NCBI RefSeq assembly: GCF_963921235.1
Contig: NC_086108.1
Coordinates: 84,322,001-84,386,000 of the forward strand
Length of the DNA: 64,000 nt
Origin: Mobula hypostoma
Lineage: Eukaryota
Direction of reading: 5' to 3'
The notes beneath the pieces were generated by a model, which made no database searches, was not told the DNA's origin, and was given only the letters and a program-made list of their open reading frames with translations. A program made the position numbers and the translations under genes. Shown piece by piece: positions 1 through 64,000 of the stretch (position 1 is its first letter; the number at the start of each line of letters is the position of its first letter).

Positions 1-985
1 CACTCTGTCTATGCCTCTCACATCTTATACACCTCTATCAAGTCACCTCTCACCCTCCTTCACCCTAGCTTACTCAGTATTTCCTCATAAGGGATGTTCT
101 CTAATCCAGGCAGTATCCTGATAAATCTCCTGTGCACCCTCTCTAAAGCTTCTACATCCTTCCTATAATGAGGCAACTAGAACCATGTTCCCTCCAAGGC
201 ATATTTTGCTACTGGCGCACAAAGGAATTTAAACTGTGAACAAGAGGTTGTCACCCTCTACCTTGTTGGCATAAGTATATTTCACGATCGTACACAATCA
301 CATTTCCTGTTCTGGTTTCTTTTGCAGACAGTGTTGACAATGTGGAGTTCGTGATTATTTGTCTGCAGATTTTAGAACTGGCTTACTTATATTGTTTTTA
401 TTGAAGAAATTATTCAGTGTGCACAAGTTGTTGTCACTGGGCAAATAATTGCACAGCACAAGATTTTTGTGCACACTGGTCATTACAAATTAGAGGGAAC
501 AGACTAGAAATAAACACAATACCCCAAGTGTGGTCTAACCTGAGTCTTATAGAGCTGCAACAATACCTCACGGCTCTTGAACGCAATGCCCGACTAATGA
601 AGGCCAGCACACCATATGTTACATAACCACCCTGCTACCAGAGTGGCAACTCTGAGGAATCTATGAATTTGGACCCAAGATTGCTACAATCCTCCACACT
701 AAGAATCCTGCATTAGCCTTGTACTCCAGCTCAAGTTTGATCTTCCAAAGAATATTACCTCACACTTGGCTAGTGTGAACTCCATTTTCCACTTCTCCAC
801 TCAAATCTGCATTCTGTCTATGTCCTGTTGGAACCTATGACAACCTTCTACCCTATCCACAACACCACCAATGTCCACTTCATCTGCAAACTTATTAACC
901 CACCCTTCCACTTCCTCATCCAACTCAGTTATAAAAATCACAGCGGGTAGGGGCCCCACAACAGATCCCTGCGGAACACTACTGG
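1..985 (-). mobile_element. CR1-clade LINE fragment (RT region), interrupted by a MITE at 184-502
   Basis: Minus-strand translation contains SSVPQGSVVGPL...ITELDEEVEGWVNKFADE, typical CR1/L2 RT motifs. Confidence 0.85.
184..502. mobile_element. hAT-like MITE (about 320 bp)
   Basis: Terminal inverted repeats TGTTCCCTC...GAGGGAACA; flanking duplication ACTAGAA at 176-182 and 503-509; splits the CR1. Confidence 0.65.
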
Positions 986-989
986 TCTC

Positions 990-1630
990 CAACTTCAGAG
1001 TAAAGTTCAGAGTAAATTTATTATCAAAGTACATATATGTCACCATATAGAACCCTGAGATCCATTTTCTTGTGGGCATTCACAGTAAGTACAAGAAACA
1101 CAATAGAATACACACAACAGGATAGACAGACAGCCAATGTGAAAAAGACAACAAATTGTGCAAACACAAAAGGAAAATAATAATAATAATAAATAAATAT
1201 TGTCAGCATGAGATGAAAAGACCTTGAAAGTGAGTCTATAGGTTGTGAGAAGAGTTCCACGATGCGGCAAGTGGAGCTGAGTGAAGTTATCTCCTCTGGT
1301 TCAGGAGCCTGATGGTTGATGTATAATGTTCCTGAACCCGGTTGTGTGGGTCCTGAGGCTCCTGCACCTTCTTCCTGATGGCAGCAGCTGAAAGAGAGTA
1401 TGGCCTGGATGGTGGGGCGATCCTTGACGATGGATGCTGCTTTCCTGCAACAGCATTCAATGGTGTGTTCAAGTTGTAGATGTGCTCAACAGTGGGGAGG
1501 ACTTTGCCCACATTGGACTGGGCAGCATCCACTACTTTTTGTAGGCTTTTCCATTTGAGGGCATTGGTGTTTACTTACCAGGTCATGATGTAGCCAATCA
1601 ATATACTCTCCACCACACATCTATAGAATT
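990..1630 (-). mobile_element. Rex1/Babar-like LINE 3' end
   Basis: Resembles the Rex1-type C-terminus (HP.H.LF.LLPSGRRY-like); the same 3' tail recurs at about 22980-23070 (+) and 54614-54710 (-). Confidence 0.65.
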
Positions 1631-1689
1631 TCCATGGGTCCCATCCTCCAATCTGCTGGTGCTTTTCACATGGCCAGGAAGGACACAAA

Positions 1690-2270
1690 GATCACCATCA
1701 ACGCTCCAGTAACTTTTTTCCCGTAGTAAATTGTGGTATATCACATCTGGCACTGGGGACATATCTATCCAAATGTTTTTCTAACACTGCCTCTTTCTTA
1801 ACCTTGACAGACATGCTCCAGTACATTGCCTGTTGTACACCAATCTCACGTTCGTCAAAGTCCCTCTCTCTGGTGAACACTGAAGCAAGTATCCGTTAAG
1901 GAATTCCCCCATTTCCTCCATCTCCGGGTATATTCCCCCTTTATCTCAGAGTGGTCCTACTCTTACTCCAGTTATCCTCCTGTTGAACTCATTGGGGGTT
2001 TCCGTATTGCTACTAGCTAAAGCTTTTCATGTCCCATTCTCGCTCTCCTTAGTTACTTCCTTAGCTCCTTCCTGGCTACATTACCACTCTCAAGGGCCCT
2101 GTATGATTTTTGCTTCCTAAGTTTTCAGTATGCTTCCTTCCTCCTCTTAACTAAATGTCCACCTATCATCAAGTATGGTTTCTTCATCCTACCAGCATTT
2201 CCCTGTCCCAGTGGGACAAACCCATCCAGAACCCCATGCAAGTGGTCGCTAAACAACATCATATTTCTGC
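1690..2270 (-). mobile_element. CR1-like LINE fragment (region upstream of RT)
   Basis: Degenerate VFTRERDFDERE...KKEAVL motif. Confidence 0.55.
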
Positions 2271-3231
2271 TATGTAACCAATAAATTTCAAGAATTGGAC
2301 AGACAGCAAACACTATAATAAAGTTTTATGTTTATAACGCAAGTTAGAGGTTGAGACTTTCCCATGGACTAAAGCAGAAAATGAAATATCGTAAAATATA
2401 TAGTACACAAAGTCCACAGAATTCTGAAATAATAGCAACAAGCTCAAAACCCAGTGGACTTGTATTGTAACTTTATTTGTCATATAGTGAATCTACAGCC
2501 AGGAATTCACAGGAAATTAAACTGAACTGTTGAATATCACAAATTTTAAAAAAATTTAAATTTACTATCATTTAACTTATTCAGTCATTCTGTGGCCAAG
2601 GTTTTGGTCATAAGGCTTTATTCAAGGCAGTTTTATAGTTCATCAAAGTTTAAGTTGTCAATTCTTAGGATTATCTCTACTTCTTGAAATTCCTTCAACT
2701 TTTCCAAGTTTTATGAGTGAACAAGCATGTCCATATGTACTTGCAAACAATCACCATCACACACTGGGTTTCAAATGTTAAGGACAAGGTTTCTCCTAAC
2801 ATTTCTTACTATCAGTATTCCTATAGTTAAGCAATCCAATTCAAAACATTATTTTCAGACTTTTTTATGAAATATTTATAATTTTAAATTTTAAATCAAA
2901 AGATCACTTTTGAAGGTGATTAAGTGAAAATGTTTAAACAGAAAAAGAAGTAACACACAATTGTCAAAAAGAGTAAACAGTCAATGTTTCAGGACGAGAT
3001 CCTTCATAAGTCATGCTTTAGTTCAAGTTTAATCGACAATGCAATCAGGTACCATACTAAAGAGAATTAATACATGTAGAGCTAACACTGGCCAAGGTAT
3101 GTAGGGCAGTCAGGATCATAAAATCAATCAAGATGCAACTGTAATTTAACACAACAATGGTATTACAAAGCTCAATATTCCCATGCCTCAATACAGCTAA
3201 CAGCATTCAATAACAGGAAAGATCTATATTC

Positions 3232-3239
3232 CTTTTCTT

Positions 3240-3273
<34 letters not shown>
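3232..3273. repeat. (CTTT)n/(CT)n microsatellite
   Basis: Directly visible. Confidence 0.95.
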
Positions 3274-3278
<5 letters not shown>

Positions 3279-3359
3279 TCAACAGCTACTTTAATTTTAA
3301 TTACTGTTGGAATGTTATTACCTATTGCTATGATTATTCAGATTTTTGTGCACTATGGA

Positions 3360-3690
3360 GACAACAGCATCCATTATCAAGGACACCCACCATCCAGGCC
3401 ATGCTCTCGTCTCACTGCTGCCATTGGGAAGGAGCTACAGGTGCCTTAGTTAGCCACCAAGTTTTACCCTTCAACCATCAGGCTCCTGAACCACTGTGGT
3501 TAACCCCTCACCTCAACGCTGAACTGATTGCCCAACCTATACACGACTTTAAAGGACTCTACGATGTATGTTCTCAGTATTATTGATTGATTATTTTTGT
3601 TGGATTTACACAGATCACTTTTGCACATTGGTTGTTTGCCAATCTTTGTTTACATGTAGTTTTTAATTGATTCCATTGCATTTCTTTCCT
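3360..3690 (+). mobile_element. Rex1/Babar-like LINE 3' end
   Basis: GCATCCATTATCAAGGACACCCACCATCCAGGCCATGCTCTC reads ASIIKDTHHPGHAL. Confidence 0.65.
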
Positions 3691-4240
3691 CAGGGTAGTA
3701 TACGGTGCCGTGTAGCGACTTTGATAATACTGTACATTAGAGCTGAATACTAATGGGGGAAAAGGTACACAATGAGTGTACATGCAAGTACCACACAAAA
3801 AACACCACTGTGAATGCAGACTATCTGTGAAATTCAGGTAATGCTTCTGTGAATACTCTGCAGGGGTCCTGCCGCAGTCAACGTGAGCAGTGGCAGTGCT
3901 TTACAGCTTGCATACACAACGTCATCACACCTGCCAGGGAGAAGGTAACCAAGGCAGCTCTTCTCTGGCTGCATGTTCCATCTGACTGTCACACCAGTAA
4001 ATGCAATTCAAACTCACCATTCACCAATGTAACATCATCCTCTGTATTGCAAACAATTTAAGTTGTGAGGCATATTATCTCTAAAAGTCAGTCTATCACT
4101 TGTGAGTATGCTTGTCCTTGTCCTCCAAAAGCAATGCTGCTCCAGTATGTAAAGGTGCCATGGTTCAAGGCTGTTATCTTTCAATGGAGACAACTGAGGA
4201 TTGCCTTGCAGTACTGCTTGGTCTGAGTTAAAACTTGGAG

Positions 4241-4362
4241 CTCTTACTAGCTCTTCTTTCAGTTAGTCCTGACGAAGGGTCTCAGCCCGAAAAGTCAACT
4301 GTACCTCTTCCTAGAGATGCTGTCTGGCCTGCTGCGTTCACCAGCAACTTTTATGAGTGTTT
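4241..4362 (+). mobile_element. Penelope-like element terminus with hammerhead motif (4265-4300)
   Basis: AGTC CTGACGA A GGG TCTCAG CCC GAAA AGTC AACT; homologous to the 3' end of the RT+GIY-YIG element at 8711-10973. Confidence 0.85.
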
Positions 4363-4607
4363 GAAGTACTTACTGTATTTTGCTTAACTGGGCTGAAGAT
4401 AAATACTGCCCCCAGTAGCATTAGAGGAAAATAGATCAGTCAACTTCTGCATTCTTCTGCCATCTAGTGAGCTAATTGCTGCCTTAAAGACAAACCAATT
4501 GTTTCATACTCGTCACTGACGCTACACTTATTCCAAACTTACTTAACTAACTGAATTCAACTTCTGACCCAAGCCTCTGGGCTACGATCCCAAGATCATA
4601 TAACCAT

Positions 4608-4709
4608 AGCAACACACACAAAATGCTGGAGGAACTCAGCAGGCCGAGCAGCATCAATGGAAAAGAGTAAACAGTCGATGTTTCTGGCTCAGACCTTTCA
4701 TCAGGACTC
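4608..4709 (-). mobile_element. PLE terminus (second subfamily) with hammerhead motif
   Basis: Reverse complement AGTC CTGATGA AAGGTCTGAGCCA GAAA CATC GACT followed by TGCTGAGTTCCTCCAGCA. Confidence 0.8.
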
Positions 4710-6978
4710 ATAATCCTGCGTGGCTGTGTGTAACTTCTGCTTGTGCTGCAACACACGATGATGAAACTGCCTGGGTGTTAGCACTGGCTCGGTGCTACAA
4801 GTGTGCAAGTGCAGTTGTCCAGCAATTCCATCCTTGAAAACAGAGGTTCTGAGCTCTACACAAGTGTGATTCTGATACACCTGCCTAGGTATCAAGCATT
4901 TACCTGTTAATTATTTATCAATCTTCTGCAACCAAAGTAGTCAGCTCATTGGTGCACAGATCCATTCAGCTGTACAACACAGAAATAGGCCTTTCAGCAC
5001 AACTTGTACATGCCAACGAAGGTATTTGTCGAAAGTAATCCCATTTGCTTGCATTTGGTTTTAAGCAAAGGAGACCAACTTCACTACTGCAGTGGGATGT
5101 ATGCCTGACTCAGTAACACAGCTAGACTTTGCCGAACCCAAGTATAAATTATCAATGAGCAGACAGCTGGCATACTGCCTGCAGAAGAAGCATCAGTCAT
5201 GTAGTAATCATTATGCTGATCCCAATATTATTTTCAATCCAATTTAGTCTCATAACGCAAGAGCAAAAATTTCAAGTTGAAAAAAATGCTATGTGGCAGT
5301 TCAGTTTGCCAAGCAGTGTTGCTCACGAATGCACTAATCTCCAATAAACATTTAGAAAAGCATAGATGATCCCAAAGAGAGAAGAAAGCATACAGATAGA
5401 AAATCTATAGAGAATATGCTACAATTGCCAAGGTAATTAGAAAGGAACAAAATCCAAGATACTGAGATTTTGTCACAAATCCAATCCCATATCACCACAC
5501 AATGAAATCAGAACCTAAAGTGTAATCCAGAGCACTATCTCATCCCTCTGCATATATCACGTGCACATGCAAACCAACTTTATTTGACCAAAACATAGTT
5601 CTGCCTCAATTACTTTTTTGTAATGCCACTGTTTTCAAAAAGATGCTCCTTGGTTCAGGTGCTCCTTGGCTTCTATTTTGCACTCAAAAAGTTCATTTAA
5701 GTTTTTTGGAAAAGTCAAAGGAACATTCAATGCTCCATTTGAATGTAGGGATAAAGGGAACTTGCAGCAGATTACACCAGAAGGGTTAATTACAACAGAT
5801 AGATGTGAGAAAACACATTTAGAAATAGAATATCATTTAAAAAATAGAAAAAGCATTTAGGTAATAATCAATTTTCTATATTACTAATGTTTCATAAGTG
5901 TCAAGGTAAGTCTTTATTTCATTCATTTATTTTCTTTTCAATCTCTCCTCCTCCTCCCGTGCTGAGCTAGGTTCAAATGATCAGCAGGCCTCTGATACCT
6001 TCGCTAGATAACTATTTTCATGACCCAGCTTGGTCATGATTGTTCACAAGGCATTTGACCACTGAGCTATTACAAATAAACTGGATCCTTGTCCAAAGGT
6101 ATTTCCTAGTTTGTGCCATGGTGTAGCATACCCTAGTGATTACTGCCGATATTTTTTCATCCTCCTTAACCAGGTGAAATTAACCAAATTACTTCACTTT
6201 AGCCGCAAGATACTAATTCAGCATTAATCGGAGACCAAATGTAATACTGTTATTTGGGCATTATTTAACATTTCCACTTTGTGTATTTGAAGTGTCACTA
6301 ATCCTTTAACATTAATAATTCCTCATGTCAACCAAAAACTGAATATGCTCTTAAATGTAAGAGCAGTCGTGTCTCTTCCATTTGAAGTCTGAACAAAGAA
6401 AACTGCTACTCCTCACAATCCGCAAAAAATAATATAACTCTCATATACAACACAACTTTTACTAAATATTAACCATTTCATCACTGTTTTTAGAGCAGAG
6501 AATGAAGCCATTTTTCTGTTAAATTCGAAACAGAATGTGAATTGAATAATGGCCAGGCAGTTCATCAAAGTAGTAATTGCTCAACTCCCCATAGCACATA
6601 CAGTAAAAACGTGTTTAACAGATGTAAACATTTAACTTTAAGTTACATGAACATACACTCTTGTTCGCAATGTCAATATAAAATTGATCATGGAAAAGAA
6701 CCAGACTTAATGCAACTTGAAAGTTTATGCAATATTGTCAGGAAAGTTTGATAGGTACGTTTATGTTTATACAATGGACCTTAGTACTTTTCACTATAAC
6801 ACATCTGAATGACAAAAGTGCCAAAGGTCCAACATGCTGTTTTCTTCAATGCCATTCCTATCTAGCCAGCTCTTCAGCTTAATTTTTCAATCGCCAGAAT
6901 TGTTATCATTGCAGCTGACTGAGGACATCTAGTGGCAGAGGTTTGCTAATACAGCATCACTGAAGATCTGAGAATCTT

Positions 6979-7149
6979 AAAAACGCGAACACGAGGAAAT
7001 CTGCAGATGCTGGAATTTCAAGCAACACATATAAAAGTTGCTGGTGGAATGCAGTAGGCCAGGCAGCATCTATAGGAAGAGGTACAGTCGATGTTTTGGA
7101 CCGAGACCCTTCGTCAGGACTAACTGACTTTTTAACTTTTATGTGTGTT
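6979..7149 (-). mobile_element. Short PLE terminus insertion with small inverted tail
   Basis: 13-bp TSD ATCTGAGAATCTT (6966-6978 and 7150-7162); hammerhead-like core at about 7086-7121 with GAAA decayed. Confidence 0.85.
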
Positions 7150-8770
7150 ATCTGAGAATCTTGAATGGTTCAGGTTTCTTACCATTTATTAACATTGAAT
7201 AAAAGAATATCACAGGAAGCTCATACATAATAGCATTATATTTATTTACTCAATTAGTAGCCAACTTTCCAATTCAAAAGAATTTAAGTGTTCCATCCTG
7301 TTGGAAAATGAGAGGCCATTCTCTTCACCTTGTGTCTCTCTGTGAGCTGATTCCAGAATGATGTGATGGTAAAAGTGTACACCAGAACCCATGTAACAGA
7401 TTTATAGTTAAAAATAAGGTAAATACCTTGAGTAGATAATGCAATTCCTGCAAATATCTGAAATGCTAAGAATCTTAAAACCACAGTTGCATTTGTGGGA
7501 ACATCATGTTTTCTAGTTTCAAGAGAGTTATGCAAAAAGATAGGTCTTGTCATCACAGTTACCGTAGGGAGCACATAGTTCAACAAACCTTTACACCTGA
7601 GTGAAAAAAATGTGACATTCCTGAACAATTTATTGTCCTCACCTCAGAGTTTCACTGTTTCGAAAATGTTTATCCATGGGATTTGGTCTATGAAGGCTGA
7701 GCCACCATTTAATTGCCCATCCCTAATAAGCATTGAGAAGGTGGTGCTGAGGTGGAGGTTTGGGTATACCCACAAAGCTGACATGAATGTTCCAGGATAT
7801 TGACTCGGTGATAGTAAAGGACGAGTGATAATAGTTCCAATTCAAGATGGCATGTGGCTTGGAGGGCAACTTCCAGGTGGAGTTAAAAAAAACGTCTGTG
7901 GGCAGGGGTGGGGGGGAGGAATTGTTGAAATTTCAGGTTAGACCCGACATATCTCTCTGCAATCTGCCATGAGTAATGCTAATCATTTTCTGGGGTGATA
8001 GAGTACACTGTCAGCACCCTATACCACATTCAGAAGTGCAATCTTTTCTGTCTGAAATATCATAAATCAGTTTAACTTCCAGACGAAACTTTGGACACTA
8101 ACTTAGAAACTTCATTTAGTTTCATGTGAAATAATTACATTTTAATTACAAAAGGAAAAAAAAAAGCAAACTATAGGACTCAAAAGTACTTGGTTAGTAC
8201 TTCATTCAGACTTGTCATGGCTGTATTCATTTAGTCATTTTTCAAATTCTAATCAGAAATAACTGCATGATCTCATTATTTAGCCGTTCTTGTGTTTTCA
8301 TTTCCACATGAGTCTAAAGCCAGATCCCATGCCTATCACCATTAGAGAGGGAAAAAAATTTACCACTCTGTTTCATATTACTCAAGGAGAATGAAGAATT
8401 GTCACTAGGATCCAGGCTGTGGTCTCTGGCCAGGAGATAGTAGGTAGAATGGTTACAGATAAAGCCTCAGGTTTAAAGCAGTCAAGAGACCAGAAGTGAG
8501 GGGCAACACAATGGACCAGGATTGGAAATGTTCTCTGGAAAACATTTTATGTAGTGTGGATTAAAGTTCACAAGACTAAGAAAAACCAAGCAGATCAATG
8601 GAACTCAATATTTTGATGAATATGTTACTGAGCAACTTAACAAGATCTACTGTTCCTCATTGCATGCAAAGGCCAAAAATTAACAAATAAAAATATAATT
8701 GAAGCAACTGACACACATCAAAGTTGCTGGTGAACGCAGCAGGCCAGGCAGCATCTGTAGGAAGAGGTGC

Positions 8771-8806
8771 AGTCGACGTTTCAGGCCGAGACCCTTCGTC
8801 AGGACT
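8771..8806 (-). ncRNA. Minimal type-I hammerhead ribozyme (best-preserved copy)
   Basis: 5'-AGUC CUGACGA AGG GUCUCGG CCU GAAAC GUC GACU-3': helix I AGUC/GACU, core CUGANGA and GAAA, helix II, GUC cleavage triplet, palindromic ACGU instead of helix III loop. Confidence 0.8.
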
Positions 8807-9099
8807 AACTGAAGGAAGAGTGAGTAAGGGATTTGAAGGCTGGAGGGGGAGGGGAAGATCCAAAATGATAGGAGAAGACAGGAGGAGGAGGGATAGAGCC
8901 AAGAGCTGGACAGGTGATAGGCAAAAGGGGATATGAGAGGATCATGGGACAGGAGGTCCGGGAAGAAAGACAAGGGGGGGGGACCCAGAAGATGGGCAAG
9001 AGGTATATTCAGAGGGACAGAGGGAGAAAAAGGAGAGTGAGAGAAAGAATGTGTGTATAAAAATAAGTAACAGATGGGGTACAAGGGGGAGGTGGGGCC

Positions 9100-10973
9100 T
9101 TAGCGGAAGTTAGAGAAGTCGATGTTCATGCCATCAGGTTGGAGGCTACCCAGACGGAATATAAGGTGTTGTTCCTCCAGCCTGAGTGTGGCTTCACCTT
9201 GACAGTAGAGGAGCCGTGGATAGACATGTCAGAATGGGAATGGGATGTGGAATTAAAATGTGTGGCCACTGGGAGATCCTGCTTTCTCTGGCAGACAGAG
9301 CGTAGATGTTCAGCAAAGCGGTCTCCCAGTCTGCGTCGGGTCTCACCAATATATAAAAAGGCCACATCGGGAGCACCGGACGCAGTATATCACCCCAGTC
9401 GACTCACAGGTGAAGTGTTGCCTCACCTGGAAGGACTGTTTGGGGCCCTGAATGGTGGTAAGGGAGGAAGTGTAAGGGCATGTGTAGCACTTGTTCCGCT
9501 TACACGGATAAGTGCCAGGAGGGAGATCAGTGGGGAGGGATGGGAGGGATGAATGGACAAGGAAGTTACGTAGGGAGCGATCCCTGCGGAATGCAGAGAG
9601 AGGGCGGGAGGGAAAGATGTGCTTAGTGGTGGGATCCCGTTGGAGGTGGCGGAAGTTACGGAGAATAATATGTTGGACCTGGAGGCTGGTGGGGTGGTAG
9701 GTGAGGACCAGGGGAACCCTATTCCTAGTGGGGTGGCAGGAGGTTGGAGTGAGAGCAGATGTACGTGAAATGGGGGAGATGCGTTTAAGAGCAGAGTTGA
9801 TAGTAGAGGAAGGGAAGCCCCTTTCTTTAAAAAAGGAAGACATCTCCCTCGTCCTAGAATGAAAAGCCTCATCCTGAGAGCAGATGCGGCGGAGACGGAG
9901 GAATTGCGAGAAGGGGATGGCGTTCTTGCAAGAGACAGGGTGAGAAGAGGAATAGTCCAGATAGCTGTGAGAGTCAGTAGGCTTATAGTAGACATCAGTG
10001 GATAAGCTGTCTCCAGAGACAGAGACAGAAAGATCTAGAAAGGGGAGGGAGGTGTCAGAAATGGACCAGGTAAACTTGAGGGCAGGGTGAAAGTTGGAGG
10101 CAAAGTTAATAAAGTCAACGAGTTCTGCATGCGTGCAGGAAGCAGCGCCAATGCAGTCGTCGATGTAGCGAAGGAAAAGTGGGGGACAGATACCAGAATA
10201 GGCACGGAACATAGATTGTTCCACAAAGCCAACAAAAAGGCAGGCATAGCTAGGACCCATACGGGTGCCCATAGCTACACCTTTAGTTTGGAGGAAGTGG
10301 GAGGAGCCAAAGGAGAAATTATTAAGAGTAAGGACTAATTCCGCTAGACGGAGCAGAGTGGTGGTAGAGGGGAACTGATTAGGTCTGGAATCTAAAAAGA
10401 AGCGTAGAGCTTTGAGACCTTCCTGATGGGGGATGGAAGTATATAAGGACTGGACATCCATTGTGAAAATAAAGCGGTGGGGGCCAGGGAACTTAAAATC
10501 ATCGAAAAATTTAAGAGCGTGAGAAGTGTCACGAACATAGGTCAGAAGGGATTGAACAAGGGGTGATAAAACCGTGTCGAGGTATGCAGAAACGAGTTCG
10601 GTGGGGCAGGAGCAAGCTGAGACAATAGGTCGGCCAGGACAGGCAGGTTTGTGGATCTTGGGTAGGAGGTAGAAACGGGAAGTGCGGGGTGTGGGAACTA
10701 TAAGGTTGGTAGCAGTGGATGGGAGATCCCCTGAGCAGATAAAGTCGGTGATGGTGTGGGAGACAATGGCCTGGTGCTCCTTAGTGGGGTCACGATCGAG
10801 GGGTAAATGAGAGGAGGTATCCGTGAGTTGTTGCTGTGCCTCGGCAAGCTAGAGGTCAGTACGCCAGACCACAACAACACCCCCCTTATCAGCGGGTTTA
10901 ATAATAAGGTTAGGATTAGTGCGGAGGGAGTGGAGAGCAGAGCGTTCAGAAGGAGTGAGGTTGGAATGGGGAC
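9100..10973 (-). pseudogene. PLE reverse transcriptase / GIY-YIG endonuclease ORF (frameshifted, 5'-truncated)
   Basis: 372-aa ORF 9343-10461 plus GIY-YIG frame 9126-9365; stop TAA at 9100-9102 after PDGMNIDFSNFR. Confidence 0.9.
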
Positions 10974-11676
10974 AATTGAAGCAACTGGTTTCTTACTAAC
11001 TGTTGTATAGCTAAAGAAGTAGTGGTATAGGTCGAGAAGCAAATTATCAAATCAGCATCAGCCGAGGGGCTGCAGATAATGCAAGTGGATTTAAATTGAA
11101 CGAAAATGAAATTTCTTTCTAAAACTAGGCAGGACATACATTGTGCCTGATCTGTATTAGACAAAGGTTTATATTATTGCACTCCAATACATTCTCAATG
11201 CAGTCTGATACACTTCAAGTCAGTTTACTGGCTTGATTTGTCATTTCGTTTGAAATTGTTTTTCAATTCATTAAGACTCTGCAATCTGCAAAGCATGTTA
11301 AATGTATTTAAGCACATCACTGTGAATGAACACCACAAAATAAAAGGGTTTGCTGAAATAAAGTCACACTTGATATCTGGGGAATATAAATACATCTCTG
11401 CTTCGATTCCTTTAAACTAAAACTACACTATTTATCCAAAGCAGGTAACATCAGGACTTGAAAGATCATTTTCACATTCCTTCATCTTCACAGAATCCAA
11501 ATCTGTAACTCGTTGATTAATAGCACTAAGGCAACTGCTTATCAAAGTGCTCTCAAGGCAATCTGGGACAAACAAGCAACTTCCATTTTCGGGAAAAAAA
11601 GCACAAATAAAAAATGCAAACTCTAAGTAATGTCTCATCACTAGACCACAGATCAACCAGTTTACATCGATAAAAT

Positions 11677-11743
11677 AACCCAAAGAGGTCCTCTGCAAAC
11701 CCAAAGAGTTTCCTCTGCAAACCCAAAGAGTTTCCTCTGCAAA
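11677..11743. repeat. 3 x ~22-bp tandem repeat (AACCCAAAGAGTTTCCTCTGCA)
   Basis: Directly visible. Confidence 0.9.
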
Positions 11744-11778
11744 TTTCATGAGAACAAGGAATCTCATTGCTCTCTATG

Positions 11779-12329
11779 TACAAGAAGGGCTAGAGTCACC
11801 TCTGCTTCCTGAGCAGCCTGAGGTCCCTTGGAGTATGCCGGCCTCTCCTTCACATGTTCTATCAGTCTGTTGTCGCCAATACAATCTTCAATGCAGTGGC
11901 GTGCTGAGGCAATGTATCAACACCGGTGATGCCGACAGGCTCAATAAACTGATTAGAAAGACTGGCTCCATTATAGGAGTCAAACTGGACACACTGGAGG
12001 CTGCAGTAGAACAAAGGACCCTATGGAAAATCCTGGCAATCAGGACAATGTTTCTCACCCTCTGCATGCCACCTTGGCTGAACAGAGGAGCATCTCTAGT
12101 AACAGACTACAACAACTGCACTGCTCCAAAGATGAGGTCATTCTTACCCTTGGCCCTATAATGAGTCAACCTATAGCTGGGGAAGTGAAGATCCCATACT
12201 GTTAGACTGTTTGAGGTAAAAAATTTTTATTATTTCTTACTTCTCTTCTAATATTTGTGTATCTGTGCATTTGTAATGCTACCGTGACACTGTAATTTCC
12301 TTTGGGATTAAAAAAGTATCTACCTATCT
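11779..12329 (+). mobile_element. Rex1/Babar-like LINE 3' fragment
   Basis: DADRLNKLIRKTGSIIGVKLDTLE and DNVSHPLH motifs; tail ending TATCTACCTATCT. Confidence 0.8.
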
Positions 12330-12416
12330 GTTCTCTATGACAATCTATCATCAGTCATTTCAATGTTGATAGATGTGAGGCTTATAAACATATACACACA
12401 AATTAAATTCACTTCA

Positions 12417-12817
12417 CATAGTCATAGTCATACTTTATTGATCCCGGGGGAAATTGGTTTTCGTTACAGTTGCACCATAAATAATAAATAGTAATAAAAC
12501 CATAAATAGTTAAATAGTAATATGTAAATTATGCCAGGAAATAAGTCCAGGACCAGCCTATTGGCTCAGGGTGTCTGTAAAGTTTGACGGCCACAGGCAG
12601 GAATGACTTCCTAAGACGCTCTGTGTTACATCTCGGTGGAATGAGTCTCTGGCTGAATGTACTCCTGTGCCCACCCAGTACATTATGTAGTGGATGGGAG
12701 ACATTGTCCAAGATGGCATGCAACTTAGACAGCATCCTCTTTTCAGACACCACCGTCAGAGAGTCCAGTTCCATCCCCACAACATCACTGGCCTTACGAA
12801 TGAGTTTGTTGATTCTG
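12417..12817 (-). mobile_element. Rex1/Babar-like LINE 3' fragment
   Basis: KLHAILDNVSHPLH...RCNTERLRKSFLP; (TATGAC)n tail; ATTCACTT on both flanks. Confidence 0.8.
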
Positions 12818-13896
12818 ATTCACTTTTCCATAAAAAACTTTTTAATCAGTTCACAATATTTAGAATATAAATAATTGCACACAAACAGAAATAGCTAATA
12901 AAGTTTTTAGGAGAAATCAAGCATTTTCCCTAATAAAGGAGCCAAGGTGCTAAAGATTCGTTTTTCAATTACAAGTAATTCAGTAATAAAACAAATCAGA
13001 AAAGTCCTTACAAATCTGAGAATTGCCAAGCATAATTTTTCCCTAAAATGTTTTTCTTCACAATTCTCTGGGAATTACTTTAAAGAACTAATGCCATAAA
13101 TATTCTGAAGGTTGTCGAGACTGCTCCATCATCCCAACCAGGACAATATATTTCTCCTCCCATTTTCCACCCATAATAAGAGCTGTTTTGACTCATTGCC
13201 CTTAGATTATGTAAGTTTGACAACCAGGAAGAAAATCATAAATTTCCTGCACTGTGCAAGGGTCCTGGAACCCCAATGCATGTTTCAACCCTGTTGCATT
13301 TACTTTATTTTAAAATGAAAATTATTGAAGAGCTTTAAAGTAGCCCAAGTATTGACTACTTCCTGGAAGCAAACTCTGTGAAAAAGCTATCGATGAACTA
13401 TGCTTTCAAGTTACGCCAGATAGAAAATTTCAAGAAGATGGGTAACATACAAAATGCTAGAGGAACTCAGCAGGCCATGCAGCACCTATGGAGAAGAGCA
13501 AAGAGTCAACATTTCGGCCCAAGACCCTTCATCAGGACTGGAGAAAAACAATGAGAATTCAGAGTAAGAAGGTGTCAGGAGGGGAGGAAAAGTACAAGGC
13601 AGTAGGTGATAGGTGAAACCTGGAGACAGGATGGGGTGAAGTAGAGAACTGAGATGTTGATTGGTGAAATGGATAAAAGGCTAGAGAACGGGGAATCTAA
13701 CTGGAGAGGGCAGAAGGCCATGGAAGAAAAGAAAGGGGAACCTGCACCAGAGTGAAGGGATGGGCAGGTAGGGAGATAAGATAAGACAGGGAAATGGGAA
13801 TGGACAATGGTGATGGGAAATTACCAGAAGTTCGAGAAACCCATGTTCATGCCATCAGGTTGGATACTACCCAGACAGAATATAAGGTGTTGCTCC

Positions 13897-14685
13897 TGTC
13901 ACGTGTCCAGCAACAATGGATATTAAATTGAGTCAGGTTATATAAACAAACAACAATATTTATTAACCTCTACTCAAAACATAGGAAAGTAAACAAACTA
14001 GCTTAACCGGAAGTTAACCATTACGCGGCTATCTCGAACAAACAGTCAAACTTAGGAATAGTTTTAACGAGTTCTCATTCACACACAGTCTTAAAGTAGT
14101 AAGTTGAAAAGTCCAACAGATTTCTTTACAGTCTTTACGGAGAGACTTCACTGCAGCAACAGTTCCTCCGAAGTAAATGACGAATCTGCCAATCGCAGTC
14201 GAGCGATGCCTTGTTGAAGCAATCACAAAGAAATAAAGGAACTGACCTTTCGGCTGGAGAGTGGACACTACACAAACCATCCTGACCTTGCAGGGGTTTT
14301 AACTCAAACGTGCCTGCCACAATTTCCCGAACGAAGATTAAAAAGGTCGATCATTCCCAAGAAGCTGAACGACATTAACTTTACCCGACCATTTGTTCCT
14401 GTACTTTGGTAAGGTCTTCACTCTCTAATACTAGACTGTAAAGGTAAAACAAAGGTGCAACAAACAAAAACTGGCAGTGACTGGCGAAACTGCCGGCAAC
14501 AATATTTGCACCTTAAAATAGAAAGTAAAACTGTGTCACACTTTAGCGGCCTCCTTAAATACCGTAAGGAACATGCCCTCACGTGACATAACATCACCCC
14601 ATGATCATGAGACAATTACATCATCCCACTCATAAGACCATTACATCATCCCACTGTACCGTGATCAAACTGTGAGCATGTAACA
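13897..14685 (-). mobile_element. Solo LTR (789 bp, Gypsy-type)
   Basis: TGTCACGTG...CATGTAACA termini; 4-bp TSD CTCC; minus-strand AATAAA near 13960; splits the PLE GIY-YIG region. Confidence 0.85.
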
Positions 14686-14949
14686 CTCCTCCAACCTGAG
14701 TGTGGCCTCATCGCAGTGGAGGAGGCCATGGATTGACATGTCAGAATGGGAATGGGAAGTAGAATTAAAATGGGTGGCCACTGGGAAATCCCGCTTTTTC
14801 CAGCGGACGGAGCATAAGTGCTCAGCGATGTGATCTTCCAACCTAGGTCAGGCCTAACCAATATACACAGGAGGCCACAACAGGAGCACCAGATACAGTA
14901 GATGCCCAAAAAGACTCACAGGTGAAGTGTTTGCTTCACCTGGAAGGAT

Positions 14950-15381
14950 TATATGAGGCCGTGGGGTTGTATACACTGGAATTTAGAAGGATGAGAGGGG
15001 ATCTGATTGAAACATTTAAGACTATTAAGGGATTGGACATGCTAGAGGCAGGAAACATGTTCCCGATGTTGGGGGAGTCCAGAACGAGAGGCCACAGTTT
15101 AAGAATAAGGGGTAGACAATTTAGAACGGAGTTGAGGAAAAACTTTTTCACCCAGAGGGTTGTGGTTCTGTGGAATGCTCTGCCTCAGAAGGCAGTGGAG
15201 GCCAATTCTCTGGATTCTTTCGAGAAAGAGTTAGATAGAGCTCTTAAAGATAGCAGAGTGAAGGGATATGGGGAGAAGGCAGGAAAAGGGTACTGATTGT
15301 GGATGATCTGCCATGATCACAGTGAATGGTGGTGCTGGCTTGAAGGGCTGAATGGCCTACTCCTGCACCTATTGTCTATTG
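14950..15381 (+). mobile_element. CR1 LINE 3' end nested in the PLE
   Basis: GLYTLEFRRMRGDLIETFK...ESRTRGHSLRI...FFTQRVV; CR1 tail GAATGGCCTACTCCTGCACCTATTGTCTATTG. Confidence 0.9.
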
Positions 15382-18300
15382 AATAGTAGTGAGGAAGGAG
15401 GTGTAGCACTTGTTCCGCTTGCAAGGATAATTACCAGGAGGGAGACCAGTGGCAAGGGTTGAATAGACACGTGAGTCGTGTAGGAAGTGATCCCTACAGA
15501 AAGCAGAAACAGGCGGGGGGGGGGGAAGGAAAGATATGCTTGGTGGTGGGATCCTATTGGAGATGGTGGAAGTTACAGAGAATTATGTACTGGATGCTGA
15601 GGCTAGTGGGTGGTAGGTGAGAACAAGAGAAACCCTATCCCTGGTGGGGTGGCAGGAAGATGGGGTGAGGGTTGATGTGCGTGAAATGAAAGAGATGTGG
15701 TTGAGGGCTGCGTTGAATGTGGAGAAATGGAAGCCCTTTTCTTTGAAGGAGGACATTTCCTTTGTTCTGGAATTAAAAGCCTCTTTCTGAGAGCAGATAT
15801 GGTGGAGATGGAGGAATTGAGAGAAAGGAATGCTGTTTATACAAATATCAGGGTGGGCCAAAGTAGCTGTGAGAATCAGTGGGTTTATAAAAGATATCAG
15901 TAGATGAGCTGTCAAAAAGGCAGGCATAGCTGAGACCCATGCTACACCTTCTGTTTGAAGTGAGAGGAGCTGAAGGAGAAATTATTATTTTAGAGTGAGG
16001 ACCATTTCCACCAGATGGAGGAGAGTAGTTGTGGAGGGGAACATGTTGTGTCTGATGACCAGAAAGAAGCCGAAAGTTTTGAGGCCTTCCTGATGGTGGA
16101 TGGAGATGTATAGGGACTGAACATCCATCATGAAAATGAGACAAATGGGGTTCCAGAACTTGAAATCACTGAACAGATCAAGAGCATGTGAAGTGTCACA
16201 GAGGTAGGTAGAAAGGGACTGAACCAGGGGGTATAAAACAGTCAAGAGATAGAGATACAAGTTCAGTGGGGCAGGAACAAGCAGAAACAATGGGTCTACC
16301 TGGGCAAGCAGGTTTGTGGATCTTAGATTGGAGGCAGAAATGGGAGGTGTGCGGTAAGGGAACAATGAGATTGGTGGCCATGGATGGGAAATCCCCAGGG
16401 TTAATAAGATCGGTGATGGTGTGGGTGACAATGGCCTGCTGCTCCTTAGTGGGGTCCTGTTCAACGGATAAGAAAGAGAAGGTGTCTGAGAGTTATCACC
16501 TGGCCTAGGAAAGGTAGAAGTCAGCCTGCCAGACTACTACAACACCTCCCCTTATCTGCAGGGTTGAAGCTGAGGTTAGGATTAGTGTGGAAAGAGTGGA
16601 GACCAGTGGGTTCAGAAGGAGTGAGGTTAGAATTCGAGAGAGGAGTGCTGAAGTCAGATCGGTTGATGTCTCGCAAGCAGTTAGCACTGAAAAGATCCAG
16701 GGCCAGCAGAAGACCAGATTGGGATTTCCAGGAAGAGGAGAAGGGTTGAAGACAGGAGAAGGAGTCATCAGCGAGGACTGGAGAGTCCTTGCCAATGAAG
16801 TAGACACAGAGACGGAAGCGGTGGAAGAAGAGCTTAGAGTCATGGCAGGTGCAGAACTCACTGAGGTGTGGGCACAAGAGGACAAAGGTGAGGCCCTTAC
16901 TGAGGACACAACATTCTGCCTCAGAGAGGGGAAGGTCAGAGAGGATGGTGAAGAACCAGTATGGATGAGAGCCAGGATCAGAGGAGGGAAGTATCTGAGG
17001 AGAGGGGAGGGTTGGGGTGTTCAGGGAAGGTGGGGTGGGAGGAAGATGAAATCTCTGAAGATCGAAGAACTGGCGGTGGGACCAGAGAGAATCAGGATTG
17101 TAGAGTGGTGGTGGGGGAAGGGGAGACTGGGGTTCCAGCGTCAGCACGTAAAGTCACGGCCTGGAGGTGCTGTTGATCAAGGTGCAAGCTGGGGTTGGAG
17201 GTTGTGCAATAGGGTCTTTGAAGGTGTCCAAGGTCATTGGAACCTGCATTGATGGCGGTGGAGTCTGGGATCCGAATCTGCTCAGGATTGTTAAAACCGT
17301 TGAGGTTGGCAACAGAGATTGCAGTCTGGGGTATTGTGGCTGCCAGCGTTGGAGATGGCAAATTCTGTGGTCTGTGAAGGGCCGATCTTCTGATCCTTGC
17401 TGGATGTGAGAACGGCAAAGAACCAGCGACTGAAAGCGTGGGTCTGACCGAGAATAAAGTATCGGGCAGGACCATTACAGGTGGTGGAGAAAGAGTCTCG
17501 GAGCTGTGGAAGCGACAGGGATAGGGACACTGCATACCCCCTCAAGGTGGAAAGCGCAGCATGTAGAATGCAGCGGCAGAAACAGTCAATTGGATGTGAA
17601 TACCTGGGGTCCTCAAAGGGTCCAAATCAAAAACCTTGAAAATGGATCTGGAAGCCATGTGGCACAAGATGGCCGTGAAGACATGTTTTCAGGAAGGGTA
17701 CGTGGATGTGGTAGCGGGTCTGAGTGAGCATGTGGTCGAAAAGTCAGAGGGCAGCAGAGATCACAAAGGGGGAGCAGAGAGAGAGGATTTCACTGAACTC
17801 CCGTCCAAGGGAAGATTTGAACTTCTTCAGGGTAGGCATCCCTGGAAGAAACTTTGCTGCGTAGTAGTCGACTCACAAACAAGAGAAAATCTGCAGATGC
17901 CGGAACTCCAAGCAACACACACAAAATGCTGGAGGAACTCAGCAGGCCAGGCAGCATCTATAGAAAAGAATAGTCAGTCGACATTTTGGCCCAAGACCCT
18001 TCATCAGGACTGGAGAAGAAAAGATGAGAAGTCAAAATAAGAAGCTGGTGGGAGGAGAGGAAGAAGTACAAGGTAGTAGGTGATAGGTGAAACTGGCAGG
18101 GAGGAGGTGAAGTAAAGAGCTAGGAGGTCAATTGGTGAAAGAAGTAAAGGACTAGAGAAGGGGGAATCTGATAGAAGACAGAAGACCATGGAAGAAAGAG
18201 AAGGAGGAACACCATAGGGAGGTGATGGACAAGTAGGGAGAGAACGGGAAGCGGGAATGTGGAATGTTGAAGGTGGGAGAAAGGTGCAATTACTGGAAGT

Positions 18301-19944
18301 TCAATAAGTTAATTTTCTGCCATCAGGTAGGAGGCTACCCAGACAAAATATAATGTTTTGCTCCTCCAACCTGAGTGTGGCCTCATTGCAGCAGTAGAGG
18401 AGGCCATGGACTGACAGGTTGGAATGGGAATGGGAAGTACAATTAAAATAGTTGGCCACTGGGAGATCCTGCTTTTTCTGGCGGATGAAGTGTAGGTGCT
18501 CAGCGAACCAGTCTCCCAATCTACGTCAGGTGTCACCAACATACAGGAGGCCACACCAGGAGCACTGGTTAGAGTAGATGACCCCAACGGACTCACATGG
18601 TCATGTGCCGCCTCACCTGTTTGGGGCCCTGAGTAGTAAAGAGGTGGAGCTGTAGGAGCAGGTGTGCCACTGTTCTGCTTGCAAGGGTAAGCACCAGGAG
18701 TGAGATCAATGGGGAGGGTTGAATTGTCAAGGATCACCTCTCCTTCCTTCCCCACTTTCTGCTTTCCACAGGGATCATTCTCTATGGACTCCACTGTCCA
18801 TTCATCCCTCCCCACTGAGCACCTAGAGTCTACTGAGTCGGCCAGAAAAAGCAGGATCTTCCAGTGGCTACCCATTTTGAATTCTACTTCCCATTCTCAT
18901 TCCAACATGTTGGTCTCCTCTCATTCTCATTCCAACATGTGGCCTCCTCTACTGATGCAATGAGGCCACACTCTGGTTGGAGGAGCAAAACATTATATTC
19001 TGTCTGGGTGGCCTCCTACCTGATCTCTGTTTGGTTGGTAAGGTCAGGTACGACCGCCCAGTTTCAGACGCATTGTGACTATGAGCGCTCATCGCCAGCA
19101 GTGCTATGGTTCTTCCTGTGCTCCAGCGCCTCATCTGTTTTTTTGGAAGTCAGGTCTTGTACCTCAAGTTAGGGTGCCGCTTACCGCCCCACCCCTCCCC
19201 CAAGAATCATGAACACCTCCCAGCGACTTCTTTTTCCCCTTACAACATGAACCCCCCTCCCATTGGGAATCACTGTTCTAGCTCAAAGCACCGTGTAATT
19301 ATCTAATCTGTATCAACAGTATGCAAAACAAGCTTTTCATTGTAACTTGATACATGTGACAATAATAAATCAATTCTAGTCTCTGCTGGCCGCAACTTGT
19401 CTTCTGTGCTAATTCCCCATAACCCTCAATTTCGTTCAAATATCTGTGTACCTCCACTTTTGAATTCTGCAGTCCTCAGAGACAGAAAATTCTAGCAATT
19501 CACTGGCCTCTGAGAGAAGAAAAATATTTTGCACTTGGGCCAGCAGCCTTCAATTTGGAAAATAATAATTTGAAGTATAGTATACTTTCAAGTTTCTCAC
19601 TTTCATCCCTATGGCATTTGCAGATGAAATTGGCACATTTGGTAAACAGAAACTAAATGCGCCTGGTAAGACTGCATCATAAGAACAAGACAAGGAGCAT
19701 CCTCTAAGAAAAGGGAAATACTTCCTAAATGGATAAGCCTTTGGACTTCTCCTCCACGGCCAACCCAAGTTATTTTTTGACCAATTGGAACCACCATCTA
19801 CCCTGTCACCCAAAGGGTTCTCCTCTTCCCTGGTCATAATGCAGTTTTTAATCTCCAGTTCCTCTGTTTCTGATATTTCTTATATATCCTTCTGTACTTC
19901 ACTTTATTGAATCTTGATACCAACCTGTTCCAAGGAGATTCAAG

Positions 19945-20869
19945 GAGAACCTGATCATTAAATTTGCTGATGATACCACAGTGGTGGGGCTCATCAGCAA
20001 AAATGATGAAACAATGTACAGGGAGGAGGTCAAACACCCAGAGAGCTGGTGCAGGGATAACAACTTGATGCTCAATGTCACCAAAACCAAGGAGATGATC
20101 GTCGATTTCAGACGGTCTCAGCCTGAGCACACACCCCTCAGCATCAGCAGCTCCACAGTGGAGAGAGTGGAAAACATCAAGTTCCTTGGGGTGCAGATCT
20201 CGGACAATCTCACTTGGTCCAGGAACACCACTGGGATTGTGAAACAGGCCCAGCAGAGATTACACTTCTGAGGAAGCTTAAACAAGCATCACTCCCCACT
20301 AACATCTTAACTACATTCTACAGAGGCATGGTTGAGAGTGTGCTGACCTTTTGCATCACAACCTGGTACTCCAGCTGCAGTGCTGTCGACAAAAAAGCCT
20401 TGCAGAGGGTGGTTAGGGGAGCAGAGAAGGTTATTGGGGTCTCCCTACCTTCTGTCCAAGACCTCTTTCAGAGTCGATGCCTCCAGAAGACACGGTACAT
20501 CATTAAAGACTCCTCACACCCTCTCCATGAACTGTTTGTTCTTCTGCCATCAGGCAAACATTACAGGAGCATCAAAACTAAAAACACAAGGCTACTAAAC
20601 AGCTTCCTTCCACAGGTAGTCAGACTGCTAAATAGCTGCTCTACCTGACTCTGCTTTGGACACTTTTAACTTGCACTGGACACTTATAACTGATTTTAAC
20701 TGACATGTGGCTGTTGTGTTTTACTATTTATTGTTATGTTTATTATTTAGTGTTGCATTTATGTTATGATTGCACTGCTCCTGGGAAACGCTGTCTCATT
20801 CTGCCCTGCAGAGCTGATGTACGGTTAGAATGACAATAAAGTTTTTTTGAATCTTTTGAATCTTGAATC
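19945..20869 (+). mobile_element. Rex1/Babar-like LINE, RT C-terminal half and 3' tail
   Basis: IKFADDTTVVGLIS...WCRDNNLMLNVTKTKEMIVDFRR; DSSHPLHELFVLLPSGK; (TTGAATC)n tail. Confidence 0.9.
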
Positions 20870-21353
20870 CAGAAATGGATAGAAAATTTACCTGACTGTC
20901 ACTTAAATTTAACTATGTGCAGTAAATATTTTGAAACCAGAGACATACACTTTAAAACAAGAGAAGAGTGTAACAAGAAGAAAATTGCATTTATTTCATT
21001 GGAGGAACAACCTGTTTGCCTCACAGAATATGCACTTCAATAAGAGAGTAGTTTCCAAACCAAAATAAATGAGCCCCTTTGAAGTTAACCTTACTTAAGT
21101 AACCAGTTGGTTTAATTGTAATTTTTCATTGCTAATGAGCACTTTGCTTGGGAATATCCAAATCTGTTTATTACTAGTTAAGCTATTGTAGATCATTTAA
21201 TTTTCATTTATGAGCTGACCAAAATGCAACAGACCTATGAGTTCAAAAAGTAATTTTTTGGCAGTCACATAGGATCACGTGGAAACTCAGTGATTTTTTT
21301 TTTGGTAATGCTTATTGAAGTCATTGACGTCAAATCTGTACCTAGTTTTTGAA

Positions 21354-21797
21354 AGTCTGCAGATGCTGGAAATCCAATCAACACACACAAAATGCTGAAG
21401 GAACTCAGCAGGCCAGGAGGCATCTATGGAAAAGAGTAAACAGTCAACGTTCCAGGCCAAGACCCTTCATCAGGACTGGAGAAAAAAAATGAGGAGTCCG
21501 GATAAGAAGATGGGAGGGAGGAAGAAGTACAAGGTGATAGGTGGTAGGGGAAACCCACAGAGGTGGAGGTGTGAAGCAAAGAGCTAGGAAGTGGATTGGT
21601 GAAAGAGATAAAGGACTAGGGAAGGGGGAATCTGATAGGAGAGGACAGAAGGCCATGGAAAAAAGGGAAGGGAGAGGAGCACCAGAGGGAGGTGACGGAT
21701 TGGTAAGGAGATAAGGTGAGAGAGGGAAATGGGAATGGGGAATGGTACAGTAAAGGGGGGAGGGGCAGGGGGTTGGCAATTACCAGAAGTTTGAGAA
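21354..21797 (-). mobile_element. PLE 3' terminus with decayed hammerhead (21442-21477)
   Basis: Homologous to 13441-13830; core CTGATGA kept, GAAA changed to GGAA. Confidence 0.85.
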
Positions 21798-22600
21798 AAT
21801 CCTTGTGCAGGATTCCCTAAAAGTTAATTTGTAGGTTGAGTCTGTGGTGAGGAAGGCAAATGCGTTCATTCATTTCAAGAGGACCAGAATATAAAAGTAA
21901 GATATAATGTTGAGACTTTATAGAGCACTGGCGAGGCCTCACTTGGAGTATTGTGGGCAGTTTTGGGCCCCTTGTCTAAGAACGGAAGTGCTGAAATTGG
22001 GTTTTGTGTTGTCTTACGTAGCCTAGTGTAGCCTTGTATTGTCTTACATAGTCTAGTGTAGTTTTGTGTTGTTTCATGTAGCACCAGGGTCCTGGAGGAA
22101 CATTCTTTAGTTTTTACTGTGTACTGTACCAGTAGTTTATGGTCGAAATGACAATAAAAAGCGACTTGACTTGACTTGACTTGAGGAAGTTCACAAAAAC
22201 AATTCCACGATATGAAGAGCATTTGATGGCTCTGGGCCTGTATTCACTATAATTCAGAAGACTAAGCGGTGACCTAATTGAAACTTTTGGCCTTGATAGT
22301 GGATGTGAAGAGGATGTTTCCTATAGTTGAAGAGTCTAAAAGCAAGGGAAGAATTTCTTTAGCCAGGGAGTGGTGAATCTGTGGAATTCTTTGCCACAGG
22401 CAGTCATGGAGGCCAAATCTTTAAGTATACTTAAGGAAGAGTTTGATAGGTTCTTGATTGGTCAGAGCATGAAGGGATATGGGGAGAAGACAGGAGATTG
22501 GGGCTGAGAGGAAAATTGAATCAGCCATGATGAAATGGTGGAACAGACTCTATGGGCCAAATGGCCTAATTCTACTCCTATATCTTATTGACTTATGGTC
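21798..22600 (+). mobile_element. CR1 3' fragment with a nested LINE tail (about 21995-22183, ending in (GACTT)n)
   Basis: LYRALARPHLEYCGQFWAP motif; CR1 tail CCAAATGGCCTAATTCTACTCCTATATCTTAT. Confidence 0.8.
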
Positions 22601-23261
22601 AATTACATCAGATAACGTTTCCAAGAAGCCCATTATTAAAATTAGAGAAAACTGAGCTTAGAAAACTCTCCTTTTGTGCACTAGGTCAGTTTCAGCTTCA
22701 TTTGTCCCTTTGAAAATTAGATATTGTGTCCACAGGTAACTATGGCAAGTTTTTTTGCTGTCAGTTGTGAATTAAACATGGGAATATAATAAACACTTCA
22801 TGATTTGTTTGTGTGCGTGTGTGTGTGTGTGTTTGTGTGTGGTTTGTTACTCTTGTTGGCGTTGCATGATTTTTTTTCTCGTGTTGGGGGCAGGTTTGAC
22901 GATCCTGTTGCTGCTCTTTTCCACAGTTTGTTTTCATTGGGTGGGGGGAGGAGAAGATGAGTTTCTTTTAACAAGACCATGGTGTTCTTTGTTTCATGGT
23001 TATCTGGAGAAGACGAATCCCAGAGTTGTATACTTCGTACATACTTAAATAATAAAATGAACCTTTGAACCAGGTAGAGATCTATTTACTGTACTGAATA
23101 TAATCAATTCCATGGAATGCTTTCTGTGATTTGAAGATGTTAGGGATCACTATGTAGCTATAACATTATGAATAGCATAATTATGGATTTACTGAAATAA
23201 GAATCAGTCTTCAAGAAATAAAACCTGGCAACACAGCAGTTAGTGTAATGCTATTACAGGG

Positions 23262-24030
23262 CCAGCTTCCTCAGCACTACCGGCCCCTCCACCTATCTTC
23301 GTATCATCAGCAAACTTAGCCACAAAGCCATCTATTCCATAATCCAAATCGTTGATGTACAATTTAAAAAGAAGCGGCCCCAACACTGATCCCTGTGGAA
23401 CACCACTGGTAACCGGCAGCCAACCAGAATAGGATCCCTTTATTCCCACTCTCTGTTTCCTGCCAATCAGCCAATGCCCTATCCACGTATGTAACTTTCC
23501 CGTAATTCCATGGGCTCTTATCTTGTTAAGTAGCCTCATGTGTGGCACCTTGTCAAAGGCCTTCTGAAAATCCAAATATACAACATCCACTGCATCTCCC
23601 TTGTCTAGCCTACTTGTAATTTCCTCAAAAAATTGTAATAGGTCTGTCATGCAGGATTTTCCTTTAAGGAATCCATGCTGAATTCTGCCTCCAGGTAATC
23701 TGTAACCTCATCCTTGACAATCGACTCCAACAACTTCCCAACCACCAATGTCAAGCTAACAGGTCTATAATTTCCTTTTTGCTTCCTTGCCCCCTTCTTA
23801 AACAGCGGAGTGACATTTGCAATCTTCCAGTCTTCCGGAACCATGCCAGAATCTATCGACTTTTGAAAGATCATCGCTAATGCCTCCGCAATCTCCACAG
23901 CTACTTCCTTCAGAACACAAGGGTGCATTCCATCTGGTCCGGGAGATTTATCTACCTTTAGCCTATTCAGCTTCCTGAGTACTTTCTCTGTCGTAATTGT
24001 GACTGCGCACACTTCTCTTCCCTGCCACCC
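23262..24030 (-). mobile_element. CR1 LINE RT fragment
   Basis: [55 protein letters not shown]. Confidence 0.95.
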
Positions 24031-25489
24031 TTTAAGCGCTATAAAATAACAAGAAGCCTAGATATGATGAGCAAGGCTGAAACAAAAATGCATTCCACCA
24101 CAGCAGTGACTAAAGAGCATTGGTTTTATTGGTAGTTGATGGAAAATAAGAAATATACTTCCTCTCAAAGAGTGGTGAGGGTTTAGTACTCGGTGCCTAA
24201 AAGGAGCACTGAAATCTTCAGCAAGTTCTAAAAATTCTGAAAGCATTTTATCTGCTGTGGTCTGCAACACCCCAGACCAAGAGTTGAGCTTTGTCTGACT
24301 CTGGACAACAAGGATTCCAGGACACAAAGGGCCTCCGCCCATGCTGTAAATGTCTTTAGATTTCATTGCTCTTGAGCACAAATATAAACCATAAAATGTT
24401 CCAGGCATTCAAGGAAACAAAACTTAGAAATACTTTGACACCACTAAAAATATTGGATATTATATTATAATGGATAACGACTAAAGAGAATGACTTGCTT
24501 CTGCTGCTCTTCAATAGATTCTAATCCCATGTGGGATCTAAAGACTATGAATAGGGCCTGACCCAGTGTAGCTTTCACCATGAGCTGAGTTATTCAGGAT
24601 TAATAAGAAGTAATCCAGTCTGGAATTTGAAGGAATGCTGAATAAGTAATCAAGATATTAAAGATATATCTCCAATCCCCATTTATATTTAGCCATAAGT
24701 CCAAAGGAGCATTTAATAAAAAATGGTGTTTTCTTTGTGCCCTGACAAATGAAAAGGTGGCAATCCAATTCTTTATGTCATTGAAAACATTATGCATTAT
24801 ATTTGTATGTAAGTAAACATCATATCTGTATTCAAGATACCATTTTGACCTTCAATCCAATCAAGCATTACATTAAACCTGTCTCTGATTGCCATCTTCT
24901 AGCTAATAACAGACCAAAAGTTAAAAGCACTGTAGATTTCTACCTCCGTTTTAGGCACAATACCAGACTCCTACCACTCTTTTGAGTGAAGATAATTTTC
25001 CTTAACTGGGTTTTAAATCTTCAAGCTACATGAGAGCAGATTGACCGGCCTTTTAGCTTATTTTCCCCACATGAATGGTAAAAGGCATTTCAAAATATGA
25101 TTAAACTGGAAGTGGTTTGGGATGGATAAACAATATAGAATACATTTTTAATGTATATCTTCCTGCACTTTGGTGCAGAGTTATTTTTTCACTCTCACTG
25201 CACTCTTTCAACTCTCCCATCCCGACCCTAGCCTATTTTTGAAACAATTTTAATTGGACCATTATTTGAGTCAGTATTTGCAATTGAACCAATGTACCTG
25301 CTTTCAAATTTAACAGCATATCGAATAAGAGCCAAAGGAAGCCCTTTTTCATTACATTTCCATCACTTTGTAGCTCATTCTCCAAGTATATGCTGCTATG
25401 TGGTCAGTGTTTAAGTCTGGACCTAGTTTACAATATATTCAGATTTGGATGACACTTAAAAAGTGATATAATAATAAATGGTAATCATA

Positions 25490-26060
25490 AGCAACACAAA
25501 CAAAATGCTGGAGAAATTCAGCAAGTCAACCAGCATCTATGGAAAAGAGTAAACAAACAAGACTTTCCACCAAAGGACTGAGAAAGAAGAGGGGAAGGTG
25601 CCTGATTGAAAAGGTGAGGGGAGGGGAAAGAAGCTAACTGGATGGTGATAGGTGAAGCTATATGGGTGGGAAAAGTCAAGAGCTGGAGAAGAAAGGGTCT
25701 AATAGGAGAGGAGAGTGGATAATAAGAGAAAAGGAACAGGAGGGGACTCAGGGGTTTATAAATTGGCAGGTGAGAAGAAGTGAATGGTCAGAGTGAGGAA
25801 TGGTGGGGGAGAGGGGTGGAATTTCGTTCACCAGAAGAAAAAACCAATATTTATATCAACAGGTTGGAGGGAACCTAGACAGAATATAAGATGTTGCTCC
25901 TCCACCCTGAGGGTGGTCTCACCTTGGCACAAGAGGAGGCCATGGATCGACATATCAGCACGGGAAAGGGAATTGGAATTAAATTGCTTAGCTACTGGGG
26001 AGTCCTGCTTGTGATAGATGGTGTTGGTCCTCCACCCTGAGGGTGCTTTCATCTTGGCAC
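25490..26060 (-). mobile_element. Degenerate PLE 3' terminus and GIY-YIG end (hammerhead mostly deleted)
   Basis: QDSPVAKQFNS...HGLLLCQGETTLRVEEQHLIFCLGSLQP. Confidence 0.8.
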
Positions 26061-26191
26061 AATGGCAATGATATCTGCATTTTTAAACGAGGTGTGGTAC
26101 CCTTATCAAATGAACTTCATCTTTTCATAGGAATTTTACTAATTGTGACATTATTACCAATTTAATGCAGATTCCCATTTGTACTCAAGTA

Positions 26192-26505
26192 AAGTAAAGG
26201 CATCCGTTAGTCTTGCGAGACCACAGATCTGCGCCTGGGAAGTCTTCGCTCTCCAGGGTGCAGGCCTGGGCAAGGTTGTATGGAAGACCAGCTGTTGCCT
26301 ATGCTGCAAGTCTTCCCTCTCCATGACACCAATGTTGTCCAAGGGAAGGGCATTAGGCCCATACAGCTTGGCACCAGTGTCGTCGTAGAGCAATGTGTGA
26401 TTAAGTGCCTTGCTCAAGGACACAACACGCTGCCTCGGCTGGAGCTCGTACTCACAACCTTCAGGTCGCTAGTCCAATGCCTTAACCACTTGGCCACGTG
26501 CCCAC
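26192..26505 (-). mobile_element. tRNA-derived SINE with CORE-like middle and RTE-like tail
   Basis: Head GTGGGCACGTGGCCAAGTGGTTAAGGC (A box), TGTGTCCTTGAGCAAGGCACTTAA core, 9-bp TSD ACTCAAGTA. Confidence 0.85.
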
Positions 26506-26562
26506 ACTCAAGTAGATGCTGAGGTTATTTTTGAATTACTGCAGGGTTTGTGGTTCACTCTA

Positions 26563-28730
26563 TGTTGGCCTAGTTTCACACCGCACTATCAGGTGTGGGT
26601 AAGGGTGCCCGACGAGGGTTACCAATTGAAAGAAAAACAGACGGTAAGCTGCAACAGCACATTAGTGCCTGTGGTTTTATTTAGTGCCAGGTGGAAAAAA
26701 ATGCAAAAGCTGCCCAAAAGTTGTGAAGAAAAAAAGTATTTACAAATGGACAAATGAAAACAAACATATACGTACAAAAATTTACAAATATGCAGAGGAA
26801 TTCTCCATGACATACTTCATCTTTAGTTTTCCAATATAACTATTCACCAACCGTCAAATCCAACCTCCATAGCTCTCTAGCAAAGCCAGGCTGAGGTTTT
26901 AAATCTGCCTCTGACTGGCCTAGAAGGAGCAGGAAATTCTACTGTTGATCGGGGGGGGGGGGGGGATAATCAGGTGACCAGACCATAATAGCTATTTCAG
27001 GTACAGAACTGGAACGTTTTAAACAAGGATTGTAACATCTATAGTTTTATTCCACAACAAATGCCTTAGTTAAACCCAGAGATCAGTGTCCACATGCTCC
27101 CCACCAGTGGTGTTGCCTGTGTAGGGCGTGGTACACCTGTTCCTACTAACCCAGGCATTATTTTAAGACACCCCAAGCTGTCACTTTGTTCTTTTGGGGC
27201 CATTCTGCTGTCTACAGACCAATGTAACTGTGTGAATGAAAATAAGTGAAACTGTTTGGAACGTCAGTGTCTAGAATCCTTATTTTTATGAGTTATAGAC
27301 CAGTACAGCACGTAACCAAAGGGATTGGCTTGATTAGCCAAGCAAGCGATTGTTTTACTGTTGAGGTGTGTAAGCAGTAAGCTCCCAAGAACTGCAGAAC
27401 AGGAGGGCAACGTGTGTGAACTAATGGGGAAACTAGACAAGGTTAGCAGGAGAATTAGCACTACCAACCTGTTCTGTCACATCACCCCTCACCTTGTCTG
27501 GATTGCACAAGGTGGGTAATTGGGAGGGAGTCTGCCATGACGTTGTGCTGCCCTGCTTCATGGTGGATGTTGAAATGGAACGGTTGTAGAGCCAAGTACT
27601 ATCTCATGATGCATGTTTTGTGGTTTTTCATGGAGTCGACCCAGGTGAGTGCTTTGTGGTCGGTCTCCAGAACAAATTCTCCGCCCAGCAGGTAATACTG
27701 GAGGCTTTCCAAGGCCCATTTTATGGCAAGAGCTTCCTTCTCAACAGTGGAATACCTGTCTCCTGTGCTTCTGACTAAAGGCTGATTTATACTTGTGCGT
27801 ACGGGCTACACCATAGCCTACGCCGTAGGCCTGATCTATACTCTTGCATAGCCCTACGCCGTAGCAAGCATGCATAGTTGTGTCTACGTCGCTCTGCAAT
27901 TCACCACCAAAACGCTAGTTGGCCGTGGGGTTTCTATGCCACTGCATTGAGTTTCTTCATGAGAGACATGGACGAGGAAATGCATTTCAAATATTTTCGG
28001 ATGTCGGCAGGTAGATTTGACGATTTGATTCATCGTCTCCAACCATTTATTTCGCATCAGTGTACGGACATGGCAGAAAAAAGCAACCAGAAATGCATAG
28101 CAGGAAATGTGATGCTACCAAGCGGACCAATCACAGTTGTTGCAGTCTGCGTCGCTGCGACGCACGAGTTACATTTTTGGGGAGGTGCACATCACCCTGC
28201 AGCGTAGTGTACGCGGTACCTACGGTGTACATTTGACGCAGGAGTATAAATTGGGCTTAAGGTACTATACCGGCTGTTTTTCTCTCTCTTTCCCCTAGGC
28301 CAGGACTGCTCCAATCCCCACTGCTGAGGCATGGTGGTGATGGTGAATGGTTTGATGAGGTCTGGACCAATGAGGACTGGCTGGGGACACAGAGCCTCCT
28401 TCAGAGTCACAAAAACCTCCTCACATCTACTGGACCGGATTCTTTGTAGACTTCAGCATCAGTTCTGTTACTGAGACTGCCAAGGTGGCAAACTGGGGGA
28501 CATAACGGCAATACCACACGATTAGCCCGAGGAAGGATGGGACCTGTTACTTTGTGCGGGGCCAGGGACTACTTTTGATGGTCCTGACCTCGTTGACCAG
28601 TGGTTGAACGAGTCCTCGCCCTAGCTGGTAGCCCAGTCACCACGTCTCAGTGCTGGACCACTCACACTTCTGGACCCACTCCATGAAAGACCACAAAGCA
28701 CGGATCATGAGATGGTACCTGGCTCTGCAA
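26563..28730 (-). mobile_element. Gypsy-superfamily (Gmr1-like) LTR retrotransposon relic: RNase H, polypurine tract and putative 3' LTR (27481-26563)
   Basis: [37 protein letters not shown]...YLALQPF...NVMADSL; AAGGTGAGGGGTGA directly before TGTGACA. Confidence 0.75.
27779..28257 (+). mobile_element. PIF/Harbinger non-autonomous element with transposase remnant
   Basis: TIRs AGGCTGATTTATACTTGTGCGT / ACGCAGGAGTATAAATTGGGCT; TAA TSD; peptide RDMDEEMHFKYFRMSAGRFDDLIHRLQPFI. Confidence 0.8.
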
Positions 28731-30126
28731 AACATCTACAAGTTAAGCTACTCATGGACTTGCAGGCAGTGTTCTAGTTTTTCTAAATGGTACACACCAT
28801 GGGTTTGAGCCATAGCATTTGCTGGGGCACATCTACAAGGTCACACAGATTTTGTGCTGGCGGAAGAATATATTTAGACTGATGAATGGGGTGCCAATCA
28901 AGCAGGCTGCTTTGTCCTGGATAAAGTTTCAAATGTTATTGAACCCTTACTCATTCAGACAGGCTGCAAGTATTCAGTAATACCTACGACTTGTGCCACT
29001 CATGTAAATGAAAGATTTTAAGGCATCACATACAGGCAAGGTTCACATGCAACCTCCACATTTCTGCTACGACATTCAGGAGTTATATGTATCCGGGTCC
29101 CACTGATCTTTCATTCCCTATCCATTATGTCACTTCCCCTTTGTCCTTGCTCAAGTGTATCAAATTTCCTGCATAAATTGTTTTTTCCTGTTTATTGTGA
29201 GCTAACAATTGTTGACCAGCTGCACAAGCAATGAATTGTTACTCAGCAATAATACATCATTGGCTCATGGTTAGTCAGAAGAGTTTGATTTTGAAGTCAA
29301 AGAAAATGGTTCAGAATGTTCTTTTTAAATTAAAGACAACGTCTCCCTCCACTGGAATTGTGTTGTCACCACAGAAACAGGTATTCCAAATGTTATAAGT
29401 CTATTTAAATACTTGAACACAGATGCAAGAAAAAGTGTTAAGGAATTAGTAAGGAAGTATATTCTTATACAGATCCAAGCTAATATACCACTCTTGTGTG
29501 TGAAACAAGTTCTACATAGCTAATGGAAGTATTCCAAAATAAAATCCAAATGTTGGAGATTAGAATTAAAATAGAAATACAAAAATTGGGATAAACAATT
29601 AAAATTCAAGAACAAATGATCAGTTCTGGTGTATTTACGCTGTAGTTTGTGCAATGGAGGAATAGATGTGCATTAAATGCATTTTATGGCTCAATTTCAA
29701 GAATTCATGTAGCTGTCTAAGCTAAATGCACAGAAGTGTAGTCACAATTGTGAGGCAGCAAGAGTGGCAGCTAGAAGCACAGATTATGAGTCCAAAAGAA
29801 GCAAATGTTCAGATATTCATCAGACGAAGGATTATTATCAGGATAGCAAGCAAAAATCACTTGTAATCTTTCGGTGGAGAAGGGAATCTACATGTAGAAA
29901 ACAATCCCAATTATAAAACAATTTTTCAATATTACATTGAGGCAATCTCAAATCCTAGTAATAATGATTGAGATATCTGTCTTACTGCACTGCTAGCAAA
30001 AAATATCAACCAGATCATGAATGCAAGAAAAGATGACATTCAATTTAAATCAATACGGTTGAGGCCACACACGCATTATGATGAGTCACCAGAAATTAAT
30101 TCAGATCCTGCGCTGAAGAAACTTAA

Positions 30127-30659
30127 GAGTCGTGGGAAAGTACAGTACAGAAATCAGCCTTTTGGCACATCTAGTCTGCGCGGAACCATTTAAACTGTCT
30201 AGTCCCATCGACTTGCACCCAGACCACAGCCCCTAATATCCATATAACTATCCAAACTTCTCTTACATGTTGAAATCAAGCTCACATGCACCACTTATAT
30301 GCTGACAGCTCGTTCCACTCTCATGGCCCTCTGAGTTAAGGAGTTTCATGTTTCTCATGTTCCCCTTGAATTTTTCATCTTTCACCCTTAACCTATGGCC
30401 TCTAGTTGTAGTCCTACCCAACCTCAGTGGGAAAAACTCATTCACATTTCCCCTATCTATACCCTTCATAATTTTGTACACCTCTATCAAATCTCCCCTC
30501 GTTTTTCTACGTTCTAAGGAATAAAGTCCAAATTAGGCCTCATCAACGTCTTATACAGCTTCAACATAACATCCCATTTCCTGTACTCAATACTTTGATT
30601 TACAATGCACAATGTGCCAAAAGCTTTCTTTATGACCCTATCAACCTGTGCTGCCACTT
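30127..30659 (-). mobile_element. CR1 3' part; resumes at 34508-34600 after an L1 insertion
   Basis: IEVYKIMKGIDR...TTTRGHRLRV; TSD TGCTGCCACTT at 30649-30659 and 34508-34518. Confidence 0.8.
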
Positions 30660-31051
30660 CCTTTTTTTAATTATTTATTTTTATTTATTACAAACAAAAA
30701 AACACAAAAAAATACAGCACATCCACAAAAACCACAACCATAGCAAAATCAAATTAAATATTGAGCAGCAAAAGGGAGAAAAATATAAAGGCAAAAGTAA
30801 ACTTACACAGCAGAGGTGCATTGCACCAAAAAAACCTCAGTCCTCACCTCATGTGAAAGTCCAATACAGGGCCCCATATCCTTTCAAAGATGTCCCCTCT
30901 GTCCTCATTACATAGTCTCAGTCTCTCCAAATGTAAAGTATTTGCCAGTTCTCTCAGCCACAGATCGTACGTAGGCACAGAGTCCATTTTCCACATTTGC
31001 AGGATTAACTTCTTAGCAATCACCATTCCAAACAATACAGCCATATTTTCA

Positions 31052-31217
31052 GTCGAAGTTTCAGGCTGAGACCCTTCGTCAGTCCTGACGAAGGGTCTCG
31101 GCCTGAAACGTTGACTGTCCCTCTTCCTAGAGATGCTGCCTGGCCTATCGTGATCACCAGCAACTTTGATGTGTGTTGCTTGAATTTCCAGCATCTGCAG
31201 AATTCCTCGTGTTTGCA
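31052..31217 (+). mobile_element. PLE terminus fold-back with head-to-head hammerhead cores
   Basis: CCCTTCGTCAG TC CTGACGAAGGG centre; TSD AG(C/T)CATATTTTCA; plus-strand motif 31081-31116. Confidence 0.9.
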
Positions 31218-31789
31218 AGTCATATTTTCATACATATTGGCTGAAGATAGGGAGCTTGATGCTCCAAGGATGGCTATGAGCGGGTCCGGTTCCCACCGCT
31301 TCCCAAAAGCCTCAGAGGAACAGTGAAAAATACTTTTCCAGTATGGATAAAGCTTAGAACATGACCAAAATGAATGTGACAAGTTACTGTTCACAGATTT
31401 ACATCTATTACAAACTGGTGAAATATCAGGGTAGAAACTGTGCAACTTCTCTTTGGAATAATGGAGTCTATGTATTGTTTTAAACTGTATAAGTCTGTGT
31501 CTGACATTGACCGAACAATCATGTATACTCTTTAAACACTCATCCCAGACCTCCTCCATCTGTTCTATACCCAATTCATCCACCCATGCCTGTTTAAAAC
31601 CTGCAGTATTCCCCTGAGCTCCATTGTGTAACAGGATCAAAAAGGGGGAAGTTTAAAGGAGATTTACCAATCATTTGTTTTACGCAGAGAACACTAGGTG
31701 CCTGGAATACACTGCCAAAGGAAGTGGGGAGAGCAGATATGAAAGCAATGTTATCTATAGAAGTTTTGAGCGAGAAGTTGTTGTTATGA

Positions 31790-33400
31790 CACCACTAACC
31801 AAATTTCAATCTCCTTCCTGTATGCTGATTCATCACCACCTTGGATTCGGCCCACAACAATAGTGCAATTAGCAAACTTGAATATGGGATTGGAGCTGTG
31901 CTTAGCTACACAGTCATAGGTGTAAAGCGAATAGAGCAGGGGGCTAAGCACACAGCTTTGTGGTGTACCTATGCTGATGGAGATTGTGGAGGAGATGTTG
32001 TTGCCAATCTGAACTGACTGGGGTCTACAAATGATGAAATTCAGAATCCAATTGCACATCACACACATCAAAGTTGCTAGGCAGCATCTCTAGGAAGAGG
32101 TATAGTCGACGAGACCCTTCGTCAGGACTAACTGAAAGAAGAGCTAGTAAGAGATTTGAAAGTGGGAGGGGGAGGGGAGATCCAAAATGATAGGAGGATG
32201 GGGAGGGATGGAGCCAAGAGCTGGACAGTTGATTGGCAAAAGGGATATGAGAGGATCATGGGACAGGAGGCCTAGGGAGAAAGAAAAGGGGGAGGGGGGA
32301 AAATCCCAGAGGATGGGCAAGGGGTATAGTGAGACGGACAGAGGGAGAAAAAGGAGAAAGAGAAAAAGAATGTGTGTAAATAAATAAATAATGGATGGGG
32401 TACGAGGGGGAGGTGGGGCATTAGCGGAAGTTAGAGAAGTCGATGTTCATGCCATCAGGTTGGAGGCTACCCAGACGGAATATAAGGTGTTGTTCCTCCA
32501 ACCTGAGCGTGGCTTCATCTTTACAGTAGAGGAGGCCATGGATAGACATACCAGAATGGGAATGGGACGTGGAATTAAAATGTGTGGCCACTGGCAGATC
32601 CTGCTTTCTCTGGCGAACAGAGCATAGGTGTTCAGCAAAACGATCTCCCAGTCTGCGTCGGGTCTCGCCAATATATAGAAGGCCACATTGGGAGCACCGG
32701 ACGCAGTATATCACCCCAGCCGACTCACAAGTGAAGTGTCGTCTCACCTGGAAGGACTGTCTGGGGCCCTGAATGGTGGTAAGGGAGGAAGTGTAAGGGC
32801 ATGTGTAGCATTTGTTCCGCTTACACGGATAAGTGCCAGGAGGGAGATCAGTGGGGAGGGATGGGGGGAACGAATGGACAAGGGAGTCACGTAGGGAGTG
32901 ATTCCTGCAGAAAGCAGAGGTGGGGGGAGGGAAAGATGTGCTTAGTGGTGGGATCCTGTTGGAGGTGGCGGAAGTTACAGAGAATAATATGTTGGACCCG
33001 GAGACGGATGGAGTGGTAGGTGAGGACAAGGGCAACCCTATTCCTGGTGGGGTGGCGGGAGGATGGAGTGCACATGGAGGTTTTGAGGCCAAGGTCTTGG
33101 AGCTTATTGATTAATTTTGAGGGGATGATGGTATTGAATGCTGAGCTGTAGTTGATAAACATCAGGATCAGTATCCTGATGCATGCATCTTTACTGCCCA
33201 GATGTTCCAGGATTGAGTGAAGAGCCAATGAGGTGGCATCTGTTGTGAACCTATTGCTCTATTAGACAAATTGGAGAGGATCCAAGTCACCTCTCAGGAA
33301 GGAGCTGATATGTTTCATTACTGGCCTCTCAAAACATTTCATTGCTGTTGATGTAAGTGGGCAATGGTCATTAAGGCAGGTCACCACACTCTCCTGGGCA
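31790..33400 (-). mobile_element. Rex1/Babar-like RT fragment split by a PLE
   Basis: MKCFERPVMKHI...[43 protein letters not shown]. Confidence 0.85.
32060..33068 (-). mobile_element. 5'-truncated PLE with uninterrupted GIY-YIG endonuclease frame
   Basis: AGVIYCVRCSQCGLLYIGETRRRLGDRFAEH...PDGMNIDFSNFR*; TGCACAT flanks; hammerhead has an internal deletion. Confidence 0.9.
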
Positions 33401-34068
33401 CGAGAAAAATTGAATACTGATCTAAGAGTCATAAAGTAGGGAAAAGAGACATCGTGGTTTAGGGAAGGAATTCTAGATCCTAAGATGTCGACAGCTGAAT
33501 GCATGATTGCCAGTGGTAGAATCATTTAAAACTGAGAATGTACTGAGACCTTGTTTGAAAGAGCACAGATAAGATTGCAGATTTGTCTGAAACTTCGAAG
33601 TTAGGTGTACATGTCCTAACATAATCTCGAATTTGTAAATATCTAAAAACTAGATGCAGGGATATTGTAATCTGCTTGTAACTGCGCAAATAAGGCAAAG
33701 TTTCCATTAATATACAGGTCACCTACACTACAGATGCCTCTCTGTTTCCGGGTAGAAAAAACAGTATCATTCAGGCCAGGCAAAAAGGAATGATTGTCAC
33801 AAATCAGAATGTCAATATCAGTTTTTGGGGCCTTAATGTGTAGTTGAATCTGCTTCCAAATTCTTACAGTGCTGCCAACCACGAAGCTGTTACTAAAATG
33901 TGACTTATTAACTGCAGTGTGGCTATTAAGGAGAGCTGGTAAGGAAGTCTTCTTACAAAGCATTCGCTCTATGAGTAACCATGCTGGGAACGAGTCTGAG
34001 GTAGACAGTGGGCCTTTTTTCCACCATGCAAGAATGGATAGGTGGGCAGTTCAGTAATACATTTTAAC

Positions 34069-34259
34069 ACAAACAGGAGGAACTCTGCAGATGCTGGAAA
34101 TTCAAGCAACACACATCAAAGTTGCTGGTGAATGCAGCAGGCCAGGCAGCATCTATAGGAAGAGGTACAGTCGACGTTTCGGGCCCATCGACTGTACCCC
34201 TTTCTAGAGATGCTGCTTGGCCTGCTGCGTTCACCAGCAACTTTGATGTGTGTTGCTTG
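34069..34259. mobile_element. PLE terminus fold-back palindrome
   Basis: Inverted arms meeting at about 34185 within the hammerhead; 13-bp TSD AATACATTTTAAC. Confidence 0.9.
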
Positions 34260-35705
34260 AATACATTTTAACGTTCGGTAGGGCAAAACCACCTGCTTCC
34301 TTGGGCTTTGACAAGTGTTTTTAGTAATTCTAATAGCTTTATAATCCCAAATGAAGGGTATAATAATTGAATCCAATTGCTTAAAATATGACAGAGGAAT
34401 AAAACATGGAATAAGAACTAACTGCTATTTGGGTGAGGCAAAAGGTGAAGGTAGGCACAGCTCCTGGGACACACGTCTACTCCATACCAAGACCCCACGT
34501 GACCCCATGCTGCCACTTGCCACTTTCAACCAACTATGGATCTGTATTCCCAGATCCCTTTGTTCTACAGAACTCCTCAGTGCCCTACAATTCACTGTAT
34601 TATTTTTTTAAAAACTGAAAATGCTTTGCCAGTTAAGGCTTAATATTGAAACACATTCAAAGACTAATATTGAAAGACTTTATGTTAACAGCCATTTATT
34701 CTTCCAGTGTATTCAACAGTCACCTTTGTTCTCTGACACTGCCATTCATCAGTCAAGTTCACTCTTCAAAGAAAAGTCCAAGATGAACTTCATTTAGCAA
34801 CTTTCCAAAATAACTACAATGCCGTGTACCGCCAAGTACTTAAAGTCGTCACTGAAACCTGGGAGATTTTCCCACCTTTGTTTCTTCCAAACATAACTTT
34901 CAATTCACTATAAAACAAGTTAACCATGACTTAATTAGCCTAAATGTGCTTATTGTGAAAGTGTACACTTTCAACAAATGCAAGCAATCTGCAGGCTGTT
35001 TTTTTACAATGTTCAGCATTGGAGGAACGCTGCTAGTTAACTTAAGAACTGGATATTCCCAAACCAGGAAGTGGCAAGTGTGACTCATTAATTTATTATC
35101 CTGACAGCTGGCTGATCTTCAGCTACATCCAGACCATTTCAGCATTGGCTGAAATAAAAGACCAAGAAAGGAGATAACTCAAGGAAAAGGGCCATCATTG
35201 TTTTTACTCAAAAGGAATGCAGCTTAATTTTTTTCAGCAGAATCTGATTATAATGCAAACAGTAGATGGTGCTCGATGTAGATCATAAAGATTTCCAAAC
35301 ATTGATATAGATCTTCATACCTAGTTTATTTAGAGACACAGTATGATAACAATCTGTTTAGGCCCAATGAGCCCACACCGCCCAACTTCACCAATGTGAG
35401 TAATTAAACCACTACTAAACCACTAATCAGAATCAGGTTTAATATCACTAGTGTACGTCATGCAATTTGTTATCTTTGCAGCAGCAGTACAATGCAATAC
35501 ATGACAAATATAGGAAAAAAACTGAATTACAAGAAGTATATGTATATCTATGACATAATTTAGTGCAAAAACAGAAATAACAAAAAAAGAAGTGAGGTAG
35601 TGTTCATGTGCTCAATGTCCATTTAGGAATCTGATGACAAAGGGAAAGAAAGTGCATGTAACGTTTCAACTGCAACTCCAGCACAACCTAAACCTTTATT
35701 CAAAG

Positions 35706-35910
35706 ACGAGGAATTCTGTAGATGCTAGAAATTCAAGGAACACACATCAAAGTTGCTGGTGCACGCAGCAGACCAGGCAGCATCTTTAGGAAGAGGTACA
35801 GTCTACGTTTCGGGCCGAGACCCTTTGGTCTTGGCCTGAAGCGTCAACTGTACCTCTTCCTAGAGATGCTGCCTGGCCTGCTGCGTTCACCAGCAACTTT
35901 GATGTGTGTT
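35706..35910. mobile_element. PLE terminus fold-back palindrome
   Basis: Arms meet at about 35824 in hammerhead helix II; 13-bp TSD CCTTTAT(T/C)CAAAG. Confidence 0.9.
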
Positions 35911-36084
35911 CCTTTATCCAAAGGACTGGTTGATGTTTCAGGTCACGATCCTGCATCCACACAAAAAGTTTCAATTCCCATAAGGTGGACACTGCCTACT
36001 CGGTCCATATGTGTGCAAACCCCCATTCCCTCTCAACAGCACTATTCCAATAATTGCACTCAATAAGTAAATAAATAAATCAGT

Positions 36085-37415
36085 AAATTCCCTCCCTCCC
36101 AAACCTTCTGAACAACTTTTGTGCACACTTCAAGGCATGCAACACAAAGCTCACAACGAAAGCTACCCTTCTCTCAGGCACGAGAAAAGCTCTGTAGCCA
36201 GTGAACCTCCATAAGGTGGCCAAGCCAGACAACACCCCAGGCCAAGTACACATGGGGTGCACACACTGACGTCTTCACAGACATCTTCAACACTTCACGC
36301 ATCCAGGGCCACATGCTTCAAATCAGCCTCCATCATCCCTGTACCAAAGAACTCTTAACACCTTCAGAACTAAATGATTACTACCCAGTGGCACTGACAC
36401 CAATCACCATGAAGTGCTTTGAATGGCTGCTAATGAAACACAGTTAAAACTTCATCCCTGCCACACTGAACGTTCACCAAGATGCTCACCAACAGAACCA
36501 CTCCACAACGGACACCATAGCATCTGTAATGCACCTGGCCCTGACATACCCAGAAAACAAGGGCACTTATGTCAGAATATTGTTTTTGGCTTTCAGTCGG
36601 CATTCAACACTATTGTCTTACAGACTTTGGTGAACAAACTCCGACTCCTCGGTCTAAGTACATCACTGTGCAACTGGGTGTTGGAGTTCCTAACCAACAG
36701 ATCTCACATAGTCAGGATGGAGAACCGCTCCTCCCTCCCCACCATTCTCAACACCGGTGTCCCCCCGGGATGTGTGCTGAGCCCATTACTGTATTCTCTA
36801 CTCACGTGCCTGCACAGCCAAAGAGCTGAGTAATCACTTTGTCAAGTTCACCGATATCACCACAGTGGTGGGGCTCATCACTAACAATGATAGGGTGCCT
36901 ACAGAGAGGAGGTGGAAGAGCTTGAGTCTGGTACCAGGCAAGTAACCTCTTCCTTAATGTCAACAAGACAAGGAGAAATGGTTATCCAGTTCAAGAGGAC
37001 TCATACCATTCACATTTCTCCTTACATCAGTGACACAGCAATGGAAAGTGCAAGCAGCTTCAACCTCTTGGAGTGCACATCACACACCACCTCTGGTCTC
37101 AGAACACATCCCACACAATCAAGAAAGCTCGTCAACACATCTACTTCCTGAGAAGATTGCAGAGAGCAGGACTTTGCACATCCATATTCACGCCATTCTA
37201 CAGATGCACAGTAGAGAGCATCTTAACAAGCTGTACCACTGTTTGGTTCACAAACTGTACTGCAGCAAACAGGAAGACCCTACAACGGGTAGTCAAAACA
37301 GCCCAACGCATCCCCAGCACCAGCCTTCCTACCATCAATGATATAGAAAGGTGCCAGGAAAGGGCCAGTAACATCGTGAAGGATTCCACACACCCTGCTC
37401 ATGGCCTGTTTGTCC
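36085..37415 (+). mobile_element. Rex1/Babar-like LINE; 3' end continues at 43651-43970
   Basis: [54 protein letters not shown]. Confidence 0.85.
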
Positions 37416-37548
37416 AGGGACTTCCGCCTGCGGCTCGATGGAGTAATACATAAATTTTGTTGCTGCCTTTAAGTCCTCCTTTTCCGCAGTTTAAACCTTG
37501 AATTTTTAACTTCTATCTCTTGGATCTTTGAGGGAAATAGTTGTCATT

Positions 37549-38283
37549 ATGTCATATCCTTTAAGAAGTGGAAAGCAGCTTTTTGAATCCAGCAATGGGA
37601 AGGGAAAAACTTTGAAAGAAAAATTGGAAGATATGCCTGTCTGGGCTGAACGTTTGGAACGTGCGTTGATGGCTCTCAGCAACAAAATAGACAATAACAC
37701 TTCTGAGTTGAAGTCGTTCCGACAGAGTTTTCAGAGTATTATTTCCTTGAATACTGAGTTTAAAGAATCAAAACGTCAGATTGTGGATATTTCAACCCGC
37801 TTGGGACAGGCTCAACGTAAAATGGTCAATTTAGAGGCAAAGTCTCGTCAGAATAATATTCGAATTATCGGACTGAAGGAAGGCTCTGAGAGTGGGAATT
37901 TATTGGACTATTTTGCCAATTTGTTTCAATCTTTGTTTCCGGATATTCTACCTCAGCCTCCCGATATTGAAAGAGCTCATAGAATTTCCATATTGAATTT
38001 TCAGATCTCAGGTAAAACTCGGCCAATCTTGGTCAATTTTCTTTGCTTTAAGGTTAAAGACCAAATCATAAAATATGCAAGGAAACAGAGAGTTTTAAAA
38101 TTGAATGGTTCCAAGATCCATTTTTACAAAGACTATCCACAGGAAATTATGGAACAGCGGATCAAATTTGTCCCAGCGATGAAAAGTGCTCATGCAAAGG
38201 GACTTTTTCCATCGCTTTGCTACCGTGCTAGATTTAAATTATTTACTAAAGAATCTACACCTCATGTGTTTTCGGATCCCTAA
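37549..38283 (+). pseudogene. L1 ORF1 RNA-binding protein
   Basis: Coiled coil then LEAKSRQNNIRIIGLKEG...DIERAHR...RPILVNFL. Confidence 0.85.
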
Positions 38284-38568
38284 GCGGCACTGGACTTTGT
38301 TAACTCTATCGTGGAGTCAGCTGACGCATGAAGGATATTTGGGTTGCTGAATAATTTTCTGTAAGAAAACAGGCTTTGAAGATTTTTAATATGCTGAAGA
38401 TTTTCTTTGATCAATGAACTATTTAAAGAAGAAGTGAACTTCTTGGTTTGACTAATGAATAACTTTTTTGAAGTCTGTTTGGTATATGGAGTGAACTAAC
38501 ACAGTGGACAGATTATTAACTGGTTTGATTATATGCTTCTTTTTTCCTTTTCTTTTATTAATTAAGTG

Positions 38569-38884
38569 TGGGCACGTGGCCAAGTGGTTAAGGCATTGGA
38601 CTAGCGACCTGAAGGTCGTGAGTAGAGCCCCAGCCGAGTCAACGTGTTGTGTCCTTGAGCAAGGCATTTAATCACACATTGCTCTGCGACGACACTGGTG
38701 CCAAGCTGTATGGGTCCTAATGCCCTTCCCTTGGACAACATTGGTTTGTGGAGAGGGGAGACTTGCAGCATGGGCAACTGCTGGTCTTCCATAACAACCT
38801 TGCCCAGGCCTGCGCCCTGGAGAGTGAAGACTTTCCAGGCACAGATCCATGTTCTTGCAAGACTAACTGATGCCTTTACTTTAC
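38569..38884 (+). mobile_element. tRNA/CORE-like SINE with RTE-like tail, inserted in the L1 inter-ORF region
   Basis: Same family as 26192-26505; 15-bp TSD TTTATTAATTAAGTG; (TTTAC)n end. Confidence 0.9.
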
Positions 38885-39489
38885 TTTATTAATTAAGTGA
38901 AAGCTTTCATAGTTTATATAGGCTCTTTCTTGTATAGTGAGGAGTGTTTAGAATAGATAATTAGCTTTAGCTTATTTTATTAAAAAAGTTGGGTAGTAAG
39001 CTAAAGGAATAATGGTGCCTTTTTCTTGTTAGAGATTGTATTGTTTAGGTTTAATAGCATTGTTTTGACGCTTTTGGAGACTGTTTTTGCATTCCCTAGT
39101 TTATTTTCAATGATTAACTATAAACATCTTTCTTCTGCTTCTCTGCTGGGTTTTCTTGTCTTAGGGTCATGTGATTTCTTTGTAAGGGAGGGGAATTGGG
39201 AGAAAAAATTTAAATCACTATATTGAGCCGCAGGCAGAGTTCTGCTTTTTCTTTTCTCCTTGGGGTGGCATTCTGGCTTTTTCCTTCCTTTTGCCGGATT
39301 TCTACCTTTTGGGATGGTGGGAGGTTTTGGGGTATTTTTGCATTTTGGGGTTTATTACAGGATTTTTTTCAGGTTTTTCCCCATTATGGAGCTCCAGAGC
39401 ATGCGTGTTTTCTATATGGTTATACTCATCAACGCCATCTTTGATTAGCCCACAATGGTATGCGTGTATTTTTGTGTTTAAAACAATAT

Positions 39490-42400
39490 TCTATAGTTAT
39501 TAAACAAATAAACATTATTAGTTGGAATGTATGTGGCTGGAATCACCCTATTAAGCAAAAGAAGACTTTTTAAATTATTAATCGATTCCAGCCCGATATA
39601 ATTTTTGTTCAATGGGCGATCAAAATAGATTTTTTAAAACGTGGCAGGGCCTTCAATATCATGCTACTTCTCAAAATAAAACAAAGGGAGTATGTATTTT
39701 TATTAAATCTAATATTTTATTTATCCAAGAAGATATCGTGTCAGATATCAATGGTAGATTTTTAATTATTAAAGGACCAATTTGTAATAGAAAAATTGTC
39801 CTGGTTAATCTATATGGACCTAATGTACAAACGTTGTAGATGATCCTTCTTTCTTTAAAAATGTATTTGGTTTATTACCAGACTTAAATGAATATATGCT
39901 GCTGATGGGAGGTGACTTCAACTGTTGTTTAAACCCTTTGATTGACAAGAGTTCAACCACTCAGCAGCTTCCGAGTTGTTCAGCATCACTTATTAATTCC
40001 TTTTTAATTGATTATGGCTTGATAGAAATCTGGAGAAATCTACATCCTAATGATAGAGATTATTCTTTTTATTCATTCTTTGTATTCATTCTTTTATTCT
40101 TTTTATTTGTGAATTGACTACTTTATAGCTGATTTCCGATTTTTGTCCAAAGTCCAGAAATGTGAATATGATGCTATTGCTGTCTCGGATCATGCACCCT
40201 TAAGCTTAACTTTTGAATTGAATGATGTTAGTAATGTAAACTTGCCTTGGCGTTTTCCAGAAAACTTATTACAAAGTTTGGACTTTGTCAAATTTATGGA
40301 GATACAAATAAAAGATTTTTTTCTTTTTAATAATACGGGAGATGGGTCGAAATTGATTATATGGGATACATTTAAAGCGTATTTGTGAGGCCAGATAATC
40401 TCCTATTTGGCTAAGCTTAAGAAACAGACAAAAATAGAGTTAGATAGGATTTCAAAACAAATTAAAGACTTGGATAACACTTATGCAGTTTCTCCTAATG
40501 TTGATTTATTTAAACAAAGGGTTGAACTTCAATCACAGTATAATTTATTATTAACTTATTCTATTGAAAGAAATTTGTTTAAATTAAAAAGTCAATTTTA
40601 TGTGTTTGGAGATAAAAGTAATAAGCTATTAGCATCCCAACTAAAAGCAGTTACAGCTAAAAGACAAAATTTAAAAATTCATAAGGGATATGGTAGTTTA
40701 GCTTGTAATTATGAAGATATTAATAAAATTTTTCAAGGCTATTACAGTGAACGCTATAAATCTCAGTTTCCAGCTGATCCCTCTAAAATGAATGCCTTTT
40801 TACAAAAGATTGATTTTCCTAGACTATCTGTTTAAGATCAACAAATTCTCGATACTCCTTTTATTGAAAGAGAAATTCAGAAAGCTATTTTTTCCAATGC
40901 AATCTGGTAAAGCTCCTGGACTGGATGGGTTTTCAGTAGGATTTTAGAAAAAAATTTGAAAATTTGCTTACTGTACTCCTTATACGTTGGAAATGCTTAA
41001 GGATTCTTCTTTGTTAGGAGAGTTACCTTCTACATTTTATGAAGCTTCTAATTCTTTAATTCTTAAGAAAGATAAAGACCCTACGGATTGTGCTTCATAT
41101 AGACCTATCTCATTATTAAATATAGATGCCAAATTTCTTTCAAAAATAATGGCTAATTGGTTGGAGAATATACTAGCTAAAATTATTTCTCAGGACCAAA
41201 CAGGTTTTATAAAAGGCCATTATTCATTTTCTAACACTCGGAGACTGCTAAATGTAATATATTCATCCCTCTCGAAAACTCCCCAATGTGTTGTTTCTAT
41301 TGATGCTGAAAAGCCATTTGATAGAGTTGAATGGAAATATTTATTTAATGTTTTAGGGAAATTTAGCTTTGGTACTAATTTTAATAAGTGGATTAGAATG
41401 ATATATAAAAGTCCTATTGTCACTGTGATTACTAATAACTGGAGATCCCCTTTTTTCAACTTTCGCAGGGTACGAGACAAGGACGACCGTTAAGTCCTTT
41501 GTTATTTAATTTGGTGCTGGAACCTTTGGCTATTGCACTTCATGAAGCTAAGGATAATCAAGGAATTTCCATAAATGGGACTATTCAAAAGATTTCCCTT
41601 TATGCTGATGATCTCTAGTTTATATTTCGAATCCTGAAGAATCTATTCCTAATTTATTGAAATTACTAAATGAATTTGGGAAGTTTTCAGGATATAAATT
41701 AAACCTGCATAAAAGTTAATTATTTCCTTTAAATGATTCTGCTTTTATATATGATGATATTCCTTTTAAAGTTACGGATTCTTTTAAATATTTAGGTATT
41801 ATCATCACTAAAAATTATGGAGACCTTTATAGAGCTAATTTAGTTCCCTTAGTGGATTGTATGAAGCAATTATTTTCTAAATGGAATCCTCTTGCACTTT
41901 CGTTAGTTGGTCGAATTCATGCAGTTAAAATGATGATCTTACCAAAATTTTTAATATTTATTTCAAAATATTCCTAACTTTTTAACTAAGAAGTTTTTTG
42001 ATCAGGTTGATTCTATTATTTCATCTTTTGTTTGGAATAATAAAAGACCAAGAATTGGAAAGTGTCACTTATAAAAATTAAAAAAGGGTGGAGGTCTTGC
42101 TTTGCCTAATTTAAGAATGTATTATTGGGCGGTTAATATACGCTATGCGTGTTCTTGGTTATATTGGACCGATAAAAATGAACGACCACCATGGGTTGAT
42201 CTGGAATTGAAAGCTGTGAAACAATTTTACTTGTTCCTTATTAGGAGCTTCTTTACCTGTACAATTAGCCAAAATTTCTACTTTAAATATAAATCCTATG
42301 ATTAAGCAGTCATTACGAATTTGGTACCAGTTTCATAAGTTTTTTAATCTTAAAAAGTTTAACCTTTTTAGTTCAATTTATCAAAACTATTTATTTAAAC

Positions 42401-43270
42401 TTTCATTTAGTGATCCAACCTTCTCTCTTTGGCGGAATAAAGGAATTTATTCCTTTATGGATCTGTTTCAAGAAGGCCGATTGTGTCCTTTGAGAAAATA
42501 GTGACTAAATACTCTCTTTCACACCACACTTCTGGCAATATCTTCAGGTCAGACATTTTTTACAAGAATATTTAAGTAATTTTCCATATATTCAAGATTC
42601 TGACCTGTTAGACATTATTTTAAAAATGAACCCTTTAGTGAAAGGTTTTATTGGGAAAATTTATAATTTACTGTTACAACAGGATAATTATTCTTTATTT
42701 AAGATTAAGCAAGATTGGGAAAGAGAGTTTAACATGATCTTGATAACAGAGGATTGGTTGCGAATTTTGAAGTTGGTTAACTCTTCTTCAATTTGTGCCA
42801 GTCATTCTTTAATTCAGTTTTAAATTGTACATCATTATTATTTGACAAAGGAGAGACTGTCTAAAATATTTCCTATTGTTAATAGTCAGTGTGATAGATG
42901 TAAAGCTGAGATAGCTACATTGACACATATGTTTTGGTCGTGTTCTGTATTGAAACAGTTTTGGAAATCTATGTTTTCTACAATTTCTAAAGCTTTAAAA
43001 ATTAATTTACAACCTAATAAATTGACAGTTTTGTTTGGTATAAATCCTAAATATATTCATGCTATTTCTATATCAGATCAACATGTAATTGCAATTGTTA
43101 CATTATTGGCTAGAAGGGCTATCTTATTAAAATGGAAAGATGCTTCTGCTCCCACTTTGATACAATGGTTCTCTCAGGTGATGCTATGTCTTAGTTTGGA
43201 AAAAATTAGAAGCCTAACTTTTGATCCTTGATTTGACTTTGAGAAAAGGTGGGGCTCTTTTGCCTGTTAC
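39490..43270 (+). pseudogene. L1 ORF2 (APE endonuclease + RT), many stops and frameshifts
   Basis: NIISWNV, GGDFNC, SDHAP, SYRPISLLNIDAK, DAEKPFDRVEW, CDRCK...HMFWSC. Confidence 0.9.
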
Positions 43271-45849
43271 TATCATTTGACTAGAGTTAATTAAGATGGC
43301 CCCTTTCTGATTCTTGGGTAAATGGATTTGGTTGGCAGATTGATGTCTTTTTTTTATGGAAGCTTGTATGGCGTATAGCTCCAGGTTTGTGCTCCAAATG
43401 GGTTTTTTTCCTCTTTTTTTGTTAGCTGGGGTTTTTTTTAGTTAGTAGGGGTTCTCTTTTCCTTCTTTCTTTTTTCCAAAAAAAAGCTTTAACATTTTGT
43501 TTTTTTATTATTATTATTATTATTATTGATATATTGTTTAGCTTGGTTAATAGTTTGACTCTTATTATACATATTGATATATTGACTTGATTATTTCAAT
43601 GTTTTTTTTTGTTGTCGATTTTCAATAATAATTAATAAAAAGATTTTTAAATGACTGTTTGTCCGACTCCCATCAGTATTCATTCCAGGACCAGCAGACA
43701 CAAAAGCAGTTACTTTACTTACTCCAGGCAAGAAGATTGATCAACACCTCCGCCCAATACTTTATTATTTTCTGTCAGTCGCCTTATGTACAGCCCAGCG
43801 TCATTGTATGGACATACTATCAATGTATATAAGCAATCTTATGTTTTTGTATATATTGTATTTTTTTATTATTGTGTTCATTTTTTTTTGTGCTGCATCA
43901 GATCCAGAGTAACAATTATTTTGTTCTCCTTTACACTTGGGTACAGGAAATGACAATAAAAAAATCTTGAAACTTCTGCCTTCCTCTAGCTATGCTAAAC
44001 AAACAGATCATACACATTAAAATTTTTAACATGGGCCTTCGCTCCACAAAAATCAGTTAGACTTCTCAGGAAGAATTCCATCTGAAACAGATCTCAAACT
44101 CCAGCTAACACCTGCTTCAGCATGCAAGGCACACTGGATTCCAAAAGTATGATTTTGCACAGAGTCAAACATGTCCTTCCTGCAGTTTGAAGTTACTAGA
44201 CACTGTGCCTGTATTTGTAATACACAAAGAAATTGATACCAATCTTCTGCTCTTTGCAAGGTAATGTCATATTAAGTTGATTCTCTTTCAAATAAGTCTT
44301 TGGAAATGAGATAGTAAAAGATAAAGGACCAAAGTAAAGTTTGTATTATTTTTGTTACGTCAACAATAACCAATCGGTTTTGGTGCGTGTAGCTGAAGTC
44401 AGACTCACACACAATTCTTGTGAAACCCCTTTCTTCTTAGGCATCTCAGGAAACACGGGTTGCTAGACCCTCACTAACAGCCACTGGATTCCACAGTGAT
44501 AAACCCACCTTTCTCCAGCTTTGTGTGTCTAGGGTGTATACAACTTTGGTCCCGCCAAATCGGTGAGGTTGGGATGTCTCACTCACCCAGACCCTGTCTG
44601 TGTGAATGTTGTGTGATTTACTCCCCCCAGCAAGAAATAACAGATCGTACACAGCATACAATTTATAAAGTATATTTAAGAATGTTAATTTAAGCAAGCA
44701 GTTATTAAGTGAAAGAAAGAAACAGAAACAAGAAGGGTCCATTACTCTTAAGCAGTCAAATGTGTACTTCGTTGGAACTCATCTTGAACTTGTCCATCAC
44801 TCACGCACTGGACCCTCGGTCTGCGTGAAAGCACACACCACCTTCTGAACGTTGGTCGGAATCCATCTCGACCAAACAGGTCTCCCATGGGAGTACTGGT
44901 TCTTCCTTCTTGAAGGCATTCATCTGCAAAGAGCATCAACAGGGACAGCATCCTCAGCCTTCTTTTCCGGCTGTCTCCTTCCAGCTCCCACCAGCAAGAC
45001 CTTCAACCCAGCACCCTCCAGAACCTTCTCCCAATTCCACTATCCAGATTGGCTGACAGCACATTCTCAAGTTGAATAACAAGCCTCCTGTCTAAACTCA
45101 AACCCAAACAAGCTGAAAGCAGAACAGACTGCTCTTACAGAACTCTTGAAATGAAATACCTACAGCATAGCAGTAAAAATCTTAACCAGGGTGTTGCACT
45201 CTCCCCTCACCAAAAATAGTCATGTCCTCATGACTTTGAAACATATCAACCCATCATTAATAACATAATTTTCAAAGGAATTCCATGACGTCAGGACCTC
45301 CAAATCATTTGTGAATAGTAGTGACAATCTCACCAGGGGGATAGGTGCAATACTCTGTTCCCTCAGTGCATCATAGGCCAGCATACCAATGGGCTTCCTG
45401 ACTCTGTGATCTCCTTAACCCATCTTCAACTCCTCCAACTTCAACCACCTCTTGTGACCCTCCCTGTCTGTCACTCGTGTCTTCTGGCAGCTCAGGCCCC
45501 CCTACTCCATGACTGAATTTAACTTCCATCAATGTATGTTGGTGCAGCCAAACATCCTCAGCCTCCGTTGGTGCTAACCAGCAAGACCTCTCTCGGAAAG
45601 GGATATCCTTAGATGCTTCAGTAGTGTAGCAAGTACTCCTGAAGTAACCAACGCCAGCCTCGTCAGTTGAAAATGGATCTTGGTGTCCCAACATCTTCTC
45701 AGTTTAGTTTCTTTCTCATTTTGGGCTGGACATTCTGGCAATTTTGGGGGTTTCTGTCTGCTCCTGGACATACAGAACAGGTTTAACCTGGGTGCACCAC
45801 ACACTTCCTCTTTTCTGCTCAGCATCCTGCTTAGGAGGAACTTACCCCT

Positions 45850-47580
45850 TCTCAAAACATAGGATAAGGTGTTCAAAAAGTCCTCTCCATTCATCTCCTT
45901 GCCTGCTCCCAGGAGCTTTCTCACAACAGAAGCATTTGTTCCCACAAGCATGGAAGCTCCACTCTTTTCAAACAGATTTGGGCAGACCAACAATGGTGTG
46001 TTAATAGTCTCAGTTACTCCAACATCTGCTTCCGAAAACTCCAACTGCAACAACAAGTAACCATCGTAGGGGTACTCATCAGTACTAAGCCCCTGAATCT
46101 CGAGTACTGAGTGGCGTCAATGGTAAATGCATCAAATATGGGTTGTAAAAGGATCAACAAAGCAATGTAGCTTGAGAACACAAGTCACGTATGAGTCTAG
46201 CATAAACACCTTCAATCAGTATGGATACATCAGAGCTTGGTCCCACTAAGTGTTCAGGAATAGTGTTTTCTTTAGTACGTCCCTTGATACACTGATAGGA
46301 ACATACCCTCTCCGAAATGTCAGCCCACTCCTTTACTGGGTCCCTCTGTAGTTTTACCTCTTTTAGTCTCTGTTTGATCAACTGCTGATTTAATTTCCAA
46401 AGATTTTCCTGTCATTCACACTCCTGCTTGAAATGTCCATCTTCTCCACAGTTGTAACAGAAAATACCGGTCACTTCTTTAGTCAAGGGACCCCATTCAG
46501 CAGCAGTTCTCTGCTTTGTACATCCCATCAGTGGGTCCAGTTTCCTATTGGCTTTGTCATGCTTGGTGACAATGCCTGCCAATATCAACCAGAATAAATC
46601 AGTTCTAAAATCTTGCACGAAATCCTGTAAAATACCCCTGCCTGTTGGACATCAGGGATCACTCCAGCAACAGCGTGTACTACCGAGGACTGTGCCCTGA
46701 GGCCTCCCGCTCCTCCATCGCATGTTCCTCCTCTCTGAGTAACTTGGTAAAAGATGGAAGAGGGCACATCTTGTGGGTCATTCGAAGATGTAGAGCAATC
46801 ACATCATGTGACAGTGCACCCTTCACAATTTGCTCCATCCTCAAGCAATTTTTCTCAGACAGTTGAATGCCCCCTTTGTGGCACAAACAGTGCAGCAGCT
46901 TCTCCAACCTGAGAATGTAGCAGACAACTTCTTTCCTTCCTCCCGAAATGTGTGCCTAAATCTCATCCTAAGACTGGCTGCACCCCCAGCACTATCAAAT
47001 GCATCTTCCTGAGCTTGCAGATAATTAGCCGATGTGGCTAATGGAATTTCTACCTTGAGGAACCTCACTATAACAACTGGTGGCCCCTTTAAGCTCTCTA
47101 CCAGTCTCAGTTTTTTCATATTATCCGAGCTCTGCCATTCACCCAATAACTGAGGTGTCTGTGAAGCCCAAGCCTCGTATTCTTCTTCCCCATCAGGTGT
47201 GTGCTTGACCCCAGAGAACACTCCTAGCCTACAGTAATTTTGGCTCTCCGCAGGTATAGTTCTGCATTTATCAACGAGTGAGGTAACAGACAAAATTAGC
47301 TCAGAATTTAAATCAGCAGTTGAAGGACAATTCCTTCCCCTCACTCCACAGAAACAACAGCAACTTTTCTTTAAAGTCTCCGCCCTCAGCTATGGGAAAC
47401 TCAACTTCCCATTCGGCACCCTTCCCTACACTCCCCACTTCTCAGAAAGTATGGACGGCCCATGGCCCCACCTCTCCCGGACCCCAATAATAACAGGCAG
47501 ATCCACTGCCATTACATCAGCGCACATCCTTAAACGTACAACCCACTTGATCAACGTTCAGGGCAATCACACAGCATCCA
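45850..47580 (-). pseudogene. PNMA/Ma-like Gypsy gag with CCHC knuckle and protease remnant
   Basis: RLGVFSGVKHTPDGEEEYEAW...KKLRLVESLKGP; IFCYNCGEDGHFKQEC; LVGPSSDVSILIEGV. Confidence 0.85.
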
Positions 47581-48237
47581 ACGACAACAATCCATGATGA
47601 TAACCCCACAATGAAACCCCTTTCCCTTCGGCCGTCTCTGGAAACCTGGTTCATTAGACCTTCGTTAACAGCCACTGGATTCCGTGATGATGAACTCATC
47701 TTTCTCCGACTTCATGCATCTAAAAAGTATACAACTTTGGTCCCACCAAATCTGTGAGGGTGGGATGTCTCGCCCACCCAAACCCCTGTTTGTGTGAATA
47801 TTGTGTGATTTCCTGCCCCTGGCAAGAAATAACAGATTGTACACAGCACACAATTTATAAAGTATATCTAAGAAAGTTAATTTAAGCAAACAGTTATTAA
47901 ACGAAAGAAAAAAAACAAGAACAGCCCATTACTCTAAAGCAGTCAAATGTGCACTTAAGTTGGAGCTCATCTTGAACTTGTCCGTTGCTCACGTGCTGGA
48001 CCCTTGGTCTACGTGAAAGCACACACCACCTTCCAAACACCACTCGTAATCCATCGCGAATAAACAGGTCTCCCACATGAGTATTGGTTCTTCCTTCTTG
48101 AAGCCATTCATCTGCACAAAGCACCTTGTGCAACAAGGACAGCATCCTCAGCCATCTTTTCCAGCCGTCTCCTTCCAGCTCCCACCAACAAGACCTTCAA
48201 CACAGCAAGAACCCAGAACCTTCTCCCAATTCCACTA

Positions 48238-48461
48238 AACATACATCAAAGTTGCTGGTGAACGCTGCAGGCCAGGCAGCATCTATAGGAAGAGGCGCAG
48301 TCGACGTTTCAGGCCGAGACCCTTCGTCAGGACCTGACGAAGGGTCTCGGCCTGAAACGTCGACTGCGCCTCTTCCTATAGATGCTGCCTAGCCTGCTGC
48401 GTTCACCAGCAACTTTGATGTATGTTGCTTGAATTTCCAGCATCTGCAGAATTCCTGTTGT
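48238..48461. mobile_element. Near-perfect PLE fold-back palindrome with a hammerhead core on each strand
   Basis: 94-bp arms (48238-48331 and 48333-48426), 1-nt spacer, 2 mismatches; 14-bp TSD TCCCAATTCCACTA; absent from the other LTR. Confidence 0.95.
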
Positions 48462-48910
48462 TCCCAATTCCACTATCCTGATTGGCTTACAGCACATTTC
48501 CAAGTTGAATAACAAGCCTCTTGTCTAAACTCAAACCCAAACAAGCTGAAAGCAGAACAGACTGTTCTTCTGGACTGCTAAAATGAAATACCCACAGCAT
48601 AGCAATAAAAATCTTAACCAAGGCATTACACTTGTTTTGCAATATATTTGATCTGTAGGTGCAGAAAAGTAGAAAGTGAACAGACAGCAAGTTGAGATTT
48701 TAAAACTGCAAGTCTAAGTGAATTGGGAGATAACTTGTCTAAACAGGAACAAAGAAAGAAGGATGAAGAGAAAGGGAAGAGATATGTGGAGAACAACTTG
48801 AGAAAGAAGTGATCAAAGACTATGGAAATAACAAAACCACGTGAGGTAGGTTGGGGAAGTTTGCACGAAGACGAATAATGATCATGATAAATTAAGATGA
48901 ACATGGGATC

Positions 48911-49745
48911 TTAGAAACATAGAAAACCTACAGCACAATACAGGCCCTTCGGCCCAATATACTTAATTTAGAAATTACCTAGGGTTACCCATAGCCCTCT
49001 GTTTTCCTAAGCTCCATGTACCTATTCAAGAATCTCTTAAAAGAGCCTCTTGTATCCACCTCCACCACTGTTGCTGGCAGCCCATTCCACGCACTCACCA
49101 TTCTCTGCATTAAAAAGAAACTTACCCCTGACATCTCCTCTGTACCTACTTCCAATCACCTTAGAACTGTGCCCTCTCATTTTAGGCATTTCAGCCCTGG
49201 GGAAAAATTCTCTGACTATCCACTTGATCAATACCTCTCATCATCTCATACACCTCTATCAGGTCACCTCTCATCCTCTGTCGTTCCAAGGAGAAAAGGC
49301 CAAGTTCACTCAACCTATTCCCATAAAACATGCTCCCCAATCCAGGAAACATCCTTGTAAATCTCCTCTGCACCCTTTCTATAGTTTCCACATCCTTCCT
49401 GTAGTGAGGTGACCAAAACTGAGCACAGTACTCCAAGTGAGGTCTGACCACGGTCCTATATAGCTGTAACATTACCTCTCGGCTCTTGAACTCAATCCCA
49501 AAGTTGATGAAGGCCAGTACACCGTATGCCTTCTTAACTGCAGAGTCAACCTGCACTGTAGCTTTGAGTATCTTATGGACTCAGACCCCAAGATCCCTCT
49601 GATCCTCCACACTCTCAACAGTCTTACCATTAATACTATATTCTGCCAACATATTTGACCTACTAAAGTGAACTACCTCACACTTATCTCGGTTGAACTC
49701 CAACTGCCATTTCTCAACCCTGTTTAGCATCCTATCGATGTCCCG
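48911..49745 (-). mobile_element. CR1 3' fragment
   Basis: LYRTVVRPHLEYCAQFWSPHYRKD...RMRGDLIEVY. Confidence 0.9.
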
Positions 49746-50940
49746 CTGAGAATACGGGACTTTTGCTGGTTGGCTGCCATTACTAGGGGTGTCGGTGCTG
49801 GGATCGCTTCTTTTCACGTTATATGTCAATGATCTGGCTGATAGAATTGATGGTTTTGTAGCTAGGTTTGTAGACAAAGATAGGTGGAGGGGCAGGTAGT
49901 GTTGAGGAAGCAGAAAGACAGATAGATTGAGAGAATGGGCAAAGAAGTGGCAGATGGAATACAATGTAGTGAAGTATATGATCATGAACTTTGGTAGAAG
50001 GAATAAAGGCATAGCAAATTCAGAAATCAGAGGTGCAAAGGGAGCCCTCATGCAGGATTCCCTAAAGGTTAACTTGCAGGTTGAGTCAATGATAAAGAAG
50101 GCAAATACAACAGCATTCATTTTAAGAGAAATAGAATATAAAAACAAGAATTTAATGCGGAGGCTTTATAAGGAAATGGTTGGGCCACAGCTGGATTATT
50201 GTGCAAAACACATAAAAAATGCTGGTGAATGTAGCAGGCCAGGCGGTATCTATAGGAAGAGGTACAGTCGATGTTTCCGGCCGAGACCCTTCGTCCTGAC
50301 AAAGAGTCTCAGCCCAAAACGTCAACTGTACCTCTTCCTATAGATGCTGCCTGGCCTGCTGCATTCACCAACACTTTTTATGTGTGTTGCTTGAAATTCC
50401 AGCATCTGCAGATTTCCTCGTGCTTGGATTATTGTGAGCAGCTTTTGGTCCCTCATTTAGGGAAGGATGTGCTCACATTGGAGGGCTCAGAGGAATTTCG
50501 CAAGAATGATTCTGGGAATGAAAGGGTTAATGTATGAGGAACACTTGATAGCTCCGGGACTGTACTCACTGGAGCTCAGAGGAATGAGGGGGATCTCATT
50601 TAAACATATTGAATATTGAAAGGCCTAGATAGAGGGGACGTGACGAGGATGTTTCCTATAGTGGGGGAATCTTGGACCAGATGGCACAACTTCACAATAC
50701 AAGGACATCTCTTTAGAACAGAAATGAGGAGGAATTGCTTTAACTAGAGGTGGCGAATCCGTGCAATTCACTGTCACCGATAGCTGTAGAGGACAAGTCA
50801 TTGGTAAAGGTGTCAAAGGATATTGGGAGATGACAGGAGAAAGGGGTTGAGAGGCATAATAAATCAGCCGAATGCAATGGCAAAGCAGTCTCAAAGGGCT
50901 GAACAGCCTAAATCTGCTCCTACATTTTGTGCTCACGGTC
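49746..50940 (+). mobile_element. CR1 3' fragment, opposite orientation, split by a PLE fold-back
   Basis: EWAKKWQMEYNVVK...; CR1 tail at about 50900-50940. Confidence 0.8.
50204..50424. mobile_element. PLE terminus fold-back palindrome
   Basis: Arms meet at about 50295 in the hammerhead core; 12-bp TSD TGGATTATTGTG. Confidence 0.9.
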
Positions 50941-51825
50941 TAAAACTAGAAGGCACAGATAAAAGAGGAGAGATTTAGGAGACAACAGAGGGAACTCCTT
51001 TAGTGGTGAATACCTGGAATGAACTGCCAGAGGAAGTGGTTGAGACAGGTACAATGTCAACATTTAACAGTCACTTGGATAGGTACATGGAGGGATATGG
51101 ACTGAACAGAAGGATGCTGTGGTCAGCAAGGACCAGTTCAGCCTTAGGACCTGTTTCTGTGCAGAATTACTCTACAACACATCGTAAAGTCAGTTAAAGA
51201 GGATGGATTACATTTAAATCAATATGTGCCTTAATTAAATTCTGGCAACATCACAGATTTACATCAAGGAGACACAAGAGATTGCAGATGCTGAAATTAG
51301 GAGCAACAATCAAACTAGAGGAACTCAGCAGGTCAAGCAGCCCATTCAGTTCCTTCAACAAATTCTGGGCAAAACTATCTAAATATTTTTAATAGAATTT
51401 CAGGACACTCATGTCGCTAACAACAGTTGGAGGTCATTATCACAGAAACCACAATAAAATGCAACATACTTCTACCAGTATATTATTTGTAGAAAGAGGA
51501 GAATTACAGAAACAATCCTATGAAATAGCACACTTTCCAACTAAACTACCTGACTGTGTCAAAGAGAAGGCAAAATTCCTGCTTAAAAATGAATCACTTT
51601 TACACCAAGAGAGAAGAGGAATTTACAGTAAAATTATAAACTAATTAATCATGCTAATTGTAAACTGCAGGAAAGCTAAAATATGATGGCTGTTTTTAAA
51701 TAGCACGCTCATGGAACATCTCACGAAGTCTGAATAAAAAAAAAGGATACATCTGGAGAAGGCCAGTTTTCTGAATAGCTCAGACTTAATTTCAAGGATA
51801 GAAAAGAAAATTCTTTGTGCAATTC

Positions 51826-52053
51826 CAATCACAAACAAGAGAAAATATGCAAATACTGGAAATCTAAGCAACACACTCAAAATGCTGGAGGAACTCAGCA
51901 GGCCAGGCATCATCTATGGAAAAGAGTGCAGTCAATGTTTCAGGTCAAGACTGTCCTGCTGAAGGGTTTCAGCCCAAAACGTTGACTGTACTCTTCCCTC
52001 CATAGATGCTGCCTAGCCTGCTGAGTTCCTCCAGCATTTTGTGTGTGTTGCTC
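51826..52053. mobile_element. PLE terminus fold-back palindrome (second subfamily)
   Basis: TGCTGGAGGAACTCAGCAGG / CCTGCTGAGTTCCTCCAGCA arms; TSD TGTGCAATTC. Confidence 0.85.
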
Positions 52054-52612
52054 TGTGCAATTCTCAAAAGTTTGTGCAATTTATGTCCTAGTCAACTATC
52101 TACAAAACTGAAAATCATGGACATGCATAGCTTGCTCAGTGAGAGGATCACAACTTGTTTCTAAATTAAATTTAAGAGCTGGTTCAAATAAGTTTGTGTG
52201 CAATTTAACAAACATCTTCACTAATCTTTCTCTCCTCTGCTCATATTCAGACAACTGTTAGGACCTGTTGTAATAAAATATTATTAAAATGAAATGACAA
52301 AATTGAGAAGACAATTCAATTAAAAACAGCATGATTATGTTCCTCCTTATTCACAAGACAGTTTCAATCCATACTTGTTATGGCTGAACTACATAATGTG
52401 TTACAATTTTGCACTGAAGCGCAGATCAAAAATTTTAGAAAATCAAAGACCAGCATTTGCTTCCTTTTAACATGTACAGTCATAAAATCTATATTAAACC
52501 AAGTGGTAAAGAATCTCACAAATGAATCTTAATTAGTATGTTAATTAGAACCTTGATCTCAATATCAGAAAACTATTTAAAGTATATTGAAATGAACATG
52601 TCGATGACTCAC

Positions 52613-52730
52613 GTAGTTCCTGGCCCCATCCATGCATGTGTAACTTCCCAGCAGAATAATAGAGAAATCCGAGCACCAACATCAGACAAACAGCCAGCAA
52701 CAAATTGCGAAAAGATCCCAGAAAACTCAT
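52613..52730 (-). CDS. ST3GAL3: First coding exon of ST3 beta-galactoside alpha-2,3-sialyltransferase 3 (cytoplasmic tail and signal anchor); full exon 52613-52760 including 30-nt 5' UTR
   Basis: MSFLGSFRNLLLAVCLMLVLGFLYYSAGKLHMHGWGQEL resembles the mammalian N-terminus as recalled (MGLLVFVRNLLLALCLFLVLGFLYYSAWKLHL); acceptor ttccaaatag|G at 52760; donor C|gtgagt at 52613; 118 coding nt, phase 1. Confidence 0.92.
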
Positions 52731-54194
52731 CTTCACATTATTCCTACAATTTTACAGCACCTATTTGGAAGAAACAAAATTATTAGATTTGTGAAGATTG
52801 AGGGTAAAACACAAAATCACCTACAGACTACTTTACGAAAATAGCTACATTCATAAAAAATACTTGTGGGAAGTAACTGGAAAGAAAGGAACTACAGTCC
52901 ATTCATAAGTCCTTCAGAGTAAAGTACCACATCACGAGCTTTCAAGTTCTTGATTACATCAACTCACAAGTACAAGACATAAGAATAGTACAAGACATAA
53001 TAATAATTCTATTATTAATTTTAAAATTAATAGTAGAAATACTGCTTTTGTAGAACAATCAATTGCTATCCAGTATTAGAATAGACTTCTGATACTCTGA
53101 TCTTAAGATCATATAATTATTTCCGGAGAGCCTTCTCGTTTCCACTTGGTGAGTATGGTCTAGTGCAGAATGCATGGTTTTTGGTAAAAGAGGTTTTTGA
53201 TAATAACATATCAAGTAATCCCAGCATCTTCTGAGCCAGCAATAATTTATTTTGTAATTGCTGATTGACAAGTCTGTGCACAGCAAATCTGCTGGACATT
53301 TCTGACATCCTGTAGGGCTCTGGGTCAACAGACCAAAAAAAAGGCTGTATGATGCATTTTACATTATTTATAAAATATCACTATCTGTTAACTTGACTCA
53401 TCACTTTCCACATAAAACTAAAGTAACATAAAATCAGATAGCCATGCATATGCATCCTTCATACTTACCATAACCTCAGGTCATAAAATCAGATTGGCGA
53501 GTGTGAACAATTCTATACTATCAATAATTGCCACTAATGTCTAAGTATGTCCCAGAATACAGGATATTAACACCAATCATTTTTGGACAATGTTACAAGG
53601 AAAGTCCTCTACTAGGAGAAAGGAGAAAGAGCTCACCTATGTCAACCGATATACATTCCATTCACTACTTTGTTACAATCCCAGACAGTAAAATAACTAA
53701 TGCAGTATTTTTTAAAAAATAAGTGTCATTAATCAGACTTACAATGGAGGCAAGTATGAGAAGGAGCAGAATGGAACTTATTGCAAGAAGGATACCAATG
53801 AATATAATACTAAAACGGGAAACATTTCTTTAACAAAGGCTTGCACATTGAACTCACTGCAATAAGTAGCAGCACAAAAGCAGCCGCTTGCAGTGCTGCA
53901 GCTACCAGACAGTCACGTTTGATTATGACCACATGGGTTTTACCAGCAGCTTTTTCCAGTTTGCTCCTGTATCCTGAGTATTTGCTAGTTTACAGGCTCC
54001 TGTTATTACCTGTAGTGTCAGTAGGAAAGAGGAAAATCAGGGGGAGTATGATGTTGAAGGATTTTCTCTGAAAGCTGGCATAGATGTGATGGGACAATGG
54101 GTTCCTTGTCATAAGAATATAAATGAAATAGGAATACCTCACAGAACACAACCATTCAATGCAACTAGTGTCTCCCTCACATGAATGCTTGTGT

Positions 54195-54429
54195 TGGGCA
54201 CGTGGCCAAGTGGTTAAGGCGCTCGTCTAGTGATCAGAAGGTCGCTAGTTCAAGCCCCAGCTGTGGTAGCATGTTTGTGTCCTTGAGCAAGGCACTTAAC
54301 CACACATTGCTCTAGTGTCTGTGCGAGGGGTGGCGCCCCACACAGACTTCCAATCTGCGCCCTGTAAGGGCATGAAAATGCCCGACGCAGGCCTCTCACG
54401 GTCTGAGTCGACATTCCCTCCCCGCTCCC
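54195..54429 (+). mobile_element. tRNA/CORE-like SINE with an alternative 3' half
   Basis: Same head as 38569 SINE; 15-bp TSD CTCCCTCACATGAAT (54172-54186 and 54430-54444). Confidence 0.85.
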
Positions 54430-55562
54430 CTCCCTCACATGAATAGCTGGCTTTTCCTCTCTAAGGAATCTTCAGTAACGTAAGACATGACATTGGTATT
54501 AAGTAATGCAAATTTTGAGGTTCATTGTTCAAACAATTCAGGTAAAATACATAGCAAGGTTCACAGAGAAAGAGATTGAGGCCAAGCTCTAAAAGGGGTG
54601 AAATTTAGCAAAGTTCAAAGTTCAAATTAAATTTATTATTAAAGTACATATGTGTCACTATGTACAACCCTGAGATTCATTTTCTTGTGGGCATCCACAG
54701 CAAATAAAAGAAACACAACAGAGTTAATGAAATACCGCACCCAGCAGCACAGACAAAGGACAAGCTCAGACGAAGCAGAGGATGATGCAAGATAAACAAG
54801 AATTAAAGGATGAGAGATTTTTTTAAAAGACAGTACCAAAGGCTCAGAAATGGAGGCAGCTAAAAATCTGGCAGGGAGTTTCACTTCAAATTCTTGACTT
54901 CGAAATATTCTGTAATTCCAAAGCTTGTTCCTGCAATTAAAGATATTGCAGTCATGTGTGTTTAGACATAATCTCAGAACGGTGTATTAGTATGAACAGT
55001 TTTACCTGAGTGAGGCATGTCTCTTCCCCCTCCAGTATCTTTACATGATCAGATTGCTTGTCCAAAACCAAGAACTAAACAACCAGAAATTTTCATCCAC
55101 CATGTACAAGGAAGACCAATCCACCATCTTTAACACTTCGCACAAATTCTGTACCCTGGAAGTTCCATTATATGTTCACTGTCTGAAAATGAACCAACCT
55201 GCTCACAACTTTCTTGTCATTCCCATTTCTGAGTGTAATTTTGGATATCCTATCACATTGCTTCAGACTACATATTCCCATCACCCTCATCATCACCCTT
55301 ACTCTCTCTTTTACTGTCCTCAACCCTACATGATTATTTACTGACTTTAATGCTTCACTCCATTAACCTGAAGTCAACGAAAAAAATCTGCTGCCCATGC
55401 CTCACCAAATTGCATTGAATCACTTGAATCATGCACACTCTTAACCCAACAGGCACTTGATTTTAATAGTCCTCCAGTCTTTCTTCTCCCTATCACAATA
55501 ATCTCCCCAAGACGTATAACCCTCTAAGGTATTTGCTTTCTTCGCGGTCCCTTTAATCAATT

Positions 55563-55868
55563 GGGCAGCACGTTAGCACACTGCTTTACAGTACAGGCAT
55601 CCCGGGTTCAATTCCAGGCACTGCCTATAAGGAGCTTGCACGTTCCCCCCATGACTGTATGGGTTTCCTCCGGGTGATCCGGTTTCCTCCCACAGTCCAA
55701 AAGACGTACTGGTTGATAGGTGAACTGGTCGGTAGGTGAACAGGTCACTGTAAATTGTCCTGTGATTAAACCAGCTTTAAATTGATTGGTTGTTATGCCT
55801 CATGGCTTGAAGACCCAGACGGGCCAACTCCAGCTGTTTCTCAATCAATCAATCAATAAATAAATAAA
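55563..55868 (+). mobile_element. V-SINE / HE1-like SINE
   Basis: B box GGTTCAATTCC; V domain GGGTTTCCTCCGGGTGATCCGGTTTCCTCCCACAGTCCAAA; (AATC)n(AATA)n tail. Confidence 0.8.
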
Positions 55869-56589
55869 ACCATACTGCTGACAATCATTCTTAAGGATGC
55901 CAACATCCTAACCTGTGGAATTTGCTTTCCAAACCACTCTATTTCCATCTTTACAATATTCCTTAAAACCTCTACCTTTGATAAGAGTATTCACTCAATT
56001 ACTACAGAGTCTGAATTTGTAGCACAGGGTTTTTTTTTGCTTGATAACACCTCATGTTTTGAGTGTTCTAGTTACATATACAGTTTGTTACAAATGTAAA
56101 TTCTTGTTGCTGTTCCAACTGAATTTTTAAAGATCTTTTAAATCAAAGTTTAAAAAATGTTTTCAGTACTGCTGCATTTTTTTTCAATTGACATGAATTG
56201 CATTATCAGGTTAGAAAAAAACAACAACGTTATTGAAGACGTGACCTATAGAAGCCAGCATCTGGACTTGACACTGGAGCTACAAGTGCCTTCACACTGC
56301 TCTGGGAAGATGTTTGGTAGTCTAACTGGAAACATTACAACAGCCAAATTTCTGGTCCATACAGGACTAAATAACCTTCAACAGCCCAAGGGCACTTCAA
56401 ATAATTTGTGTAATATTCGACTCCATCACAAAATTGACGATCTGAATTATATTACAACCTTCCAGTCTTAAACCTATGTGCAATGTATTAACGGTTTTTT
56501 GGATACATACAACGATTTTAAATACCGAATATAGCAAATTAAATCTAACATGGCATTTATATTCATTTCACAACGATTTATATAGGCTG

Positions 56590-57400
56590 ATATTCCGTCG
56601 TTAGCCACCCCGCGACTCGTCCTCCTTTTAAAATGATGATCGGGTTGCAGCTGGCACGGTATCACTCTCCGGGGCGATCTGCAAACGTCCTCTGAGCCTG
56701 CTGTAAGGATGCGGCTGTGAATTGCACACAGGACGATCCCGCTGACACTTACCCCTTCCGTGAGTGAAGACGTGCTGGCTGAATCGGCTAGGAAGAAGGC
56801 TGGTACGGTTCATTACTTTTTTGACACTTCACAAATCAACCGGCTGACTGCCCATCGTCAGCGTGGGCGCTCGCATCAACGACGGTGCAGGGCTCACGAC
56901 GGCATATCAGACTCGAAGTACCTTCTACCCCTTGGCTGGCATTCCCCTTCTCCTCTTCTTAGAAGCACCAGTCGGATCCGGAAGCCATCCGCCCCTCAAG
57001 CTGCAGGGAAACACTCAGCTGTGCAGAGGCTAGGTTGTCGCGCCTGCGCACTCCAGCCTTCGGGGAGTCCGCCGATGGAGCGGCACGTCTGCAGACCCCA
57101 GGTGCAGAGGAAGGCGGCGTCGTTCATCGGCATTCTTATCCGCTCTCTTCCCACAGGCCTCTCCGTCCCATTCTCTATTTTTACATCAGGTCGCGCTGGC
57201 TGCCGACTAACGGTCCGCGTCTTTTCTACGGCGTGCAGCTCTTTCGCTAAGAGCTCCTCTCGCTACGGAGGGGGTACAGTACCCTCGTATCGCGTAGGGA
57301 CGCGCCGCGGCACTTTGGTAAAATCTCGGCTCGGTGGTAGGCTAGCCATCTTGGTAAAGGTGGCGCTCCCCGTGAACCGACAAGCACCAAATCAAGTGCA
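56590..57400 (-). promoter_or_regulatory. ST3GAL3: CpG-rich putative ST3GAL3 promoter and non-coding exon 1
   Basis: Only CpG-dense non-repeat stretch of the window, about 4 kb upstream of the coding exon; strong minus-strand donor GGG|gtaagt with exon ending at 56753. Confidence 0.6.
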
Positions 57401-57491
57401 AATCAAACTTCTCACTTCCCAAAAGAGGGTCAAGGGAACCCGTACTAGAACATGTCTTCACATTTAGTGATCTGTTTCTTCCATTGCTGTT

Positions 57492-57690
57492 TAACACACA
57501 CGAAATACTCGAGGAACTCAGCAGGTCAGATAGCATATTTGGAGGCAAAAGGATCGTCGGCGTGTCAACCTGAGACCCTTCATTAATAACACGGACACGT
57601 CTCGGTCCAAACGTCGCCCGTTCATTTTCCTCCGTAGATGCTGTCTGTATCGTTGAGTTGTTCCAGCATTTTGCGCGCGTTGCTCCAGAT
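57492..57690. mobile_element. Old PLE terminus fold-back
   Basis: GAGGAACTCAGCAGG...GAGACCCTTCAT / TAGATGCTG...CCAGCATTTTG. Confidence 0.7.
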
Positions 57691-58339
57691 TTGTGGTACT
57701 TGCTTTATTGTTCTATTTGTTTGAAGTAGATTTACTTAATGTGATTTCTCCAACTTTCTGCTGCAACGTTGTCTATCCATTCAACAAAAAGACTGTTAAA
57801 TCAATCGAACTGAGTAATTGCAACATCAGAATTAGGATTAATATCACAGGCATATGCCGTGAAATGTGTTAAAATTGCGGCACAATGCAATACATAATAT
57901 AGGGGAAATGTGAGATATATATACTGTATGTGTATATCAAATAGTTAAATAAGTAATGCAGAAACATAAATAGAAAGTAATGAGGTAGTGTTCATGGTTT
58001 CTATGTATAGTCAGAAATGGATGGCAGAGGGAAAGAAGCTGTTCCTGAATCTCAACATGAATCATACATGTAATTACTGAGTCTCAGCATACATATACTT
58101 ACTGTAATTGATTTCCTTTCTAAAATATTATCATGTATTGCACTGCAGCTACTAAGTTTTAAAAAATCACAACACATGTCAGAGGTATCAATAATCAGCT
58201 TTCAAGAATCACCAGATTCTGGAATGGTTCTGGAAGACTGGAAAATTGCAAGTGTCACTCCACTCTTCAAGAAGAGACAGAGAGGCAGAATTATAGGCCA
58301 ACTTGTCTGACCACACTGGTTGGGAGGATGTTAGAGTGC

Positions 58340-61010
58340 ATAAGACATACGAGCAGAATAAAGCCATTCAGCCCATTGAATCTTCTATGTCAATCCATCG
58401 TGGCTGATCCTGGACCCCACTCAACCCCATAGACCTGCCTTCTTTTGATATCCTTTGATACCCTGACCTATCAACTTCCACTTTAAATATACCAACGGAT
58501 TTGGCCTCCATCACATTCTGTAGCAGAGCATTCCACAGATTCACTATTCTCTGGCTAAACAAAATTCCTTGTTACCTCTGATCTAAATGGTTTCCCCTCA
58601 ATTTTGAGACTGTACCCTCTGGTTCTGGATACCCACACCATAGGAACCATTCTCTCTACATTCACCAAATCCAGTCTTTTCCACATTTGGCAGGTTTCAA
58701 TGAGATTCCCCCCCCCCCACATTCTTCTTCTGAGTACAGGCCCAAAGCTACCAAATGCTCCTCATATGTTAACCCTTTCATTCCTGGAATCATGCTCATG
58801 AACCTCCTCTGGACTCTGCCATGACAACACACCCTTTATGAGATAAAGGCCCCTAAACTGTTGACAATACTCCAAGTGCGGCCTGACTAGTCTCTTATAA
58901 ATCCTCCGCATTATCTCTTTGCATTTATATTCTATTCCCCTTGAAATAAATGCCAACATTGCATTTGCCTTCTTTACCACAGACTCAACCTGTAAATTAA
59001 CCTGGGAGTCTTGCATGACGACTCCCAAGTCCTTCTGCATTTCTGATGTTTGAAACTTCTCCCCATTTAGACAATAGTCCATGCTATCGTTCCTTTTACC
59101 AAAATGCATTATTGTACATTTCCTGCACTAAATTCCATCTGCCACTTTTTTGCCCATTCTTCCAATTTGTCTAATTTTCCACCTATCTTCATATCATATG
59201 CAAACTTTGCTACAAAGCCATCAATCCATTAACCAAATCATTAACAAACAATGTGAAAAGTAGTGGTCCCAATACTGACCCCTGAGGAACACCACTAGTC
59301 ACTGGCAGCCAACCGGAAAAGGCCCCTTTTATTCCATTCGCTGCCTCCCGCCTGTCAGCCATTTCTCTATGCATGCCAGTATCTTTCCTGTAATGCCACA
59401 GGATGTTATCTTGCTAAGCAGCCTCATGTGCAGCACATTATCAAATACCTTCTGAAAATCCAAGTAAATGACATCCACTACCTCTCCTTTGTCCACCCAG
59501 CTTGTTACTTCCTTGAAGAATTCTAACAGATTTGTCAGGCAAAATTTCTCTTTAGAGAAACCACGCTGACTTTGAATTAATCACTGGTCTCCAAGCACCC
59601 TGAAATCTCATCCTTAATAATAACACTTTCCCAGCCACTGAGGTTAGGCTAACTAGCCTATAATTTCCTTTCTTTTGCCTTCTTCCCTTCTTTAAGAGTG
59701 GAATGAGCCATTTCCAGTCCTTCGGGACCATACCAGAATCAAGTGATTCTTGAAAGATCATAACCAATGCATCTGTTATCTCTTCATCAATCTCTCTCAG
59801 GAACCTGGATTGTAGGTGACTTACCCACCTTTAGACCCTTGAGTTTGCCTAGCACTTTTTCCTTTGTAACAGCAATGGCCTCACTCCTGCTCCCTGACAC
59901 TCATAGACCTCTGACACACTGCTGATGTCTTCCACAATGAAGACAGATGCAAAGTACCCATTAAGTTCATCTGCCATTTCTTTGTCCCCCATTACTATCT
60001 CACCAGCATCATTTTCCAAGTTGTCCAGTATCAACTCTCACTTCCCTTTTACTCTTTATATAACTGAAAAAAAAATTCTGGTATGCTGCTTTATATTATT
60101 GGCTAGTTTGCCCATATATGTCATGTTTTCCCTTCTTATAGCTTTTTTTAGTTGCCTTTTGCTGGATTTTAAAATCTTCCCAATCATCCAACTTCCCACT
60201 CACTTTTGCTACCTTATATGCCCTTTCCTTAGCTTTTATGCAGTCCTTAACTTCCCTTGTCTGTCACACTTGCCTACCCCTGCCATATCTGTGCTATTCC
60301 CAGAAACTTCAGCCACCTCTGTTCTGCCGTCATCCCCGCCAGTATCCTCCTCCAATCCACCTGGGCAAGATCTTCTCTCATGTCTCTGTAAATTCCGTTA
60401 TTCATTTGCGAAACTGATACATGCTTCTCCCTCTCAAATTGCAGTATGAATTCAATCATATTATGATCACTGCCTCCTAAAGGTTCCATTGCATTAAGAT
60501 CTAGGTTATTACTCAACACCCAATCTAAAATAGCCTTCCCCTAGTAGGCTCAAGAACAAGCTGCTCTGAAAAGCCATCTCATAGGTATGCAACAAACTCC
60601 CTCTCATGCGATCCAACACCAACCTGATTTTCCCAATCCCCTTTCATATTGAAGTCCCCATTACATTTGTGTCATTACTCTTATTACATGCCTTTTCCAG
60701 CTCCCTTTGCAATCTTAATCCTACATCTTGGCTACTATTTGGAGGCCTATATATGATTCCCATAATGTTTTTTTCACACCCTTGCAATTTCTTAACTCCA
60801 CCCACAAAGATTCAGCATTCTCTGACTCTATTTTACCTCTTTAAGATGTAATTCCATCTCTTACCAACACAGCCACACCACCGTCTATGCCTTCCTGCCT
60901 GTCCTTTTGATATGAAGTATATCCTTTGATGTTAAGCTCCCAACTATGACTTACTTTCAGCCATGAGTCATTGATACCTACAATGTCATACCAACCAATC
61001 TGTATTTGCA
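58340..61010 (-). mobile_element. CR1 LINE (endonuclease to 3' tail, about 2.7 kb, degraded)
   Basis: EPLGGSDHNMIEF, MADELNGYFASVF, GNYRLVSLTS, RLVRPHLEYCQQF. Confidence 0.9.
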
Positions 61011-61487
61011 GATGTCTTATGGTCTTACAATAATCCTGATTCTGAAAACACTAAGCAGCCCAGTCATCATCTATGGGAAGAGAAAGAGATATTATTTAAG
61101 AATGAAGGGAAACATTTGTTCTGAGTTGCAGAGATGGATAAAACAAAGTAAATACAGGATGAGGCAACAGGGTTAGAATCGGATCATGTTATTTGTCTGT
61201 ATTATGTATTGCTGAAAGAAAATCTAATTTTTAAAAAACTGAGCCAAAATCATGACAAACAGAAATGGCCAATTCTGATAAAGGCAGGAGAGTGAGTTGG
61301 AGAATTCAACATAGAATACATGAGACCATAACAAACCAAACAGAAGATGAGGTGGTATTCTTCAAGGATGCATTGGGCCTCGTGTCATTGCAGAGACAAC
61401 AGCCAGAGTGACAGTCAAACAGAAGCTGAGTAGCTTCATAGATCTATTTGTGCTTTCTTGCTGCTAATTTATGAACTAAATGAAATA

Positions 61488-62004
61488 CAGTACTGTGCAC
61501 GAGTCTGAGGCACATATAGATCTAGCTCGGGTGCCTAAGACTTTTGCACAGTACTGTATTTGTCAATGTGGAGTGGAGTACGTTTATAAATTTGGCGGGA
61601 GCAAAGGATGTTGGGAATGCCAAGGGTGGCAGAGATGGGGTGCAGGAGCAGGAGGTGGTGTGGGTACAGACAACTCAGCCCTGAGACAATAAGCAAGGTC
61701 ATTTGATTCCAAATGATTGGTTTAAAAATGATTACAATAATGTCTCTCCGGTACTTCCCGCTCCCTCCCCTCTGTCTTCCACTTTTTTTTTCTCAACCAT
61801 GATTCCCCTCTCCCTGTCCCCCTCCTACTCACAGACCACAATAGAAACTCATATCAGAATCAGATTTATCATCACTCACATATGTCATGAAATTTGTTTC
61901 TTTTAGTGGCAGCAGTACAGTGTAATACATAAAATCACTACAGTACTGTGTAAAAGTCTTAGGCATCTGAGCTGTATATATGTGCCTAAGACCGCACAGT
62001 ACTA
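61488..62004. mobile_element. Tc1/mariner-like composite: two ~65-70-bp TIR-TIR mini units flanking about 380 bp
   Basis: TA-CAGTACTGTGCA...TGCACAGTACTG-TA at 61488-61556 and an inverted copy at 61941-62004. Confidence 0.75.
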
Positions 62005-62887
62005 TAACTTCTCATTAAATTTTGCAAGTCTTTTCATTTCTCTTAAACCTTTTCCACTTCCAAGTGTACATATTGCAATTTCTAATTTCAACTATATACT
62101 CTTTTTTTTGAAGCCTTTATAGATTTGCTAGAATATTTTAGCGAGATTGTAATGCCTCAACCTCCCTTAAAGTTAAGGTAACAAAACAGATGGTTTGCAT
62201 CAGATTCATTTGCTGGAAGCTACTTTACAAAGTAACAAATTGATCTTTTAAGTTGCAATTTTATGGCATAGTAGTATATTTTCTCAGTGCCCTATTCTAT
62301 TGAAAGTGACCCATTTATATCATTGAGCAAAGTTTTTAAAAAAAAAAGTCAATGTAATCAAGAATAGTTGGAGATATGCTCAATAAACATAATTTTGATT
62401 GAAGTCATTCTGCTTACAGTGTGGATCTGAAGGAATTATACAGATTGGAGAAATCCAGGCAGAGTGGCTGAGAGGGAATAGAATTATTGAAGTTTATTTT
62501 TGTTGCTTGTATGGAACAGGTTTTATTTGAGGAGTCAATTTTATCCCAATGCAGGATTTAAAGAATGCAATGGTTAGACTTGAACACCCAAGTTTAATTA
62601 ATACAAAACCCAAGTGGTCTTCTTCTTTCCAATGTCAGGGCAACTGCCATTACAAGTTTAGCATTAAGAAAGAACTAAAAACTTAATTAGCTATTTTGTA
62701 AATCCATTTTTGTATAAATTAGAAAGCTTCTACTTTTTAAGTAAATGAAGTTTCCACTCAACACAATTTAAACAAAAGTTTAATGATGTAGATGATAATT
62801 TGAACACATAAATGTGTAAAATGTTGCAGTTCAAGTTGGGATCTTATAAGTTTTATACAAAGAAATGCACATGTCAAAGGCAATGTA

Positions 62888-63332
62888 CTTACTTACTTAT
62901 TTAGCAATACCATGCGGAACAGGCTCTTCTTGCCCATCAAGTTGCACTGCCCAGCAACCCACCTACTTAAACCCGAGCCATATCACAGGACAGTTCACTT
63001 ACTAACCAGTACACCTTTGAAATGTGGGAGGAAACTCACGCGTTCAGAGGGAGGACGTACAAACTCCTTACAGGCAGCACCAGAATCCCAGCACCCTGAA
63101 CTGTAATAGCATTGTGAGCACACTCATTGGAAAAACAGCACCAAGACAACACTGGAGGACAGTGCCTTCAATTGCAGTCGCTGCAGCTGAGACTGTCACT
63201 CCTGTGTGGGACTTTACAGCCACAACAGACGTTGCTCTAACGCAGACTGAAGAAAGACTTTCCAGGCACAGATCCATGGTCTCGTGAGACTAACGGATGC
63301 CACCACCAACCGCTACGCTACTGTGACACCCA
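62888..63332 (-). mobile_element. V-SINE-like element split by an RTE fragment
   Basis: TGTGGGAGGAAAC...GTACAAACTCCTTACAG; head resumes at 63308. Confidence 0.65.
63119..63310 (+). mobile_element. RTE-clade LINE 3' end
   Basis: FNCSRCS*DCHSCVGLYSHNRRC C-terminal zinc-finger-like motif, then 3' UTR ending GAGACTAACGGATGCC. Confidence 0.8.
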
Positions 63333-63849
63333 CTGTATGGGAAATGAAAAGCCCAAGCTTTTCATTCCAAACAGCACTTCTTTCAAAATGGAAATAAGTA
63401 GTACATAGTATTTTTTTATCTCACAGAAACGGGTTATTTAAACCAAGTCTTTAAGCACATTTCATCCACCATTTCCTTCCATTCCTTTCTCTCTCATGTA
63501 CTTATGATCTATACTGCTCAGGTCAAATAATCCACGTGCTACATAGTTCTGTATTCTACACAACCTCCACCAGGATACTACTGAATTCTTGAGAAAACCT
63601 TTATAACACTAAAGGCTGCAAATCATGCCATCTCTATACAAGCAATGCAGTCCCATTCCCATATGTTTCTCCACTAGCCTGCACTTCTTGGAACCTATTC
63701 AATTTCTCTCCAGAACTTCAAAACGGTATTTATTAGTAACCAGATATTCCTCTCTAACAAACATGCAGTACTTAATAGAATTCAAACTATTCAAACCTCA
63801 GCAACAATCAGGTTATAAAGAGAAGCAAAGTAAGACGACCATCTGCTCA

Positions 63850-63928
63850 TTTCCTGAACTGCTGAGTTCTTCCAGCATTTTGTGCGTGTTACTATGGATT
63901 TCCAACATCTGCAGACTTCCTCATGTTC
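63850..63928 (+). mobile_element. PLE extreme 3' terminus
   Basis: TGCTGAGTTCTTCCAGCATTTTGTGCGTGTT...CATCTGCAGA. Confidence 0.7.
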
Positions 63929-64000
63929 ATAAAGAAAGATGTTAAATGGATTCCATGCTCCTCCATATTTTACTTTAAAAGCAACTACAGTTCCTAAAAT

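Follow-up and report, generated by a model that had tools for sequence, protein, structure and literature searches.

The stretch of 64,000 nucleotides analysed here (the window, from the ray Mobula hypostoma) carries on its minus strand a minimal type-I hammerhead motif, situated in the 3' pLTR of a young Penelope-like element (PLE). Our main reading, to which we assign a probability of roughly 0.8, is that this pLTR hammerhead would cut after its GUC triplet only when paired with a second motif through ACGU, that such cleavage is likely to be weak and helped by protein, and that the copy in the window is itself likely inert. By every sequence feature tested, the motif is a member of the minimal PLE hammerhead class, a class already known and described in 2014 (PMC4209133).

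Read from 8806 to 8771, the 36-nt motif has exactly the letters that an earlier note had given it and lies, as claimed there, on the sense strand of the element, with the stop of the endonuclease region (9102-9100) 293 nt upstream on the same strand, close to the estimate of about 300. The Penelope context, the minimal type-I architecture and a helix III without a loop, reduced to the self-complementary ACGU, were likewise borne out. In the standard numbering scheme for hammerhead positions, the core residues C3U4G5A6N7G8A9 and G12A13A14, the A15.1-U16.1 pair and H17 are all present in the window motif (Table 1), and little or no change is seen in the core when two ray motifs are aligned with ten motifs from relatives. 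A scan of the window against Rfam yielded no hammerhead match at E <= 5 and two unrelated weak matches only, and the folding energy of the monomer is ordinary (z = -0.37). The upstream pyrimidine tract is also predicted to form a hairpin with the core, which may be compositional.

Table 1. Positions of features in the window, with the evidence or remark belonging to each.
Feature	Position	Strand	Evidence or remark
Minimal type-I hammerhead motif	8771..8806	minus	sequence; identical 36-mer in L144, L150, L154; covariation
Helix I of hammerhead	8806-8803 with 8774-8771	minus	
Core C3-A9	8802-8796	minus	
A9.1, unpaired	8795	minus	
Helix II	8794-8792 with 8785-8783	minus	G10.1-U11.1 wobble in young subfamily
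G12-A15.1	8782-8779	minus	
Palindrome ACGU (helix III, loopless)	8779-8776	minus	
C17	8775	minus	predicted cut between 8775 and 8774
Penelope-like element, 5'-truncated, young subfamily	8711..10973	minus	96.5% identity to full-length copy L144
RT part of ORF remnant	9343..10848	minus	501 codons, without start; RVT_1, homologues
GIY-YIG endonuclease region	9100..9420	minus	frameshifts, three frames; stop at 9102-9100
3' pLTR	8711..9099	minus	pyrimidine-rich UTR, hammerhead, short-form 3' end about 65 nt past cut
Target-site duplication, 3' copy	8697..8710	minus	14 bp, AT-rich end
Target-site duplication, 5' copy	10974..10987	minus	14 bp
Back-to-back inverted terminus pair	31050..31186	both	plus arm at 31081 intact, H17 = U
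Second truncated copy with endonuclease region	32076..33070	minus	GAAA lost by internal deletion in motif
Back-to-back inverted terminus pair	48239..48435	both	joint at motif 5' edge; minus arm intact
Inverted pair, older type	51871..52052	both	plus arm with A6C core variant

The element that hosts the motif falls in the young clade of our tree, with a terminal branch of 0.025. Its RT remnant has an in-frame stop just upstream and the CX4CxxC linker motif near its end, and was recognised by Pfam RVT_1 (E 1.1e-5, under the curated cut-off) and by homologues down to E 1e-214. There is no upstream pLTR, the frame is broken, and the nearest motif on the same strand (7086) has a decayed core. The copy is one ORF-bearing insertion with a target-site duplication, and not a head-to-tail tandem of non-coding units. 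We regard it as likely to be an inert leftover insertion, and cleavage of any consequence would not be expected from such a lone, promoterless copy.

Evidence that the motif is a genuine hammerhead came from distant relatives of the element. Among 80 metagenome loci, 40 had a match reaching the protein end and 35 of these had at least 150 nt downstream. In 11 of these 35 invertebrate-type relatives, a full motif was found 96-324 nt after the endonuclease match on the sense strand, and none was found antisense; the other 24 gave no full descriptor match, several of them showing a decayed core. All 11 carry the extra 9.1 base and a palindromic 15.2-16.2 (CG in 10, CGCG in one), the palindrome being a requirement of the descriptor itself. 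In the alignment of the two ray and ten relative motifs, which includes near-duplicates among the relatives, all four pairs of helix I change on both sides while the core stays fixed at about 50% protein identity, with a covariation score of 0.816 against 0.257 for shuffled alignments (0 of 500). That the helix I sequences differ while the core they surround is fixed is direct evidence, despite the way the set was selected. For helix II, a register with G10.1-Y11.1 and an unpaired A9.1 has 91.7% of cells paired across the 12 sequences (G-C at 10.1-11.1 in nine and G-U in two), percentages that lean high because the sequences were picked with a descriptor based on pairing and include near-duplicates. 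The earlier note was right about helix I, the CUGANGA and GAAA core and the GUC triplet, and wrong about an A-U register for helix II, which was rejected with 61.1% of cells paired and A-U in two of the 12 sequences.

The note had also proposed comparing core with flanks across genomic copies. An identity filter applied to the 229 aligned termini left 135 that span the motif (49 young and 86 older). In the 86 older copies, divergence from the column majority is 0.093 in the non-CpG core, 0.092 in the helices, 0.092 in the tail, 0.102 in loop II and 0.294 in the spacer. Core and tail thus diverge equally, and because the copies decay neutrally this comparison neither supports nor refutes function; it is the comparison across lineages that separates a fixed core from changing helices. 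Since helix I is exchanged in the invertebrate relatives and their core is retained, the motif is best described as a genuine minimal type-I hammerhead. That it is instead a chance look-alike in a conserved repeat terminus, as the lack of an Rfam match, the ordinary folding energy and a core no more conserved than the tail among genomic copies might suggest, is highly improbable, given the match to a published and assayed class, the same core in the same place in distant relatives (11 sense, 0 antisense) and the compensatory helix changes, whose covariation refutes it.

Full-length copies were identified by a search of the genome, in which 68 of 105,130 candidates were scored and many of these had an open frame of 1,043 codons. 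In three of the 12 loci fetched (L144, L150 and L154), a motif identical to the window 36-mer is present in both pLTRs, the two being spaced 3,512-3,519 nt apart around the 1,043-codon frame. The 1,043-codon open frames of L144, L145, L150, L152 and L154 are 98-99% identical to each other, which marks a very young family whose activity may be continuing. The L144 frame is a single ORF with RT and, at its C terminus, a GIY-YIG domain (Pfam RVT_1 and GIY-YIG, under the curated cut-offs), DKG, YIDD and YIG motifs, and a CX4CxxC linker at residue 910; for GIY-YIG, L144 (E 0.002) and the copy at 32424-33110 in the window (E 2.6e-4) both score just under the curated cut-off. The best named relatives are proteins of Mobula hypostoma (88-94%), Hypanus sabinus (77-89%) and Chiloscyllium (65-71%), in agreement with the elasmobranch host that had been proposed from the letters alone, and the next are unnamed and marine invertebrate proteins at about 46-57%. 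A CX2-5CxxC linker between RT and EN marks Neptune or Nematis, as described in PMC8557442. The element would be classed as a Neptune-type EN+ PLE, the linker being common to both groups and not deciding between Neptune and Nematis. It has the hallmarks of PLEs, namely partial tandems of pLTRs, 5' truncation, inverted arms, a tail and two classes of 3' end.

In the long frame, the first ATG lies at +61 past the predicted cut, and a 16-codon upstream frame starts at +21. Two candidate splice-acceptor-like sites (a pyrimidine tract followed by YAG) flank the motif at 8806-8830 and 8755-8770 on the minus strand of the window; the first coincides with the 5' strand of helix I, an arrangement described for Drosophila Penelope, and the second lies 20 nt past the cut, just before the 16-codon frame. 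In contigs from four presumed RNA runs, which span this stretch but carry no information on strand, ends or level, GT..AG ends were found at none of the 15 joints listed, of 31. The tail after the cut is conserved between subfamilies far more than the spacer before it, and contains a UGCUG/CAGCA stem with a subfamily-specific loop (8711-8760, minus, in the window and 695-780 in L144), which is a candidate RT recognition site.

A monomer cannot close helix III because it has no loop III, whereas two motifs can do so via ACGU, and that the motif is an obligate dimer, as the earlier note put it, we infer from this architecture and from assays in other species. The computed energy of the active dimer is -9.5 kcal/mol with U11.1 and -14.7 with C11.1, and the corresponding values for a pair of inactive monomers are -20.0 and -23.8. 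Within the natural flanks, helices I and II have computed pair probabilities of about 0; as nearest-neighbour energies omit the tertiary contacts of the core, the predicted instability is possibly overstated. In the published assays, the Schistosoma monomer did not cleave and dimers were cleaved weakly (PMC4209133), and the Anolis PLE hammerhead cleaves only with the element protein, while ribozyme mutants integrate in vitro (PMC11167929). Weak, assisted and dimer-dependent cleavage would be expected here on the basis of these assays and the computed energies. In the mechanism that we propose, the two pLTR motifs of a master transcript, or those of two RNAs, would exchange strands to form helix III, and a cut lying 60 nt before the first ATG of the long frame would process tandem or read-through RNA into unit-length molecules. 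Integration would mostly use RNA that is intact at the scissile bond, whether uncleaved or re-ligated, so that cutting would be accessory and not the setter of copy ends; its accessory role may be RNA processing or self-limitation.

Cleavage has a more central place in the model of PMC4209133, in which dimers cut tandem RNA, monomers re-ligate to circles and rolling reverse transcription gives pLTR-ORF-pLTR. Partial tandems exist in the ray genome (a repeat of 586 nt in L144 and one of at least 778 nt, at 99.7%, in L150), and re-ligated circles would be just as likely to give read-through of the junction. However, tandem read-through transcripts give the same structures, a lineage with the core change A6C was amplified, and the Anolis element integrated in vitro without cleavage (PMC11167929). 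We therefore consider it improbable that the ray element depends on cutting in this way.

The accessory place given to cutting in our main reading draws on where copies begin and on whether they pass the cut. Young copies were collected as 95,818 matches to the 27 nt after the cut, of which 445 begin exactly at the cut in a two-mismatch test, against 189 at a control site two bases on; starts at the cut amount to about 1.2% once the pass rate of the pattern, about 0.37, is allowed for. When 30 of the starts at the cut were inspected, 21 were called inverted joints to the other arm of the element itself, 17 of them with 2-5 nt of microhomology, and none joined plain flanking DNA; one such junction with plain flank (L132) was seen in a random sample. 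Run-off at the cut was rejected as the main source of short copies on these figures, namely 445 of 95,818 with mostly inverted joints. The excess of 445 over 189 could be a weak trace of cleavage, although the twofold difference from the control is hard to read because it is confounded by microhomology. In a 1.38-Mb sample, 66 of the 69 young copies reaching the cut pass beyond it. The scissile bond was thus unbroken in their templates, which were either uncleaved or re-ligated.

The 5' break falls inside the 36-nt motif in 33 of 76 young termini, 16 of the 33 being called inverted. The break rate in the motif is 1.59 per 100 copy-nt (1.10-2.24), or 1.40 (25 of 63) when one arm is counted per insertion. 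In the tail it falls to 0.31, and on the upstream side to 0.56 over the adjoining 40 nt and 0.10-0.14 farther away. Two classes of 3' end, at about +65-75 and +95-110, lie some 35-40 nt apart, and copies with short ends and long tails do not differ in break position (median -22 and -24.5, p = 0.75) while they do differ in length (88 and 125 nt, p = 1.6e-5); the cluster of breaks thus follows the motif and not the length of the cDNA. It would be explained by RT that stalls where the motif is folded or bound, and equally by RNAs whose starts from an internal promoter are dispersed; an internal promoter in the pLTR region is described for Penelope (PMC2377424).

Among genomic copies, an intact core and palindrome were counted in 27 of the 49 young ones and in 13 of the 86 older ones. 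At 11.1/G12, older copies read TG in 17, CA in 15 and CG in six of 44, as in symmetric CpG decay, whereas the intermediate subfamily has CG in six of six and the youngest has TG in 20 of 24 and no CA. The ancestral pair was therefore G-C, and the living lineage has fixed G-U. At position 6 (the core numbering is consistent with PMC7151607), 16 of the 86 older copies have C, and one pattern applied genome-wide counted 87,363 copies with A, 5,048 with C and 1,505 with G or T. Among 30 inspected C6 loci, 27 have older-type flanks and 10 have the endonuclease end upstream. In a tree of 54 rows with position 6 masked (one row dropped by length), 11 of 13 C6 rows group together in a star-like fashion, separate from the majority of older A6 rows; the C6 rows are not one clade (five changes), and the young lineage's long branch joins the tree in their midst, a placement with weak support. 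Three natural ribozyme states (C11.1, U11.1 and A6C) are therefore present in one genome. In two other hammerheads, A6C is deleterious in Mg2+ and tolerated in Mn2+ (PMC7151607). By analogy with those hammerheads, this suggests that an older endonuclease-bearing lineage spread with little cleavage, although C6 copies could have been mobilised in trans by A6 masters.

These observations bear on a second alternative, in which the ray motif is retained chiefly for a signalling role as folded RNA or RNP, either as a block or switch point for RT or as a region where RNA starts, and cleavage is vestigial or dispensable. The concentration of breaks inside the motif at a position independent of tail class, the internal promoter of Penelope, the excess of C6 over G and T, and the clustering, flanks and Mg2+ defect of C6 copies all fit such a signal. 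Weighing against it, the core is invariant while the helices vary across relatives at about 50% protein identity, which points to long-run selection for catalysis; the currently active lineage has A6; the scattered C6 rows could reflect the mobilisation in trans just mentioned; and A6C hammerheads still cleave in Mn2+ (PMC7151607). In addition, the breakpoints are ends of local alignments with a blur of a few nt, n is 76, and very short copies are under-detected. We regard this alternative as less likely than not. Strong selection on catalysis in this genome is nevertheless opposed by the A6C lineage and by the weakening of helix II to G-U in the youngest subfamily, and the copies as a whole suggest that the element can likely spread without cutting. 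A fuller proposal is put forward only tentatively: hammerhead cutting may be dispensable for spread, with an A6C EN+ lineage reaching tens of thousands of copies, a living lineage weakening helix II, and the folded motif acting as the main RT stop or strand-switch that makes back-to-back copies.

The family is abundant throughout the genome. Exact matches to a 34-nt pattern number 45,139 in the 3.48-Gb genome, with none for its reversed control. In a sample of 1.12 Mb, made up of 112 10-kb stretches picked by position from seven large contigs, the descriptor search that had been proposed for minimal hammerheads gave 24 strict matches, against 0 on reversed sequence, corresponding to about 75,000 intact motifs by extrapolation. 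Chance was ruled out as the source of this abundance by both controls. The same sample contains 227 termini (2.03 per 10 kb, s.e.m. 0.15), which extrapolates to about 0.70 million genome-wide and a mean of 13 per 64 kb, and family matches make up about 5.8% of the sampled DNA. Terminus pairs in the sample were back-to-back in 29 cases and face-to-face in none. In the window, blastn with four natural termini as queries found 25 termini, with six back-to-back inverted pairs among them, and the window is therefore about twice as dense as the genome mean; the very high density claimed earlier was confirmed, and the count of about 19 was too low. For comparison, about 4,000 minimal motifs are reported for coelacanth and about 9,000 for Xenopus (PMC4209133), and a section title of PMC7229834 gives up to 120,000 canonical hammerheads in axolotl.

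Most termini in the window are decayed or inverted stubs. A homologous motif or its decayed form is present at all ten sites listed earlier (eight minus, two plus), whereas core, palindrome and both helices are intact in only three of them (8771, 31081 and 48299), the decay being mostly CpG-type changes at G12, 15.2 and 16.2. Further inverted pairs lie at 34099-34269, 35740-35909 and 50208-50387, and back-to-back pairs of 140-200 bp resemble MITE-like inverted repeats. Older, fragmented Penelope copies, 72-87% identical to the young one and with inverted segments and nested insertions, occupy 13445-18896 (minus). The window also contains a PNMA-type gag-like domain (Pfam E 1.7e-19) with an adjacent frame at 45574-47389 (minus), likely an LTR retrotransposon relic; a broken LINE-like element at 37510-43231 (plus) and 30844-33650 (minus), with an ORF1-like coiled-coil frame and RT (RVT_1 E 1.3e-18); CR1/L2-type RT fragments at 23240-24057, 49191-50343 and 58762-59127; and a GC-rich segment unlike its surroundings at 56721-57467, which may be a CpG island or an exon.

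Among Penelope-like elements, the motif as such is nothing unusual. With the metazoan minimal hammerheads described in PMC4209133 it shares the type-I topology, a 4-bp helix I, the extra base between 9 and 10.1, G10.1-C11.1 (in the older ray subfamilies), a palindromic 15.2-16.2 without loop III, the location in both pLTRs and the many solo decayed copies. It differs from them in a helix II of 3-4 bp, compared with 7-8 in Schistosoma families, in the fixed U11.1 of the youngest subfamily and the A6C lineage, and in copy number, at 45,139 exact or about 75,000 descriptor-intact motifs. The Anolis carolinensis Poseidon element (PMC11167929) likewise has two 3' end classes about 35-40 nt apart, an AT-rich target site and copies made from RNA intact at the cut; it belongs to a different clade, the ray element has a linker Zn-finger, and the cut is 26 nt inside the ORF in Poseidon and is predicted upstream of the first long-frame ATG in the ray. 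Neptune and Nematis EN+ PLEs (PMC8557442) have the same single ORF running from RT through a CX2-5CxxC linker to GIY-YIG, and the same 5' truncation, partial tandems, inverted 5'-truncated arms and tail.

Non-LTR retrozymes, with hammerheads reported from genomes that include one chondrichthyan and a proposed pLTR origin (PMC7229834; bioRxiv 10.64898/2026.07.22.740005), also place type-I hammerheads in repeated DNA. As described there, they are head-to-tail tandem non-coding units, often with canonical hammerheads, whereas the ray element is dispersed and ORF-bearing, and its short copies are mostly solo or back-to-back inverted. The A6C hammerhead of phage Bcep176 (PMC7151607) has the same core change, CUGCNGA, as the ray sister lineage, but is a single assayed natural ribozyme, while the ray A6C comprises thousands of retroelement copies known by sequence.

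Our literature searches found no report of an elasmobranch PLE ribozyme, and A6C and Penelope never occurred together among the matches listed; a shark or A6C example is possible in Lunse et al., who, going by the title, reportedly treat hammerhead dimer cleavage. No elasmobranch occurs in the examined parts of PMC4209133, and no shark terms occur in its supplements other than file 1.

Finally, the role of the ribozyme in PLEs is called unclear in PMC8557442, and the ray genome makes that question testable through its near-identical intact masters and its three ribozyme states. A repeat family that makes up about 5.8% of the sampled DNA is invisible to Rfam, and its extrapolated 0.7 million or so termini record, through their ends, the behaviour of RT at the motif. 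Most of the interest of the finding is carried by the breakpoint cluster and the A6C lineage.
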